From positions 1 through 64,000 of the forward strand of contig JBAXAI010000012.1 of NCBI GenBank assembly GCA_037142615.1: DNA of 64,000 nt, written 5' to 3'. Under the pieces are notes generated by a model. It made no database searches, was not told the origin of the DNA, and saw only the letters and a program-made list of their open reading frames with translations. Below are positions 1 through 64,000 of the stretch, piece by piece. Source of the DNA: Spirochaetales bacterium (GTDB lineage: Bacteria > Spirochaetota > Spirochaetia > JABEVK01). The position numbers and the translations under genes are program-made. Each line of letters opens with the position of its first letter. Position 1 is the stretch's first letter.

Positions 1-1284
1 CTGCTGGCTCCCCAGCATCGGCGTCCGTTTGCCCTGAACTATCTGGTTTTTGTTTCCGGAATCAGCTTGGGTCTGAGTCTGGGCCTCGAAGGGCTTCGCT
101 GGCAAATGATCCCCGCGATCGTCCTCATCCTCCTCGACCTCTTTCTGCTTTTTCCTACCTTCGCGACATTGCGGGGCCGACTTCCTGCCAAGGGGCTGTT
201 GCCAGCACTGAGGGGCTTTGGACGGTCTTTCATTGCGTCGTGCCTTTTTTTGGTGGCGGTGGCCTCGCTGGCCCTTTGCGTCCTGTTCCCGTTACCCCGT
301 GTTCCGCTGACAGGGGGGCTGGCTGTTTCCGTACGTACCGTTCACTTTGCGGCAACTGCAACACAACCCTCGCTCGAGGCACTTGTCTGGTACCCGGCTT
401 CGGGAAACTCCTTGCCACTTCCGGGCCCCGAGACGAGCGCGGCGACCTGGCAAGAAACACGCGAGCGCGGCGGGTTGCCGGTCTATTGGCAGTCGTACCT
501 GCAGTACAGTCCGGCCCGTTACATTCAGGGTGGGCGCATGGCTCAGCAGGGCATACGCTATCCCGCGGTACTGTTCACCGTCCCGGCAGGCGATTCTTCA
601 GTCGACTTCTCGTGGTTGCTGTCAGATCTGGCGAGCCGGGGCTTCGTGGTGATTTCGGCCCGCACGAGCGGCGCAAGCTCGGCCTTGCCGGCCTTCTCGT
701 GGGCGTCGGTTCAAGCACAGCTGGCTGAACCCTTTAGCAGTCCTTTGGTGTGGCTCGAACCGGAAGCCCATCTGGAGTCGGCTCAACTCCCGGCCTCACC
801 GGTTAGTGTTGTCACGCTCAAGAAGGCCCTCTTGGCGCTCGCGAATCAACCAGGTGATGTGCTTTTTAGCGCAATTGATCCAGATCGGATCGCCTGGATG
901 GCTTGGCGCGGCGCGCGTGACGAACCTCAAGGGGCTGAACTCAGAGCTGTCGTGAAACTTGGCGAGCAACCGCAAGGGCCTCGAACGTCTTCGCTGCCGG
1001 AACTGTGGGTGACCGGCCAGGCCAGCGCCAGTGACTCGGCTCTCGACAAGCATCGTTGGGTGTTATTGCTGGACTCGCTTAGGCGGGCCGACCTTACCGA
1101 TGCAGCCTTCTGGAAGCCCTACCTGGTTTTTTTCGGGCTCAAGTCGCAGGCCGACGGCAGAGCACATGCCATCGTCAGGGAGTATGTCGCTGCCTTCCTG
1201 CAGTATTCCCTGTGGGGTGGCGACGCCTCGCTGCTCGATGCGGCCTCTTCACCGGTTCCCGGCGTGCGGTTGTTGCACCAGTAG
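1..1284 (+). CDS. Membrane-anchored alpha/beta-hydrolase-fold protein (PAF-acetylhydrolase-like), 5' truncated by window edge
   Basis: Frame open from base 1; N-terminal TM helices; 'EGLRWQMIP', 'VWYPA', 'LASRGFVV' family motifs; GxSxG nucleophile elbow appears degenerate. Confidence 0.6.
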   Translation: MLAPQHRRPFALNYLVFVSGISLGLSLGLEGLRWQMIPAIVLILLDLFLLFPTFATLRGRLPAKGLLPALRGFGRSFIASCLFLVAVASLALCVLFPLPRVPLTGGLAVSVRTVHFAATATQPSLEALVWYPASGNSLPLPGPETSAATWQETRERGGLPVYWQSYLQYSPARYIQGGRMAQQGIRYPAVLFTVPAGDSSVDFSWLLSDLASRGFVVISARTSGASSALPAFSWASVQAQLAEPFSSPLVWLEPEAHLESAQLPASPVSVVTLKKALLALANQPGDVLFSAIDPDRIAWMAWRGARDEPQGAELRAVVKLGEQPQGPRTSSLPELWVTGQASASDSALDKHRWVLLLDSLRRADLTDAAFWKPYLVFFGLKSQADGRAHAIVREYVAAFLQYSLWGGDASLLDAASSPVPGVRLLHQ

Positions 1285-2346
1285 ATCGTCCCACACCAGG
1301 CCCTCTCCCGCCCCGATATCACGGGTCAGCACCCGTCCCACAACGGCTTCGCGCCAGTGCGGGGCCAAACCGGGCCGGAGGACTTTTTCTGTTCGAAGTT
1401 CGGCGACCATCTCAGCGGACAAAACTTGCCCCTTTTTTAGGGCCGCGATGACGTGGAGCGAGCGATTTGTCCTTTCGTAGTTCGCTGCCTCGGCAGGTGC
1501 CAGGCGCTTGCGCCCCGTGCCGAGAACGGCCTCCACGCGAGCGGTGCCAAACTGTGCGTCAACGGCCGCGCGCTTTTGGTCCGGGGCAAGGACTTCGACG
1601 CGGCGGACACTTTTGACCATGGCACCAAACAATTGCGGATCCAAGGCAATTGGGTCGTCCAGACCGACATCCTGACGGCTGAGACAGAAGTGTTTTTCGA
1701 GCAGCGTAGCCCCGGCGAGGAGGCCGACCAATGGAACAAGTTCCGCGTCGAGGGAATGATCCGAAATGCCGACCGGGCAACCAAAAAGCACCGCCATCGG
1801 TTCCAGGACTCGAAGGTTGTACTCTTCGGGGGGCGCGGGGTAGGCCGTTATGCAGTGCAGCAGCGATACCGGCAAACCTTCGAGGAGGTTCACGGCAGCC
1901 TCGATGTCGCCCAAGGTGCTGACACCGCTCGAGAGAATCACCGGCTTTCCGAACGAGCGCAACTCCGTGAGGAGCGGTAGGTGATTGAGTTCAGGCGAAG
2001 CCACTTTGAAAGCGCTGACTTGAAGATTCTGAAGCAAGCGAGCGGATCTTACCCCGAACGGAGAGGCCAGAAAGTCCATTCCAGCCGCTTCGGTCTCGTC
2101 CTTCAGGAATCGGTAGAAGTCCTCGTCCTGCTCCACCTCGCGAAACTTGTCGTAGAGCCGAACGCGGCCACCGGGAAGGTCGAGCTCGCCCGTGAGCGGA
2201 TGGATGATTTCGTCGGCGAACACAACCTGAAACTTGGCGCAGTCGGCACCCGCTTCCGCCGCCGCGAAAATGAGTTCGCGAGCTTTTCTGCGGTCACCCA
2301 GGTGACTGGTTCCAATTTCAGCGATGACATACAGGGGCTTTTCCAC
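1249..2346 (-). CDS. N-acetylneuraminate synthase family protein (NeuB/SpsE/PseI) with C-terminal SAF domain
   Basis: IAEIGTSH, AKFQ, FKVAS, LLHCITAYP, GISDHS, LEKHF motifs; C-terminal RSLH...RPGLAP. Confidence 0.92.
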   Translation of the reverse strand: MEKPLYVIAEIGTSHLGDRRKARELIFAAAEAGADCAKFQVVFADEIIHPLTGELDLPGGRVRLYDKFREVEQDEDFYRFLKDETEAAGMDFLASPFGVRSARLLQNLQVSAFKVASPELNHLPLLTELRSFGKPVILSSGVSTLGDIEAAVNLLEGLPVSLLHCITAYPAPPEEYNLRVLEPMAVLFGCPVGISDHSLDAELVPLVGLLAGATLLEKHFCLSRQDVGLDDPIALDPQLFGAMVKSVRRVEVLAPDQKRAAVDAQFGTARVEAVLGTGRKRLAPAEAANYERTNRSLHVIAALKKGQVLSAEMVAELRTEKVLRPGLAPHWREAVVGRVLTRDIGAGEGLVWDDLLVQQPHAGNR

Positions 2347-2351
2347 AGTAC

Positions 2352-3629
2352 CTACTTGCGGGGGCGAATGAGGTCGAAGCCGGTGTAGGGAACCAACCGC
2401 GCCGGGATTCGAACCGAACCATCAGCCTGCTGGAAGTTTTCCAGAATGGAGATGATGCCGCGACTGACGGCCATGGCGGTTCCGTTGAGCATATGTACTG
2501 GACGATTGCGCCCCTGGGCGTCCTTGTAGCGGATTCCCAAGCGTCGGGCTTGGAAGTCGGTGCAGTTCGAGGTCGAGGTCACCTCGCCATACTCCCCGTC
2601 GCCACGTCCGGGCATCCAAGCTTCCAGGTCGTACTTGCGGTAGGCAGGTGCCCCAAGGTCGCCCGTGCAGGTGTCGACAACGCGGAAGGGAATCTCGAGC
2701 GCCGTGAAGATTTCTTCCTCGATTTCGCGGATCGTCTCGTGGAGAGCATCCGATTCTTCCGGTCGGCACAGGGCAAACATCTCGACCTTGGTGAACTGAT
2801 GCACCCGATAGAGGCCTTTGGAAAACTGCCCGTGAGCACCGGCTTCCCGCCGAAAACAGTGGGACAGTCCCGCCATGAGAATCGGCCCTTGGCTGACATC
2901 GACGATCTGCTCGGCGTAGTAGCCGCCGAGTGTGATCTCGGCCGTTCCGACCAAGCAGGTATCGGTCCCTTCGAGGGGGTAAATATTCGACTCGGCGCCT
3001 CGGGGATTGAAGCCGATGCCCGTCAGCACTTCTTCACGTGCGATATCGGGTGTGATGAACGGCGTGAACCCCTTTTTGACAACCAGATCCAAGGCAAACC
3101 GAACCAGCGCGAGTTCCAAAAACACGCCTTCATTCTTAAGGAAGTAGAACTTGGTACCAGACACCTTGGTTCCGGCCTCGAAGTCGATGATGTCGAGCTT
3201 TTCGCCCAGCTGAACGTGGTCCAAAGGAGTGAAGGTAAACTTTGTGGGGGCCCCGACCCGCTTCACTTCGGGGTTCTCGACATCGGTCTTTCCGACGGGG
3301 GCCGCTGGATGGGCCATGTTGGGAATCTGCATCAGGGCCGCCTTGAGGCGTGGCTCCAGCTCAGCCAAAGTGACCTCGAGCAAAGAGATAGACTCCTTGA
3401 GAACCTTGCCTTCGTCGATCAACGACTGGCGTTGTTCGGGCTCGAGCTTTCCCTTCATCTTCGAGGCGTTGTCGTTTCGGGCGGCGCGTTTGGCCTCTAG
3501 GGCCTGAATCGTCTTGGAGCGTTCCTCATGAAGGGCTACCGTTCCCCGAGCATCGGCCTGCATGTTCCGGTTGCGTATGTTGGCCTCGACGGCTTCGAGG
3601 TTGTCGCGGATGAAGGTGATATCAAGCAT
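2352..3629 (-). CDS. serS: Serine--tRNA ligase
   Basis: MLD start, N-terminal coiled coil, GTAE, FRREAG, GLYRVHQF, YDLEAW, EVTSTSNCTDFQARR, LNGT. Confidence 0.98.
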   Translation of the reverse strand: MLDITFIRDNLEAVEANIRNRNMQADARGTVALHEERSKTIQALEAKRAARNDNASKMKGKLEPEQRQSLIDEGKVLKESISLLEVTLAELEPRLKAALMQIPNMAHPAAPVGKTDVENPEVKRVGAPTKFTFTPLDHVQLGEKLDIIDFEAGTKVSGTKFYFLKNEGVFLELALVRFALDLVVKKGFTPFITPDIAREEVLTGIGFNPRGAESNIYPLEGTDTCLVGTAEITLGGYYAEQIVDVSQGPILMAGLSHCFRREAGAHGQFSKGLYRVHQFTKVEMFALCRPEESDALHETIREIEEEIFTALEIPFRVVDTCTGDLGAPAYRKYDLEAWMPGRGDGEYGEVTSTSNCTDFQARRLGIRYKDAQGRNRPVHMLNGTAMAVSRGIISILENFQQADGSVRIPARLVPYTGFDLIRPRK

Positions 3630-3635
3630 GGGGCG

Positions 3636-3641
3636 ATTGTA
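3636..3641 (-). promoter_or_regulatory. -10 box TACAAT 6 nt upstream of the serS ATG (probable leaderless promoter)
   Basis: Minus strand reads TACAAT-cgcccc-ATG; no SD. Confidence 0.6.
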
Positions 3642-3650
3642 GCGAAAAAC

Positions 3651-4109
3651 TTAGGATTGTTCAAAGAGGCGCAGCGTGACGGTGATCTCTTTGGGGCTGC
3701 GGCATTTAATCAGGGTTGGAAAAAACTCCGGATTAATCAGAAGCAGCGCCACGTGCTTGAGAACGTGGATATGCTCGTCAGGGCTATCAAGGTCGCCGAG
3801 CAAAAAGAAGACGACATGAACTGGCTCCCCGTCGAGAGAGTTGTACTCAATACCCTGGCGTGAGAGGCCCAGGACGCCGATGGTCTCGCCCAAGCCTGGG
3901 ATGTTCGTGTGTGGAAGAGCCACGCCCAAGGCAATACCGGTGGTCATTTGCCGCTCACGTTGCCACAAGTTTTCCAGCAACAGTTCCTTGGCCAGGGATT
4001 CGCGCTTTGCTGCCACGAAACCGCAGATTTCCTTAAAAAGGTCATCTTTGTTGCGGCTCTTCAGATCGGGGAGAATCCATTCAGCCGGAAAAAGTTCAGA
4101 GATGAACAC
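3651..4109 (-). CDS. PTS IIA component (fructose/Ntr family)
   Basis: RERQMTTGI..GVALPH phospho-His motif; SLDGEPVH. Confidence 0.92.
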   Translation of the reverse strand: MFISELFPAEWILPDLKSRNKDDLFKEICGFVAAKRESLAKELLLENLWQRERQMTTGIALGVALPHTNIPGLGETIGVLGLSRQGIEYNSLDGEPVHVVFFLLGDLDSPDEHIHVLKHVALLLINPEFFPTLIKCRSPKEITVTLRLFEQS

Positions 4110-4113
4110 GATC

Positions 4114-4530
4114 TTACTTCTGGTGGGACCTATACTTCTCGATGGTCGAGAGCTGGCTGATCATCTGCGACAGTTTGACTTCGATTTCGGCGTAGTTCAT
4201 TTTGTCTTGCTTATTTCGCAGCATTTCTTCGGCCTGACTCTTCGCTTCCAGAATCGCGGCCTCATCCAAATCCTGGGCCCGCACCGAAGCATCGGAAAGC
4301 ACAATAACCCCGCCGGGCTGAACCTCGACGACCCCGCCTGACACGTAAAAATGGTGCCGTTCCCCGTTGGAATCTTGAACCATCACATCGCCCGATTTCA
4401 GATAAGTGATCAGAGGAGTGTGGCCGGAACGAACTCCCAGTTCCCCTTGAGAACCGGGAATCACCACGAAGTCGGCCGAACCCGACCAAATGGCACGTTC
4501 CGCACTGACAATTTCGACGGTAAGCGGCAT
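4114..4530 (-). CDS. atpC: F1Fo ATP synthase epsilon subunit
   Basis: VEIVSAE, GELGV..GHTPL, SGGVVEVQP; start placed at the ATG after SD AAGGA. Confidence 0.95.
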   Translation of the reverse strand: MPLTVEIVSAERAIWSGSADFVVIPGSQGELGVRSGHTPLITYLKSGDVMVQDSNGERHHFYVSGGVVEVQPGGVIVLSDASVRAQDLDEAAILEAKSQAEEMLRNKQDKMNYAEIEVKLSQMISQLSTIEKYRSHQK

Positions 4531-4540
4531 GCTGGCTTCC

Positions 4541-6857
<2,317 letters not shown>

Positions 6858-6863
6858 GCTGTT

Positions 6864-8405
6864 CTACCAGGTCCCCGTGGCTTTGAACGCCTTCAGAGCT
6901 TCGTCCAGACCCTTCTGGATTTCGTCGCTGAAGTCGCCCTTCTCGTTGATCTTGCTCAAAAGGGCTTTGTGTCCGCCCTCGAGGAACGCGTGCAGTTCCT
7001 TTTCAAAGTTGACGATCTTCTTGACGTCGACGCTGTCGAGGTACCCCTTGTTTGCTGCGAAAAGCGAAGCGGCCATCAGACCAACGTTGAGCGGCGCAAA
7101 CTGCCCTTGCTTCATCAGTTCGGTGACGCGCTTGCCTCGCTCAATTTGTCGCTGGGTCGCTTCGTCAAGGTCGGAACTGAATTGGGTGAAGGCGGCCAAC
7201 TCACGGTATTGGGCTAAGTCCATGCGCACCGACGACCCGAGCTTCTTGATGATTTTCGTTTGGGCATCGCCACCGACTCGACTTACCGAGAGGCCAGCGT
7301 TGACGGCCGGTCTTTGGCCCGCGTTAAACAGGTTGGTCTCAAGGTAGATTTGCCCATCGGTGATTGAAATGACGTTGGTTGGAACGAAGGCCGAAACGTC
7401 GCCACCCTGTGTTTCGATGATGGGGAGAGCCGTGAGCGATCCCGTCTTTCCGGTAACCTTGCCACCGGTGAGCTTGGCGACCTCGACCTCATTGATGCGG
7501 CTGGCGCGTTCCAGCAAGCGGGAGTGCAGGTAGAACACGTCGCCAGGGTACGCTTCGCGTCCCGGGGGTCGCCTCAGCAGGAGGGATATCTGACGATAGG
7601 CCCAAGCCTGCTTCGTCAAGTCGTCATAGACGATGAGGGAGTCTTCCCCCTTATCGCGGAAGTACTCGCCCATGGTGCAGCCGGAATAGGGCGCAATGTA
7701 CTGGAGGGCAGCGGATTCGGAAGCCGAAGCAACAACCACAATCGTGTGACCCATAGCGCCGGCATCCTCGAGGCGCTTAACCACTGCCGCGATTGAACTT
7801 TGCTTCTGGCCAATGGCAACGTAAATACACTTAACGCCGTTGCCCTTCTGATTGATGATGGTGTCAATGGCGATAGCCGTTTTGCCCGTTTGACGGTCAC
7901 CGATGATCAGCTCCCGCTGGCCTCGGCCGATGGGGATCATGGAGTCGATCGCCTTGATGCCGGTCTGCATGGGTTGACTGACATGCTCGCGGGAAATGAC
8001 CCCGGGGGCGATCTTTTCGATGGCTGAGCGCTCGGTGGCCGCGATGGGACCATGGCCGTCGATCGGGTCGCCAAGCGCGTTCACCACACGACCAAGGAGC
8101 GCCTCACCGACGGGAACGTCGAGGACACGCCCGGTGGACCGAACGATATCGCCTTCGGACAGGTGACGCCAGCGGCCCAAGACGACCGCGCCGACGAAAT
8201 CGGACTCTAGGTTGAGGGCCAAAGCGCTCGTGCCGCCGGGCAATTCCAGCAGTTCGCCTTGCAGGGCCTGCGACAGGCCCTCGATACGAACAATGCCGTC
8301 GCTAATGCTGAGGATAGTTCCTTCAGTCCGGACGACGGGCTGCAAGTCCGCTTTCTGGATCCGTTCTTTGATCAGGGCGGTAATTTCGGTAGGATTCAAT
8401 TGCAT
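6864..8405 (-). CDS. atpA: F1Fo ATP synthase alpha subunit
   Basis: [31 protein letters not shown]. Confidence 0.99.
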
Positions 8406-8418
8406 TGCTTACTCCACC

Positions 8419-8949
8419 TCACTGAATGAGGTTTTCCCTCAATTTTTCCAAGGACCCTTTGAGGGACCCGTCGTAGACCAGATCTTTCACCCGTCCGACC
8501 ACGCCACCCCGAATCAAGGGATCGACCCGGTAATGGGGAATCAGCTTTTGCTTGTACAGGCCTTCAAACCACTGGTGCAGTTGGGCGTGTTCGGCGTCGT
8601 TCAACTCCACCGCCGAAACCACGAACAAAACGCCAAACCCGTGCAATTCCACCATTAAGTCGGCAAAATGGAAGCGAATGTCCGAAAGCGAACTCAGCCT
8701 TTTGTTCTTGAGCAAAAGCGACAGGAGCGCCCAAGTTTCAGGTTCGAGGCCGTCCCCGAGAATGGATTGCAACCATTCCACGGCCTTGGGACCGGACATT
8801 CTACTGACAACTTTCAAAATCTCGCGGTCATGGAAGACCATGTCGAGCACCTGCAACCGATGAAGCCAAAGGCCACGCTGAATCTTGTCTGCGGAGAGCT
8901 CAAACAGTGCCCGGGCATAGGGCTTGGCGATGGACTTCGATACGCTCAC
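8419..8949 (-). CDS. atpH: F1Fo ATP synthase delta subunit
   Basis: IAKPYARALF, SAVEL, VDPLIRGG..DGSLKG; position in operon. Confidence 0.93.
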   Translation of the reverse strand: MSVSKSIAKPYARALFELSADKIQRGLWLHRLQVLDMVFHDREILKVVSRMSGPKAVEWLQSILGDGLEPETWALLSLLLKNKRLSSLSDIRFHFADLMVELHGFGVLFVVSAVELNDAEHAQLHQWFEGLYKQKLIPHYRVDPLIRGGVVGRVKDLVYDGSLKGSLEKLRENLIQ

Positions 8950-8951
8950 GG

Positions 8952-9425
8952 TCAGCCCCAGGACTTCACGAGCTTGCCAACCATCTCGTGATGTTTCTTG
9001 TCATCCAGCTCTTCGTGCACGACGTGGCCGGCCGCCTTCAGGGCCAAACCGGCAATCTCGTTGTAAAGTTGGTGCTTGGCGGCCTTGATCTGCACCTCAA
9101 GCTCTTCGTGGGCATGCGTGATGATCGCCGCCGCTTCGCGTCGACTTTCTTCATTGGCCTTGTCGATCAGGGTCAAAGCACGTTCTTCAGCCTGCCGCAC
9201 GATCGTCGCCGACTGCTCTCGGGCACGACTGAGAAGGGCTTCGCCTTCCCGCCGAGCCAATTCGACGGCCTGTCGTGCCTGGTCGGCAGAAGACAACCCT
9301 TCAATAATCTGTGCGCGACGTTTCTCGAGGGCACGAGACACGGGTGGCCAGACAACGAAAAGGTTGAAGAGGACGAAGACCACAAAAGTCAGCATTTCGA
9401 CGATCAGGGTGGCGTTAATGTTCAT
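8952..9425 (-). CDS. atpF: F1Fo ATP synthase subunit b
   Basis: MNINATL..FVVWPP..LEKR, single TM plus coiled coil. Confidence 0.96.
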   Translation of the reverse strand: MNINATLIVEMLTFVVFVLFNLFVVWPPVSRALEKRRAQIIEGLSSADQARQAVELARREGEALLSRAREQSATIVRQAEERALTLIDKANEESRREAAAIITHAHEELEVQIKAAKHQLYNEIAGLALKAAGHVVHEELDDKKHHEMVGKLVKSWG

Positions 9426-9449
9426 GATAAACCTTGATAGCGGAAGAGA

Positions 9450-11008
<1,559 letters not shown>

Positions 11009-11021
11009 AGATTCACTTTTG

Positions 11022-11088
11022 ATCTTCGACGATCCGGGATTGGTTGTCAAGAAAAATTCCTGACAAGACAGCCCCTGAGGATTATAGT
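11022..11088. promoter_or_regulatory. Back-to-back sigma70-type promoters for the atp operon (-) and the decarboxylase (+)
   Basis: Minus: TTGACA(11050-11045)-17-GAAGAT(11027-11022); plus: CTGACA(11060-65)-17-TATAGT(11083-88). Confidence 0.6.
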
Positions 11089-11121
11089 CATGCCATCTTG
11101 AACCGGCTCGGGAGGCCCTGC

Positions 11122-13374
11122 GTGAAGTTCCATTTTCCCATCATCATCATCGACGAGGATTTTCGCTCGGAGAATGCGAGCGGACTCGGGATCCGGGCGC
11201 TCGCCAAGGCGCTGGAAGTCGAAGGCGTCGAATGCCTTGGGGTAACCAGCTATGGCGACCTGACGAGCTTCGTGCAGCAACAGAGCCGCGCGGGCGGCTT
11301 CATCCTTTCGATCGATGACGAGGAACTGGCGGCCCGGGACGACGGCGAGCCGCCCGAGGCCCTGCGCCAGTTGGCCGCTTTTGTCGAAGAGATCCGCTTC
11401 CGCAACTCGGATATTCCGTTGTTTCTGTACGGAGAGACCCGCACGAGCCGCCATATTCCCAACGCGATTTTGAAGGAACTTCACGGCTTCATCCACATGT
11501 TTGAAGACACGCCGGAGTTTGTGGCGCGCTACATCATCCGCGAGTCGAAGGCCTACCTCGACAGCCTGCCCCCGCCCTTCTTCCGCGCGCTCACGGCCTA
11601 CGCCCACGATGGCAGCTACAGTTGGCATTGCCCGGGGCATTCCGGTGGCGTGGCGTTCTTGAAAAGTCCGGTGGGCCAGATGTTCCACCAGTTCTTTGGC
11701 GAAAACATGCTGAGGGCCGACGTCTGCAACGCGGTTGACGAGCTCGGCCAACTGCTCGACCACACGGGACCGGTGGCTGCCAGCGAGCGCAACGCGGCGC
11801 GCATCTTTCAGTGCGACAGTTTGTTTTTTGTCACCAACGGCACCTCGACCAGCAACAAGATCGTGTGGCATTCGACCGTGGCGCCGGGCGACGTGGTCGT
11901 GGTGGACCGTAACTGCCACAAGTCGATTCTGCACGCTATCGTTATGACGGGCGCGATTCCCGTGTTCCTGATGCCGACGCGCAACCATTTTGGCATCATC
12001 GGCCCGATTCCCAAGAGCGAGTTCCAGTGGGAAACCATTGAAAAGAAGATCGCCAACCACCCGTTTGCCAGCAAGGCCAAGGGCAAGCCCCGCATCCTGA
12101 CGATCACCCAGAGCACGTACGACGGCGTCCTTTATAATGTGGAAGACATCAAGGGCATGCTCGACGGAAAGATCGACACCTTGCACTTCGACGAGGCTTG
12201 GCTGCCGCACGCCGCGTTCCACGAGTTCTACAAGGGCATGCACGCCATCGGCGCCGGCCGCCCGCGCACAAAAGAGAGCATGATTTTCAGCACCCAGTCG
12301 ACGCACAAAATGTTGGCGGGGCTCAGCCAGGCCAGCCAGATTCTGGTGCAAAACAGCGACGCGCAGGAACTCGACCGCGACGTGTTCAACGAGGCCTTCC
12401 TGATGCACACCAGCACCAGCCCCCAGTACGCCATCATCGCCAGCTGCGACGTGGCTGCCGCCATGATGGAGTCTCCCGGTGGTCCTGCCCTGGTGGAAGA
12501 GTCGATCAAGGAAGCCCTCGACTTCCGCCGTGCCATGCGCAAGGTCGATGCCGAGTGGGGCGCCGACTGGTGGTTCCAGGTGTGGGGTCCCGAAGAGCTG
12601 ACCGAGGAGTCGGTGGGCAACCGCGAAGACTGGATGCTCAAGGCCAACGACCAATGGCACGGCTTTGGCAACCTGGCCGAAGGGTTCAACCTGCTCGACC
12701 CGATCAAGGCCACCGTCATCACCCCCGGACTCAACGTCGACGGCGACTTCAGCGACTGGGGTGTGCCGGCGCTGATCCTGACCAAGTACCTGACCGAGCA
12801 CGGCATCGTTGTCGAGAAGACCGGCCTCTACAGCTTCTTCATCATGTTCACCATTGGCATCACCAAGGGCCGGTGGAACACCATGGTGACCGAACTGCAA
12901 CAGTTCAAGGACGACTACGACCGCAACCAGCCGCTGTGGCGCGTCATGCCTGAGTTTGTCGCCGCTTACCCTCGCTACGACCGCATCGGGCTCAAGGACT
13001 TGTGTCAGCAGATGCACGAGATGAACCGGGCCAACGATGTGGCGCACCTGACCACCCTGATGTACACCAGCGAAATGATGCCCGTGATGCGACCGGCTGA
13101 CGCCTACGCCCGAATGGCGCACCGCGAGATCGACCGCGTGCCCATTGACGAGCTGGAGGGCCGCGTGACAGCCGTGCTGCTGACGCCCTACCCGCCTGGA
13201 ATCCCGCTGCTGATTCCCGGCGAGAGCTTCAACAACACGATCATCGACTACCTGAGGTTCGCGCGCAGCTTCAATGAGGCGTTCCCGGGGTTTGAAACCG
13301 ACATTCACGGTCTTGTCGAAATGAAAAGCGCCGACGGAAAGACGCGCTACTATGTGGACTGCGTGAAAGAGTAG
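11122..13374 (+). CDS. Lysine/ornithine/arginine decarboxylase, wing-domain type (LdcA-like)
   Basis: SD GGAGG then GTG; IIIIDEDFRSENASG wing domain, HCPGHSGG, DRNCHKS, HFDEAW, QSTHK PLP-Lys, PYPPGIP; substrate not determinable from sequence. Confidence 0.93.
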   Translation: MKFHFPIIIIDEDFRSENASGLGIRALAKALEVEGVECLGVTSYGDLTSFVQQQSRAGGFILSIDDEELAARDDGEPPEALRQLAAFVEEIRFRNSDIPLFLYGETRTSRHIPNAILKELHGFIHMFEDTPEFVARYIIRESKAYLDSLPPPFFRALTAYAHDGSYSWHCPGHSGGVAFLKSPVGQMFHQFFGENMLRADVCNAVDELGQLLDHTGPVAASERNAARIFQCDSLFFVTNGTSTSNKIVWHSTVAPGDVVVVDRNCHKSILHAIVMTGAIPVFLMPTRNHFGIIGPIPKSEFQWETIEKKIANHPFASKAKGKPRILTITQSTYDGVLYNVEDIKGMLDGKIDTLHFDEAWLPHAAFHEFYKGMHAIGAGRPRTKESMIFSTQSTHKMLAGLSQASQILVQNSDAQELDRDVFNEAFLMHTSTSPQYAIIASCDVAAAMMESPGGPALVEESIKEALDFRRAMRKVDAEWGADWWFQVWGPEELTEESVGNREDWMLKANDQWHGFGNLAEGFNLLDPIKATVITPGLNVDGDFSDWGVPALILTKYLTEHGIVVEKTGLYSFFIMFTIGITKGRWNTMVTELQQFKDDYDRNQPLWRVMPEFVAAYPRYDRIGLKDLCQQMHEMNRANDVAHLTTLMYTSEMMPVMRPADAYARMAHREIDRVPIDELEGRVTAVLLTPYPPGIPLLIPGESFNNTIIDYLRFARSFNEAFPGFETDIHGLVEMKSADGKTRYYVDCVKE

Positions 13375-13386
13375 AGGAGAGTGACC

Positions 13387-13668
13387 ATGCTGAAAGTGAA
13401 CGAGTATTTTGAGGGCAAAGTGAAGTCCATCGGGCTCACAGCCGACGGCAACAAGGCCACCGTGGGCGTGATGGCCCCTGGCGATTACGAGTTCGGTACC
13501 GGCTCGATCGAGATCATGAAGGTGATCGCCGGCAAGCTGACTGTGAAACTGCCGGGAACCAAGGACTGGAAGGACTTCGGCCCCGGGACCGAGTTCCGCG
13601 TCGAAGCCAACGTGAAGTTCCAGCTCAAAGTGCCGGTGGACACGGCCTACCTGTGCCTGTACCTGTAA
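13387..13668 (+). CDS. ppnP: Pyrimidine/purine nucleoside phosphorylase (YaiE/DUF1255)
   Basis: [36 protein letters not shown]. Confidence 0.92.
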
Positions 13669-13676
13669 AGAGGGGC

Positions 13677-14084
13677 ACGACTCTCGAACATTCGTTCGGG
13701 GCGGTGGTGTATCGAAAGAAGCGGGGCGTGGTCTACTTTCTGCTGCTCAAGCACACCAGCGGCAACCATTGGAGCCTTGCCAAGGGCCACGCCGAAGCGG
13801 GCGAGTCAGAAACCGAGACGGCCCTGCGGGAAATCCGCGAGGAAACGGGCCTCAAGGTTCGTTTGAAGCCCAACTTCCGGGCCGAGGTTCGCTACAGTCC
13901 CCACGAAGGCATCGATAAAAGGGTCGTCTTTTTTTTGGCGAAGACAGACCGCAAGAAGCTCAAGCTCCAAGCGAGCGAGATCAGCAATTCCTGCTGGCTG
14001 GAACTCGATGATGCGCTCAAGTTGATCAGCCACGCTGACACCGGCGAAGTGCTGAGGCAGGCCTCGGCCCGATTGAACCGGTAG
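13677..14084 (+). CDS. NUDIX hydrolase, bis(5'-nucleosyl)-tetraphosphatase (Ap4A hydrolase)-like; start uncertain (ACG 13677 or GTG 13653)
   Basis: EHSFGAVVY, HWSLAKGHAEAGESETETALREIREETGL Nudix box, KRVVFFLA. Confidence 0.85.
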   Translation, partial: TTLEHSFGAVVYRKKRGVVYFLLLKHTSGNHWSLAKGHAEAGESETETALREIREETGLKVRLKPNFRAEVRYSPHEGIDKRVVFFLAKTDRKKLKLQASEISNSCWLELDDALKLISHADTGEVLRQASARLNR

Positions 14085-14151
14085 GCTTGAGCAACGAGTG
14101 CTTCGTGCGGAGCAACCTCAGAGGGCCGCGAGTCCTGTCGCGAAGTACCCC

Positions 14152-16407
14152 CTAGACCGTCTGTTCCGGCTTGTCGATCCGGAAGGTTTTCGATCCGACC
14201 ACCAGCGAGAAGGGCCGCACGGCTGCTGGTGAAAGCACGGTGTACTGGGAACCGTGCCTTGTCACTCTGACGGCACCGAGAGACATTCCATGAAACTCGA
14301 CCATATCGCATTGCGAGGTCTGTCCCTCGTCGAGGGCGAAGACCCTCAGTTCGAGCGAGGCCCTCCAGTCAGTGTCGGGGTTTGTCACTCCCGGTGCCAT
14401 CGCAAGGACGCTGTTAGGTTTGGCGTAGAGAGGTAGGCTCAACGGACCGTGAGTCTCGTGGCGCCAACCGGGTCCGGTAACGATTTCTCCCGAAAGCAGG
14501 TGTGTCCATCGACCTTCGGGCAGGTACACGTCGACCTGACCATCGGCACGGAAAACCGGGGCGACGAGAAGCTGGCTTCCCAGAAAATACTGGCGGTCGA
14601 GGGTCTGGCAGGTCAGGTCTTCAGGGTACTCGAGCAACGCGGCGCGCATCAAAGGCACGCCGGTTCGCGTGGTTTCAACCGCCTGAGCGTACAGGTAGGG
14701 CATCAGCGCGAGTTTGAGCAGGATGAAGGCGCGGGCCACCTCGACCGCCGTTTCGCCGTACGCCCAAGGAACGCGGTACGACGAACTGCCGTGCAGGCGG
14801 CTATGGCTCGACAGGAGGCCGAACGCCAGCCAACGGTGGAACAAGGCTTCGGGGGGCAAGCCTTCGAACCCGCCGATGTCGTGGCTCCAAAAGCCGAACC
14901 CCGACAGCCCCAAGCTCAGGCCACCGCGCAAGCTCTCGGCCATCGACGGGAATGTCGACTCGCAGTCGCCACCCCAGTGAACCGGGAACTTCTGCCCACC
15001 GGCTGTGGCCGCCCTGGCAAACACCACCGCCTCTCCGGCGCCGTGGCGCGCCTGCAGCACCTGGAACACGGTCTGGTTGTACAGGTACGAATAGTAGTTG
15101 TGCATACGGTCGGGGTCACTTCCATCGTGCCACACCACGTCGGTGGGAATCCGTTCGCCGAAGTCCGTTTTGAACGCATCGACCCCCAGTTCGAGCAGGC
15201 CGTCGAGTTTCGCCGCGTACCAGGCCCGGGCGTCGGGATTGGTAAAATCGACAATGCCCATACCCGACTGCCAAAGGTCAGTCTGCCAAACGCCCCCGTC
15301 GGGCTTCTTGAGCAGGTAGCCTTGGGCCAGACCCTGCTCGAACAACACCGAACGCTGGGCCAGATAGGGGTTGATCCAAACGCAGATCTTCACCCCCTTG
15401 GCCTTGAGCCGCGCCAGCATGCCCCGCGGGTCGGGGAAGGTCCGGCTGTCCCAGAGGAAGTCGGTCCAGTGGTACTCACGCATCCAAAAACAGTCAAAAT
15501 GGAACACCGACAAAGGAAGCTGGCGCTCGGCCATGCCGTCGATGAACGAGGTGACGGTGGCCTCATCGTAGCTCGTCATGAAACTGGTGGTTAGCCAAAG
15601 CCCGAAGCTCCAAGCCGGCGGAAGGGGGGCCCGGCCGGTCAGGGCGGTGTACTTGGTGAGAATCTCTTTGGGCGTCGGGCCATAGATCACAAAATACTCG
15701 AGCTGTTCGCCTTCGACGCAGAACTGGACCCGGCTGACCTTTTCGCTGGCCACCTCGAACGACACGAGGCCGGGATGATTGATGAAAACGCCATAACCCC
15801 GGTTGGTCAGGTAGAACGGGATATTCTTGTAGGTCTGCTCGCTGGCGGTGCCACCGTCTTTGTTCCAGATATCCACGGTCTGCCCGTTCTTCACAAAGGC
15901 AGAAAACCGCTCGCCCAGGCCGTACACCAACTCGCCGACGTCGAGGCCGAGTTCGTCTTTGGTCCACACCCTACCCCCAGGACCCTGCACGTAGGCAGCC
16001 GCTTTCGTTGCGCTTTGCGTGAGCAGCTGACCTTTGGCGAGGAACTCGACCCGCCACGGCTCGCTGCGGCGGAACCTCACCTGCAGAGCGCCGGTAGTCA
16101 GGCTGGCCTCCTGGTCGTCGATCTTCACGGCGGCGCGGTAGTTCGGGTCGGAGTCCAGCGCGAACTCGGGCGTGGGCCTCGAGCCCCCTTGAAAGTGCGA
16201 CAGGCGCAGCCGGACGACATCGGGTGCGGGCGAACTCACCTCGAAGGTGAGCTGGGCTACGTTGAGGGTATCGCCTCGTTCGCGAACCGGCTTGACGGGA
16301 GCGTAGACTTCCAGCGTCCCGTCCTTTTCGCGGGCGTCGTAGGCCTGCGCGGGGCTAAGAACGGTGTAGCCCTCACGGACGAGCCAGTAACCATCGGTGA
16401 ACTTCAT
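14152..16407 (-). CDS. yicI: Alpha-xylosidase (GH31)
   Basis: MKFTDGYW, YGLGERF, FHFDCFWM, FKTDFGERIP, HWGGD, WSHDIGGF. Confidence 0.96.
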   Translation of the reverse strand: MKFTDGYWLVREGYTVLSPAQAYDAREKDGTLEVYAPVKPVRERGDTLNVAQLTFEVSSPAPDVVRLRLSHFQGGSRPTPEFALDSDPNYRAAVKIDDQEASLTTGALQVRFRRSEPWRVEFLAKGQLLTQSATKAAAYVQGPGGRVWTKDELGLDVGELVYGLGERFSAFVKNGQTVDIWNKDGGTASEQTYKNIPFYLTNRGYGVFINHPGLVSFEVASEKVSRVQFCVEGEQLEYFVIYGPTPKEILTKYTALTGRAPLPPAWSFGLWLTTSFMTSYDEATVTSFIDGMAERQLPLSVFHFDCFWMREYHWTDFLWDSRTFPDPRGMLARLKAKGVKICVWINPYLAQRSVLFEQGLAQGYLLKKPDGGVWQTDLWQSGMGIVDFTNPDARAWYAAKLDGLLELGVDAFKTDFGERIPTDVVWHDGSDPDRMHNYYSYLYNQTVFQVLQARHGAGEAVVFARAATAGGQKFPVHWGGDCESTFPSMAESLRGGLSLGLSGFGFWSHDIGGFEGLPPEALFHRWLAFGLLSSHSRLHGSSSYRVPWAYGETAVEVARAFILLKLALMPYLYAQAVETTRTGVPLMRAALLEYPEDLTCQTLDRQYFLGSQLLVAPVFRADGQVDVYLPEGRWTHLLSGEIVTGPGWRHETHGPLSLPLYAKPNSVLAMAPGVTNPDTDWRASLELRVFALDEGQTSQCDMVEFHGMSLGAVRVTRHGSQYTVLSPAAVRPFSLVVGSKTFRIDKPEQTV

Positions 16408-16436
16408 GATCTACTCCTGAAAAGGGCAACTGGTGG

Positions 16437-16590
16437 CCCGAGAGGTGAACGTACAAGGTTGGAGCAAGTTCCGTGGTGTCGCCTCGGGAATGCGCAGACC
16501 CAGAGACACCGACGGGGCCGGGCGCCGCTCAGGGTGTAGGTTACGGTGCTGAGAGACACCCCCGCGGGGCTGCCTCACCTTTGATCCGGG
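16437..16590 (-). ncRNA. Unassigned structured RNA in the yicI leader (or an independent ncRNA)
   Basis: 5'/3' end pairing, internal stems whose G-U pairs favour the minus strand, upstream TTGACA (16627-16622) with a weak GAGACT -10. Confidence 0.45.
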
Positions 16591-16668
16591 AAAGGTCAGT
16601 CTCCGGTTAGTCGAGCCGATCTGTCAAGCGTTTGTCTTCCCCCGGCGGAAAATGTTAAGGTGCCTTCT

Positions 16669-19260
16669 ATGAAGCGCGTCGATTACCTTCCCCCTGCCTA
16701 CCTGCTCGATCAGGTCGAGCTGACGTTCCAAATCTTTGCCACACACACGCTGGTGAGCTCGCATTTGTCGTTCCGAAAGAATCCCGAGGCCACCGCCGGC
16801 GCACTGATCCTCGACGGCGACGGCTTGACGACCCTTTCGGTGAGGCTCGACGGCAAACTGCTCGGCGCCGCCGACTACCAACTGACGCCGACGACGCTCA
16901 CGATAGGCGGAGTTGGCGAAAAAGCGCTTCTGGAAGTCCTCACCCGAGTGGATCCGGCCGCGAACAAGGCACTTTCGGGGCTATATCAGTCGAGCACCAT
17001 GCTCTGCACCCAGTGCGAGTCGGAGGGCTTCCGGCGGATCACGTGGTTTCCCGACCGACCCGATGTGATGGCACCCTACCGGGTCCGTCTCGAGGCCGAA
17101 AAATCCGACTGCCCCGTGCTCCTGAGCAACGGCAACCGAGTCGAGAGCGGTGACCTGTCAGAGGGCCGGCATTTTGCCGTGTGGGAAGACCCGTTCCGCA
17201 AGCCCAGCTACCTGTTCGCGCTGGTGGCCGGAGATCTGGAACTCCTTCATGACACCTTTACCACTGCAAGCGGTCGGAAGGTCGATTTGTCCATCTACAC
17301 CGAACACGGCTCGGGGAGTCGGTGCGTGTGGGCGATGGAGTCGCTCAAACGGGCCATGAAATGGGATGAGCAGGCGTACGGACGCGAGTACGACCTCGAC
17401 GTGTTCCACATTGTGGCGGTGAGCGACTTCAACATGGGGGCGATGGAAAACAAGTCGCTCAACATTTTCAACACGTCGGCGGTGTTTGCCAGCCAGGAAA
17501 AAACTGTCGACCAAGCCTTCATCGGGGTGGAAGCAATCGTGGCGCATGAGTACTTCCACAACTGGACGGGCAACCGCATCACCTGCCGCGACTGGTTCCA
17601 ACTGACGCTCAAGGAAGGCCTGACCGTGTTCCGCGACCAGAGTTTCACCCAAGACCTGCATTCGCGCGCAGGCTCGCGGATTGACGACGTGACCGTGTTG
17701 CGCTCGGCCCAGTTTGCCGAAGACCAGAGCCCGATGGCTCACCCCATCCGACCCGAGGAATACGAGGCCATCGACAACTTTTACACGGTGACGGTGTACG
17801 AAAAGGGCGCCGAAGTCATCGGCATGCTGAAGACCTTTCTGGGACCCCCAACCTACCGTAAGGCGACTGACCTGTACTTTGACCGCCACGATGGCCAGGC
17901 CGTCACCTGCGAGGACTTCGTGAAGTGCATGGAAGATGCCAGCGGGCGCGACCTGACACAATTCCGCCGCTGGTACTCACAGGCCGGAACGCCGCTGGCG
18001 AAGGCCCGAAGCGTGCACGAGGCAGCCACCAAGACTTGGACCCTGACGCTGGCGCAGAGCTTCCCGACGCACCCGGCGAATCTTCCGGTGCCCATGCCGG
18101 TTCGTCTGGGCCTGCTCGGCGCCGACGGCCGCGAATTGCCGCTGAACGCCGCCGGTGACACCGAAGTGGTGCTGACCTTCGACCGGGCCGAGCAAACCTT
18201 CGTTTTCGCCAACGTGGACGAACCTCCTGTCCCTTCGCTGTTCCGGCACTTTTCGGCGCCAATCCGCCTCGAGACCGACCTGACCGATGCTGACCTGGCC
18301 TTTCTGCTGGCTCACGATACCGACGGCTTCAACCGTCACGAGTCAGGCTTCACTCTCAAGAAGCAGGATCTGCTGGCAAGGATTGAGGCCCAGAAAGGCG
18401 GACGTCCCTCGCCGAAGACGGGCCTCCTGGTCGATCTGCTGGGCGGCGTTCCGGGCGACCCGAAGCTGTCCCCCGACCTCAAGGCCCGCCTGCTCTCGCT
18501 GCCCACGCAGTCGTATCTGGAACAGGTTTGCGACCCCGTGGATCCGCTGGCAATCGACCGTGCGCTCGCGCAGACGCGGCTCGAGCTCGCCAAGGCCCTG
18601 CAACCCGGGCTTCGTGCCGCGTATTCCGCCCACCATCGGGTGGCCGGAGCCGGCTTTCCCACCGACGCCGAGATGGCCGACAGAGCGATGAAGAACTTGG
18701 CTCTCGGGCTGCTGGGTGAGTTGCGAACCGAGGACGTGTACGACCTTGCGGCCACACAGTACCGGGCGGCGACCAACATGACCGACCGTCTGGCGGCGCT
18801 TCGTGTGTTCCGTGACACCGACCGGCCGGAACGGGCGGAACTTCTGGACGACTTCTACCGGCGGTTCCGGGGTGACAAGCTCGTGATCGACACTTGGTTC
18901 GCATTTCAGTCCTCTGCCGACGTCCCTCGAATCCTCGAGCAAATGGCTCTGCTGGAACAACATTCCGACTGCGAGTTGACAAACCCGAACCGTGTGAGGG
19001 CGCTCTACGGGTCGTTTGGCCGTAACACCACGGGCTTTCACCGGGTTGATGGCGAGGGCTACCGGTACCAGGCCCGGGCGATTGTCAAAATCGATGCCTT
19101 TAACCCGCAGATCGCGGCGGGGCTGACCCGCGTCTTTCAAGGCTGGAAGCGCTGCGCTGAGCCGTACCTGTCGTTGCAGAAGGCGGCGCTCGAGAGCCTG
19201 GCTGCCCGCGCCGACCTGTCGGCGAACGTCGCTGAATTGGTGGGCAAATACCTCGGCTAG
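16669..19260 (+). CDS. pepN: Aminopeptidase N (M1)
   Basis: TQCESEGFRRIT, GAMENK, HEYFH+E, NFYTVTVYEKGAEV, NPNRVRAL. Confidence 0.97.
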   Translation: MKRVDYLPPAYLLDQVELTFQIFATHTLVSSHLSFRKNPEATAGALILDGDGLTTLSVRLDGKLLGAADYQLTPTTLTIGGVGEKALLEVLTRVDPAANKALSGLYQSSTMLCTQCESEGFRRITWFPDRPDVMAPYRVRLEAEKSDCPVLLSNGNRVESGDLSEGRHFAVWEDPFRKPSYLFALVAGDLELLHDTFTTASGRKVDLSIYTEHGSGSRCVWAMESLKRAMKWDEQAYGREYDLDVFHIVAVSDFNMGAMENKSLNIFNTSAVFASQEKTVDQAFIGVEAIVAHEYFHNWTGNRITCRDWFQLTLKEGLTVFRDQSFTQDLHSRAGSRIDDVTVLRSAQFAEDQSPMAHPIRPEEYEAIDNFYTVTVYEKGAEVIGMLKTFLGPPTYRKATDLYFDRHDGQAVTCEDFVKCMEDASGRDLTQFRRWYSQAGTPLAKARSVHEAATKTWTLTLAQSFPTHPANLPVPMPVRLGLLGADGRELPLNAAGDTEVVLTFDRAEQTFVFANVDEPPVPSLFRHFSAPIRLETDLTDADLAFLLAHDTDGFNRHESGFTLKKQDLLARIEAQKGGRPSPKTGLLVDLLGGVPGDPKLSPDLKARLLSLPTQSYLEQVCDPVDPLAIDRALAQTRLELAKALQPGLRAAYSAHHRVAGAGFPTDAEMADRAMKNLALGLLGELRTEDVYDLAATQYRAATNMTDRLAALRVFRDTDRPERAELLDDFYRRFRGDKLVIDTWFAFQSSADVPRILEQMALLEQHSDCELTNPNRVRALYGSFGRNTTGFHRVDGEGYRYQARAIVKIDAFNPQIAAGLTRVFQGWKRCAEPYLSLQKAALESLAARADLSANVAELVGKYLG

Positions 19261-19649
19261 CTTCTACAACGCGGGCAGCCCAGCACATGCACATGAGTCT
19301 TTTTGCTGCCGGACTCGTTCTTGCGCTCAAACACGCGTGCGGTGACGACGTCTTGCGGCCGAAGCGCCTTTTTGCAAACCGGACACTGGCGGTGCAACGT
19401 GGCCGGCGGACGGCAATGGGGGCAACCGGAAATCTCCATGATCTTGTCCTGGGTTTTGGTGGCGTAGACCACCGAATGCACCCGTTCGCCGACGGCAAGC
19501 GGGCTGCCACAGAGCGGACAGGGCTGGCGTGCGGCGGGCGCAACCGGCTCGGGGGTTGGCGGCTCGGTACGCTTGTTACCGAGGAACATCGCGGCAAAGA
19601 TCAGGGCAACGACAAGGGCCAGGACGATGGCGACGAGGATTTCGGTCAC
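19257..19649 (-). CDS. Membrane-anchored Cys-rich hypothetical protein (4 CxxC pairs)
   Basis: N-terminal TM; CPLC, CPHC, CPVC, CPRC; TACCAT 6 nt before the GTG. Confidence 0.75.
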   Translation of the reverse strand: MTEILVAIVLALVVALIFAAMFLGNKRTEPPTPEPVAPAARQPCPLCGSPLAVGERVHSVVYATKTQDKIMEISGCPHCRPPATLHRQCPVCKKALRPQDVVTARVFERKNESGSKKTHVHVLGCPRCRS

Positions 19650-19712
19650 CGCGCCATGGTAGTGCGATTGGCACGCTGGTACAAGCGTGGTGGCTTTTGT
19701 ACAATGCCGCTC

Positions 19713-20564
19713 ATGAAGCGACCGGCCCTGTTCGTGAGCGATCTCGATGGAACCCTCTTGCAGACCGACGGGACCCTGTCGCCGTTCACCCACGAGGCGC
19801 TGTGCGCCTTTCACCGCGACGGGGTGCCCTTTACCGTGGCCACCGGCCGGGCTTTTTCGTCGGCTCGCCGCGCGCTCGGCGGCGCCACGCTGGGATTGCC
19901 GCTGATCTCGTCGGACGGAGCGTTGATTTCGCAGTTTCACTCGCCCGAACCGCTGTTCTTGTACGCCATGGACCTGCCTGCGCTGCAGGCGCTGAACAAC
20001 GAGCTTCTCGGCCGCGGGTTCACACCCATGCTCGACATCTGGGATGGCAGCGCGAACTTCATGGTGACGCCCGAAATCGCCAACCCGGTGATGGAATGGT
20101 ACCGGGGGTCCAAAGTTCACGAAGAGTTCTTCCGGTTCCGGTATGAAACGGTGAACGCCCTACCGTCGCACTGGCAGGCAATCTCACTCACCCTTTTGGA
20201 TTCGCCCCAGCGGCTAGCCCCGCTGCGAGCCGAAGTTGACCGGCGGTTCGGTCACCTGTTCAAAACCGACTATGCTGTGTTGAACGAGGTGGACGGAGCG
20301 GCGCTCTGGATACAGCATGTTCTTGCCCGAAAAGAAAATGCCCTGAGCGAACTGGGTCGTCTCTTGGGCGTCGAGGACGGGAACATCGTCGTCTTTGGCG
20401 ACGAACTGAACGACCTGGGCATGTTTGGACGGGAATGGCACGCAGTTGCCGTTGGAAATGCACGGCAGGAACTGAAAGACAAAGCCCGGGAAGTGATAGG
20501 CCACCACACCGAAGACCCGGTTCCGCGCTACGTACGACTGAGACTGGAGAAAGCAGAGGATTGA
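19713..20564 (+). CDS. HAD superfamily hydrolase, Cof/IIB
   Basis: SDLDGTLL, ATGR, K, FGDELNDLGMF; TACAAT 7 nt before the ATG. Confidence 0.92.
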   Translation: MKRPALFVSDLDGTLLQTDGTLSPFTHEALCAFHRDGVPFTVATGRAFSSARRALGGATLGLPLISSDGALISQFHSPEPLFLYAMDLPALQALNNELLGRGFTPMLDIWDGSANFMVTPEIANPVMEWYRGSKVHEEFFRFRYETVNALPSHWQAISLTLLDSPQRLAPLRAEVDRRFGHLFKTDYAVLNEVDGAALWIQHVLARKENALSELGRLLGVEDGNIVVFGDELNDLGMFGREWHAVAVGNARQELKDKAREVIGHHTEDPVPRYVRLRLEKAED

Positions 20565-20589
20565 CGCCCCGGGGCTGTCAAACGACAAT
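20561..20589 (+). promoter_or_regulatory. Promoter TTGACG-17-GACAAT overlapping a near-perfect 21-bp palindrome
   Basis: TTGACGCCCCGGGGCTGTCAA at 20561-20581; GACAAT at 20584-89. Confidence 0.45.
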
Positions 20590-20616
20590 AAGACCGAAGG
20601 ACTACAGGAGGCCCGG

Positions 20617-20934
20617 GTGAAGAGAGCGTTCGTGTGCATTGTCTTGTTGCTCCTGGCGGCAGGACTCTCGGCGACAGAAGAGAGCTTCGAGTCCAAGATC
20701 ATCAAGAAAGAGATTCAGGAAGTTTTTGGCAACGGCACGCTTTCGGTGTCGACCACGGTGTACAGCGTCACAGTGCTCAATAAAACCGTGAAGCAGTACA
20801 TGAAGATCGAAGTCGATCCCAAAGCCTTCGACGACCTTCACGTGGGGGATCTTATTCGCGTCACCTTTGAAAAAGGATGGCTGGGCGACGTGACCATCAA
20901 GGCCATCAAAGTCCTGGAAAGGAGCACCCCGTGA
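20617..20934 (+). CDS. Hypothetical secreted protein
   Basis: SD AGGAGG, signal-peptide-like N-terminus, GTGA overlap with next gene. Confidence 0.7.
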   Translation: MKRAFVCIVLLLLAAGLSATEESFESKIIKKEIQEVFGNGTLSVSTTVYSVTVLNKTVKQYMKIEVDPKAFDDLHVGDLIRVTFEKGWLGDVTIKAIKVLERSTP

Positions 20935-21779
20935 GTCATACCCCCGCTGCAGGCTACCGCAAGCGTCCCTTGGCGCTTGTCATTCTGGCCGTTGGCTTCG
21001 CTCTGGTTCCGCTGCTGAGTTGGGCAGCCTGGTATCTGCCCTACCTCTTGGCGGGCCGACCCGAAAACCTGCTGGACGTGCTGGCCATCAACTACGGCAC
21101 GGCCGACAACGGTCCTTGGGGCCTGGCCCACAGTATTCTCATGGGTGCGCTCTGGGTGCTCTTCGTGGTGGTGGCCTGGGGCATTTGGAAAGTGACGAGT
21201 TGGGGCTTTTACCTGTGCATCGTGTCGGCGGCGGCTAACTCGCTGTTCAGCATGATCCAGTACGGCTTTTCCACCTCGTCCGACGGCCTGGTCGAGGAGC
21301 TGGTGCGTTTCAATCCGGTCAACTGGGGTGTGCTGCTGAACCTCGTCTTCTTCATCCCTGTCATCCTGATCCTGAACAAGGACATCATGGCCCCGTTCTT
21401 CAACCCCAAGATGAAATGGTGGGAACAGCACCCTCGCGTGAAGGCGATGCTGCGCATTGAAGCGACGATCGGCGGTCAGACCGAGTACTTTCAGAGTTTT
21501 GACATTTCGGGCTCGGGCATGTTCCTGGGAATGGGAGACCTGTCGCAGCGGGAACTGGGCGACGGCTACCTCGAGAACTTCGAGGCCCGGATTCACCTGG
21601 AGGAAACCGGGGCCACTGTCACCGTGCTGTGCACCGTGGTTTGGGTGAGCGACGGCAAGGGGCGGGCACCCGCAGGCTGCGGCGTCACGTTCAAGTTCCG
21701 CAACGGCGCCCAGAAACGCATTTTGTCGAGCTACCTGAAGGAGAAGATCAAGGCGGGTCACGTGATCGAGCGGACGTAA
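20931..21779 (+). CDS. Membrane protein with C-terminal PilZ domain
   Basis: About 4 TM helices then WWEQHPR...DISGSG, VVWV, GCGVTF. Confidence 0.8.
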   Translation: MSHTPAAGYRKRPLALVILAVGFALVPLLSWAAWYLPYLLAGRPENLLDVLAINYGTADNGPWGLAHSILMGALWVLFVVVAWGIWKVTSWGFYLCIVSAAANSLFSMIQYGFSTSSDGLVEELVRFNPVNWGVLLNLVFFIPVILILNKDIMAPFFNPKMKWWEQHPRVKAMLRIEATIGGQTEYFQSFDISGSGMFLGMGDLSQRELGDGYLENFEARIHLEETGATVTVLCTVVWVSDGKGRAPAGCGVTFKFRNGAQKRILSSYLKEKIKAGHVIERT

Positions 21780-21788
21780 AGCCCGGTC

Positions 21789-22202
21789 TCAGATCATATA
21801 GGTGAACACCGCGTTGCGGGAGTCGCGCTCGGCGACCAGTTGCTCCAGGGTCATGCCCAGGTGCGAGACGAAGGCGGTCGCCAAGCGTTCCCAGTAGAAG
21901 TCGAGACCACCGCGGGGAACCTGTTCGCGCAGAATTTCGACGGGACCCTCGAGGGCCGTCAGCAGCTCGAGTACGGTCACCTCGCCGGCGCTGCGGGCCA
22001 ACGCGTAACCGCCGTTGGTGCCCCGGTAACTCTTCACGAAGCCCGACTTTCGCAGGGTAACCAGCAACTGTTCCAGGTAATGCTGCGGGATGGCTTGGGC
22101 GTCGGCGATGTCTTTGATCTGAACCGACTCGCCCTTGGGCGCGCGGCTGAGCTCCATCATAGCGTAAAGACCGTAGGCCCCTTTGGCAGAAATCGTGAAC
22201 AT
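21789..22202 (-). CDS. Rrf2-family transcriptional regulator (CymR-like, lacks the IscR Cys triad)
   Basis: YLEQLL..LRKSGFVKSYRGTNGGY.LAR; C-terminus FTYMI. Confidence 0.93.
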   Translation of the reverse strand: MFTISAKGAYGLYAMMELSRAPKGESVQIKDIADAQAIPQHYLEQLLVTLRKSGFVKSYRGTNGGYALARSAGEVTVLELLTALEGPVEILREQVPRGGLDFYWERLATAFVSHLGMTLEQLVAERDSRNAVFTYMI

Positions 22203-22217
22203 GGTTCCCCCGACGCA

Positions 22218-22250
22218 AAACTAACCTAGTCAACCTTCAAAGTCAAGAAT
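22218..22250 (-). promoter_or_regulatory. Rrf2 gene promoter with overlapping IscR/CymR-like box
   Basis: TTGACT-17-TAGTTT; ATTCTTGACT-TTGAA-GGTTGACTAG resembles the IscR type-1 site ATASYYGACT-N5-AGTCRRSTAT. Confidence 0.5.
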
Positions 22251-22292
22251 TTCGCTGTTGAATCCGGCCTTCGCCGGGACGAAAATGGAACC

Positions 22293-22664
22293 ATGAAGTT
22301 CCTTCCGCGAGTCACCAAGAAGTTCGGCCACGCCTTTTGGGGCCTTCGCATCGCGTTCACCACCGACAACAGCTTTAAGGCCCACCTGGTGTTCTTGCTG
22401 CTGGCGGTGGCCTTGGGTGCCCTTGTCGGTTTGGGCCTGACGGAGTGGGCGCTGGTGCTGTTCGCCATCGGCCTGGTGTTCGTGTCGGAACTGTTCAACA
22501 CGGCCATCGAGTATCTGGTGAGGATGTTTACCCAGGAGTACCACGAACTGGCCGAAAAGCTGCTGGATATCAGCGCGGGGGCTGTCCTGTTTGCCTCCGC
22601 CACCGCAATTGTGATCGCCGGTTTGGTGTTCCTTCCCAAGTTGCTGGCCCTGGTGCTGAAATGA
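22293..22664 (+). CDS. dgkA: Diacylglycerol/undecaprenol kinase (DgkA family)
   Basis: KFGHAFWGL, ELFNTAIE, LDISAGAV. Confidence 0.9.
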   Translation: MKFLPRVTKKFGHAFWGLRIAFTTDNSFKAHLVFLLLAVALGALVGLGLTEWALVLFAIGLVFVSELFNTAIEYLVRMFTQEYHELAEKLLDISAGAVLFASATAIVIAGLVFLPKLLALVLK

Positions 22665-23935
22665 AAGCAATCCACGTGGTGTGTGCCTTGCTGGAAGACG
22701 ACGGCAAGCTCCTGCTGGCACGCCGATCGCCCGGGCAGGCGCTGGCCGGGTTGTGGGAGTTCCCCGGGGGCAAGGTCGAGGAAGGAGAGAGTCCGCGCGA
22801 CGCATTGGCGCGGGAACTGCGGGAGGAACTCGGTACTGAGGTGAACTTGGGCGAGTCTTTGGGCTTCAGCGTGGTCGAGTCAGCTGGTCGTCTCATTGTG
22901 CTGGAAGGCTTTGAAGGGCGGCTGAGCCGTCCGCTGGGCACCTTGAGCGTGCACGATGCCGTGGAGTGGCGCGAACCCCGAAGCGTGGAGCGTGCCCGGT
23001 TGGCCAGCGCCGACCACTTGCTGCTCGACCGGTGGCTGGAGCGTCGCCCCACCTACCCCGACGTGCTGGGCCTGATCGGCAACACGCCTTTGGTGCGGCT
23101 GACCAAGCTGGGCACGGGGCTCAACACGGTGCTGCTGAAGCTGGAAGGTAACAATCCCGCTGGCTCGGTGAAAGACCGGCCCGCGCTTTCGATGATTCAG
23201 GAAGCGGCCAAACAGGGCCGCATCCGGCCAGGTGACACCCTGATCGAGGCGACCAGCGGCAACACCGGTATCGGCCTGGCGATGGCCAGCGCCGCCCTCG
23301 GCTACCAGATGGTGGTCATCATGCCCGAGAACGCGAGCCTGGAACGACGCCAGGCCATGGCAGCGCTCGGCGCCCGGCTGATCCTGACACCAAAGGAAGG
23401 CGGCATGGAGGCGAGCATCGACCTGGCCCGCAGCATGGAAACGGCCGGGGAAGGCGTTATCCTCGACCAGTTTGGCAACCCCGACAACCCGCTGGCCCAC
23501 TACCGCACGACGGGGCCGGAACTGTGGCGCGATACCCGGGGGACGCTGACGCATTTCGTGGCCAGCACCGGCACCACGGGTACGCTCATGGGCGTCAGCC
23601 GCTACCTGAAAGAACAGAATCCCAAAATCACCATCGTCGGCGCGGTTCCAGCCGAGGGCGCCCACATTCCGGGCATCCGCAAGTGGCCCGAGGCGTACCT
23701 GCCGGCCATTTACGAGCCGACGCGCCTCGACCGGACCCTGGCCGTGCCGCAAAGCGAGGCCGAAGCCCTGACGAGGCGACTGGCCCGCACCGAAGGCCTG
23801 CTGGTCGGCACCAGTTCGGGTGGCAACGTGTGGACGGCCCTGCAGCTCGACCTTGAGTTGTCGGGAGCCGTCATCGTCGCCGTGGTATGCGACCGGGGAG
23901 ACCGTTACTTCTCGACCGGCGTGTTTGACGCCTAG
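22661..23935 (+). CDS. cysM: Fusion of a MutT-like NUDIX domain and cysteine synthase B
   Basis: WEFPGGKVEEGESPRDALARELREELG then IGNTPLV, NPAGSVKDR, EATSGNTG, GTTGT, IPGIRKW, CDRGDRY in one reading frame. Confidence 0.9.
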   Translation: MKAIHVVCALLEDDGKLLLARRSPGQALAGLWEFPGGKVEEGESPRDALARELREELGTEVNLGESLGFSVVESAGRLIVLEGFEGRLSRPLGTLSVHDAVEWREPRSVERARLASADHLLLDRWLERRPTYPDVLGLIGNTPLVRLTKLGTGLNTVLLKLEGNNPAGSVKDRPALSMIQEAAKQGRIRPGDTLIEATSGNTGIGLAMASAALGYQMVVIMPENASLERRQAMAALGARLILTPKEGGMEASIDLARSMETAGEGVILDQFGNPDNPLAHYRTTGPELWRDTRGTLTHFVASTGTTGTLMGVSRYLKEQNPKITIVGAVPAEGAHIPGIRKWPEAYLPAIYEPTRLDRTLAVPQSEAEALTRRLARTEGLLVGTSSGGNVWTALQLDLELSGAVIVAVVCDRGDRYFSTGVFDA

Positions 23936-23947
23936 CGAGTTGCGAAG

Positions 23948-24304
23948 CTAGAGCCGGAGCAACCCGAGGCGATAGCCTTCGCGGACGGCCTCGGTTCTGC
24001 GTCCCACGCCGAGTTTCCGGTACAGACCGTCGAGGTGAAACTTGACGGTGTGGCCCGTGATCGCCAGCCGGTCGGCGATTTCGTCGTTGGCCCAACCGTC
24101 GGCCAAGAACTCCAGCATCTCGTGTTCACGGGGTGTCAGCGCGGTACCGGCGGGCGAATCGCGGCTCGCGTCGGGCGGCAACGAAGCGTCGCGGACGACC
24201 AAGTCCGCTTCGGCCTCGGAATCGACCCAAACCACCGACCCCGAACTCAGCGCCTCCCTGAGTTGGGAGGCCGCCGAATTGCGCAGCAACCGCAGTGTTT
24301 TCAC
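23948..24304 (-). CDS. LuxR/NarL-type HTH regulator with vestigial N-terminal domain
   Basis: LTPREHEML..LADGWANDEIA.RL.I..HTVKFH..LYRKLG..RTEAV. Confidence 0.9.
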   Translation of the reverse strand: MKTLRLLRNSAASQLREALSSGSVVWVDSEAEADLVVRDASLPPDASRDSPAGTALTPREHEMLEFLADGWANDEIADRLAITGHTVKFHLDGLYRKLGVGRRTEAVREGYRLGLLRL

Positions 24305-25146
24305 CGGCCCCCGGGGACAACCGTCAGAGTGTGGACGGCCCCGCTGCGCAGAACCTTGGCCTCGACACCGACCCCGGCCTCGAGCTTGGACAGCACGCTC
24401 GCCAGCTCCATGGGATGCGTCACCGTATGACCGGCCAGCGACACCAGAAGGTCACCCGCTTTGAGACCCGCGGTTTCGGCCGGGCTGCCAGCTTCGACTT
24501 CGGTGATCGCCAGCCCCTGATCGGTGCCCGACGGACGGGAATTGACGCCGAGGTAGGCCCTCAGCCGGGTACCCTTCGACTGCAAGGTAGCCACCAACTT
24601 GGCAAGGTCGGCGACGGGGACCAGCCAACCACTGTTGCCGGGACGGTTTTCGGCGACCATGCCGAGCAGATGACCTTCGGTGTCGACCACCGCGGCACCA
24701 CTGAAGCCTGGGTAGGAGGCCCCATCGGTCTGAAAGTGACCTTCGAGAGCGACGCCTTTTTCCCACTCGGAAGCTCCGCCGACAAAGCGCACCACGTCGA
24801 GCCGGGCTTCGACACCGCCGGGACTGGCGTAGGCCACCGTCACCGCCAGCGAACCCACTTTTGGCGCCTGCGCGGGCGACCACGGGCTCGCTTTGGCGAT
24901 TGGGACAGCGAGCAAAGTGAGGCCGGTACGGGCGTCGAAGGCCTGAACGGTTGCCGCCGTCGGGCTGCCAGCCAGCAGAACCGGAACGGTTTCGCCGTCC
25001 TGGGCTTCGCGGGCCAGAGTCACCACCAGGCCATCGGCCCAGATCAGCCCGGTGCGGCCAGAAACGCCTTCGCCACCAATGTGGACCAACTTGGGCGCGG
25101 CAGCGGCCACCAGCGAGGACAACTCTTCTGAAAATTGCTTGAGCAT
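24301..25146 (-). CDS. S1C (HtrA-like) protease-fold/PDZ protein
   Basis: QTDG..YPGFSGAAVVD..G.LLGM; PDZ AYLGV..GSPAETAGLKAGD; SD AAGGAG. Confidence 0.85.
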   Translation of the reverse strand: MLKQFSEELSSLVAAAAPKLVHIGGEGVSGRTGLIWADGLVVTLAREAQDGETVPVLLAGSPTAATVQAFDARTGLTLLAVPIAKASPWSPAQAPKVGSLAVTVAYASPGGVEARLDVVRFVGGASEWEKGVALEGHFQTDGASYPGFSGAAVVDTEGHLLGMVAENRPGNSGWLVPVADLAKLVATLQSKGTRLRAYLGVNSRPSGTDQGLAITEVEAGSPAETAGLKAGDLLVSLAGHTVTHPMELASVLSKLEAGVGVEAKVLRSGAVHTLTVVPGGR

Positions 25147-25241
25147 AAAACTCTCCTTGAACAAGGTGTTCAAGAAGGAAGCTACGGTCAAATGGCCCGA
25201 AAGGAACCTCGCCAAACAGGGGGGAGGCCTGTCCCCGGCAC

Positions 25242-25763
25242 TCAGGCGCCCGTAAGCTCGGCCACCAGCGCGTCGACCTCGGATAGGCTATTGTCGGTGC
25301 GGCGCTCAAACACCAGTTCTGAGTTGGCCGACTTGAGTTTGAGAAGCAGGCCGTACACCAGCGCCAGAAGGATCTTGTTCCCGTCGGTAGGAAATGAGCG
25401 TAGAAAGTCCATCAGGTCGAAGCGAGTCAGTTTGACAACAACGGACACTTCGGCCGACGACACATCGGCGGTGCGGGGGGTCTTGAGAAACATGGCGGCT
25501 TCGCCAAAGACCGTGCCGTCGCCGAGGGAGTCGATGTAGACGTCCTTGCCTTCGGAGTTCCTCGTGACGTGCACTTGACCTTCGAGAACGGCGAAGAACG
25601 ACGGGCTGAGATCACCGAATGACACGATGCGCTCCCCGGCATCGAACGACAGAACTTGGGCCCGGTCAAAAAGAAACTCTTGACCCAAGGGCGACAAGGC
25701 GCGAAAGATGAGGACCTTGCGGAAGGCCTCGAGATGGTCGGGTTTGTCCAAGCCGGTTTTCAT
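25242..25763 (-). CDS. Cyclic-nucleotide-binding domain protein
   Basis: GTVFGEAAMF..PRTADV; promoter TTGACA-17-GAACTT-7-ATG. Confidence 0.88.
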   Translation of the reverse strand: MKTGLDKPDHLEAFRKVLIFRALSPLGQEFLFDRAQVLSFDAGERIVSFGDLSPSFFAVLEGQVHVTRNSEGKDVYIDSLGDGTVFGEAAMFLKTPRTADVSSAEVSVVVKLTRFDLMDFLRSFPTDGNKILLALVYGLLLKLKSANSELVFERRTDNSLSEVDALVAELTGA

Positions 25764-25853
25764 ACACCTAAAGTTCGTCCACGCACGGGTTCTTGTCAAC
25801 GCGTGAGGCTGGACTTACCCAAGACGTTGGCGTAGTCTGGTGCCGGAGTCGCT

Positions 25854-26612
25854 ATGAAGAACCTTTCGCTGCTCGTGCTGGTCGCCTGGGTGCTCGCTTT
25901 GCCGACGCTGTCGGCTACGGACCTCCCTGATGGCAACAAGATTTTGGCCCAAATTGATGCCATTCGCTTTCCCGACACGTTCACCATGCGCGTGACGCTC
26001 ACCACCGTGAGCCCCGGCGAGGCAGACAAAGTGATGACCATGGACAACAGCCACAAAAAGGGTCTGGGAACTTTCCTCGAGCTTTTGGCCCCTGCGCGCT
26101 CCAAGGGAACCAAGATGCTGACGCAAGACGGGTCGCTGTGGATGTACAACCCGAAGTCGGGCAGCACCAAACCGTTGCGGTTGGCGCCCAAGGACAGCTT
26201 TCAGGGGTCTAGCTTCAGCAACAGCGACGTGTCGAAAACGGCGTTTGCAGAGGAATACCAGGCGGTCAACGAAGGCGAGGACAGCGTGGAGACCGCCGAG
26301 TTCGGCACGGTGAAGGCCTGGCGCATCCGGGCCGAGGCCACCAGTCCGACGGCCGCCTACGGCAAAATCGTGCAATGGGTGCGCCAAGGTGACCTGCTGC
26401 CGCTGAAGTTTGACTACTACGCCAAGAGTGGCCTGCTGTTCCGGCAAATGGTGCTGTCGGGGTACTCGACGCTCGCGGGGCGCCTGCGGGCCACCAACCT
26501 CGAAATGACCAGCCTCGACAAAAAGGGCACCAAGACCATCCTGCACATCGATTCGATGGACGAAAAGCCTCTGCCCGACAGCCTGTTCAACCTGACGAAC
26601 CTGACCAAGTGA
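25854..26612 (+). CDS. Outer-membrane lipoprotein-sorting (LolA-like) protein
   Basis: Signal peptide; APARSKGTKML, LWMYNP, SFQGSSFSNSD, LPDSLFNL. Confidence 0.85.
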   Translation: MKNLSLLVLVAWVLALPTLSATDLPDGNKILAQIDAIRFPDTFTMRVTLTTVSPGEADKVMTMDNSHKKGLGTFLELLAPARSKGTKMLTQDGSLWMYNPKSGSTKPLRLAPKDSFQGSSFSNSDVSKTAFAEEYQAVNEGEDSVETAEFGTVKAWRIRAEATSPTAAYGKIVQWVRQGDLLPLKFDYYAKSGLLFRQMVLSGYSTLAGRLRATNLEMTSLDKKGTKTILHIDSMDEKPLPDSLFNLTNLTK

Positions 26613-27841
26613 GGTGTGCCACGCGTGTTTCTCTTTGCCGTGCGGTGGCTACTTTGGGGGCTGTGTTGACGGCTGGCTGGGCTGCCGCTGAGGCTCCGAC
26701 GCAACCCGCCTTTCAATTGTTGGGCAACGTGAGCCAGAAACTTTCGTGGGTAGGGACCTCCTGGGACACCGGAGCCACCTCGAGTTGGGGCTTTACGGCG
26801 GGGCTCAGGCCGCAGTTTACCGATGGGCCGTTTCACTTTGTCGCCGACACCACTTGGACTCTGCCGCTCACCGGTAGTCTGGTTTCGGTGGCGCCGACGG
26901 TGTCGGTGCCCGAGGCCTACGCAAGGCTGACGCTGACCGACAACCTTGACGTGACCTTTGGCCAGAAGCGCCTCGCGCTCGGCGTGGGCCAAACGGTGAC
27001 CGTGGCGGATTCGCTGAACCCCACCGTCGGGTTCTTTGACCAGAAGACCGGCTTCCGTGGCTTCACGGCCGAATGGAGCCCGACCACCTGGGCCTCGGTG
27101 TCGGCGGCGGCTTCGACCGAAAGCGGTCGGCTCGACGACTGGGCCGGCGCCGGTCAGGTCAGCCTGCTCGCGGGCGGGGTGCAGGCGGTCGCGTCGTTGG
27201 TAGCCCGCGAGGCCAAAACCTTCCGGCCCGCGCTGGGAGTCACCTACGACCTGTTCGGCTTCATCTTGAGCGCCGAGGGCGCGGCCGAGTACCTGCCCCA
27301 AGTGATCAGGCCCTCTGGTCCGTGGGGCTCGGCGACGGCTTTGAGTTCCTGGTCGGCTCCGGCGGCGTGGACTGCGCCGGCCTTTTCCGGAAGCGCAGGC
27401 GCCCGCTACGCCCTGACCCTGGGTGACTTCGACCTCACAGTGTCGGCCGAGGCGCTCCACGCTGGCGAAAGCTTCACGGTCGACGAAACCACCGCGTGGA
27501 AAGAGGCCTTGGCGGCGGCTACGGTGGCGCATCAGGCGGCCGTACTCGGGGCCTTGGCCGCGCTTCGGGGTACGCTTCCCTTGCGCAGCCAGGACAACGC
27601 GTTCTTCCGGGTCTCGCTGGGGTACGCCGGTGAAGCCGCCGTGTCGAGTTTTGCCGCCGTCGATTTGCAGGACCACAGCACGTTGTTTCAAGCCAGCGCC
27701 ACCTGGACCCTCGTCGACAACCTCGATCTGACCCTGGGAGGCCAGGCGACTTCGGGCGACGCTGGCGACAGTTGGGAGTTCGTCGTTCCGGCCGACAAGA
27801 GCCGCTTTCTCGTCTCTTTTGCGACCACCTACCACTTTTGA
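26609..27841 (+). CDS. Putative outer-membrane beta-barrel protein
   Basis: Signal peptide, amphipathic strands, C-terminal TTYHF; typical position in LolA-like ABC clusters. Confidence 0.6.
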   Translation: MRCATRVSLCRAVATLGAVLTAGWAAAEAPTQPAFQLLGNVSQKLSWVGTSWDTGATSSWGFTAGLRPQFTDGPFHFVADTTWTLPLTGSLVSVAPTVSVPEAYARLTLTDNLDVTFGQKRLALGVGQTVTVADSLNPTVGFFDQKTGFRGFTAEWSPTTWASVSAAASTESGRLDDWAGAGQVSLLAGGVQAVASLVAREAKTFRPALGVTYDLFGFILSAEGAAEYLPQVIRPSGPWGSATALSSWSAPAAWTAPAFSGSAGARYALTLGDFDLTVSAEALHAGESFTVDETTAWKEALAAATVAHQAAVLGALAALRGTLPLRSQDNAFFRVSLGYAGEAAVSSFAAVDLQDHSTLFQASATWTLVDNLDLTLGGQATSGDAGDSWEFVVPADKSRFLVSFATTYHF

Positions 27842-27851
27842 GGAGCCAACC

Positions 27852-28550
27852 ATGCCCGAGACCATTCTCGCCGTAAGGGACGTGACAAAAGACTACCAAC
27901 TGGGCAAAACGGTCATACCGGCCCTCAAGGGGGTGAGCTTCGACATCCACGAAGGCGAGTTCCTATCAATCGTGGGCCCCTCGGGCTGCGGCAAGTCGAC
28001 CCTGCTCAACCTCATTGGATGCATCGACAAGGCCACGAGCGGCTCGGTGACGTTTCAGGGGACAGACCTCGCCACGCTCAACGACGATCAGGAGGCCGAG
28101 ATCCGCCTCAACCAGATCGGCTTCATCTTTCAGAGTTTCAACCTTGTCTCGGTGCTCAACGTGATCGAGAACATCGAGTTTCCCCTGCTGATGAACAAAG
28201 TGCCCCGTGCCGAGCGCCGTGCCATCGTGGACCATCTCGTGGAAGTTGTCGGGCTCGGAGAGTTCATTCGCCACCGACCCGACGAGCTTTCGGGCGGCCA
28301 GCGTCAGCGGGTGGCCATCGCGCGGGCCCTGGTGAATCGGCCCAGGCTGGTGATCGCCGATGAACCCACGGCCAACCTCGACAGCGAAACCTCGGCCACC
28401 GTCATGGAGGCGATGAAGCGGCTGAACGAGGAAGACAAGGTCAGCTTCATCTTCAGCACTCACAACGAGTTGATTGAACGTTACGCCCGACGCGTCATCC
28501 GCCTGAAGGACGGCCGCATCGTAGGCGACACCGCCCCCGGAGAACACTGA
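27852..28550 (+). CDS. ABC ATPase (LolD/MacB-like)
   Basis: GPSGCGKST, IGFIFQSFNL, LSGGQRQRVAIARAL, ADEPTANLD, STH. Confidence 0.95.
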   Translation: MPETILAVRDVTKDYQLGKTVIPALKGVSFDIHEGEFLSIVGPSGCGKSTLLNLIGCIDKATSGSVTFQGTDLATLNDDQEAEIRLNQIGFIFQSFNLVSVLNVIENIEFPLLMNKVPRAERRAIVDHLVEVVGLGEFIRHRPDELSGGQRQRVAIARALVNRPRLVIADEPTANLDSETSATVMEAMKRLNEEDKVSFIFSTHNELIERYARRVIRLKDGRIVGDTAPGEH

Positions 28551-28551
28551 G

Positions 28552-29778
28552 GTGTTTGCCAAGCTTGCGCTGCTGAACATCCTCAAACACGCCAAACGCT
28601 CGGCGGTGGTGTTTGGAGCTGTAGCCGTGGCCGTGGTTGTGCTGACCATCGCCGGAGGGGTGATTCGCGGCCTTTCGGACACCGTGCTGGCATCGATCAT
28701 CCCGACGGCCGGCCACGTGGTGATCACCGAGGCCGCCGCCCAAGATGCCGCTAACCCGCTGGATCTGAAGTACCTGATTCCCGGTGCCGAGGAACTCTTG
28801 GCCACGCTTCACGACGAGAGGATTGCCGTCGCCGAGACCATCCTAACCTTTCCGGCCCTCCTGGTCGAACCGGTACCCGATTCGAAGAAAGAGGCCCGCA
28901 ACGTGGGCCTGATGGGCCAAGGCGTGCGCCCCGACACGCGCTTTTTGAGCAGCGTCCGGGCCGGAATCACCGCAGGGAGCTTTTTGCCGGGGGGCCAGGG
29001 GGTCGCTCTTTCGAACCGGGTGGCCAAGCTGCTGGGCGTCAGTCTGGGCGGCACCGTCATGGTGCTGACCACCGACAGGGGTAACAATCCCTGGTATCAG
29101 GAATTGCCCATCACCGGCCTGTTCAACTCGGGCAGCGAACAGCTCGACCTGAACACCTTTGTGGTGAGCCAGGAGACCGCGCGCGAGCTGGTCGATGCTG
29201 CCGACATGAGCCGCGAAATCCGCATCTTGCTGAGGGATCCCGAGACCGCGCCCGCACTGGCTGCCGACTTGTCGAGGCAACTGGAGGGTCAGGGACTGCG
29301 GGTTCTCGACTGGCAACGGAACTTCGCGGCCGTGCTGACCATTGTCAAGTTCCTCGACATCCTGTTTGTCTTCATTCGCGTGTTTTTTGTCATTGTCGCG
29401 GGCTCGGTGATCACCAACAGCATCCTGATGACGGTGTTCGAGCGCACGCGTGAGTACGGTACCCTGCGCGCCATCGGGCTCAAAAAGCGCCAACTGCGGG
29501 CGATGATCCTCACCGAAGGGGCCTTGCTGGGGGGCTTGGGCTCGCTGGCGGGGCTGGCCGTGGGCATTCCCCTGGTGCTGGTGATGTCGGTCGTGGGGCT
29601 GGATCTTGGCAGCGCCACCGAGTACGTCGGGTTTTCGAGCCGCATTTACCCGCTCTTTTCGGCGATCGACGGCGTGACCAACCTGGTGTTTGGTACCCTG
29701 ATCGCGCTCGCCGCCAGTTGGTACGCGTCGCGGGTGTCGTCGCGCCTTTCGGTGAACCAACTGCTGAGCCACACCTAA
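28552..29778 (+). CDS. ABC permease, MacB/FtsX (LolC/E-like)
   Basis: TM, periplasmic domain, 3 TM; NSILMTVFERTREYGTLRAIG. Confidence 0.92.
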   Translation: MFAKLALLNILKHAKRSAVVFGAVAVAVVVLTIAGGVIRGLSDTVLASIIPTAGHVVITEAAAQDAANPLDLKYLIPGAEELLATLHDERIAVAETILTFPALLVEPVPDSKKEARNVGLMGQGVRPDTRFLSSVRAGITAGSFLPGGQGVALSNRVAKLLGVSLGGTVMVLTTDRGNNPWYQELPITGLFNSGSEQLDLNTFVVSQETARELVDAADMSREIRILLRDPETAPALAADLSRQLEGQGLRVLDWQRNFAAVLTIVKFLDILFVFIRVFFVIVAGSVITNSILMTVFERTREYGTLRAIGLKKRQLRAMILTEGALLGGLGSLAGLAVGIPLVLVMSVVGLDLGSATEYVGFSSRIYPLFSAIDGVTNLVFGTLIALAASWYASRVSSRLSVNQLLSHT

Positions 29779-29791
29779 CCCCGGAGAAGCC

Positions 29792-31048
29792 ATGGAAATG
29801 TTCAACATCGCGCTGCGAAATGTGTTCCGAAATCCACGCCGAACGGCCCTGAACCTGGTGGCCATCGGCCTGGGCGTCACCATCATCCTCACGATGAAAG
29901 GCTGGGTCGGCGGCCTGTCGACTTCGGCCTACCAGACCCAGATCGACCTCGACACGGCGCACGTGCAGGTGCTCGATTCTCGCTACCAGGAAGAGGCCCG
30001 ACGTCTGCCGCTCGACCTGCGGCTAAGGAATTGGCCCGCCGTGAAAGCCGCGCTGGCCGAGTTGCCCGACCTGGTAGGCGCTGGTCCGCGCCTCGACTTC
30101 GCGGCGCAAATCAGCAACGGGGAGACGGCCCTGACCACCAGCGTCCGTGGGGTTGAGCCGGCCGACGAGGCAAAAACGAACACTGTTGCCCAGCAAATCA
30201 CCTTGGGCACCTGGCTGACCGGCGATAACCAGGTGGTCCTCGGCTCGGGCTTGGCCCGGAAACTGAACCTGAACGTGGGCGACCAGGTGTTCCTGACCGC
30301 GCTCGACCAGTACGGGGTGCGCAACTTGGTCGACGCCTCGGTGGCGGGGATTTTTACTACCGGCTACGGCATCTTTGACGACGCGGTGGTGTACACCAGC
30401 CTCAAGAAGGCCCAGGACACGCTGGATCTGGGCCCAGGCGATGCGACCCGACTGGTGCTCAGGTTCCGCAATACAGACAATCTAGACCGGGACGTGGCAC
30501 GGGTGAAGGCGGCCTTGGAAAAAGCCGGCCTGGTCCGCTCGGGAGATTCAAGCTTGAGCGTTTACCCGTGGCGTGAGTTCGCCAAGGGCCTGGTCGATAC
30601 CATTGAGAGTCGGGTGGCGCTGATGATGGCCGGGCTGGGCCTTCTGGTGGTGCTGGTCACGATCGGCATCCTCAATTCGATGTCGATGGCGGTGCAAGAG
30701 CGCTTCCAGGAAATCGGCACCTTGCGGGCCATCGGCATGAACCGGCGGCGCCTGAGCCAGATGTTCCTGCTCGAGGGGTTCTGTCTGGGGCTGGCCGGGG
30801 GATTGATCGGCATGACGGCGGCGGCCCTCCTTGCTTGGGTGGGGGTTACCTATGGGGTCGACGCCCGGGGCTTTTTGCCGCGCGAGGTTCCCGTCCCGCT
30901 GGTAACGGTGCTCAGGCCCACCTACTGGATCACCGATTTTCCGCTCGCCGCGCTGGCCGCCGCCGGGTTGGCCACGCTGGGGTCACTTCTCCCCGCTCGT
31001 CGCGCGGGGCAAATGGTGATCCGCGACGTGCTCGGCACCCACGTGTAG
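29792..31048 (+). CDS. ABC permease, MacB/FtsX (LolC/E-like)
   Basis: IALRNVFRNPRRT; NSMSMAVQERFQEIGTLRAIG; PARRA. Confidence 0.92.
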   Translation: MEMFNIALRNVFRNPRRTALNLVAIGLGVTIILTMKGWVGGLSTSAYQTQIDLDTAHVQVLDSRYQEEARRLPLDLRLRNWPAVKAALAELPDLVGAGPRLDFAAQISNGETALTTSVRGVEPADEAKTNTVAQQITLGTWLTGDNQVVLGSGLARKLNLNVGDQVFLTALDQYGVRNLVDASVAGIFTTGYGIFDDAVVYTSLKKAQDTLDLGPGDATRLVLRFRNTDNLDRDVARVKAALEKAGLVRSGDSSLSVYPWREFAKGLVDTIESRVALMMAGLGLLVVLVTIGILNSMSMAVQERFQEIGTLRAIGMNRRRLSQMFLLEGFCLGLAGGLIGMTAAALLAWVGVTYGVDARGFLPREVPVPLVTVLRPTYWITDFPLAALAAAGLATLGSLLPARRAGQMVIRDVLGTHV

Positions 31049-31061
31049 CGTCTGCCGTTCG

Positions 31062-31541
31062 TTACAGCAGCGAATCGAGCTTCTGCAGGGCCCAAAGCAC
31101 CGCGGCTGACCGGACAGCGGCCCGGTCTCCGGCAAAGTGGCAGCACTCGGTGGCCACGCGTCCGGCGACGCTCCACCCGAACCACACCGTGCCGACCGGC
31201 TTGTCGGCGCTTCCGCCCCCCGGACCGGCGATTCCCGTGGTCGCGACCGACACCTGGGTCCCCGCCAGGTGGCAGGCTTGCTGAGCCATCGCGGCTGCCA
31301 CCTCGCCGCTCACGGCACCAAACTGAGTCACCAGATCGGCCGAGACCCCGAGCATCTGGGTCTTCGACTCGTTGGAGTAGGTGACAAAGCCCCGGTCGAA
31401 CCAGTCAGACGAGCCGGGCACCTCGGTCAGAGCGTGCGCGAGGCCACCGCCGGTGCAACTTTCTGCCGTGGCCAGCAGCCAACCTCGGGTGCGGAGTTTC
31501 GTTCCCAGAGACTCGGCCAGGGCGTACGTGGGGGAGTTCAT
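31062..31541 (-). CDS. pncC: CinA C-terminal domain / NMN deamidase PncC
   Basis: ATAESCTGG, PGSSDWF, VTYSNESK, GAVS, TGIAGPGGG..KPVGTV. Confidence 0.9.
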   Translation of the reverse strand: MNSPTYALAESLGTKLRTRGWLLATAESCTGGGLAHALTEVPGSSDWFDRGFVTYSNESKTQMLGVSADLVTQFGAVSGEVAAAMAQQACHLAGTQVSVATTGIAGPGGGSADKPVGTVWFGWSVAGRVATECCHFAGDRAAVRSAAVLWALQKLDSLL

Positions 31542-31599
31542 GGGCTCCAGTATAGCTTGCCGGTGGACGCGACGCCTCGTCTCACGTACTTTGAAGTCC

Positions 31600-32244
31600 A
31601 TGATTCGAACTTTGGAACGCAAACCCCTTGAGCCGTCGACCGGCAAGGCTCCCCTTCTCGTCTTTTTGCACGGATTCGGCTCGAACGAAGCCGACCTTTT
31701 TGGTCTCGCCGAGGCGTTTGATCCGCGCTTTCACGTGCTGTCGCTGCGGGCGCCGATGACGCTGAGCCCCCAGTCGTTCGCGTGGTTCATGGTCGACTTT
31801 ACGCCCGAAGGTCCGCAACACGACGAAGCGGCCGCGACCAAGAGCCTTGGCCTGTTGGTGGAGTTTCTGGAAACGGCGCGAAAAACCCTGCCGATCGAAG
31901 CGTCGCAAGTGTATCTGGTGGGCTTCAGCCAAGGGGCCATTTTGGCGACCAGCGTGTTGCTCACGCGCCCGGACCTGGTGGCGGGGGTGGTCGCGTGGAG
32001 CGGCAGGACCCTGCCCGAGGTCGTCCCCACGGCACCGGGCCCTGCGGCGCTGGCCGACAAGCCCATTCTGGTCGTCCACGGAACCGAGGACCGCACCCTG
32101 CCCATCCATCACGGGCGCGCCACCCGTGAGGCGCTGGCCAAACTCCCGGTCGAGCTGACCTACCAGGAGTTCGCCATGGGCCACGAGGTGACCGACGAAA
32201 GTCTCGAGTTCACCCGCGATTGGATGAACTCGAGGGTGAAGTAG
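31600..32244 (+). CDS. Phospholipase/carboxylesterase (alpha/beta hydrolase)
   Basis: LHGFGSNE, GFSQGA, HGTED, MGHEV. Confidence 0.92.
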   Translation: MIRTLERKPLEPSTGKAPLLVFLHGFGSNEADLFGLAEAFDPRFHVLSLRAPMTLSPQSFAWFMVDFTPEGPQHDEAAATKSLGLLVEFLETARKTLPIEASQVYLVGFSQGAILATSVLLTRPDLVAGVVAWSGRTLPEVVPTAPGPAALADKPILVVHGTEDRTLPIHHGRATREALAKLPVELTYQEFAMGHEVTDESLEFTRDWMNSRVK

Positions 32245-35220
32245 CTACTGGTACAGCACGTAGGCGCTCAGCGGGTCGAGCTTGAGGGTACCGGTGGCGG
32301 TGCCGAGTTTGGCGGTGCCGGCGTTGGTCCCATTGGCAACGAGGGTCCAGTTTCCGGCGGGTAGCTTGTACGTGCCGGCGGCGGCCTTGCCATTGCTGAC
32401 GAACAAAACGGTCTTCCAACTGTCGCCGATCTGTGTGCCGTCGACTGTGTAGCTGACGATGGGAGAGGCCGCCGAGGTCGGAGGAATGAACTTCAGCGCC
32501 GAGCGGATCTGCGCCGGGTCGTCCAGGCGGAACGCCGGGTGGGCCCGCCGAAGAGCGATCCAGCCCGCGTAGTAGTCGCTCACGGTCTTGTAGTCTTGCG
32601 CGCGCAGCCAGTCGAAACGGTTGACGGCGTCGCCGGAATTGTAGCTGTTGGCGTTGCCGCCCTTGGTGCGCCCGAGTTCGGCCCCGCCCTCGAGGAAGGG
32701 GATGCCCTGGGCCCCCAGGAGCATGGCCGCCGCCAGCCGGGCCGACTGCAAGCGCAAGGGGTCCTTGGCGGTGTAGAGCTTGTCGAACTTGTCCATGAGC
32801 GTCGAGTTGTCGTGGGCCGAGATGTAGTTGATCGTCTCGCGGGGGCTGGTGGCGAAGTCCTTGATGTTGCCGCCGAAGTCGAAGCTCCCGGCGAGCCCGC
32901 GCTGCACTTCCACCGGCGAGGTGGCGTTGCCCGTCACGTAGCCCTTGCGCGTGCCATCGAGGTCGCCGCGTAGCACGTTGCGGTAGTTGTCGTTGAACAC
33001 CGCGAAGTTCATACCCTTCTGTTCGCCCTTGCCAAAGCGGGTTGGACCACCGCCGGTCCAGGGCTCGCCGTACATCACAGCGTCGGGTCGAACGGCGCGG
33101 ACGGCGTCGGCAAGGTCGCTCACGGTCTCTTTGGTGAACATGCCCACGAGGTCGAACCGAAAGCCGTCGACTTTGTACTCGTTCACCCAGTACAGGAGTG
33201 AGTCGCGGATGAACTTGCGCACCATGGGGCGCTGGTCGTTCATGGAATTGCCGACGCCCGACTCGTTGAGCACCTTGCCGGCGTCGTCGGTGCGGAAGTA
33301 GTAGAACGGCACCGAGGCGTCGAAGGGCGAGGCATCACCCGAGACGGGCAGCGCGTGGTTGTATACGACGTCCATCACCAGGCGCAACCCGGCGGCGTGG
33401 AGGCCTTTCACCATGGTTTTGACCTCGCCTATGGTCTGCACGCTGTCCTTGGGATTCGTGGCGTAGCGCGCATCGGGCACGTTGAACAGCGTGGTCTCGT
33501 AGCCCCAGTTGTACTTGGCGGTATTCCCGGGGTTGAACTTCTGAAACGGAAGCACGTGCAGGTCGGTCACCCCGAGTTTGACGAGGTAGTCCAGGCCGGT
33601 GGGAGCGTTCTTTTTGCCCGGGACGCTGGTACCGCGCTGCACCAGCCCCAAGTAGGTACCACGGAGCGCGGAGTCGACCCCGCTGGACTCGTCGATGGTG
33701 AAGTCGCGCACGTGCACCTCGTACAGGATGGCGTCGGTGGTCTTGGCCAAAGGAGGAATCCTGGTGCTGGCCCAGCCTTCGGGATTGGTGGCGGCGAGAT
33801 TGACGACCTGGGAACGCTTGCCATCGAGGCTGGCGCCATAACCGTTCACGTCGGCAGCCACGCGGTCCTTGCCGTAGCTGTGGAAACGGTACTGGTAGTA
33901 GCGTCCGTCAAGGTCGCCCGGCACGGTGGCGCTCCAGGTGCCGGTGGCGTCGCGCTTGAGGTCGAGGCTCTTGCTGACCTCGCCGGCGGGGGTAAACGAA
34001 AGTTCGACGCGCACGCGGTCGCTCACAGGGCTCCACACGGCGAAGGTGGTGCTTTCGGCGGAGTAGCGGGCGCCGAGGTCGGTCGCGGCGTGGTAATAGG
34101 TTGCCGCCGACAAAACGTCGCGGGCGTAGACCGTGAACTCCTTTTCGCCAACCAGCAACTTCAGGGGCAGCGCGAGGTCGTCCAGCCCGAGCGATCGCGA
34201 GAGGGTGAGGTCGAGCGTGGCAGAAGGACCGGCCTTGGGCGGCGCAAAGGTCGGGGTCGGCGGCAGGCTAGCAGGGGCGAGGACCTCGGGGTTGTTGATC
34301 GAGTCGCGAAGCAGGCCCTTGGCCTTGTCGAACACGAAGCGGACAAGGGTGTTGTCGTTACCGGGCGCGGGGGCCGGAACCTGGAGGGTCAGGTTGTCGC
34401 CGCCGGGAGCGGCGTCCTTGCCCCAGTTCTTTTCCCAAGTGCCTCCCTGCGCGACTTTGTACTCGTAGCTGCCGGCCGGGAAAGCCGCGACGAACTCAAA
34501 CACGCCGGGCGAGGTTTCCCACATGCGGGTGCTATCGCCGTTGGGATTCCACTCGACGCCGCCGAGAGCCGACTGCAGGGTGCCCGGCAGAGTGATCTTG
34601 TCGGGGTCGAGTCCCGCTCCCCCGGCTTGGACAGCGGTGACCGACGCCACCGGCAGCGGCTTGCCGTCGAGCGAGAGTTGCACCTGGCTCAGAACCGCCG
34701 AGGCCTCGACCGCAGCATCGAGCTTGACCCGGATCCGGTCGGCGGCGTCGAGAAAGGCGTTGCCGGGCAAGGGTTTAGCCGCGACAGGGGCCTTTTTGGG
34801 GGGCACCACGTCGGGGGCCTTTACCTTGTCGGGGTTGTTCAGCGAGTCAAACACGGTGTGGCTGTCTTCGCGGAAGACGAACTTGACGATGGTATCCGCG
34901 ACCAGGACTTTGAGCGGAATATTGTCACCGTGGTCGGCGCCGTTCTTGCCGTAGTTGACGTCCCACGAACCGTTGATTGCCACTTTGTACTCGAAACTCC
35001 CCTTGGGGAGCTTCGCGACGAACTCCCACACACCGTCGCCGACGCTTTCCATGCGGGTGGTTTCGACATTGGTGTTCCACGCGGCGCCACCGAGGGCTAC
35101 CTGAAGGGTGCCGGGGAGTTCCACACGCTCCACTTGGGCAGCCAGGCCTGGTGTGACAAAACTCAGCGTGACCAACCACAGCAGCAAGGCGAGCCTGCCC
35201 GCGACAACTCGGTTTTTCAT
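32245..35220 (-). CDS. pulA: Secreted type I pullulanase (GH13) with two N-terminal X25-like carbohydrate-binding modules
   Basis: YEVHVRDFT, YNWGY, MDVVYNH, DGFRFDL, YGEPW, AHDN; signal peptide; duplicated LPGTLQ.ALGG..W...EYKVA module. Confidence 0.92.
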   Translation of the reverse strand: MKNRVVAGRLALLLWLVTLSFVTPGLAAQVERVELPGTLQVALGGAAWNTNVETTRMESVGDGVWEFVAKLPKGSFEYKVAINGSWDVNYGKNGADHGDNIPLKVLVADTIVKFVFREDSHTVFDSLNNPDKVKAPDVVPPKKAPVAAKPLPGNAFLDAADRIRVKLDAAVEASAVLSQVQLSLDGKPLPVASVTAVQAGGAGLDPDKITLPGTLQSALGGVEWNPNGDSTRMWETSPGVFEFVAAFPAGSYEYKVAQGGTWEKNWGKDAAPGGDNLTLQVPAPAPGNDNTLVRFVFDKAKGLLRDSINNPEVLAPASLPPTPTFAPPKAGPSATLDLTLSRSLGLDDLALPLKLLVGEKEFTVYARDVLSAATYYHAATDLGARYSAESTTFAVWSPVSDRVRVELSFTPAGEVSKSLDLKRDATGTWSATVPGDLDGRYYQYRFHSYGKDRVAADVNGYGASLDGKRSQVVNLAATNPEGWASTRIPPLAKTTDAILYEVHVRDFTIDESSGVDSALRGTYLGLVQRGTSVPGKKNAPTGLDYLVKLGVTDLHVLPFQKFNPGNTAKYNWGYETTLFNVPDARYATNPKDSVQTIGEVKTMVKGLHAAGLRLVMDVVYNHALPVSGDASPFDASVPFYYFRTDDAGKVLNESGVGNSMNDQRPMVRKFIRDSLLYWVNEYKVDGFRFDLVGMFTKETVSDLADAVRAVRPDAVMYGEPWTGGGPTRFGKGEQKGMNFAVFNDNYRNVLRGDLDGTRKGYVTGNATSPVEVQRGLAGSFDFGGNIKDFATSPRETINYISAHDNSTLMDKFDKLYTAKDPLRLQSARLAAAMLLGAQGIPFLEGGAELGRTKGGNANSYNSGDAVNRFDWLRAQDYKTVSDYYAGWIALRRAHPAFRLDDPAQIRSALKFIPPTSAASPIVSYTVDGTQIGDSWKTVLFVSNGKAAAGTYKLPAGNWTLVANGTNAGTAKLGTATGTLKLDPLSAYVLYQ

Positions 35221-35244
35221 GATTTCCTCCGTCGGCTTGCGTTA

Positions 35245-35258
35245 CTAAACCGGTTCAG
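35245..35258. promoter_or_regulatory. LacI/MalR-type operator upstream of the pullulanase gene
   Basis: CTAAACCGGTTCAG, near-palindrome with central CG. Confidence 0.45.
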
Positions 35259-35285
35259 GAAGCGTAAGCCCAGTTCATCCGGCGG

Positions 35286-36206
35286 TCAACGGGAAAGCGT
35301 TGTTGTGGCAAGTTGCTCGCCGCTGGTGCCGAGCAAACGGACCTTGAGCGTGGTGGCGTCGTACTCCACAACGGCGAACCCCAGGGCGGCGCGACGAAAC
35401 AGCGTGGGATTGCTCCCGTTGACGTGGGTCAGCGTGGCTCCCCCTCCCCCGGCGACGACCAGAAGTGGATGACCGGCGGCCGCCGCCATCAACTGCAAAC
35501 CGTGGTCATGACCGGCCAGGTACAAGTCGGCGTGACCGGCGACGACCTCGTCGAAGAACGCCGCGAACGCTGGCGATTCGCCCGAGGCGTTGCCGTGAGG
35601 TCCGTTGGAAAGGTACGGATGATGCCCCAAGACAATCTTCCAGCCCGACAACCCGGAGGTCGAGGACGTGGCAAGCCATCCGGTCACCGCAGTCTTTTGA
35701 GCGCCCGAAGCCTCCGGGTGCAGGCGCAAGGCGTTGGTGTCGAGCGCCACGAGAGTGCCGGCGCCAAAGGTTTGCCGGTAAAAGTGCGCCGGCATTTTCC
35801 AGGTGGGGGAGTACAACGCATAGGCGAGCTGGTACTCGGCTTTGGCGGGTTCGTCGCCGGCGCCGTTGCCCCCATAGTCGTGGTTGCCGAGCACCGCGTA
35901 CACCGGCAAGCCCCAGCTTCCGTAGAGGTCTTCGTACTTGGTCTTCCATTGCGGGTCGATCACCGAGGTCACACCCGAAGGGTAGAAGTTGTCACCGAGC
36001 AGGACGACAAAGTCGACTTTTTCGTGGCTCAGAAAGGTGTGGATGGCGGTGGCGACCAGAGCTTGGTCGGCTTCGCCGGTTCCGGTGTCGCCCACGGCCA
36101 CGAAACGGACCAGTGGCTGGGGCACGGGTGCGGGTACAGCGCAGGACGAAGCGGAAACCAAGGCCCAGAGCAGGGCCAGGAGTGTCGTTCTGCGCGGGGC
36201 AGACAT
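35286..36206 (-). CDS. Metallophosphoesterase lipoprotein (purple acid phosphatase/TRAP-like)
   Basis: GDTG, GDNFY, GNHD, GHHP, GHDH; lipobox-like SSC. Confidence 0.9.
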   Translation of the reverse strand: MSAPRRTTLLALLWALVSASSCAVPAPVPQPLVRFVAVGDTGTGEADQALVATAIHTFLSHEKVDFVVLLGDNFYPSGVTSVIDPQWKTKYEDLYGSWGLPVYAVLGNHDYGGNGAGDEPAKAEYQLAYALYSPTWKMPAHFYRQTFGAGTLVALDTNALRLHPEASGAQKTAVTGWLATSSTSGLSGWKIVLGHHPYLSNGPHGNASGESPAFAAFFDEVVAGHADLYLAGHDHGLQLMAAAAGHPLLVVAGGGGATLTHVNGSNPTLFRRAALGFAVVEYDATTLKVRLLGTSGEQLATTTLSR

Positions 36207-36772
36207 CAGCGTTCCTCCGATTCCTTTTCGGGTCCGAAGACGGCGAACTCAAGGTCAAGCCGCACGGGAAGCTCCCACACGGCGTAGGTGGCGGCGGCGT
36301 ACCAGGGTGCGGCGGTGTAGCGCAGGCCCACCGACAGCCCAAGGCCGATTCCGGGCTCGTTGGCCCATTCCAGGCGGGCCTCGGTCTCGCCTCCGAGCAA
36401 AGCCTGAGGAGTGAACGCGTCACCCACTTTGCTCAGGGTTGCACCGGCCAGAGCGTGCAAAGCCAGGTCGGCACTCCAACCGGCCTCGAAAAACGTCTTC
36501 CACGTGACACCCAACGGCATCACCACCTGGGCACCGAGACCCGAAGAGTTGGTGGCCAACTCGAGCCCAAGTTCGGGACGAAAGCCTTGCGGGAGCATCT
36601 CGGGGGGGCCCTCGGCCAGCAATTGGATGGCGCCGCTCGTGAGGCCAAACGACGGGGCGTTGTTGTAGGCCAGACCCGCGAAACCCAGCACACCGAGGCG
36701 TAGGTCGATCGCGCTCACAGGTGCGGCGACTCCGATGAAGACGGCCACAAGGGCACACAGGGTTCGGTTCAT
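36206..36772 (-). CDS. Hypothetical exported protein (possible small beta-barrel)
   Basis: Signal peptide MNRTLCAL...VSA; overlaps both neighbours. Confidence 0.65.
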   Translation of the reverse strand: MNRTLCALVAVFIGVAAPVSAIDLRLGVLGFAGLAYNNAPSFGLTSGAIQLLAEGPPEMLPQGFRPELGLELATNSSGLGAQVVMPLGVTWKTFFEAGWSADLALHALAGATLSKVGDAFTPQALLGGETEARLEWANEPGIGLGLSVGLRYTAAPWYAAATYAVWELPVRLDLEFAVFGPEKESEER

Positions 36773-37458
36773 AGGGTGCTCCAGAAGTCGACGAGTTTCT
36801 GCGCCAGGTAGTCCCACTGCGCTTCTTTGGTGATGGTGGCGATGCCGTCGCCGCTTTGAACGCCGTAGTCGCCCCACTGCGCGTGGTTGCCGCCCGTGAG
36901 CTTGAGGAACTGGGTCTGCGTTGGCAGGGCGGTGTTAGCCGAAGTGAACTTGTCGCTGGTGGCCAAGCCGTCCTGGTCGCCGTGGATCGAGATCACGGGT
37001 CCGGTCCAGTCGCTCAGAGGGGTGCTGTCGGCAGGGTAGCTTGCCAGCAAGACGAGGCCCTTGAACGCCGTCGGGTGGTCGAAGACGGTCCAGGCCGCCG
37101 TGGTGCCCCCAAGCGAATGCCCGCCGGCCACCCAGTCGCCCTGCAGTCGCTGGGCGAGCTCGTAACCCTTGCCGATCTGCGTGATGGCGAGGTTGAGCGT
37201 CACCTTGGCGATGACCACGCGGTAGCCCCGGCCGGCAAACACGCCCAAACTGGCGACGTACGCGTGCGGGTCGACCAACCCGCCAGGCCAAAACATCAGG
37301 CCGATGGGGCTGGCCAGCGCGCCCGTGGGCCGCAGCTCGATGTAGTCGGCGTAGTCGGTGACGGTGTAGCCAACCGGGGTGGGATACGGGGACGGAAGGT
37401 AACTGCAACTGGTAAGAGCCAGCAAAGCCAGCACAAGGAAACTGAGGGGGGCTTTCAT
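36769..37458 (-). CDS. Alpha/beta hydrolase lipoprotein
   Basis: LTSC lipobox; FWPGG, GGHSLGG, DGLA, GGNHAQW. Confidence 0.88.
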   Translation of the reverse strand: MKAPLSFLVLALLALTSCSYLPSPYPTPVGYTVTDYADYIELRPTGALASPIGLMFWPGGLVDPHAYVASLGVFAGRGYRVVIAKVTLNLAITQIGKGYELAQRLQGDWVAGGHSLGGTTAAWTVFDHPTAFKGLVLLASYPADSTPLSDWTGPVISIHGDQDGLATSDKFTSANTALPTQTQFLKLTGGNHAQWGDYGVQSGDGIATITKEAQWDYLAQKLVDFWSTL

Positions 37459-37952
37459 CGCTCCAAGATACGGACAATCTCGCTGACAAGGAAGTCCAGG
37501 CCCAGGCTGGCATCGACCACGTGGCGGGCCCAGCGCAGGTACAGCGCTTGGCGCTCGGCGAACAGCTCGTCGAGACTCTGGCCGGGCGCCCGCACAATGG
37601 CACGGGTGTCGGCATTGGGAATGCGCCGACGGACGGTCGCCAGCGGCAAGTCAAGAAAGACCACCGAACCGAGCCGCGTCAGGTGCTCCATGGCGGGGGT
37701 GCTGTAGACGGCGCTTCCTCCGGTTGAGATCACCGCGCGCGGGGCACTGCAACCGAGCAGGGCCTTTTCTTCACGCTCGAGGAACCCAACGGCTCCGTGC
37801 CTGTCGAGCACCTCTTGCGGACGGCAGTGCTCCTGATGCGCAATCAGGTCATCGGTATCGACAAAGTCGAGGCCCAGGCGGCGAGCCAGGGCTCTGCCGA
37901 CGGTGCTCTTGCCCGCCCCCGGCATGCCGATCAGAACAATGGACTCGCTCAC
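37455..37952 (-). CDS. aroK: Shikimate kinase
   Basis: LIGMPGAGKSTVG, FVDTD, ISTGGS; GTGA overlap with the GH36 stop. Confidence 0.88.
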   Translation of the reverse strand: MSESIVLIGMPGAGKSTVGRALARRLGLDFVDTDDLIAHQEHCRPQEVLDRHGAVGFLEREEKALLGCSAPRAVISTGGSAVYSTPAMEHLTRLGSVVFLDLPLATVRRRIPNADTRAIVRAPGQSLDELFAERQALYLRWARHVVDASLGLDFLVSEIVRILER

Positions 37953-40345
37953 TTCGCCGCGTCGACCTTGGTCAGGTGGTAGAGCCTCGACCCGAAGTCG
38001 CCGACCAGTCGCACCTTTTCGTTGAAGCCGGTGCCGGTGAACTGCGGCGAAGGCCGGAAGCCCGCGTGCATCAGCTCGTCGCCACGCGCGGTGACGGTGT
38101 CGGTGCCGAGCGCGTACAAGTAGTTGTCGGCCAGCACGTTGTGGATCACGCCGTTGGCCTTGATCGGAATCGGTGCCACCTGGCCAATCAGATCGCCCAG
38201 CGTGCGGAGGTTGAGGTACTGGGTACGGGTCTGCAGCAGGTAGTCGGACGCCGCATCGAGACCCGTGAGTCGCAGCGTTTCGTGGCCGCCGTTGGCCGGT
38301 TGCAGGCGCTGATAGTAGCCGACGAGGGCCTCGCTCTGGTCGGGACTGACCACCATCCACAGGCACACGTTGTTCTCGAAGGGCGAGAGCAAACGGTGAA
38401 AGGTGCCAAACTGCAGGGTTTGGCGGTGCCGCTTGTAGTAGGCAACCTGCTTTTCGATCACTTGCAGTTCAAAGCTGGGCAGCTTGGTCAGGTCGAGCTC
38501 GTAACCCAGGAGGCCGAAGGCCGCCACGTGAAAGCGCGTCTCGAGCGGCGTGGTACGGAGCACCTGGTGACTGGGCGCGCCGCTGACGTGGGCCCCCATC
38601 GTGCTGGGCGGGAACACGTAGCTGGTGCCCCACTGGATTCCCTGGCGCTCCACGGCGTCGGTGTCGTCGCTGGTCCAGGTTTGCGGCATGTACGCGAGCA
38701 TCCCGAGGTCGAACCGGTTGCCCCCGCTGGAGCAGCTTTCGAACAACACGTCGGGGAAGGCTTCGACGAGCCGCTGCAGCAGCGCGTACAAGCCCAAAAC
38801 GTTGCGGTGCAACACTTCTTTCTGCTGGCTGGCGGGCAGCCACGAACTGTAGACGTCGCTGAAGTTGCGGTTGTGGTCCCACTTGACGTAGCTGACGCGA
38901 GCGCGCTGGAACACGCCGCCCAGGATGCCAAACAGGTAGTCTTGCACCGCCGGATTGCCGAGGTCGAGGAGCAGTTGGTGGCGACCCAGCGACGGTTCGC
39001 GGCCGGGCAGTTGCAGGGCCCATTCGGGGTGGGCGCGGTACAGGTCGCTGTCGATGCTGACCATCTCGGGTTCGACCCACAGGCCGAACTCGAGGCCGGT
39101 CTTGTGGATCTTGTCGGCCAGACCTTCCAGCCCCTTGGGGAGCTTCTTCTTGTGTTCGAACCAGTCGCCCAGGCTGGTGGTGTCGTTGTCGCGCTTGCCA
39201 AACCAGCCGTCGTCGAGCACGAACAGTTCGATGCCAAGTTTTGCCGCCTCCTTGGCGAGCGAGACGAGCTTGGCCTCGCTGAAGTCGAAGTAGGTGGCCT
39301 CCCAGTTGTTGATGAGAACGGGCCGGGCCACCCCCTGCCAGCGTTTGGCAACCAAATGGTTCTGCACCAGCGCGTGGAAGTTGCGGCTCATCCCGCCCAG
39401 GCCTTCGGCGCTGAAGGTCATCACCGCTTCGGGGCTTTGGAAGCTTTCGCCGGGGGCGAGCGTCCAGCCGAAGCCGTGGGGGCTGAGCCCCAGCAGCACG
39501 CGGGTGAGGTTGTGGGGGCTGACTTCGGCCGTGGCCCGGTGGTTGCCGCTGTAAACCAGCGCAAAACCGAAGGCCTCACCGTGCGTTTCGGTGGCCGCGG
39601 GGCTGACGAGGGCCACAAACGGGCTGTGGTCGGCGCTGCTGACGCCCTTCTTGCTGTCCACTCCCTGAAGCCCGGGGGACAGACCTCGGCGGTGGGGCGT
39701 GCGTTCGGCAATCCACTTGCCGTCGAGGGTGACGAGCTCAAAGTGGGCGTGACTGAAGTCGTGCTGCAGACTGGCCAAGGCCTCGATCTTGAGGTCGGCG
39801 CCACCGGTGTTCACGACGCGCGCCGAACGGGCCACGACGTCGGCAGCTTCGAACACGCTCCAACAGAGAACGAGTTGCAAGCCGCAGTGGCGATCCTCGA
39901 GGGTAATTTCCAGCGTTTCAACGTGGTCGCCAAACGTCGAGGGGAGGCCGGCCAAGGCGGGCTTGGAGGCCAAGAGGCGGTGGCTGGCGTAGCGGGGGTC
40001 GTGCGTCGAGGTGCCAGCCAAGGTCGAGGTGCCAGCCAAGGTTGAGGCTCCACCAAACGTGAACTGGGCCGGAGGCTCGCGGTAGTCGCCCTTCCCACTC
40101 CCCGACCACTCCAGGGGAATCGCGTCGAGGTTGAACCCGGGGTGCTTCGGGCTGTAGTCGGTCGAACTGCCCCACGAGGTGGCAAAGCTTTGCACCAGCG
40201 AGGCAAAGTCCGGCCGGTCGGCCAAACGCTGGCCGTAGTGCAGTTGTTGCAGATGGCCAGTGACGGTCACGCGGAAGATCAGACTGGTGCGCGCGGTCTG
40301 CAGGTGGAACTCGGGGCCGGAAGCAAGCGGATGAACATGGATCAT
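37949..40345 (-). CDS. Alpha-galactosidase (GH36)
   Basis: NNWEATYF, LDDGWFG, GLWVEPEM, YVKWDHNR, CSSGGNRFD, WTSDDTD. Confidence 0.95.
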   Translation of the reverse strand: MIHVHPLASGPEFHLQTARTSLIFRVTVTGHLQQLHYGQRLADRPDFASLVQSFATSWGSSTDYSPKHPGFNLDAIPLEWSGSGKGDYREPPAQFTFGGASTLAGTSTLAGTSTHDPRYASHRLLASKPALAGLPSTFGDHVETLEITLEDRHCGLQLVLCWSVFEAADVVARSARVVNTGGADLKIEALASLQHDFSHAHFELVTLDGKWIAERTPHRRGLSPGLQGVDSKKGVSSADHSPFVALVSPAATETHGEAFGFALVYSGNHRATAEVSPHNLTRVLLGLSPHGFGWTLAPGESFQSPEAVMTFSAEGLGGMSRNFHALVQNHLVAKRWQGVARPVLINNWEATYFDFSEAKLVSLAKEAAKLGIELFVLDDGWFGKRDNDTTSLGDWFEHKKKLPKGLEGLADKIHKTGLEFGLWVEPEMVSIDSDLYRAHPEWALQLPGREPSLGRHQLLLDLGNPAVQDYLFGILGGVFQRARVSYVKWDHNRNFSDVYSSWLPASQQKEVLHRNVLGLYALLQRLVEAFPDVLFESCSSGGNRFDLGMLAYMPQTWTSDDTDAVERQGIQWGTSYVFPPSTMGAHVSGAPSHQVLRTTPLETRFHVAAFGLLGYELDLTKLPSFELQVIEKQVAYYKRHRQTLQFGTFHRLLSPFENNVCLWMVVSPDQSEALVGYYQRLQPANGGHETLRLTGLDAASDYLLQTRTQYLNLRTLGDLIGQVAPIPIKANGVIHNVLADNYLYALGTDTVTARGDELMHAGFRPSPQFTGTGFNEKVRLVGDFGSRLYHLTKVDAAK
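40005..40047. repeat. 18-bp tandem repeat (about 2.4 copies) inside the GH36 gene
   Basis: gtcgaggtgccagccaag x2 + gttgagg; encodes STLAGT-STLAGT-ST. Confidence 0.85.
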
Positions 40346-42786
40346 GGTTTCTCCTTGCGGACGTTTAGGGTCAGCGACTGGGTTCCGGTCTGCACGCCCG
40401 ACGCGGTCAAAGCAAGCAGGTGGCGTGTTCCGGCGCCGAGGTCGGCCGCACGGGTTCGCACCCAAACCGCGCAAACACCGCCAATCAGGGCCACGGTGGT
40501 GGGCCCCAAGATTTCGCCGGGACCAGTGAGCGTCAAGGTCACCACTTCGCTCGAGTAGGTGAGCACCTGCTCGTGGGTGTCGAGGTGGCGCAGGACGACG
40601 CGGGTGACGTCGTAGGTTTCGCGTTCGACCAAGTGCGTCGCGTCGGCCTTCACCTCGAGGCGGGCCGACTGCGACGGCCCCTTGTCGGTGCGGGCGACCA
40701 CCTCGCCGTTTTGGAGGGCCTCGAAGGTGTACACCAGCGAGGTCTGACCCCACTGCCCTACGTAGCGCACGAACAGCGCGGTGAGCCTGGGCAGGCTGAA
40801 GCCATGCAACATCAGGAAGCCGGCCCGCAGCTGGGCCGTAAGCGGCAACGCTTTGTCTCCGTGACGGACGATGGCGCGGAACAGCCTCTTGAGCATTCGC
40901 GACGCCAGCGGCGTCAACCCTTCTTTGGTGACTAGCTGCTCGCCGACAAAATCGTCGATCACCACCGGCGGATGCGGCAAGTCAGGCCAGTTTTTCCGGT
41001 CCGGGAGAAACTCGGCCAGCACCTCGCCGTTGAGGCTCAGCCGTACCCGGTCGGCGTTGGTGAAGGCCAGCACCTGCCCCAGCATGCCGCCGTCGCGGTC
41101 GCCGGGAATCATGGCCGTGGCCAGCTCGAGCACGGGCACTTCGCTCTGTTGGCTGGCGTAGGCCGCCGCGGCGAGCTTGGGCAGGCGGAAGATGTCGCTC
41201 ACGCCGTGGTAGCAGATGTGGTCACCCGAGCCGAAGTCGCGGTGGGTGTTGTAGTCGAACGCGCACCAACCAATGGCGCCCGAGCGCTGCGGATGCGCGT
41301 AGGCGGCCTGAAGCACCCGCAGGTGACGAAGGGCGTGCTCGATCCGGCGGCTTTCGGTGTCAAAGCTCTTGGTGGGGAACATGTGGCCGTTGTGCTCGGT
41401 GACCAGGAACGGGGCCTTGCGGGGCAAAACTTTCTTCGGGTCGAGGAGCGCTTGGTTGGTGCCCTTGTGCACAAAGTCATTGTAGGTATAGACATCCTCG
41501 AACAGGGCGCTCTTTTCGAAGTTGCGAACCCCGCCGGTTTGCCGGGTGGGGTCGAGCTGGTGAGCGAGCGCGTTGGTGCGGCGGTAGAACTCGTCGCTGT
41601 CGGGGCTCTCGTTGATGCGCACGCCCCACAGGATGACCGAAGGGCGGTTGCGGTCCCGGACAATCATGTCGCGCACGTCTTGCAGCGACTGCTCCTGCCA
41701 GGCCAGATCGCCGATGTGCTGCCAACCAGGAATCTCCTCGAACACCAAGAGGCCGATCTCGTCGCAGCGGTCCAAAAAGTGCCGGCTCTGCGGGTAGTGG
41801 CTGGTGCGCACCAGGTTCACACCGAGTTCGAACTTCAGCAGGTCTGCGTCGCGGGCCTGGGCCGAGCGCGGCATGGCGTACCCCACGTGGGGCCACGCCT
41901 GGTGGCGGTTGAGCCCGCGCAGCTTGAGAGGTTTGCCGTTGAGCAAGAAGCCCTCGGGCGTGAAGCGGGCCTCGCGGAAACCGAAGGTGACCTGAGCCGC
42001 GTGGGGCCGGGCGCTGACGCCTTCCACTTTCAGCTGGTACAGCGCGGGAGTCTCGGGCGACCAGAGCTGCACACCTTCGGGGTACAGCGCGCAGACGGCG
42101 ACTTGCCCGGCGCCGGAGCCGAACTCGAAGTGAAACGGGCGCGTGAGCACGACTTCGGAGCCCTTCGAAAGAGTCAGCACCAGATCGACGGCGCGGGGAC
42201 GGGCAAGCTCACCGGAGAGGGGACCGACGAAGTTCAGTTCCACTTCCAGGTGCGGTTGGAGCTCTGGCGTGCCGGGCAAGACGTCGAGGGTCTTCACAAA
42301 GGTGTCGACCAGGTGGAAGGGCTCGACCCACTCCAGCTGCACCTCTCGGTAGATGCCGGCGAAAGTGAGGTAGTCGACCACGTAGCCAAAGGGGGGAATG
42401 CGCTTGTCCTCGTGCCCGTCGACCAGCACCTCGACGACATTCTCTTGCCCGGCAACGAGTTGGTCGGTGAGGTCGAAGGTGAACGGGGTATAGCCGCCCA
42501 AGTGTTCCCCCACCAGGGTGAGCGGTCCGACGGAGGCCGAGGCCGGTCCCACGCGAACCTCCGCCCGTGCCATGACGCCCTCGAAGTGGATCAGGGTTCG
42601 CAGGCCGGGGCGCAGCGCGTCGGGCGGGAGGATCTTGCGGTAGCGGCTGACAAAGTGGAACTCGGTCTCGCTGAAGTTGTTGAGCGGCAGGTCGGTGGTG
42701 GAATGCGGCAGGTCGACCAGATCGCAGGCGTCACCAACAGGGTCGCGGAACCACTGCCAGCCGAAGTTGAGGGGTGTGCTGTTCAT
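40342..42786 (-). CDS. Beta-galactosidase (GH2)
   Basis: HFEGV, GGYTPF, GIYREV, LRGLNRHQ, RTSHYP, WGVRINE, TEHNGH. Confidence 0.93.
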   Translation of the reverse strand: MNSTPLNFGWQWFRDPVGDACDLVDLPHSTTDLPLNNFSETEFHFVSRYRKILPPDALRPGLRTLIHFEGVMARAEVRVGPASASVGPLTLVGEHLGGYTPFTFDLTDQLVAGQENVVEVLVDGHEDKRIPPFGYVVDYLTFAGIYREVQLEWVEPFHLVDTFVKTLDVLPGTPELQPHLEVELNFVGPLSGELARPRAVDLVLTLSKGSEVVLTRPFHFEFGSGAGQVAVCALYPEGVQLWSPETPALYQLKVEGVSARPHAAQVTFGFREARFTPEGFLLNGKPLKLRGLNRHQAWPHVGYAMPRSAQARDADLLKFELGVNLVRTSHYPQSRHFLDRCDEIGLLVFEEIPGWQHIGDLAWQEQSLQDVRDMIVRDRNRPSVILWGVRINESPDSDEFYRRTNALAHQLDPTRQTGGVRNFEKSALFEDVYTYNDFVHKGTNQALLDPKKVLPRKAPFLVTEHNGHMFPTKSFDTESRRIEHALRHLRVLQAAYAHPQRSGAIGWCAFDYNTHRDFGSGDHICYHGVSDIFRLPKLAAAAYASQQSEVPVLELATAMIPGDRDGGMLGQVLAFTNADRVRLSLNGEVLAEFLPDRKNWPDLPHPPVVIDDFVGEQLVTKEGLTPLASRMLKRLFRAIVRHGDKALPLTAQLRAGFLMLHGFSLPRLTALFVRYVGQWGQTSLVYTFEALQNGEVVARTDKGPSQSARLEVKADATHLVERETYDVTRVVLRHLDTHEQVLTYSSEVVTLTLTGPGEILGPTTVALIGGVCAVWVRTRAADLGAGTRHLLALTASGVQTGTQSLTLNVRKEKP

Positions 42787-43760
42787 GAGTGTTGGTAGAT
42801 CTCCTTGACGATGTCGGCGATGTCGGGGTCTTCGATGGCGAGGTCTTTCACCTCGCGCTCCTGCACCACGCGGGCGATCAGGTCGCCGGACCGGATCCCT
42901 TCGCGGGGGAAGCGCAGCACGAGGCGGTCGGGGGTCTCTTCGGCGGTGACGCCTTCGGGCAGCCCGGTGAGCGGTGCGCCGCCGGGTCGTCCCAGGTCAA
43001 AACTGATGCGTCGTATGCGGCCGTAGCGGTCGCGCAAATCGTTCTGGCTACCGTCGAAAGCCTGCTTGCCGTCGTCGATGACAATGATGCGCCCGCAGAT
43101 CTGCTCAATATCGCCCAGGTCGTGCGTGGTGAGGAAGATGGTGGTTCCCCGGTTCTTGTTCACGTCCTTGATGGCTTCGCGCAGGCGTTCCTTCACCACG
43201 AGGTCGAGGCCGATGGTGGGTTCGTCGAGGAACAGGATTTTGGGGTCGTGGAGCAGGCTGGCGGCAAAATCGGCACGCATCCTCTGGCCCAGACTCAAGT
43301 TGCGCACCGGCGTCAGGTAGAACTCGTCGAGCTCGAGGATTTTCTTGAACCACGCGAGGTTCTCGTCGAAGCGGGCCTGGGGCACCTGGTAGAGCCGCCG
43401 CAGAATGCCCAGGCTCTCGCTCACGGGCAGGTCCCACCACAGCTGCGTGCGCTGGCCGAACACCACACCGATGTTTTGGGCGTTCTTCTGGCGGTTCTTG
43501 TGCGCCTCGGCCCCGAACACCCGGCATTGGCCCGACGTGGGGTGCAGAATCCCGGTCATCATTTTGATGGTGGTGCTCTTGCCGGCGCCGTTGACCCCGA
43601 TAAAGCCGATGGACTCGCCACCGGCGATGCTCAGGCTCAGGTCGTCCACCGCGCGTTTGACGGTGTATTCCCGGCTGAAGAGCGTCTTGAACGCGCCGCC
43701 GAGGCCCTCGTGCTTTTTGGGAGTGCGGAACTCCTTGGTCAGATGCTCCAGCTCGATCAC
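42783..43760 (-). CDS. ABC-2-type ATP-binding protein
   Basis: GVNGAGKST, VFGQRTQLWWDLP, LSLGQRMR, LDEPTIGLD, TTHD. Confidence 0.93.
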   Translation of the reverse strand: MIELEHLTKEFRTPKKHEGLGGAFKTLFSREYTVKRAVDDLSLSIAGGESIGFIGVNGAGKSTTIKMMTGILHPTSGQCRVFGAEAHKNRQKNAQNIGVVFGQRTQLWWDLPVSESLGILRRLYQVPQARFDENLAWFKKILELDEFYLTPVRNLSLGQRMRADFAASLLHDPKILFLDEPTIGLDLVVKERLREAIKDVNKNRGTTIFLTTHDLGDIEQICGRIIVIDDGKQAFDGSQNDLRDRYGRIRRISFDLGRPGGAPLTGLPEGVTAEETPDRLVLRFPREGIRSGDLIARVVQEREVKDLAIEDPDIADIVKEIYQHS

Positions 43761-43781
43761 AGCGCCCTCCTCACGGTCAAC

Positions 43782-44612
43782 TTAGGTCCCGGTCCCGGTG
43801 TAGCGGCGCAGACCGATGCGGAACAGAACGAAGCCAAAACCAACGAACGCCGCCGACAACAGCGCCATGCCGACGGGAACCCACGTCTTGCTCACGACGT
43901 CAAAGCCCAGCGCCGCCGATAGCGCCGCCGTGTCGCGCAAAAACCAGGCCATGGGCACGTAACTCACGACGGCGAAAGGAAGCACGAACAGCAGGAAGTT
44001 CTTCAGCCACACGTTCTTGTAGATGTCGAGCGGGTACTTGGTGAAGCTGTTGACCTCGTAGGCCACCTGCATCAGCTCGCCGCTCGACACCGTCCAGAAG
44101 GCCACCGCCGCCGCCGCCAGCTTGATGCCGAAGTACAGCGCCAAGCCGCAGACCAGGAACACCAGCAGCATGCCCAGTTCGGCGGGCCCGAGAGCCAGCC
44201 CCAATCGCAGCCAGGCGTAAGCGAACAGCAGGAACCCGACCAGCAGTTCGCCAAAGCCGTCGAACTGCACGCGCTCCATGATGATGTGCTGGATGATGCC
44301 GATAGGCCGCAGCAGGTAGTGGGTGAAGCTGCCGTCGCGGATACGCCACCACCCCACCAGCCAGATGTTGTCGTTGTAGATGTGGTCGATGCCGCGCACC
44401 ACCTGGCTCCAGCCGTAGAACAGCAGCATCTCGTCGAAGCTCCAGCCGCCCACCGCCTTGATCTGCGTGAACACCGCGAACAACACGAGGAAGGACCCAA
44501 TCTGCTGGATGCTCAGCGCGATGACGCCGATGAGGAAGTCGAGCTTGTACTCGACGAGGGCCTTCACCTGCTGGCTGAGGAACGCCGCGTAGATAGAAAA
44601 GAACCGGCGCAT
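43782..44612 (-). CDS. ABC-2 family permease (DUF990-like)
   Basis: EYKLDF, GGWSFDE, IRDGSF..YLLRP, KYPLDIY, GLRRYTGTGT; TGATG overlap. Confidence 0.88.
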   Translation of the reverse strand: MRRFFSIYAAFLSQQVKALVEYKLDFLIGVIALSIQQIGSFLVLFAVFTQIKAVGGWSFDEMLLFYGWSQVVRGIDHIYNDNIWLVGWWRIRDGSFTHYLLRPIGIIQHIIMERVQFDGFGELLVGFLLFAYAWLRLGLALGPAELGMLLVFLVCGLALYFGIKLAAAAVAFWTVSSGELMQVAYEVNSFTKYPLDIYKNVWLKNFLLFVLPFAVVSYVPMAWFLRDTAALSAALGFDVVSKTWVPVGMALLSAAFVGFGFVLFRIGLRRYTGTGT

Positions 44613-45487
44613 CAGCCCCCCTGAATCGTGACGCGTTTGAGCGCCCGACCCCAGGTGAGCCAAACCACGAGTGCCATCGCGAGCACCCAGAACGCCTGCA
44701 TGCCGAGGTGCCAGGCGATTTCGGTGGGGGTGCTGAGCATGCCGGTGGCAATAGCCGACGGCACGTAGTACAGCGAGGGGAACGGCGTGGCGTAGGCCAC
44801 GTACCCAAGGCCCGTCAGCAAGCCCTTCGTCAGTTCCTCGGGTAAGAACGGCACCGGGAAGTTGCCGCTGGGCGCGTTCGCCAACTGGAACAGCAGGTTG
44901 AACGCGATCACCTGCCCCGAGAACAGCGCGATGGCCTGGTCCTTGAACAGGAACAACCCCCAGTAGTTGGTGATCCAGAAGGCCACCAGCCCGAGCAAAA
45001 AGGCCACGAGAAGGGCCAGCACGTAGGTGAGGGCCAAGCTGAGCACCGTGAGCGCCACCGTCGTCAGGCTGACCGAGGCGATGGGCACCAAAAACGCGAC
45101 GATGACCACGAAGGGCACCAGCGCGAGCAGGTTGCCCACCGTGAAGCCCACCTGTTGGGCCACCTGCTCGCCGAAAAAGCTGTAGGGGCGCACCAGGTGC
45201 ATGGCGATGGCGCCGTCCTTGATGGTGCCGCCCACGTTGCCGTCGATGCCGCAGGCCGTGAGGCGGCCGAAGATCATGCCCAGCGCGACATAGCTGAGGT
45301 ACTGGCCCAGGCTGATGGTGCCCAGCGTGCCGCCATTCCCCCCGAACACCGCGCTCCACAAAAAGTACTGGATGAGCAGGAGCACCAGATCGTTGATCAT
45401 GAAGATCAGAACACGGACCCGGTAGGTCCACATCACCTGGATGTTGAGAGGAATGAAGCCGAGGTAGCGGTCGAGGCGCGCGAACAT
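44612..45487 (-). CDS. ABC-2 family permease (DUF990-like)
   Basis: TYR, LWSAVF, IKDGAIA..LVRP, AFW, FSG, TIQGG C-terminus. Confidence 0.88.
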   Translation of the reverse strand: MFARLDRYLGFIPLNIQVMWTYRVRVLIFMINDLVLLLIQYFLWSAVFGGNGGTLGTISLGQYLSYVALGMIFGRLTACGIDGNVGGTIKDGAIAMHLVRPYSFFGEQVAQQVGFTVGNLLALVPFVVIVAFLVPIASVSLTTVALTVLSLALTYVLALLVAFLLGLVAFWITNYWGLFLFKDQAIALFSGQVIAFNLLFQLANAPSGNFPVPFLPEELTKGLLTGLGYVAYATPFPSLYYVPSAIATGMLSTPTEIAWHLGMQAFWVLAMALVVWLTWGRALKRVTIQGG

Positions 45488-45492
45488 GCGCC

Positions 45493-46521
45493 CTAATTGT
45501 AACCCTTGGGGTTCTGGCTTTGCCAGCGCCACGCGTCAGCGCACATGGCGTCGAGGCCGCGGGTGGCCTTCCAGCCAAGTTCACGCTCGGCGAGGCTGGG
45601 GTCGGCGTAGCTGGCCGCCACGTCGCCGGGCCTTCGGGGTACCACTTCGTAGGGCACTTTTTTGCCGCTGGCCTTTTCGAAGGCCTTCACGACGTCGAGC
45701 ACGCTGCTGGGGTTGCCAGTGCCAAGGTTATACGCGACAGCCCCTGGCCTGGTCGCGAGCTTCTCGACGGCCTTGAGGTGGCCTTGCGCCAGGTCGACGA
45801 CGTGGATGTAGTCGCGCAGGCCGGTGCCGTCGGGCGTCGGGTAGTCGTTGCCGTACACCTTGAGCTGTGCGCGCATTCCCACGGCCACTTGGCTGACAAA
45901 CGGCAGCAGGTTGGCCGGCACGCCCAGCGGATCCTCGCCGATTTTGCCCGACGGGTGCGCTCCCACCGGGTTGAAGTACCGCAGCAGGATGACGTTCCAA
46001 GGGTTGGGATCCTTGGCGAGCACGTCGGCATGGGCTGCGTCACGCAGAATCTGCTCCATCATCACCTTGGTCCAGCCGTAGGGGTTGGTGGCAGCTGTCG
46101 GCAGATCCTCGGCGAAGGGCGGGTTGGGATTCTCGCCGTACACGGTGGCCGACGAGCTGAACACGATGTTTTTGACCCCGGCGGCGGCCATCGCCTCGCA
46201 GAGCACAATGGTGCCGGCGATGTTGTTGTGGTAGTAGCGCAGCGGCTGGGCCACCGACTCGCCCACCGCCTTGAGCGCCGCGAAATGAATCACAGCGTCG
46301 ATCTTGTGGGCGGCGAACACTTTGTCGAGGCCCGGACGGTCGAGCAGATCGACGCGGTGGAAGGTCAGCGCCTTGCCGGTGATTTCGCGCACCCGGTCGA
46401 GAGCGATGGTCTTGCTGTTCACGAGGTTGTCGACGACCACCACCTGATGGCCCGCGTTCAGCAGTTCCACGCAGGTGTGGCTTCCGATGTAGCCGGCCCC
46501 GCCGGCAACGAGAATGGTCAT
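45493..46521 (-). CDS. galE: UDP-glucose 4-epimerase
   Basis: GGAGYIGSH, KAVGES, SSSATVYG, YGWTK, LRYFNP. Confidence 0.97.
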   Translation of the reverse strand: MTILVAGGAGYIGSHTCVELLNAGHQVVVVDNLVNSKTIALDRVREITGKALTFHRVDLLDRPGLDKVFAAHKIDAVIHFAALKAVGESVAQPLRYYHNNIAGTIVLCEAMAAAGVKNIVFSSSATVYGENPNPPFAEDLPTAATNPYGWTKVMMEQILRDAAHADVLAKDPNPWNVILLRYFNPVGAHPSGKIGEDPLGVPANLLPFVSQVAVGMRAQLKVYGNDYPTPDGTGLRDYIHVVDLAQGHLKAVEKLATRPGAVAYNLGTGNPSSVLDVVKAFEKASGKKVPYEVVPRRPGDVAASYADPSLAERELGWKATRGLDAMCADAWRWQSQNPKGYN

Positions 46522-46530
46522 AGAAACTCC

Positions 46531-47748
46531 TTACAGTTTGGCCTCGCCAGCGCGGTCGGGGCGTACGCTCAGCCGGTGCACCGACCCGGGGCCGAACACC
46601 GCCTCCATCGTTTTCGCATAGTCCGCGGCCCGCTTCAAGGGAATATAGGCCTGGATGGTGCCGGCAAACCCGCCACCGTGGACGCGTACCGCCCCGACGC
46701 CTTGCGGGTTGTCGTGGCTCAAGAAGCGGCGCGTGAGGGCCAGGCCCAGAGGAATCGCCTGGTCGCGGATGGCGCCGTGGGGGATGACGTTCTGCAGGAA
46801 CTCGGCGCTCGAGGCCCCCGACGCGTCGACCAGTGCCAGGTAGTCCTCGAACCGCCCCGCCTCGATCGCCTTCACCATGTGCTCGACACGGAGGTTTTCT
46901 TCCAAGAAGTGCATCGCCCGCAGCACGGCCCGGTCGCCCACGCGGGCCCGCAGTCCGGCCACCTCGGCCCAGAACTTCGCGGGATCGACCTCGCGCAGAA
47001 CCGACTTGCCGAAGCAGGCCGCCACAGCGTTCATTTCACTGCGGATGGCGGCGTAGTCGGGAGTCAGGTCGGCGTGGTTGCCCTTGGTGTCGACAATGCA
47101 CAGCGCGTACCCGTGGGCCTCCCAGTCGAGGGCCAGTTGCCGGATCACGGGCTGGGACGGTGAGGCGAAGTCGATGGTGACCAGGCCGCCCACCGAGCTC
47201 GCCATCTGGTCCATCAGGCCGCACGGTTTGCCAAAGTGCAGGTTCTCAGCCTCCTGCCCGATGACGCCCAGCGTCACCGCGTCGACCTTGCCGTCGTTGT
47301 ACAGGGCGCTGAGAATGGTGCCGGTGAGGACTTCGAAGGCGGCCGAACTCGACAGTCCCGAGCCCTGGAGCACGCTGCTTTCGACACAGGCACGGAAGCC
47401 ACCCACTTTCAGACCCCGTTTGACGAACGCGGCGGCCACACCACGGAGCAAGGCTTCCGTCTTGCCCGTCTCGGCGGGTTGTGGCTCAAGCGAATCGAGG
47501 GCCACGCGGAATGGGGCGTCCCAGCCGGCGGAGCGCAGTTCGATCACGCCTTCGGCACGCTGAACGACGGCGGCGGCCTCGAGGTCGATGGCGGCGGCGA
47601 GGACCCGGCCGTTGTTGTGGTCGGTGTGGTTGCCCCCCAGTTCGGTACGGCCGGGCGCGGTAAAGGCCCGCAGGCCGGTGGTGTTGCCGTACACTTCGCC
47701 GAAGCGTTTGGTCAGGCGTGCGAAAACAGCGGCGCGTTCGCTTTTCAT
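46531..47748 (-). CDS. galK: Galactokinase (GHMP family)
   Basis: [39 protein letters not shown]; ATGA overlap with galT. Confidence 0.94.
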
Positions 47749-48809
47749 GAGGCGGCTCCCGGGGTAAGGACAGTTTCGACGCCGAGTGCCGTCTCGGCGC
47801 AGGCCCGGAGGCGCTCGGCGGCCTGCTCGGCGGTGATGTCGCGCTGGGGTTGAGCCAGCATCTCGTAACCCACCATGAACTTGCGCACGGTGGCCGAACG
47901 CAGCAGCGGCGGCAAAAAGTGCAGGTGCAGCTGCCAGTGGTCGTGCGCCTGCCCGTCGGTGGGGCGCTGGTGCAGGCCCATGGTGTACGGAAAACTCACC
48001 TGGAACAGGTTGTCGTAACGGCGCGTCATGCGGCCCAGCGCATCGGCCAGCCCAGCACGCTCGGCGCGGGTCAGTTCGGCCACGTCGCGGCGATGAGTTT
48101 TGGGGAGCAGCATGGTTTCGAAGGGCCACACCGCCCAGTACGGCACCACGGCCACCCAGGTGTCGTTTTCGAACAGCACGCGTTCCTTTTCTTTGAGCTC
48201 GAGCTTCAGGTAATCGAGCAGCAAGACGCTGCCCTTGTCTTTCAACCACTTGGCCTGCTGTTCGCCTTCGCGGGCTGGCAGGTCGGGCACCGTGCGCTGG
48301 GCCCAGATCTGCCCGTGCGGGTGCGGCATCGACGAGCCCATGATTTCGCCCCGGTTCTCGAAAATCTGCACCGAGTTGATTTCGGGGCGACCACCGAGGT
48401 CGAGGTACTGGGCCGCCCACTCGTCGACCACCTTGGTGAGGCCCTCGTTGGTCATGCGAGCCAAGGTGAGGTTGTGTTCGGGGCTGAAGCACACGACACG
48501 GCACAAGCCCGCTTCGGCTTCGGCCACGAGCAAACCGCCTTCGTTGCGCGCCCCGGTCGGAACGTCGGTCAGCAGCGCCGAGAAGTCATTGGTGAAACTG
48601 AACACGTCGGTGTAGGCGGGATTCACGTCGCCGGTGACCCGCTTGTTGCCGGGGCACAAATAGCAATTGGGATCGTGCTTGGGCATGTTGGTGGGCGGCA
48701 CAGCCTCGACCTTGCCCTGCCAGGGCCGCTTGGTGCGGTGCGGCGACACCAGTACGGTCTCACCCGTCAGCGGGTTAAATCGGCGGTGCGGAACGTCATT
48801 CCAATCCAT
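47745..48809 (-). CDS. galT: Galactose-1-phosphate uridylyltransferase
   Basis: [42 protein letters not shown]. Confidence 0.97.
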
Positions 48810-48830
48810 AAAGTCTCCTGTTTCGCGACG

Positions 48831-48871
48831 ATGTACACGTGTACATTACGGTCAAAAGACGAGACTGTCAA
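48831..48871 (-). promoter_or_regulatory. gal operon promoter and LacI-type operator
   Basis: TTGACA(48871-66)-17-TAATGT(48848-43); perfect palindrome ATGTACACGTGTACAT at 48831-48846 covers -10/+1. Confidence 0.8.
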
Positions 48872-48898
48872 GTCAATCAGGCATGCGACGGTTTTTTC

Positions 48899-48907
48899 TG
48901 TTACAAT
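48899..48907 (+). promoter_or_regulatory. Extended -10 promoter for menA
   Basis: TGtTACAAT, followed by SD AGGAG and ATG. Confidence 0.55.
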
Positions 48908-48927
48908 GCGCAACGACAGGAGTTCTC

Positions 48928-49959
48928 ATGGACATTAAAATGTGGGGCAAGGCCCTGAGTATCATCCCTGCGGTGACAAAGGACGAGTGGAACGCCCTCG
49001 ACTTCGTAGCCAAGTGGCTGATTGCCACCCGCGCGGCCGTCCTGCTGATGACTTTTTTGTCGGCGGCGCTCGCCGGACTGTTCGCTGCCCGCGACGGCGG
49101 CTTCGAGTTTCTGCCGTGGCTGGCGGTCGCGCTGGGGCTGATTCTGGCCCATGCGACCAACAACATTGTGAACGACTACACCGACTTTGTGCGTGGCGTC
49201 GACACCGACAACTACTTCCGACGGCAGTACGGGCCGCAGCCGGTGGCCGAAGGCCTGCTGACCAAGGGCCAAACCCTGCGCTGGGCCATCACCACGGGCG
49301 TGATCGCCTTGGCCATTGGCTTGGGCCTGTCGTGGTGGCGGGGCTGGGATCCGGTCGTCCTGTATTTGCTGTTCGGCGGCGTGTTCCTGGTGCTGGCCTA
49401 CACGTGGCCGCTCAAACAACTCGCGCTCGGTGAAGTGTCGGTCATCCTGGCGTGGGGCCCGCTGATGATCGGTGGCGGCTACTACACGCTCACCGGCCAC
49501 TGGGACTGGAACGTGGTGCTCGCGGGTCTGCCCTACGCGCTGGGCGTGACCACCGTCATCTTCGGCAAGCACATCGACAAACTCGAAATCGACAAGGCCA
49601 AGAAGATCCACACGCTGCCGGTGCTCATCGGCGAAAAGGCCTCGCGCTGGGCGGTCATCGCGATGATGTTGCTGCCCTACCTGCTGGTGGGTGGCCTGAT
49701 CGCGACCAAGTACTTCACCCCGGTGATGGCGCTCGTGGTGCTCGCCATTCCGTCGTCGCTCAAGACCATCCAACTCTTCCTCAAACCACGACCGGCGGAG
49801 CGTCCCGAGTGGATGGCCGAGGGCAATGGTGGCTGGCCGTTGTTCTTTGCGCCGATCGGGTTTATCAACAACCGGGCCTTTGGCCTGTGGTTCCTGCTGG
49901 GACTGATTGTCGATGTCGCTTTGCGGGTGATTCCAGCCACCAGCGGCTTCTGGCGGTAG
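48928..49959 (+). CDS. menA: UbiA-superfamily prenyltransferase, MenA (DHNA prenyltransferase)-like
   Basis: NIVNDYTDFVRGVD, LAYT.PLK..ALGE, HIDKLEIDKAKKIHTLPV; multi-TM. Confidence 0.8.
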   Translation: MDIKMWGKALSIIPAVTKDEWNALDFVAKWLIATRAAVLLMTFLSAALAGLFAARDGGFEFLPWLAVALGLILAHATNNIVNDYTDFVRGVDTDNYFRRQYGPQPVAEGLLTKGQTLRWAITTGVIALAIGLGLSWWRGWDPVVLYLLFGGVFLVLAYTWPLKQLALGEVSVILAWGPLMIGGGYYTLTGHWDWNVVLAGLPYALGVTTVIFGKHIDKLEIDKAKKIHTLPVLIGEKASRWAVIAMMLLPYLLVGGLIATKYFTPVMALVVLAIPSSLKTIQLFLKPRPAERPEWMAEGNGGWPLFFAPIGFINNRAFGLWFLLGLIVDVALRVIPATSGFWR

Positions 49960-49964
49960 AGCCG

Positions 49965-50786
49965 GTGGACCTCGAAACCCTGTATCAACCGATTGCCAGC
50001 GAGTTGGACGCCGTCAAGGTCGGTCTGAGTGCCTTGGCCAACACGTTCCACTACGGGCACACCAACACCATCCTGGAGCATTTCTTCCAGCGTCCGGGCA
50101 AGCTCTTGAGGCCGGCACTGGTGCTCCTGTCGGCGAAGGCCCTGGTGGATCCCCTGCCCGCTCCGCTGCGCGAACGGCTGGTGCAAACCGCCTTGGGGGT
50201 CGAACTGCTGCACGATGCGAGCTTGGTGCACGACGACGTGCTCGACAGTGACACCGAGCGCCGGGGGCAGGCCACGCTCAATGGGGCTTGGGGCAACAAG
50301 ATCGCGGTGCTGGCGGGCGACGTCATCTACTCGCGCGGGTTCGGGCTTTTTACGCAGGCCTTGCCACAGCCGCTTTTGGCCGACGTGATCCGCCTGAACG
50401 AGCAGATGTGCTCGGCCGAGATCGAACAGGCCCGGACGCTCGGAAGCCCGCTCGACCGGGAAACCTATTTCCGCATCATCGAGGGCAAGACCGCCGCGTT
50501 CATGAGCGTTTGCTGCCACCTGGGTGCGTCGGTGGCCGCTGAGGTGAACCCGAACTACTTGCCGCATGCCTTCACCCTGCGCCGTTTCGGGCTGGCCTTC
50601 GGCCTGGCGTATCAACTCTTTGACGACCACGCCGATGGCGACCTGAACTGTCCGGGCCTCGACGGCGTGACCGAGGGCCGCCGCCATCTGGCGAAAGCGG
50701 TCGATCTGGTAAGTTCGTTACCACCAAGCCCCGCAAGCTTGGAACTCTCTCATCTTTGCTCATTCCTCCAGGAACAAAACTCGTAA
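49965..50786 (+). CDS. Polyprenyl diphosphate synthase (C-terminally short)
   Basis: GKLLRP, ELLHDASLVHDDVLD..RRG, LAGD, GKTA, YQLFDDHAD. Confidence 0.88.
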   Translation: MDLETLYQPIASELDAVKVGLSALANTFHYGHTNTILEHFFQRPGKLLRPALVLLSAKALVDPLPAPLRERLVQTALGVELLHDASLVHDDVLDSDTERRGQATLNGAWGNKIAVLAGDVIYSRGFGLFTQALPQPLLADVIRLNEQMCSAEIEQARTLGSPLDRETYFRIIEGKTAAFMSVCCHLGASVAAEVNPNYLPHAFTLRRFGLAFGLAYQLFDDHADGDLNCPGLDGVTEGRRHLAKAVDLVSSLPPSPASLELSHLCSFLQEQNS

Positions 50787-50839
50787 TTCATTTGACAGCG
50801 GGTCCTTTCGGGTAGTTAATGGAAATTAACGGAGGATTT

Positions 50840-52393
50840 ATGTCAGATTTAAAGTATCCCGAGGATAAGAAGCTGGGTCCCCAGTTTTCCAGCTTGATGA
50901 TCGACGAAGTTCCCAACTACGGCAACCGTTTCCAGTACTCGCTGGGGTTTCTGGCGGCCATCGCGTTCACCATGCTTATTGTCACTGGCGTGATCGAAGT
51001 GTTCTTCGGCGCCGACTGGTGGCTGACCAACAGCGTGGGTATTTTCTTCCGCAGCATTCACCTTTGGGCCACGCAGGCCTTTGTGGTGTTCATCATTCTT
51101 CACCTTGTCGTGGTGTTCTGTACCATGGGCTACCGTGGCAAACGCAAGATCACCTGGGTGCTCGGTGTGTTGATGTTCCTGTTCGCCTTGATTGAGACCG
51201 AAATGGGCTACGCCCTCCGTGGCGACTTCTCGGCCCAGTGGCGCGCGCTGCAGGGCGCTGACTTCTTCAACGGCTCCGGCCTGGGTCTTTGGATCAACCC
51301 GCTCAACGAACTCAAGATCATGGGCACCCACATCATGATCATGCCGCTGATCATCATCACCATTTTGGTGGTGCACTACATGTTGGTCCGCTTCCTGGGT
51401 CTTGCCACGCCTCCCAAGCCCGACCATCCGCACCGCATCGAAAAAGCCAACCACACCGTGCTGTTTCTGCGCGGCGGTTTTGTCGCGGTGCTCGTCATTG
51501 TGCTCGCTATCCTGCTCCCTTCCCCCTACGTCAAGCCCGTGACGGCGGCCGAAGTCGCCAAGAGTGACCCCAAACTGTTTGCCCGCACGCTGGTGGGTGA
51601 ATTTGGCCGGCTGGAAAGCCTGGTCGTTCCCGGTCAGGCCGCCGACGTCAAAGAGGCCGATCTGGAAGCGCAAGACCTCACCTCAGGCTATGTCGACAAC
51701 CTGCACCCCTACACCGACAAAGTGGATGAGGCAACCAAGGCCGCCGACCCCGGCGTTCCCGGCATTGCCTTCGACACACGCGAAGTGTTCGTCAAGCAAC
51801 CGTGGTCCGGACTGGTCGCTGGCGGACGCCTGACCGACGATTTGGCCACCATCGAAAAGCTCAGCGCTGAAGAACAGGCCAAGCTGGTGGAAGAAGCCGC
51901 CGACTATTTCGGCGACAACAAGGGCAACGTGCAGCCGGCGAACAACCTGCTGATCGGTGTGGTCAACAACCTGACCACCCTGGCGACTTCCGGCTACTAC
52001 GACCAGTACCTCAAGGGTTACGGCAACGCGGGCGACAACACCAAGTTTCTCCGCTTCATGGCCGACCTGGGCGTGCTCGCGCCACTGGCCGACGCGATGG
52101 ACATCACCACCGAAAAGTGGGGCTTCCTGCGCGAAGAAAAGCCGACCGGCACCGACGGCAAGCCGATGATGGACGTCGCCACGCCCCCCGGAGCTTGGTG
52201 GCTGGCCCCGATCGGCGTGCTCAACACCACGGTTCTCGTGGGTGACGACAACGGCGACCGCGACGGAGCCATGATCCTGGGCATTCTGGTGCTGATTCTG
52301 GGTGCGGTTCCCTTCATCCCTGGAGTCAACAAGCTGCCCCTGTACCTGAGCCTTTACAAGCTATTCCAGCGCAAACCCAAGGCTGCGAAGTAG
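50840..52393 (+). CDS. Cytochrome b/b6 N-terminal-domain protein fused to a large soluble domain
   Basis: SD GGAGG; RSIHLW-(H-x13-H), TWVLG, GYAL, H-x14-H in helix D; fifth TM, about 240-aa soluble region, C-terminal TM. Confidence 0.85.
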   Translation: MSDLKYPEDKKLGPQFSSLMIDEVPNYGNRFQYSLGFLAAIAFTMLIVTGVIEVFFGADWWLTNSVGIFFRSIHLWATQAFVVFIILHLVVVFCTMGYRGKRKITWVLGVLMFLFALIETEMGYALRGDFSAQWRALQGADFFNGSGLGLWINPLNELKIMGTHIMIMPLIIITILVVHYMLVRFLGLATPPKPDHPHRIEKANHTVLFLRGGFVAVLVIVLAILLPSPYVKPVTAAEVAKSDPKLFARTLVGEFGRLESLVVPGQAADVKEADLEAQDLTSGYVDNLHPYTDKVDEATKAADPGVPGIAFDTREVFVKQPWSGLVAGGRLTDDLATIEKLSAEEQAKLVEEAADYFGDNKGNVQPANNLLIGVVNNLTTLATSGYYDQYLKGYGNAGDNTKFLRFMADLGVLAPLADAMDITTEKWGFLREEKPTGTDGKPMMDVATPPGAWWLAPIGVLNTTVLVGDDNGDRDGAMILGILVLILGAVPFIPGVNKLPLYLSLYKLFQRKPKAAK

Positions 52394-52400
52394 CACCAAC

Positions 52401-52435
52401 TTGACCTGAACACGTGTTCACGCCATGCTGGCAAC
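52401..52435 (+). promoter_or_regulatory. LacI gene promoter (leaderless) with autoregulatory operator
   Basis: TTGACC-17-CATGCT-6-ATG; spacer contains the palindrome TGAACACGTGTTCA (52407-52420). Confidence 0.75.
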
Positions 52436-53419
52436 ATGCCTACCCGTCAGGATGTTGCCAGCAAAGCCGGCGTGAGCGGCGCCACCGTCAGCCGGGTGTA
52501 CAACTCGCCTGGCCTGGTTGACGCCGCCACCCGTGAACGCGTGCGGGCTGCCGCTGCCGCGTTGGGCTTTGTCCCCGACCGCCATGCGGCTGCCTTGCGG
52601 CGCAAAACCAGCACCACCCTGCTTCTTGTCGAAATCGAGGACTCCGAGGCCTACCGGTGGCCAGGTCAGCGTGCGTACCAGAGCCTGTACGGCGAGATCA
52701 TCCGTGGGCTGGTGCATCACCTTCAGACGACCCCGTGGCACCTCGAGCTTGTCAACTTACCTTCATCACGCGACCTCCCTTCGTTGGTGGCGGGCCCCGA
52801 GTTTGCGGGGATTCTGGGGTTTGACGTGGTCACCCAGGCGGTGGCCGACGAACTGGCGAAGCTGGGGAAGCCGGTGGTCTGCGCCCACCATGGCGATCAT
52901 CTGACCGGTGTCAGTACCGTGACAACCGACAATTTCGCCGGAGGCGCGCTTCAGGCGCGCTGGCTTCGCGAGCAAGGCCTGGTTGACGTGGCGTACGTCA
53001 CAGGACTTTCGGACCAGGTCAGGTCGCACTCGTTGCGCCAGCAGGGCTTCGCCTCGGTTCTGCAACCCCTTGAACTGCTCGCCACGGGCGTCGGTCTGCT
53101 GGAAGGGAGGCAAGCCGCCCGGAGTCTGGCGCCCCTGGTCAAAACGGGCCGGGTGAGGGCTGCGGCCTGCGTGAACGACCTGACGGCGCTGGGGCTGATC
53201 CAGGGCTTGGCCTCGCTGGGCTTGCAGGTTCCGCGCGATGTGGTGGTGCTGGGCTACGACAACCTGGTGGTGACCGATCTGTTCGAGACCCGCTTGCCCA
53301 CCATTGAGGCCCGGTTGCCCCTCGTGTACGAGCAGGCGCTCGACGTGCTGATCGGTCTGGTGCAGCACCCCGGCGGAGAGACCCACCTCGCCGTGATCCC
53401 CGAATTAGCGGGGGTCTGA
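52436..53419 (+). CDS. LacI-family transcriptional regulator
   Basis: TRQDVASKAGVSGATVSRV HTH, TDNFAGG, NDLTALG, VPRDVVVLGYDN. Confidence 0.95.
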   Translation: MPTRQDVASKAGVSGATVSRVYNSPGLVDAATRERVRAAAAALGFVPDRHAAALRRKTSTTLLLVEIEDSEAYRWPGQRAYQSLYGEIIRGLVHHLQTTPWHLELVNLPSSRDLPSLVAGPEFAGILGFDVVTQAVADELAKLGKPVVCAHHGDHLTGVSTVTTDNFAGGALQARWLREQGLVDVAYVTGLSDQVRSHSLRQQGFASVLQPLELLATGVGLLEGRQAARSLAPLVKTGRVRAAACVNDLTALGLIQGLASLGLQVPRDVVVLGYDNLVVTDLFETRLPTIEARLPLVYEQALDVLIGLVQHPGGETHLAVIPELAGV

Positions 53420-54286
53420 AACGACCACCCGGTTGCGCCCGGATTCCTTGGCTTCGTAAAGGGCCCGGTCGGCGTGCTCGAGCAGATGGTCTCCACTGGT
53501 GTCGGCGAGGGTCATTTCGGCCACGCCGATGCTGACCGTGAAGCGAATCGACTGGCCTTCGTGTTCCACAGCGACGGCGGCGACTTTTTCGCACAGGCGA
53601 ACGGCGAGCCCTCGCGCATTGGCCAAGTCGGCGCCAGGAAGCAGAACGGCAAACTCCTCGCCGCCCAAACGGCCTGCCACGTCGAAACGGCGTAGGGTGG
53701 CGCTAACCAAGTCGGCGAACTGCCGCAGAAGGGTATCGCCCGCGGCGTGGCCGTAGTTGTCGTTCACGCGCTTGAAGTGATCCAGGTCGAGCATCAACAA
53801 CGACACAGGCTGGTCGGGTTGCCTCTGGAACCGCGAGATTTCGGCCTCGTAGAGGGCCAAAAACGACCGGCGGTTGCAAAGGCCGGTCAGAAAGTCGGTC
53901 GCGGCGAGGTCTCTCAGTTCCAGTTCCAAACGTTTATGGCCGGAAATGTCGGTGACGGTGCCGAAGTAGCCCACCAATTCTTCGCCCTCGCGGTCGTCGG
54001 TGGCCTGCCCGAGCACCCAGATCGTCGAACCGTCGCGCCGCACCAGGCGAAAATCCTCCGAAAAAGGCCCACCACCGTGAGCGAAGGCAGCCCAGCGTGC
54101 CAGCACCCGTTCGCGGTCGTCGTCGTGGATAACCTCGGTCCAGCCGTCGTCCTGAGCCCGGGCTGAGTTCTGGCCCGTGAGCAAGGTCCAGCGGTCGTTG
54201 ACGTAGTCGCAGCGGCCCTGGAGGTCGGTCCGGAAGATTCCGACAGGGAGGTGCTCGAGCAGGCGCGTCATCATTCCCGGTTGCAT
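53405..54286 (-). CDS. PAS-GGDEF diguanylate cyclase
   Basis: PAS (IHDDDR, TDIS); DFLTGL.NRR, DLDHFK.VND.YGH, RRFD I-site, GGEEF. Confidence 0.94.
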   Translation of the reverse strand: MQPGMMTRLLEHLPVGIFRTDLQGRCDYVNDRWTLLTGQNSARAQDDGWTEVIHDDDRERVLARWAAFAHGGGPFSEDFRLVRRDGSTIWVLGQATDDREGEELVGYFGTVTDISGHKRLELELRDLAATDFLTGLCNRRSFLALYEAEISRFQRQPDQPVSLLMLDLDHFKRVNDNYGHAAGDTLLRQFADLVSATLRRFDVAGRLGGEEFAVLLPGADLANARGLAVRLCEKVAAVAVEHEGQSIRFTVSIGVAEMTLADTSGDHLLEHADRALYEAKESGRNRVVVSDPR

Positions 54287-54323
54287 AGCCTCATCGTCTT
54301 CTTTTTGCTGGAGTTTGACAAGT

Positions 54324-55109
54324 TCACTCCTGCGCCGAGGCCAAGCGGTACAGCGCCACGCTGGCCGCAACCGAAGCGTTGAGGCTATCGTGCCCCTCGG
54401 CCATGGGAAGCACCAAGGGGATGGAACCCTGCAGCCGTTCGGTAGGCGACAACCCTTCGAACTCGTTGCCTACCCACACCGCCAGTTTGCCGGCCCTCGC
54501 TGTGCGCCCAGCGGGACTTTCGCGCCACACTTCCAAGGGAAGAGCACCCTCTTCCAGCGCCAAAACGACCGTCGTCCACCCGGCCTGCCCGAAGAGCTTC
54601 TGCATCGCAACCAAAGAGTCGGGTAACTGCACGGGCGGGTGGGCGTACACCGCGCCCATCGACACCTTGGCGCAGCGGCGGCTGAAGGGGTCGCACGATT
54701 CCCGTCCCACCGCCACCGCATCCCAGCCCAGGGCCAGCGCCGAACGGTAGAGCGCGCCGAGGTTCTCGGGATCGGTGAGCCGTGGGGCCACGGCAAGCCG
54801 CCGGGCAGGACCGGCCAAAAAGGCTTCCAGAGTCAGCGGCGCGGGCCGATGGGCCACGGCAATCACGCCCCGATGAAAGGAAAAACCCGCCCACCGGTCC
54901 ATTTCGGCCTGCGACAGCACCTGAACCGGGCAGCGCCCCGCGGCCAAAACCGTGAACTCGGCGTAGTGTGCCTCGAGGCAGTGAACCGCCTCGGGAACCA
55001 ACGACGATGCGAGCAAACGGCGGGCCAAGGTGTTTCCTTCGGCCAACGTGAGGCCGGAACGGGTCCACTGCCGTTCGCTGAAGCCCCAGTACGGGGTGGG
55101 ATCGTCCAT
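54324..55109 (-). CDS. TrmH/SpoU RNA methyltransferase
   Basis: DPENLGALYRSA, VSMG, GNEFEGL, LPM..DSLNASVA. Confidence 0.9.
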   Translation of the reverse strand: MDDPTPYWGFSERQWTRSGLTLAEGNTLARRLLASSLVPEAVHCLEAHYAEFTVLAAGRCPVQVLSQAEMDRWAGFSFHRGVIAVAHRPAPLTLEAFLAGPARRLAVAPRLTDPENLGALYRSALALGWDAVAVGRESCDPFSRRCAKVSMGAVYAHPPVQLPDSLVAMQKLFGQAGWTTVVLALEEGALPLEVWRESPAGRTARAGKLAVWVGNEFEGLSPTERLQGSIPLVLPMAEGHDSLNASVAASVALYRLASAQE

Positions 55110-55110
55110 G

Positions 55111-56139
55111 CTAAACGAGAAGCTTCTCGACTTCCTTGATGCAAGCTTCCAGCCGTTCGTAGTAGTCCGGCGAGCTGACGGTGACAAACTTGCGCATGTC
55201 AAAGCCAAAATCCTTGTACATCTTCATCAACGCCGTGTGGTTGGTGTCGCGCAGCACTTCACCGGTGTCGCGCATGCCATCGTCGATCCACGGCACGTTG
55301 GGCTTGAGCGCCAGCACGAGGTCGTACTTGTTCGGGTCGATGAAACTCTCGAGGCGGCTCGACACCTGCCCCATGAAGAACACACTGAAAAAGCGGGTCA
55401 CCACCGCGTCGGTGTCGAAAAAGCAGACCTTGCTACTGGTGGCCAGTGCCTGCAGGTCCTGCTCGTACTGGATGTGGGCGATGCGATTGAAGTCTTCGAG
55501 CTCAAAGAGCGTCCCGTCGCCCCCCAAAAAGTCTTCCTGGTAGGTGCGGCCGGCCTCTTCGGACCAACTGGTGTAGAACACCTTGGCCAGCTTCTTGGTC
55601 AGCGTGGTCTTGCCGCAGCTTTCAGTGCCGGTGATGAGCACACGCTTGGTGAAGAACGGACGCGCGGCGCCGACGATGTAGTCCCAGTACTTGTAAGGAT
55701 GCTGGCGAATCTCGGTGCTGCTGATGTTCCACTTGCTGCGGTTGGGGTCGAGCAGGCGGTACTCGGCCTCGGGAAACGCCCGTTTGTGATCTTCGGTGTA
55801 GCGGGTTTCGCCACCGAACACGAGGTCGATTTTTTTGCCGACGGCTCCGCGGACCAGTTGGGCGTACTCCGTCCAACCGTAGGGCGAAGGCGGAATGTCG
55901 GCCTCATCGACCAGGCGGATGCGGATGCCCAGCCCCTTCAACTCTTGCGCCAACCAGCGTCGGCGCAGGGCGCCGTCAACGTAGGCGATTCCCGCGTCAC
56001 GGCACAGCGCTTCGTCTTCTTCGCGGCGCTCGCTCACCACCACAAAGAGCTCATCGCACAAGGCGTGCGCGCGCAGGATTCCGGTCAGGTGACCACGGTG
56101 GGGAGGCAGAAAACGACCGGGAAAGACGCCAACGCTCAT
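55111..56139 (-). CDS. nadR: NadR-like NMN adenylyltransferase / ribosylnicotinamide kinase (no HTH)
   Basis: PGRFLPPHRGH (HIGH-like), ISSTEIR, GTESCGKTT Walker A, DTDA, PWIDDGMR. Confidence 0.88.
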   Translation of the reverse strand: MSVGVFPGRFLPPHRGHLTGILRAHALCDELFVVVSERREEDEALCRDAGIAYVDGALRRRWLAQELKGLGIRIRLVDEADIPPSPYGWTEYAQLVRGAVGKKIDLVFGGETRYTEDHKRAFPEAEYRLLDPNRSKWNISSTEIRQHPYKYWDYIVGAARPFFTKRVLITGTESCGKTTLTKKLAKVFYTSWSEEAGRTYQEDFLGGDGTLFELEDFNRIAHIQYEQDLQALATSSKVCFFDTDAVVTRFFSVFFMGQVSSRLESFIDPNKYDLVLALKPNVPWIDDGMRDTGEVLRDTNHTALMKMYKDFGFDMRKFVTVSSPDYYERLEACIKEVEKLLV

Positions 56140-56148
56140 GGCGCTACA

Positions 56149-57006
56149 CTACACCACGACGGGTGCCTTGAGAAGGGTTGGAGCAGGACGCCGCGCCCCG
56201 ATGACGCTCGCGGCCGTCACGCTCAGCAAGATGAGCGCACCACCGGCCAGCGTCCAGCCCGACGGAGCCTCGCCGAGCGCCAGGAACACCCACACGGGGT
56301 TGAACAGCGGCTCGATCACGACGAGCAGGCTTCCCGTGGTAGCCGACACCCGCTTGATGCCGTAGCTGAAGAACAGCGCGGCCAGGCCCATCTGCACTAC
56401 GCCCAAGGCCACGATGAGCCCGATCGAGAGCGGCGTGAACACCGGCAGTGGCTGAAAGGCCGCGATTCCCAGCGTGCCAAAGGCCGCCAAAAATTGCGAC
56501 AGCAGCATCGAGTGCACCGGGTTACCGTCCTTTTGACGGCGGGTCAGGATGATCATGAACGCGAAGGCCAGCCCCGAGGCCAGCGCGGCCAGGTTGCCCC
56601 ACAGCGCGCCGGGCCCCAGTTTGTCGGCGAAGAGCAGCACCAGACCAGCCAGCGTGGCCACCAGCGCGACAATTTGTTCCGGGTGAAGCTTTTCGCGCAG
56701 AAACCAGATGGCCAGCAGCGCCGTCGGCACTGGCGCCCAGTATTGGATGAGGATGGCATTGGCCGAGGTGGTCATTTTGTTGGCCAACACGAACAGAACC
56801 ATGCACACGGCGTTCGCGACGGCCGCCAGCACCAGCGTGGGGCTCCAAGCGATCTTCCAGGGGCGGACGACCACGAGCAGGAACAGCCCCGCGATCAGGC
56901 TCCGCAGGCCGGCGATCCAAAAAGGGCTCCAGTCGAGCAGCTTGATGAACAGGCCGGCCGTGCTCCAGAAGAACGCGCAGGCGACGAGGGCGAGGGAACC
57001 TTTCAG
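56149..57006 (-). CDS. DMT/EamA family transporter (probable CTG start)
   Basis: LVACAFFWSTAGLFIK, IAGLRS, ANAILIQY.AP, IEPLFNPVW..LGE.P. Confidence 0.85.
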   Translation of the reverse strand: MKGSLALVACAFFWSTAGLFIKLLDWSPFWIAGLRSLIAGLFLLVVVRPWKIAWSPTLVLAAVANAVCMVLFVLANKMTTSANAILIQYWAPVPTALLAIWFLREKLHPEQIVALVATLAGLVLLFADKLGPGALWGNLAALASGLAFAFMIILTRRQKDGNPVHSMLLSQFLAAFGTLGIAAFQPLPVFTPLSIGLIVALGVVQMGLAALFFSYGIKRVSATTGSLLVVIEPLFNPVWVFLALGEAPSGWTLAGGALILLSVTAASVIGARRPAPTLLKAPVVV

Positions 57007-59036
57007 GCCAGCCCCCGCTGCTTCAACAGAGCGCCGATCTGTGGGTCGCGGCCCCGGAAGTTACGGAAGGCCTGCGCCGGTTCGACCGAGTTGCCGATGC
57101 TGAGGATGGTCGCCTTGAGCTTGGCTGCCAACTCGGGATCGAACAGGTCGCCCTTCTCCTCGAAGGCGGCGAACACGTCGGCTTCGAGCACTTCTGCCCA
57201 CATGTACACGTAGTACCCGGCCGCGTAGCCTTCGCCCGTGAACAGGTGCTGAAAGTGCGGCAGGCGGTGGCGCAAGCCGATCTCGTCGGGCACACCCAGC
57301 CGCTTGGATTCCTCGCGCTCAAAGGTGGCGGCGTCGAAGCCCGCCGCATCGGGCAAACTGTGAAGCGCCATGTCGAGCAGGGCTGGTCCCAGGTACTGCA
57401 CGGTTTCCCAGCCCATATTGAAGGTGCGGGCCTTGCGGATCTTCTTGACCAGAGCGGGAGGGATGCTGGCTCCGGTCTTCACATGCTTGGCGAACTTGGC
57501 CAGCACCTCGGGCGCGAGAGCCCAGTGCTCATTGAGTTGGCTGGGCAGCTCGACGAAGTCCTGCAGAACGTTGGTGCCGCTCAGGCCCTCATATTTCACG
57601 CGGCTGAGCAGGCCGTGGAGGCCGTGGCCGAACTCGTGGAACAGCGTCTCGACGTCGTCGAAGCTGAGCAAGACGGGCTCGCCGGGTTTGCCGTGATTAA
57701 AGTTGTTGTTGTTGCTCACGATGGGCACCACGCCCTCGCTCTGCTCGCGGTAGTTGCTCATCCACGCGCCGGAATGCTTGCCGGTGCGGGAATAGTTGTC
57801 GCTGATGAAAATGCCCTGCAGGCTGCCATCGGCGTTGCGCACCTCGAACAGGCGGGCGTCGGGGTGGTACAGCGCTGCCTTGCCGGTCACCTCGGCAAAC
57901 TCGACCTGGTACAGGCGGCTGGCCGTGTGGAACATCGCCTGCAGCATGTTGTCGAGCACGAAGTAGGGCTTGATTTCGCCGTCGTCGAGTTGGTAGTCAC
58001 GCACGCGCACCTTTTCCGCGTAGTAGCGCCAGTCCCAGGCCTCAAGAGCGGTCAGACCATCGGCCTTGGCCACCGAGAGCAGCAACTGATATTCCTCGCG
58101 GGATCGCTTCAGCGCGGCCGGCCACACCTGCTCGAGCAGGCCCGCGACGTTGGCGGGGGTCTTGGCCATGCGGCTCACCAGAGCGTAGTCGGCGTAGCTT
58201 TTGTACCCGTGGATGTGGGCCATCTCGGTGCGCAGCGCCAAGATTTCGGCAATCAGCGGCTTGGTGTCGCGCTCGGGGTGCATTTCGCCCCGGGCCGAAA
58301 ACTGGTCGTACACCTTTTTGCGCAGATCGCGGCGGCTCGAGCGGGTCAAAAAGGGCTCGACAAAGGAACGGCTGGTGGTGAGGGCCCACTTTCCGGGGTG
58401 GTCGTGTTCCTTGGCGCACTCGGCGGCGGCCTCGATCAGGTCTTCGGGGAGCCCGGCGAGGTCAGCCTTGCTGTCGAGCACGATGAGCGTCGAATCCTCG
58501 TCGGCGAGCACGTACTGCCCAAAGGTGGTGCATTTTTGCGACAACTGTTCGACCAGTTCGGCGAGGCGGGCCTTTTTGGCGGCGTCAAGCTTGGCACCCG
58601 CGAGCACGAAGTCGAGGTGGATCCGCTCGGTCAGGCGAATCTGCACAGGGTCGAGACCGCCGGAGTGGCGTGTGCTGTGCACCGCATCGACGCGGGCGAA
58701 CAGGGCCGCATCGAGGTAGAACTTTTGCTGGTAGACAGCCAGCTTCGGACTGTATTCCATTTCGATGGCTTGCAGGGCCTCGTTGGTCAGGTTGCTCGTC
58801 AGGTTGCCGAACACGCCGTACACTCGGCTCAGCGTGGCCCCTGCCCGGTCGAAGGGCTCGAGGGTGTTGGCGAACGTTGGCGCGTTCCGATTGCTAGTGA
58901 TAGCTGCCACGTCGGCCGACCCTTCGGCCATGGCGGCGTCGAGGGCTGCGGCGTAGTGTTCGGTTTGAATCAAGTCGAAGGGGGGTAGGCCGTAGGGCGT
59001 GTTCCACGGCATAAGCAGGGGGTTGGTGGTGCTCAT
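57003..59036 (-). CDS. dcp: Peptidyl-dipeptidase Dcp / M3A metallopeptidase
   Basis: NPLL...PPF, GAWM, TLFHEFGHGLH, DFVELPSQ, YAAGYYVY.WAE, FRGRDP. Confidence 0.94.
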   Translation of the reverse strand: MSTTNPLLMPWNTPYGLPPFDLIQTEHYAAALDAAMAEGSADVAAITSNRNAPTFANTLEPFDRAGATLSRVYGVFGNLTSNLTNEALQAIEMEYSPKLAVYQQKFYLDAALFARVDAVHSTRHSGGLDPVQIRLTERIHLDFVLAGAKLDAAKKARLAELVEQLSQKCTTFGQYVLADEDSTLIVLDSKADLAGLPEDLIEAAAECAKEHDHPGKWALTTSRSFVEPFLTRSSRRDLRKKVYDQFSARGEMHPERDTKPLIAEILALRTEMAHIHGYKSYADYALVSRMAKTPANVAGLLEQVWPAALKRSREEYQLLLSVAKADGLTALEAWDWRYYAEKVRVRDYQLDDGEIKPYFVLDNMLQAMFHTASRLYQVEFAEVTGKAALYHPDARLFEVRNADGSLQGIFISDNYSRTGKHSGAWMSNYREQSEGVVPIVSNNNNFNHGKPGEPVLLSFDDVETLFHEFGHGLHGLLSRVKYEGLSGTNVLQDFVELPSQLNEHWALAPEVLAKFAKHVKTGASIPPALVKKIRKARTFNMGWETVQYLGPALLDMALHSLPDAAGFDAATFEREESKRLGVPDEIGLRHRLPHFQHLFTGEGYAAGYYVYMWAEVLEADVFAAFEEKGDLFDPELAAKLKATILSIGNSVEPAQAFRNFRGRDPQIGALLKQRGLA

Positions 59037-59089
59037 AAGGTGACTAGGATAAACCGATTGTGGGGCGAGTGTCAGCCGTTCAAAGCGGT

Positions 59090-59465
59090 AGTACCGGTCG
59101 GCGAGCTCCTGCAGGTTTTCTTCGATATGCCTCAAGGCGTACATCCACTCGGCCAGTTCTGACTTTTCGCCCTCGGGCAGTTTTCGCAATTCCAGAAAAT
59201 GCAGCACGCTCACGCTGACCACGGGCATGAGCCTACGGTACTGATCACCTTCGTAGATCTGCTCTGTGTAGCTCTTGGCCCAGTAGTACAGGCTGCGCTC
59301 ACCGTATTCTGCCTGACTTCGGACCTGCACCTCGACGTTGATCACCGTGCCGGATGTCGATCACCGTGGGCTTGGCGGAATAGTATTCGAGCTCACCGAT
59401 CGGGTTGACGATCTCGAGCGACGAAAACTCCTCCATTCCCGCGTGCCGCTGCACCGCGTTGGCGG
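59090..59465 (-). pseudogene. Decayed Rpn / PD-(D/E)XK nuclease gene remnant
   Basis: Fragments EFSSLEIVNP..KPTVIDIR (one frame) and INVEVQ..ERSLYYWAKSY..LMPVVSV..HFLELRKL (another frame); frameshift and internal deletions. Confidence 0.8.
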
Positions 59466-59651
59466 CCAAAGCGTGGAAGGCCACCCCGGGGCAAGCCGAG
59501 ATCCCGGTGGGCGCTTTGGCGCCCGACCGAAGCTCGGCTGGGGGGCGGGTCGGAGGGACCATCGGCCGGGAAAGCGTTGCCGCCCCCCGATTCTTCTGGA
59601 TTTCTGGAAGCAAACGCCTTCATTTCCCTGTCTTGCTGGGTGGAGGTTTCT

Positions 59652-60488
59652 ATGCCGTATTCTCCCATGACCAACGACCGTGTGTTCCGCTATGTTTTTG
59701 GTGAGCCCGAAGGCTTGCCGGTGCTCAAGAGTCTGATCAATGCCTACTTCGACCTCGCGAAACTGCCGCCGGTCGTCGAACTCGAACTGCTCAATCCCGA
59801 CCTCGGACCCGAAACTCTTGGAGAGAAAAGGACCGCGCTGGACGTTCTGGCCCAGGACGAAACCGGACGGAAGATCAATGTCGAAATCCAGACCAGCCGC
59901 AAACCGGCTTTCGCGGAAAGGAGTTTGTTTTACTGGGCGAGGCTCTATGGCCGACAACTTCCGGAAGGTGAGAACTACGTGAGCCTGAGGCCCGTGGCCA
60001 CTATCAACTTCCTCGAGTACGAGATCGACCCCGCAGGTCCAGCCATTGGCGAGTACCGCCTGCCCTTCACCGACCATTTGGTGCTGTTCCAGGTCGAGTT
60101 GCCGAAGTTCGTGGGAAAGGCCGCCGAGGGCTTGAATCCGGCCGAACTTTGGGGCAAATTCCTCGAAGAGCCACGGAGCTCGGGACTAACGCGGGAACTG
60201 CCGCAGGCGCAGGCCCTGAATGCCGCCCGTGACCGAATGGAGGCCTTTATGTCGCTTACGCCCGATGTTGTCCGCGAAATCCAGCTGTCGATGTACGACC
60301 ATGACATCGCCACCCTCAAGAAGATGGCCGAGCTAGAAGGTAGAGCCAAAGGCAAGGCTGAAGGTCATGCCGAGGGGCTGGAGGAAGGTCTGGCCGTGAA
60401 GTCGCTGGCCGTGGACGAGATGGTCCGACGGCTCAAAGCCGAGGGCCTATCCCAAGAGTCAATCCGCAGGCTCGTCGAAGGACTGTAG
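59652..60488 (+). CDS. Rpn family recombination-promoting nuclease / putative transposase (PD-(D/E)XK)
   Basis: SD GGAGG; NDRVFRYVFG, LDVLA.D..G.KINVEIQ, ERSLFYWARLY, VELPKF, EGRAKGKAEG..EG repeats. Confidence 0.92.
   Translation: MPYSPMTNDRVFRYVFGEPEGLPVLKSLINAYFDLAKLPPVVELELLNPDLGPETLGEKRTALDVLAQDETGRKINVEIQTSRKPAFAERSLFYWARLYGRQLPEGENYVSLRPVATINFLEYEIDPAGPAIGEYRLPFTDHLVLFQVELPKFVGKAAEGLNPAELWGKFLEEPRSSGLTRELPQAQALNAARDRMEAFMSLTPDVVREIQLSMYDHDIATLKKMAELEGRAKGKAEGHAEGLEEGLAVKSLAVDEMVRRLKAEGLSQESIRRLVEGL
60249..60488 (+). CDS. Candidate intragenic small protein (RpnS-type antitoxin), 79 aa
   Basis: In-frame ATG with GGAGG (60239-43) 5 nt upstream, placed at the start of the C-terminal helical domain. 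Confidence 0.55.
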   Translation: MSLTPDVVREIQLSMYDHDIATLKKMAELEGRAKGKAEGHAEGLEEGLAVKSLAVDEMVRRLKAEGLSQESIRRLVEGL

Positions 60489-60503
60489 CGAAAATCCCAC
60501 CCC

Positions 60504-62171
60504 CTACCCCACCGTGAAGCGCTTGATTTTCTTGGTCGAGGTCATCTCCATGGGCTCGGCCACGAAGGTGGTCTTGGTGATCTTCTGCCACACGTGCAGC
60601 CCGGTGTTAACCTCGCTGACGATGGCGGCCAGGCGCTCGTCGGTGGGGCGCTTGGGTTCCTGCTGGGGGTAGATGACGGCTTCGATGCCCTCGGCCCGGG
60701 TGGCCTCGTCGACCACGTAACCGCGCACCAAAATCTGGTCCACCTCGGAAAACAGCTGAAAACGGTCCTCGATTTCCTCGGGGTACACGTTCTTGCCACC
60801 CTCGGTGACGATAAGGTTCTTGGCTCGCCCGGTAAGGTACACGTAGTGCTCGTCGTCGATGTAGCCGACGTCGCCGGTGTTGAGCCAGCCGTCGGAGCTC
60901 AGCACTTCGGCGGTAGCCTCGGGATTCTGGTAGTACCCCTTCATCACCATGGGACCGCGCAGCGCGATGACGCCCTGACCGTTGGAATCGGGCTCGAGGA
61001 TCTTGAGCTCGACCTGCGGGATGAGCGAACCGACGCTGGTCTCTTTGTAGTGCCAGGTGGGGTTGATGGTGACGATGGGGCTGGTCTCGGTAAGGCCGTA
61101 GCCCTGCACAAAATCGACGCCCAGTTGGTTGAAGCCGCGGAACGTCGACGCGGGCAGCGGTCCGCCCCCCGAGATACAGATGCGGATGTCGGCCAGCCCG
61201 GCCTGCGAAAGCACGGCGCCGAACAGGGCCTTGCCGGGGTTGAGTCCGGTGGTCTTCTTGAGCAGGCCGCTGACACTCATCAGGAACCGCAAAACTCCGT
61301 TCACCACCGGACCCTTGTCTTTGATGCCTTTGAGGATGCCGGCCAGCAGGCGGTTGAACAGCAGGGGTACGCCCAAAAACATCGTGACCTTGGCCTGTTT
61401 GAGATCCTTGAGGATCTGCGACACGACCATCTTTTTGCCGAAGACGACTTCGGCGCCGCACGACATCGACACCAGAAACACCGCGACCAAAGTATAGCTG
61501 TGGTGGATGGGCAAAAGAGCGTAGAACACGTCGGTGGGGAACAACGGCATGTTGTATTGCGCCAGAAAGGCGTCGCTGACGAGATTTTCGTGGGTGAGCA
61601 TGACGCCTTTTGGATTGCCCGTGGTGCCACTGGTGTACAGCAGCGCGGCCAGGTCGTCGCCCCGGCGCAGCGGCGCGGCAAGGGGCGCCAGAGCGGGCTC
61701 GGGCGAGGCTTCCAGACTCAGCAACTGCACTCCGTCGGGGATTCCGGCTTGCGTGAGCACTTCCAGGCGGTCTTGGTCGGCCCACAGCATCCGCGCGCCG
61801 CTAGCAACCAAAAGGGCCCTCACTTCCTCGCCCTTGAGGCTTGCGTCGAGGGGCACCACAACGGCGTCACAAAACAGGATGGCGAAAAAACCCAACGCCC
61901 ACTCGGGACTGTTCTTGCCGCAAAGCCCAACCCTGTCGCCGGGAGCGACTCCGCGCCGCCGCAGATCGGCAGCCCAAACGAGCATGCGCTGGTGCGCCCT
62001 GGCGTAGGTGATGTGCTCCTCGTCTGGATCAAACACCGTGAAGCAAGCCCGGTCGGGGAACTTCTGGGCCGTTTGGGTAAACATTTCGGGCAGCGAAGGC
62101 CAAGCGGCAAGATGCGACCACGGAGCGGGGCCCACGCGGGCAGGTCGGGGGGCGAGATTTGGAATGTCCAT
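60504..62171 (-). CDS. Long-chain fatty-acid--CoA ligase (AMP-binding)
   Basis: YTSGTTGNPKG, QGYGLTETSP, NTGD, GRAKN..GGKNVYPEEIE. Confidence 0.93.
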   Translation of the reverse strand: MDIPNLAPRPARVGPAPWSHLAAWPSLPEMFTQTAQKFPDRACFTVFDPDEEHITYARAHQRMLVWAADLRRRGVAPGDRVGLCGKNSPEWALGFFAILFCDAVVVPLDASLKGEEVRALLVASGARMLWADQDRLEVLTQAGIPDGVQLLSLEASPEPALAPLAAPLRRGDDLAALLYTSGTTGNPKGVMLTHENLVSDAFLAQYNMPLFPTDVFYALLPIHHSYTLVAVFLVSMSCGAEVVFGKKMVVSQILKDLKQAKVTMFLGVPLLFNRLLAGILKGIKDKGPVVNGVLRFLMSVSGLLKKTTGLNPGKALFGAVLSQAGLADIRICISGGGPLPASTFRGFNQLGVDFVQGYGLTETSPIVTINPTWHYKETSVGSLIPQVELKILEPDSNGQGVIALRGPMVMKGYYQNPEATAEVLSSDGWLNTGDVGYIDDEHYVYLTGRAKNLIVTEGGKNVYPEEIEDRFQLFSEVDQILVRGYVVDEATRAEGIEAVIYPQQEPKRPTDERLAAIVSEVNTGLHVWQKITKTTFVAEPMEMTSTKKIKRFTVG

Positions 62172-62187
62172 AAAAATGAGTGTAACC

Positions 62188-63033
62188 CTACCGGTCGGAT
62201 TTGCGAAGCGACAACTTCCAACTCAGGCCCGTACCGATGTTGTAGGCGCGCGCGAACGAGCCCTGGTTGATGGCCACTGCGACGTTGAGCAGGCTGTTGA
62301 TGTACACCAGCGGCTCGCCCACATGCACCGAGGCGAAGCTTTTGACGAACACCATGCTGTTGCGGTACAGCTCGCGCGTGTCGTTGCGGATGCTCACCTC
62401 GACCCGGTCGCCGTAACCGATGCCGAGCTTCTGGAACAGCGTGTGGGGAATGTTGCTCCACAGGCTGCCAAAGCGGACGTCGAGGGTGTCGACCGTGCCG
62501 CGCACTGCCCCGTCGTCAAAGGTGGCCGGCAAGTGGTCGAGTTCGATCACCGAGTCGATGGGCACCTCGGGGCCTACGGCTTCGGGGGCCAACTGCCCCG
62601 ACGCGAGCCGGGCTCCGGTAAAGGCGTACACATCGCGACCGTGAAAGGTGTAACTGAGTTCGGAGCCCGCCAGGCGGTTGCTGGCCTCGTCGAGCACCCA
62701 AGCTTTTTCGAGTCCCAGGAGCAACTTGATATGGGTGAGCGTCCCGTTGTCGGGCGTGACGACGAGCTGCCCGCCCTTGGTGCGCGCTACCAGGCTGCGG
62801 CGCTGACTGCCCACGCCGGGGTCGACCACGCTGACAAACACCGTGCCAGCCGGCCAGTAGCTGATGGTCTGCACCAGGCGGTAGCTCGCCTCCCAGATGT
62901 CGTACTGCGGAATCTCGTGCGTGAGGTTGTTGAGGTTGAGCTGGGGATCAACCTGGTAGGCCACCCCTTGCATGGCGCTCACGGCGCCGTCGGCGAGGCC
63001 GAAATCGGTTTGAAAAACGAGGGCTTGCGACAT
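62188..63033 (-). CDS. SAM hydroxide adenosyltransferase / SAM-dependent halogenase family (DUF62)
   Basis: QTDFG..D..V..M.G, THEIP, VVDPGVGS.RR, PDNG, TFHGRDV, FGSLWSN, AINQG. Confidence 0.93.
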   Translation of the reverse strand: MSQALVFQTDFGLADGAVSAMQGVAYQVDPQLNLNNLTHEIPQYDIWEASYRLVQTISYWPAGTVFVSVVDPGVGSQRRSLVARTKGGQLVVTPDNGTLTHIKLLLGLEKAWVLDEASNRLAGSELSYTFHGRDVYAFTGARLASGQLAPEAVGPEVPIDSVIELDHLPATFDDGAVRGTVDTLDVRFGSLWSNIPHTLFQKLGIGYGDRVEVSIRNDTRELYRNSMVFVKSFASVHVGEPLVYINSLLNVAVAINQGSFARAYNIGTGLSWKLSLRKSDR

Positions 63034-63049
63034 GAAAACTCCTTGGCGC

Positions 63050-63859
63050 CTAGCGCCGGCTTCGGCCCAGCCGCTCTTCGAGCACACGGGCAGCGAGCGA
63101 CAGGGTAATGGTCAGGCAGAGGTAGAAAAACGCCACGGCGTTGTAGGTTTCAAAAAACTGGAACGTGCTGGCCGCATACACCTTGCCCATTTGGGTGATG
63201 TCTTGCACGCCGAGCACCGACACGAGCGAGGAGTCCTTGATCATGGCGACCGACTCGTTCACCAGCGCCGGCAGCACGTTGCGGAACATTTGAGGCAGCA
63301 CGATGTGGCGCAGCGTTTGCCAGCGGCTGAGGCCCAGCGCGAGGCCGGCCTCGGTTTGTCCCTTGTCGACGCTCTCGATGCCGGCGCGGAACACCTCGGC
63401 CAAAAACGCCGAGTACCCCAGCGTGAGCGCGGTGACAGCGCGGGTGGTGAAGTCGATGTTGCGGGCCGACAGCGGCACCATCCAGCCCAACGCCTGCACA
63501 GGAAACAAGAAAAAGTTCAGGATTCCCGCGAGAACGGGCGTGGCCACAAACGCGATGTAGTAAAGGATGACCAGCATGGGCAACCCGCGCATCAGCTCGA
63601 TGTAAAAGGTGGCGGCCTCGCGGGCCAAGCGCCACGGGCTCCCCTTGAGCAGGGCCAGCCCGAGACCCAGGAACAGACTGATGACGTAGGCGATCATCGC
63701 CACAAGAACGGTGATTCCGATGCCCGACGCGGTCACCTCAAAAATGACGCGCGACTGGGGGCTCGACAGGGCCGACGTGAGACCGAGGGCCCCCAGCACA
63801 ACGATGGTGATCAGCCACCACGGCCAGGGCGCGCGCGAACGCGCCGGGGACCGGAGCAC
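63050..63859 (-). CDS. Polar amino acid ABC transporter permease
   Basis: YIELMRGLP, SAFLAEVFRAGIESVDKGQTEAG.ALG, IKDSSL; GTG overlaps the upstream TAG. Confidence 0.92.
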   Translation of the reverse strand: MLRSPARSRAPWPWWLITIVVLGALGLTSALSSPQSRVIFEVTASGIGITVLVAMIAYVISLFLGLGLALLKGSPWRLAREAATFYIELMRGLPMLVILYYIAFVATPVLAGILNFFLFPVQALGWMVPLSARNIDFTTRAVTALTLGYSAFLAEVFRAGIESVDKGQTEAGLALGLSRWQTLRHIVLPQMFRNVLPALVNESVAMIKDSSLVSVLGVQDITQMGKVYAASTFQFFETYNAVAFFYLCLTITLSLAARVLEERLGRSRR

Positions 63860-64000
63860 TAGTCTTTCCAGGGAAAAATCATGCCACGGAGGCTGCGCGG
63901 ACCCAACCGATCGAGGTCCTCGGCAAGGATTTGCTTCCAGGGCAAGGGTTTCTTCTTGTCCCAGTCCGGGTTCTTCTCCATCCATTCGTAGCGGGTGAGC
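63859..64000 (-). CDS. 3' end of an unidentified gene (partial)
   Basis: Open frame LTRYEWMEKNPDW...IFPWKD* whose TAG overlaps the permease GTG. Confidence 0.55.
   Translation of the reverse strand, partial: LTRYEWMEKNPDWDKKKPLPWKQILAEDLDRLGPRSLRGMIFPWKD

What the first reader, a model, noticed from the sequence alone, without database searches (positions are those of the whole stretch)
48928..52393. Candidate quinone electron-transfer module: MenA + polyprenyl synthase + orphan b6-like cytochrome b with a large extracytoplasmic domain
Seen: three co-oriented genes. The cytochrome keeps all four heme-ligand His residues (H-x13-H in helix B; H-x14-H in helix D, the b6-type spacing). It has YSLG where b6 has the heme-ci Cys (YCLG) and lacks PEWY (PGAWWL lies near the C-terminus). 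About 240 aa of soluble sequence sits between TM5 and a final TM. No Rieske, cytochrome c or CxxCH gene is adjacent. Known: cytochrome b/b6 normally lies in Rieske/cyt b operons. A MenA-like plus HepT-like pair (DmkA/DmkB) supplies a dedicated demethylmenaquinone for extracellular electron transfer in Listeria and lactobacilli. Inference: this may be a stand-alone system that prenylates DHNA (possibly scavenged) and moves electrons between quinone and the periplasm via a Rieske-independent di-heme b protein.
Basis: partly seen in the sequence, partly recalled or inferred. Interest (0 to 1): 0.75.

Follow-up and report, generated by a model that had tools for sequence, protein, structure and literature searches.

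The report
Rieske-less cytochrome b with prenylquinone genes
A freshwater spirochaete carries an optional three-gene cassette joining two quinone-tail enzymes to an unstudied two-heme membrane cytochrome that works without its usual iron-sulfur partner, giving the first contextual hint that this widespread cytochrome family deals with membrane quinones.

Summary
Three real, co-oriented genes lie at 48928-52393: a MenA-like UbiA prenyltransferase, a short polyprenyl synthase (PPS) and a 524-aa cytochrome b. The cytochrome has all four heme-ligand His and about 240 outward-facing residues, with no Rieske or CxxCH gene nearby.

- The cytochrome is the fused form of a widespread, uncharacterised gene pair: a b6-like cytochrome plus a TM-ectodomain-TM partner.
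- This scan had already flagged the fused form six times in Saccharibacteria.
- By a motif check, its homologues are not in Rieske operons (0 of 80 fused loci, 1 of 80 split loci).
- UbiA lies beside it in only 6 of those 160 loci, all labelled Spirochaetota. There it recurs in two gene orders and with at least two MenA-like lineages.

The cassette is optional. Congeners have an empty slot between galT and lacI, or UbiA-PPS without the cytochrome. All 12 genomes of the order lack MenB and MqnA/D, so head-group scavenging is plausible. No FLEET genes accompany the cassette.

Best reading (about 0.45): the cassette makes an extra demethylmenaquinone-like quinone, and the cytochrome passes electrons between that quinol and an unknown outside partner. 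Function is untested.

The parts
48928..49959 (+). MenA-like UbiA-family prenyltransferase (343 aa), accessory paralog
   Evidence: Pfam UbiA 114.4 bits. Best NCBIfam hits are PRK05951 prenyltransferase (100.3 bits) and DHNA polyprenyltransferase models (85 bits), all below their cut-offs. NDYTDFVRGVD Asp-rich motif. 81% identical ortholog in G010. 62-69% identical homologues; the few with a taxon name are Anaerolineales/Chloroflexota. An exact 220-nt RNA-library contig covers 49240-49459.
49965..50786 (+). Short (273 aa) long-chain-type polyprenyl diphosphate synthase
   Evidence: Pfam polyprenyl_synt 129.8 bits, matching profile positions 5-190 of 251 only. Best solved relative is octaprenyl-PP synthase 3rmg (99.6 bits, query 8-238 against chain 11-236 of 334), so about 60 residues after the second DDxxD are missing. 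It belongs to a conserved family of ~263-288 aa. In Clostridium that family lies upstream of MenA, an Rce1-like gene and MenG.
50819..52393 (+). Fused Rieske-less cytochrome b (524 aa; 517 aa from Met8 at 50840)
50876..51415 (+). b6-like four-helix di-heme core (residues ~20-199)
51452..51514 (+). TM5 (residues 212-232), start of the 'partner' half; preceded by the conserved ANH motif
   Evidence: Model helix 212-232. The stand-alone partner proteins of the split form begin here.
51515..52252 (+). Extracytoplasmic domain (residues ~233-478), with PGAWW (457-461) and DDNGDRD (476-482)
   Evidence: No Pfam family. In the Atlas only its own family matches (TM 0.70 to a 492-aa fused homologue). 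No invariant Cys or His in this part among 126 sequences. Residues 266-292 have low pLDDT and fall within an insertion that only the window's clade carries.
52253..52315 (+). Last TM helix (residues 479-499), followed by a basic cytoplasmic tail
   Evidence: The structural alignment to long cytochromes b runs through this helix.
47745..48809 (-). galT, left border of the cassette's insertion slot (not part of the module)
   Evidence: Pfam GalP_UDP_transf and GalP_UDP_tr_C. In G008 and G009 galT and lacI are direct neighbours, with gaps of ~148 and ~83 bp.
52436..53419 (+). LacI-family regulator, right border of the slot (not part of the module)
   Evidence: Pfam LacI and Peripla_BP_3. In G010, homology to the window resumes at 52400, 7 nt after the cytochrome's stop.

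Best explanation
The three genes form an optional cassette that sits between galT and a LacI-type regulator.

The parts.
- UbiA is a second, accessory MenA-like prenyltransferase.
- The PPS is a short variant of long-chain polyprenyl diphosphate synthases. Its family lies beside menaquinone tail-end genes in Clostridium.
- The cytochrome is the fused form of a widespread two-gene unit: a cytochrome b6-like four-helix di-heme core, plus a partner made of a TM helix, a ~240-residue outward-facing domain and a final TM helix.

The host. It has quinol oxidases (cytochrome bd and a heme-copper oxidase) and a core MenA-like gene. It has no MenB, no MqnA/D, no HemB and no full-length MenG.

Proposed mechanism (inferred).
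1. UbiA and PPS prenylate a scavenged naphthoquinone head group (DHNA or similar) into an extra, probably unmethylated (demethylmenaquinone-like) quinone.
2. The cytochrome, without a Rieske protein or cytochrome c, passes electrons through its two b hemes between that quinol pool and an unidentified partner at its outer domain.
3. The direction (quinol oxidation or quinone reduction) is open.

Shown: gene reality, family and fold, heme-ligand conservation, absence of Rieske linkage, the presence/absence pattern, and the pathway gaps.
Inferred: the UbiA substrate, quinone binding by the cytochrome, and any coupling between the three products.
For: (1) Linkage within the order. All 5 cytochrome-bearing genomes (G000 and 4 of 4 in genus g4) have a match to the window's UbiA beside the cytochrome. 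Both UbiA and PPS flank it in the window and in the four g4 loci, in two gene orders: UbiA-PPS-cytb here, UbiA-cytb-PPS in g4.
(2) Two further Spirochaetota MAGs (L137, L160) carry a UbiA directly downstream of the split cytochrome pair.
(3) In a quick tree, the window/G010 UbiA and the g4 UbiA share one supported subfamily (SH-aLRT 98). The L137/L160 UbiAs are a separate clade (99), left in an unresolved fork with a genuine MenA. So at least two MenA-like lineages lie next to this cytochrome family.
(4) In g4 the module is embedded in a quinone and respiration island: MenA (TIGR00751 119.9 > 102.15), UbiE/MenG (259 > 216), a Pyr_redox_2 flavoprotein, and CyoA (302.4 > 266.2) with COX1.
(5) The short PPS family lies upstream of MenA, an Rce1-like gene and MenG in 10 of 13 Clostridium-type loci. 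Its closest solved relatives are octa-, deca- and heptaprenyl synthases.
(6) Pathway gaps: MenB 0 of 12 and MqnA/D 0 of 12 genomes. G000 has no ALAD match and no full-length UbiE (best 58.9 bits over profile positions 37-152, against 241-244 bits in g4). Cytochrome bd, COX1, heme o synthase and a core MenA-like gene are present.
(8) No Rieske linkage.
(9) Weak support for expression: exact contigs from metatranscriptome libraries inside the UbiA and cytochrome genes. DNA carry-over is not excluded.
Against: - Outside Spirochaetota the cytochrome is never next to UbiA or PPS: 76 of 80 fused and 78 of 80 split loci lack them within the flanks.
- Four spirochaete-type fused loci at 60-63% identity (L003, L004, L005, L080) lack them too.
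- G010 keeps intact UbiA-PPS with no cytochrome anywhere in its genome.
- The family is commonest in Saccharimonadia, other Patescibacteria and DPANN, groups generally held to lack quinone synthesis (my background knowledge). In 251 Saccharimonadales genomes the UbiA hits are mostly heme o synthase genes beside COX1.
- The UbiA scores below every curated MenA cut-off.
- The PPS lacks about 60 residues after its second Asp-rich motif and might not be a standard synthase.
- No sequence-level match to the cytochrome b C-terminal domain (PF00032) in 15 members at E up to 5.
- The ectodomain has no conserved Cys or His for a redox cofactor.
- The oxidases occur in the order with or without the cytochrome (COX1 9 of 12, bd 10 of 12).
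- Kin are not independent. The linkage rests on about three lineages.
Confidence: 0.45

Rival explanations
1. Co-location without coupling. The cytochrome works independently of the UbiA-PPS product. It could act on the general quinone pool. Or it could be a quinone-independent transmembrane electron conduit (in the manner of cytochrome b561, ferric reductases or MsrQ) that carries electrons from the cytoplasmic side to an outside acceptor. It merely landed beside a quinone-tail cassette in an accessory slot.
For: - The cytochrome gene is a clean 1.6-kb presence/absence difference next to an otherwise intact UbiA-PPS pair.
- Most family loci have no UbiA or PPS.
- The family thrives in Patescibacteria and DPANN.
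- In four Patescibacteria loci it is directly followed by FMN_bind, ApbE and an RnfD/NqrF-fusion gene. That set is the NAD(P)H-driven 'NQR/RNF-like' outward electron path of Meheust et al. 2021 (PMC8238504, passages read).
- VIT1 iron transporters and NDH-2-like genes recur near split pairs in Bacillota.
- Pfam shows weak DUF4405 and Ni_hydr_CYTB (b561) similarity in 14 and 9 of 15 members.
Against: - Three different arrangements, involving at least two MenA-like lineages, put a UbiA next to this cytochrome in Spirochaetota. That is hard to get by chance.
- In g4 the cytochrome lies between UbiA and PPS.
- The core is b6-like by sequence and the whole protein is bc-type by fold, not b561-like.
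- 12 of 15 cytochrome-positive Saccharimonadales genomes carry COX1, against 110 of 236 negatives (kin not independent). From G007's CyoA result I take these to be quinol oxidases, which I did not test in Saccharimonadales.
Confidence: 0.3
2. UbiA and PPS make a prenylated product that is not a respiratory quinone (for example a prenylated lipid, pigment or other aromatic), and the cytochrome is unrelated to it.
For: - The UbiA is below all curated MenA cut-offs, and its best NCBIfam hit is a generic 'prenyltransferase' model.
- Its close homologues in Chloroflexota have no PPS, cytochrome or quinone gene among the neighbours I checked.
- The PPS is atypically short.
- The genome already has a core MenA-like gene.
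Against: - MenA models are the best specific hits for both the window UbiA and the g4 cytochrome-linked UbiA.
- The first Asp-rich motif is of the MenA-like N-D-x-x-D-x-x-x-G-x-D form, also seen in the L137/L160 and Chloroflexota homologues (that this form marks MenA is recalled).
- The short PPS family is tied to MenA and MenG in Clostridium.
- The g4 neighbourhood is full of quinone and respiration genes.
Confidence: 0.1
3. It is the cytochrome b subunit of an ordinary Rieske/cytochrome b complex whose Rieske and cytochrome c partners are encoded elsewhere.
For: - The fold is that of bc-complex cytochromes b.
- The genome has one Rieske-domain gene and one cytochrome c assembly-family gene, so c-type cytochromes cannot be excluded.
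Against: - The only Rieske protein is a ~100-aa soluble ferredoxin without a membrane anchor, beside a desaturase-like gene.
- The genome's only ORF with two or more CxxCH motifs is a radical-SAM/ferredoxin protein.
- Rieske motifs are absent from 159 of 160 family loci.
- There is no PEWY and no heme-ci Cys.
- In g4 the heme-copper oxidase has a CyoA-type (quinol oxidase) subunit II, which needs no bc complex (not tested in G000).
Confidence: 0.03

Closest known systems
Cytochrome b6 plus subunit IV (PetB/PetD) of b6f, and short QcrB plus QcrC of Bacillota bc complexes
   Different: No Rieske partner in the genome or in homologous loci. YSLG instead of the heme-ci Cys motif. PGAWW instead of PEWY. 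Only two TM helices after the core. A ~240-residue ectodomain of unknown fold where the short ef loop would be. No PF00032 match.
DmkA/DmkB of the flavin-based extracellular electron transfer (FLEET) locus of Listeria and Lactiplantibacillus
   Same: A MenA-like prenyltransferase plus a polyprenyl synthase, encoded together as an accessory pair beside the core quinone genes, in an organism that needs an outside head group. PMC9888254 (passages read) describes DmkA and EetB/DmkB as membrane DMK synthesis proteins and DHNA as an exogenous precursor.
   Different: No Ndh2, EetA/B, PplA or FmnA/B nearby. The genome's only ApbE locus is unrelated. The associated electron carrier is a di-heme cytochrome b, not a flavoprotein. 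I could not compare sequences with Listeria DmkA/DmkB here. In L. plantarum, dmkA and dmkB were not required for EET (Table 2 of PMC9888254).
Partial menaquinone pathways that salvage DHNA or quinones (for example Streptococcus agalactiae; quinone-dependent gut bacteria)
   Same: MenA-like and PPS genes with quinol oxidases, but no head-group synthesis and possibly no heme synthesis. [quoted passage not shown]
   Different: There are two MenA-like paralogs here, one of them in a mobile-looking slot, and an added Rieske-less cytochrome b.
NQR/RNF-like flavinylation-associated system (Meheust et al. 2021, PMC8238504)
   Same: In four Patescibacteria loci the cytochrome is immediately followed by FMN_bind, ApbE and an RnfD-like/NAD-binding fusion. 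That matches the paper's definition (passages read).
   Different: Not present in this window. It is linked in only a minority of loci (clusters in 6-11 of 80). The paper's main text has 0 occurrences of 'cytochrome b'.
Di-heme cytochrome b anchors of periplasmic dehydrogenases (FdnI, HyaC)
   Different: Far weaker than the bc-type match, and below the tool's stated level for helical bundles. A different heme-ligand pattern. No dehydrogenase genes adjacent.

Membership tests
Cytochrome b/b6 N-terminal family (PF00033, PF13631) | Profile match above Pfam's gathering score | tested here: met
   50.6 bits (cut-off 27) and 34.8 bits (cut-off 27.2). All 15 of 15 members match both families.
Cytochrome b/b6 N-terminal family (PF00033, PF13631) | Four His heme ligands on helices B and D with b6-type spacing | tested here: met
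   H81/H95 (13 residues between) and H171/H186 (14 between). Invariant in 126 sequences. Heme binding itself was not tested.
Cytochrome b/b6 N-terminal family (PF00033, PF13631) | Four-helix bundle fold of cytochrome b | tested here: met
Rieske/cytochrome b complex (bc1, b6f, Bacillota bc) | Rieske iron-sulfur subunit encoded with, or at least alongside, cytochrome b | tested here: not met
   One Rieske domain in G000, a soluble ~100-aa ferredoxin on C7. Rieske-motif ORFs in 0 of 80 fused and 1 of 80 split loci (regex only).
Rieske/cytochrome b complex (bc1, b6f, Bacillota bc) | Qo-site P-E-W-Y (PxWY) motif | tested here: not met
   No PEWY. PGAWW at 457 is a possible positional counterpart, by inference only.
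Rieske/cytochrome b complex (bc1, b6f, Bacillota bc) | Cytochrome b C-terminal / subunit IV domain (PF00032) | tested here: inconclusive
   No PF00032 hit in 15 members at E up to 5. However, the fold alignment to long cytochromes b covers ~90-100 residues beyond the b6 core, through TM5 and the last TM.
Rieske/cytochrome b complex (bc1, b6f, Bacillota bc) | Heme ci Cys (CxGG) of short b6-type cytochromes | tested here: not met
   YSLG at residue 40, with Y40, S41 and G43 invariant.
Rieske/cytochrome b complex (bc1, b6f, Bacillota bc) | c-type cytochrome acceptor subunit | tested here: inconclusive
   No CxxCH ORF in window 40000-60000. The only ORF in the genome with two or more CxxCH is a radical-SAM protein. 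One Cytochrom_C_asm gene exists, so mono-heme cytochromes c are not excluded.
MenA, 1,4-dihydroxy-2-naphthoate polyprenyltransferase (TIGR00751 and PRK06080 models) | Score above the curated equivalog cut-off | tested here: not met
   TIGR00751 47.5 bits against 102.15. The best MenA model scores 85.4 against 277. For contrast, the second UbiA of G007 passes at 119.9.
MenA, 1,4-dihydroxy-2-naphthoate polyprenyltransferase (TIGR00751 and PRK06080 models) | UbiA-superfamily fold with Asp-rich motifs | tested here: met
   Pfam UbiA 114.4 bits. NDYTDFVRGVD at residue 82.
MenA, 1,4-dihydroxy-2-naphthoate polyprenyltransferase (TIGR00751 and PRK06080 models) | Prenylates DHNA | not testable with these tools
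   Needs an enzyme assay or complementation.
DmkA/DmkB (FLEET demethylmenaquinone branch) | Accessory MenA-like and PPS pair, additional to the core quinone genes | tested here: met
   The window-type UbiA is in 6 of 12 genomes and the core MenA-like gene in 11 of 12. G000 has three PPS genes.
DmkA/DmkB (FLEET demethylmenaquinone branch) | Encoded in a locus with Ndh2, EetA, EetB, PplA and FmnA/B | tested here: not met
   Flanks are gal genes, LacI and PAS-GGDEF. The only ApbE locus has no FMN_bind or NDH-2 neighbour.
DmkA/DmkB (FLEET demethylmenaquinone branch) | Sequence orthology to Listeria DmkA/DmkB | not tested
Long-chain trans-polyprenyl diphosphate synthase (IspB/HepT type) | Two DDxxD motifs and small residues before the first | tested here: met
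   LLHDASLVHDDVLD and FDDHAD in the sequence. Aligns to the octaprenyl synthase 3rmg motif region. The rule that small residues give long chains is recalled.
Long-chain trans-polyprenyl diphosphate synthase (IspB/HepT type) | Full-length catalytic domain above the curated cut-off | tested here: not met
   All NCBIfam scores are far below their cut-offs (HepT 107.4 against 456.55). The Pfam match stops at profile position 190 of 251. About 60 residues are missing relative to 3rmg.
Fused/split 'cytochrome b6-like plus TM-ectodomain-TM partner' family (unnamed) | Full-length homology including ANH, PGAWWLxPIG and DxNGDRD, with a C-terminal anchor | tested here: met
   42-81% identity to the other 125 members over the full length. 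The stand-alone partner has a b6-like gene directly upstream in 76 of 80 loci.

The most novel reading that the evidence does not exclude
The cytochrome family is a new class of minimal, Rieske-independent quinol:acceptor (or donor:quinone) oxidoreductase. Its novel outer domain takes the place of the Rieske and cytochrome c head. It would be shared by free-living bacteria (as a gene pair) and by ultra-small Patescibacteria and DPANN symbionts (as a fusion). In spirochaetes it would be supplied by its own dedicated demethylmenaquinone, made from scavenged DHNA by the adjoining MenA-like and short-PPS pair.
Probability: 0.25. Interest if true: 0.85.

Novelty: new variant of a known kind. Interest (0 to 1): 0.6.

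Why it matters
All characterised cytochromes b of the bc/b6f type work with a Rieske protein (my background knowledge). Here is a well-conserved relative, with at least 537 confirmed split-form loci and 89 confirmed fused-form matches, that does not.

It is among the few respiratory-type proteins in many Patescibacteria and DPANN genomes, so it bears on how such cells handle electrons.

The spirochaete cassette adds something the earlier sightings lacked. Naphthoquinone-prenylation genes lie next to the cytochrome repeatedly and in different arrangements. There are also natural 'with' and 'without' genomes (G000, G010, G008/G009). Together these turn an unknown into a testable hypothesis.

It also adds a likely case of respiration that depends on scavenged quinone head groups, and perhaps scavenged heme, in a freshwater spirochaete lineage.

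Tried and rejected
- A single-protein locus scan for the cytochrome found nothing. The alignment-based scan worked.
- The first fold, from 15 sequences, was poor (pLDDT 61) and was replaced.
- The Chloroflexota loci of the UbiA subfamily gave no informative neighbours (EamA, epimerase, PFK, seryl-tRNA synthetase and others).
- The promoter and terminator scan of 48500-52700 was at chance level (1 against 1.1 and 3 against 4.1 expected). It gave no operon evidence either way.
- Oxidase presence does not track the cytochrome within the order.
- The C16 ApbE locus is not FLEET-like.
- No PF00032 hit for the C-terminal half, and no Pfam family for split partners.
- The Atlas search of the ectodomain gave only its own family. 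Feature scores of 0.83 are leads only.
- Whole-model fold searches are dominated by the cytochrome core.
- The 463-aa and 179-aa genes between the PPS and MenA in Clostridium have no PDB sequence relative at E 1e-5, so my guess that they are UbiD/UbiX-like is unsupported.
- G007's 427-aa unknown gene and its Rce1-like gene have no tblastn hit in G000.
- RNA-library contigs cover only 49240-49459, 51058-51243 and 52450-52500. The rest of the stretch, including both gene junctions, has no cover in these contig sets, and runs X3 and X4 laid nothing. This says nothing about co-transcription.
- A cytochrome c assembly gene was found, so I dropped the argument that the organism has no c-type cytochromes at all.
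- No cytochrome remnant remains in the G010 spacer, so gain and loss cannot be told apart.
- Earlier-notes look-up for this genome: nothing relevant.
- Complex prediction was not used, because the report claims no specific protein-protein contact.
- Print searches for the family: the phrase 'cytochrome b N-terminal domain-containing' is in 2 papers, neither about this family by title and abstract start in the listing. A search on cytochrome b, Rieske, Saccharibacteria, Patescibacteria and orphan (147 papers held at least 3 of the 5 terms; the 15 listed were seen) gave only Dibrova et al. 2017 as relevant. Its Fig. S1 and supplements, which might list these proteins in 'subfamily G', could not be seen.

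Full report
WHAT IS THERE. Window 48928-52393 holds three co-oriented ORFs separated by 5 and 32 nt. P0001 is a 343-aa UbiA-family protein. P0003 is a 273-aa polyprenyl synthase (PPS) with a GTG start. P0002 is a 524-aa cytochrome b; the public record and the Atlas start it at Met8, giving 517 aa. All three pass Pfam's gathering scores. None reaches a curated NCBIfam equivalog cut-off. There are six hydrophobic segments, with about 240 soluble residues between the fifth and sixth. No ORF with CxxCH lies within 40000-60000. The flanks are galE-galK-galT on the opposite strand and a LacI-family regulator downstream.

THE CYTOCHROME IS A MEMBER OF A LARGE, UNSTUDIED FAMILY. A word-indexed search gave 399 relatives among the candidates scored. 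In 126 aligned sequences the four His are invariant. So are many further columns, including A210 and H212 of the ANH motif, W460/W461, and N478 and D480 of a DxNGDRD loop. The other residues of PGAWWLxPIG and DxNGDRD are at least 90% conserved. The scan of species genomes confirmed 89 matches, of which 80 loci were kept. Six are labelled Rectinemataceae or Spirochaetales, six Propionibacteriaceae or Actinomycetota, and five DPANN archaea. Most of the rest are Saccharimonadia, Saccharibacteria or other Patescibacteria.

FUSED AND SPLIT FORMS. Earlier notes of this scan had flagged the fused protein six times in Saccharibacteria and claimed a split form exists. I tested that claim. An exhaustive search with residues 200-524 found 29 representative clusters, including stand-alone proteins of 280-362 aa that begin at the TM5 equivalent. 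Their genes are very common. Cultured Alicyclobacillus, Sulfoacidibacillus, Ferroacidibacillus, Acidithrix, Raineyella and Oricola are among them. In 76 of the 80 kept loci a b6-like gene lies directly upstream on the same strand, and three of the four exceptions sit at contig edges. The unit is therefore a two-gene pair, and the window's protein is its fusion.

WHAT SITS NEXT TO IT. No neighbour is widely conserved. Among fused loci the largest neighbour clusters cover 6-11 of 80 loci. Three of those clusters are FMN_bind, ApbE and an RnfD-like/FAD/NAD fusion. They lie immediately downstream and co-oriented in L010, L015, L026 and L029. This matches the 'NQR/RNF-like system' of Meheust et al. 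2021, whose main text never mentions cytochrome b (PMC8238504, passages). Around split pairs the recurrent neighbours are LuxR-type response regulators (18 loci), histidine kinases, MFS transporters, NDH-2-like flavoproteins (4) and VIT1 (3). A regular-expression check found Rieske-type motifs in 0 of 80 fused and 1 of 80 split loci, and CxxCH ORFs in 4 and 5.

THE UbiA/PPS LINK. By tblastn, UbiA and PPS flank the cytochrome in only 4 of 80 fused loci (L006-L009, Spirochaetales). The order there is UbiA-cytb-PPS, not the window's UbiA-PPS-cytb. A UbiA lies directly downstream of the split pair in 2 of 80 loci (L137, L160, both Spirochaetota). Four spirochaete-type fused loci (L003, L004, L005, L080) have neither.

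The window's order holds 12 species genomes. The cytochrome is in G000 and in 4 of 4 genomes of genus g4, and in 0 of 4 other species of G000's own genus. Synteny shows three states of one slot:
- G008 and G009: galT and lacI are direct neighbours.
- G010: galT, UbiA (81% identity), PPS (68%), lacI.
- G000: the same, plus the cytochrome.

In G010, homology resumes 7 nt after the cytochrome's stop with no remnant, so the direction of change is unknown.

The window-type UbiA is accessory (6 of 12 genomes). A second MenA-like gene (G000 C1) is core (11 of 12). A quick IQ-TREE (SH-aLRT support, long outgroup branches, midpoint root, one 28-residue row dropped) gives three results:
- The window/G010 UbiA and the g4 cytochrome-linked UbiA (38% identical) fall in one subfamily (98).
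- The window's gene nests among Chloroflexota sequences (62% identical).
- The L137/L160 UbiAs form a separate clade (99), left in an unresolved fork with a genuine MenA.

So at least two MenA-like lineages, in three arrangements, lie next to this cytochrome family. All are in Spirochaetota.

CONTEXT IN GENUS g4 AND IN CLOSTRIDIUM. In G007 the triplet lies back to back with a divergent operon: an unknown 427-aa gene, a MenA that passes TIGR00751 (119.9 > 102.15), an Rce1-like protease and UbiE/MenG (259 > 216). A Pyr_redox_2 flavoprotein follows. A few kb further lie CyoA (302.4 > 266.2) and COX1.

The short PPS is not a broken gene. It belongs to a family of ~263-288 aa (703 relatives among the candidates scored). 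In Clostridium-type loci, 10 of 13 have MenA and the same Rce1-like gene downstream of the PPS, and 12 of 13 have MenG. Its closest solved relatives are octa-, deca- and heptaprenyl synthases. It lacks about 60 residues after the second Asp-rich motif, so standard activity is not assured.

THE HOST'S METABOLISM. G000 is 96.7% complete.
- Present: cytochrome bd; one COX1; a heme o synthase that passes its cut-off; four UbiA paralogs, one directly beside cydA; three PPS genes; one ApbE.
- Absent: MenB and MqnA/D, in G000 and in all 12 genomes of the order. G000, G008 and G010 have no ALAD match.
- Full-length UbiE/MenG occurs only in g4.
- The single Rieske protein is a small soluble ferredoxin beside a desaturase-like gene.
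- One cytochrome c assembly-family gene exists, but no multi-heme cytochrome c is evident.

This fits an organism that respires with quinol oxidases on a scavenged naphthoquinone head group, and perhaps scavenged heme. That lifestyle is known from S. agalactiae and others (PMC6030563, listing only).

SACCHARIMONADALES CHECK. In 251 sampled genomes the cytochrome is in 15, COX1 in 122 and UbiA in 150. Twelve of the 15 cytochrome-positive genomes have COX1 (not G013, G063 or G131), against 110 of 236 negatives. The strong UbiA hits lie 2-3 kb from COX1, so they are probably heme o synthase genes. This is a mild association with an aerobic chain. Kin are not independent, and I ran no statistical test.

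EXPRESSION. Two metatranscriptome libraries from one freshwater study hold exact contigs inside the UbiA gene (220 nt) and the cytochrome gene (186 nt). DNA carry-over is not excluded, and the gene junctions are not covered.

VERDICT.

Rieske independence and a plausible scavenged-DHNA background hold up. The three-gene 'stand-alone system' is better described as an optional quinone-tail cassette (UbiA-PPS) to which a member of a widespread Rieske-less cytochrome pair has been added in some spirochaetes. The DmkA/DmkB comparison is apt as an analogy: an accessory MenA-like and PPS pair. It fails as membership, because there is no FLEET context, and sequence orthology was not tested.

My best mechanism (confidence 0.45) is a dedicated demethylmenaquinone-like quinone served by a Rieske-less di-heme cytochrome that exchanges electrons with an unknown outside partner. 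The main rival (0.3) is co-location without coupling, with the cytochrome acting as a general or quinone-independent transmembrane conduit.

In print I found only a passing placement of Saccharibacteria and Patescibacteria cytochromes b in 'subfamily G' of Dibrova et al. 2017 (PMC5600118, passages). I could not confirm that it is the same family, because the supplements were not visible. I found no description of the ectodomain, the Rieske-less pair or the MenA link in the searches.

Noticed in passing
G000:C4:80806-83077 (own genome, outside the window): A divergent UbiA-family gene (292 aa; weak hits only, best 36.7 bits to a generic prenyltransferase model) lies directly upstream of cytochrome bd subunit I on the same strand. 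That makes a second pairing of a UbiA paralog with a heme/quinol protein in this genome.
   Followed up: partly
G000 whole genome; also G008 and G010: No ALAD (HemB) match, although the genome encodes heme o synthase, cytochrome bd, a heme-copper oxidase and this cytochrome b. This points to possible heme auxotrophy. Six of the 12 genomes of the order do have ALAD.
   Followed up: partly
L001 (G000:C7:18699-21956): The genome's only Rieske domain is a ~100-aa soluble ferredoxin encoded next to a 336-aa membrane protein with His-box motifs like those of fatty-acid desaturases or hydroxylases.
   Followed up: no
L010 7491-10170; also L015, L026, L029: In four Patescibacteria loci the fused cytochrome is immediately followed by FMN_bind, ApbE and an RnfD-like/FAD/NAD fusion protein, the published 'NQR/RNF-like' flavinylation system. 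The paper that defined that system does not mention a cytochrome b.
   Followed up: partly
P0246 (982 aa, metagenome protein): One family member carries the whole fused cytochrome, then an extra TM helix and a ~480-residue C-terminal region with weak beta-propeller (PQQ_2-like) similarity below cut-off. It could be a fused outside redox partner or a gene-calling artefact.
   Followed up: no
L200-L212 (Clostridium spp.), about 8000-14000 in most loci: A conserved co-oriented cluster: short PPS, then three genes of ~164, ~179 and ~463 aa with no PDB relative for the two tested, then MenA, an Rce1-like CAAX-protease-family gene and MenG. The MenA, Rce1-like, MenG unit is shared with spirochaete genus g4. 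Why a protease-family membrane protein sits between MenA and MenG is unexplained.
   Followed up: partly
L124, L132, L139 (Bacillota, including Sulfoacidibacillus): Split cytochrome pairs are followed by a radical-SAM gene, a VIT1 iron-transporter gene and an NDH-2-like flavoprotein in a few loci. Several cultured hosts of the pair are acidophilic iron oxidisers (from my knowledge of the genera). This is a hint of an iron-related role.
   Followed up: no
G107:C10:123194-134410 (a Saccharimonadales genome): The fused cytochrome lies 3.4 kb from COX1 and about 9 kb from the oxidase-linked UbiA (probably a heme o synthase) on the same contig.
   Followed up: no
window 52244-52264 (residues 476-482 of the cytochrome): The nearly invariant DDNGDRD loop just outside the last TM helix resembles the Asp/Asn-rich calcium-binding loops of EF-hand or dockerin type (the resemblance is recalled, not tested). 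It could be a metal site on the outer face.
   Followed up: no
(metagenome proteins P0007/P0128/P0275 and P0008/P0125/P0281): Homologues of all three cassette proteins list the same longest-contig lengths (26833 and 18208 bp). This suggests two more uncultured relatives carry the full triplet on one contig.
   Followed up: no
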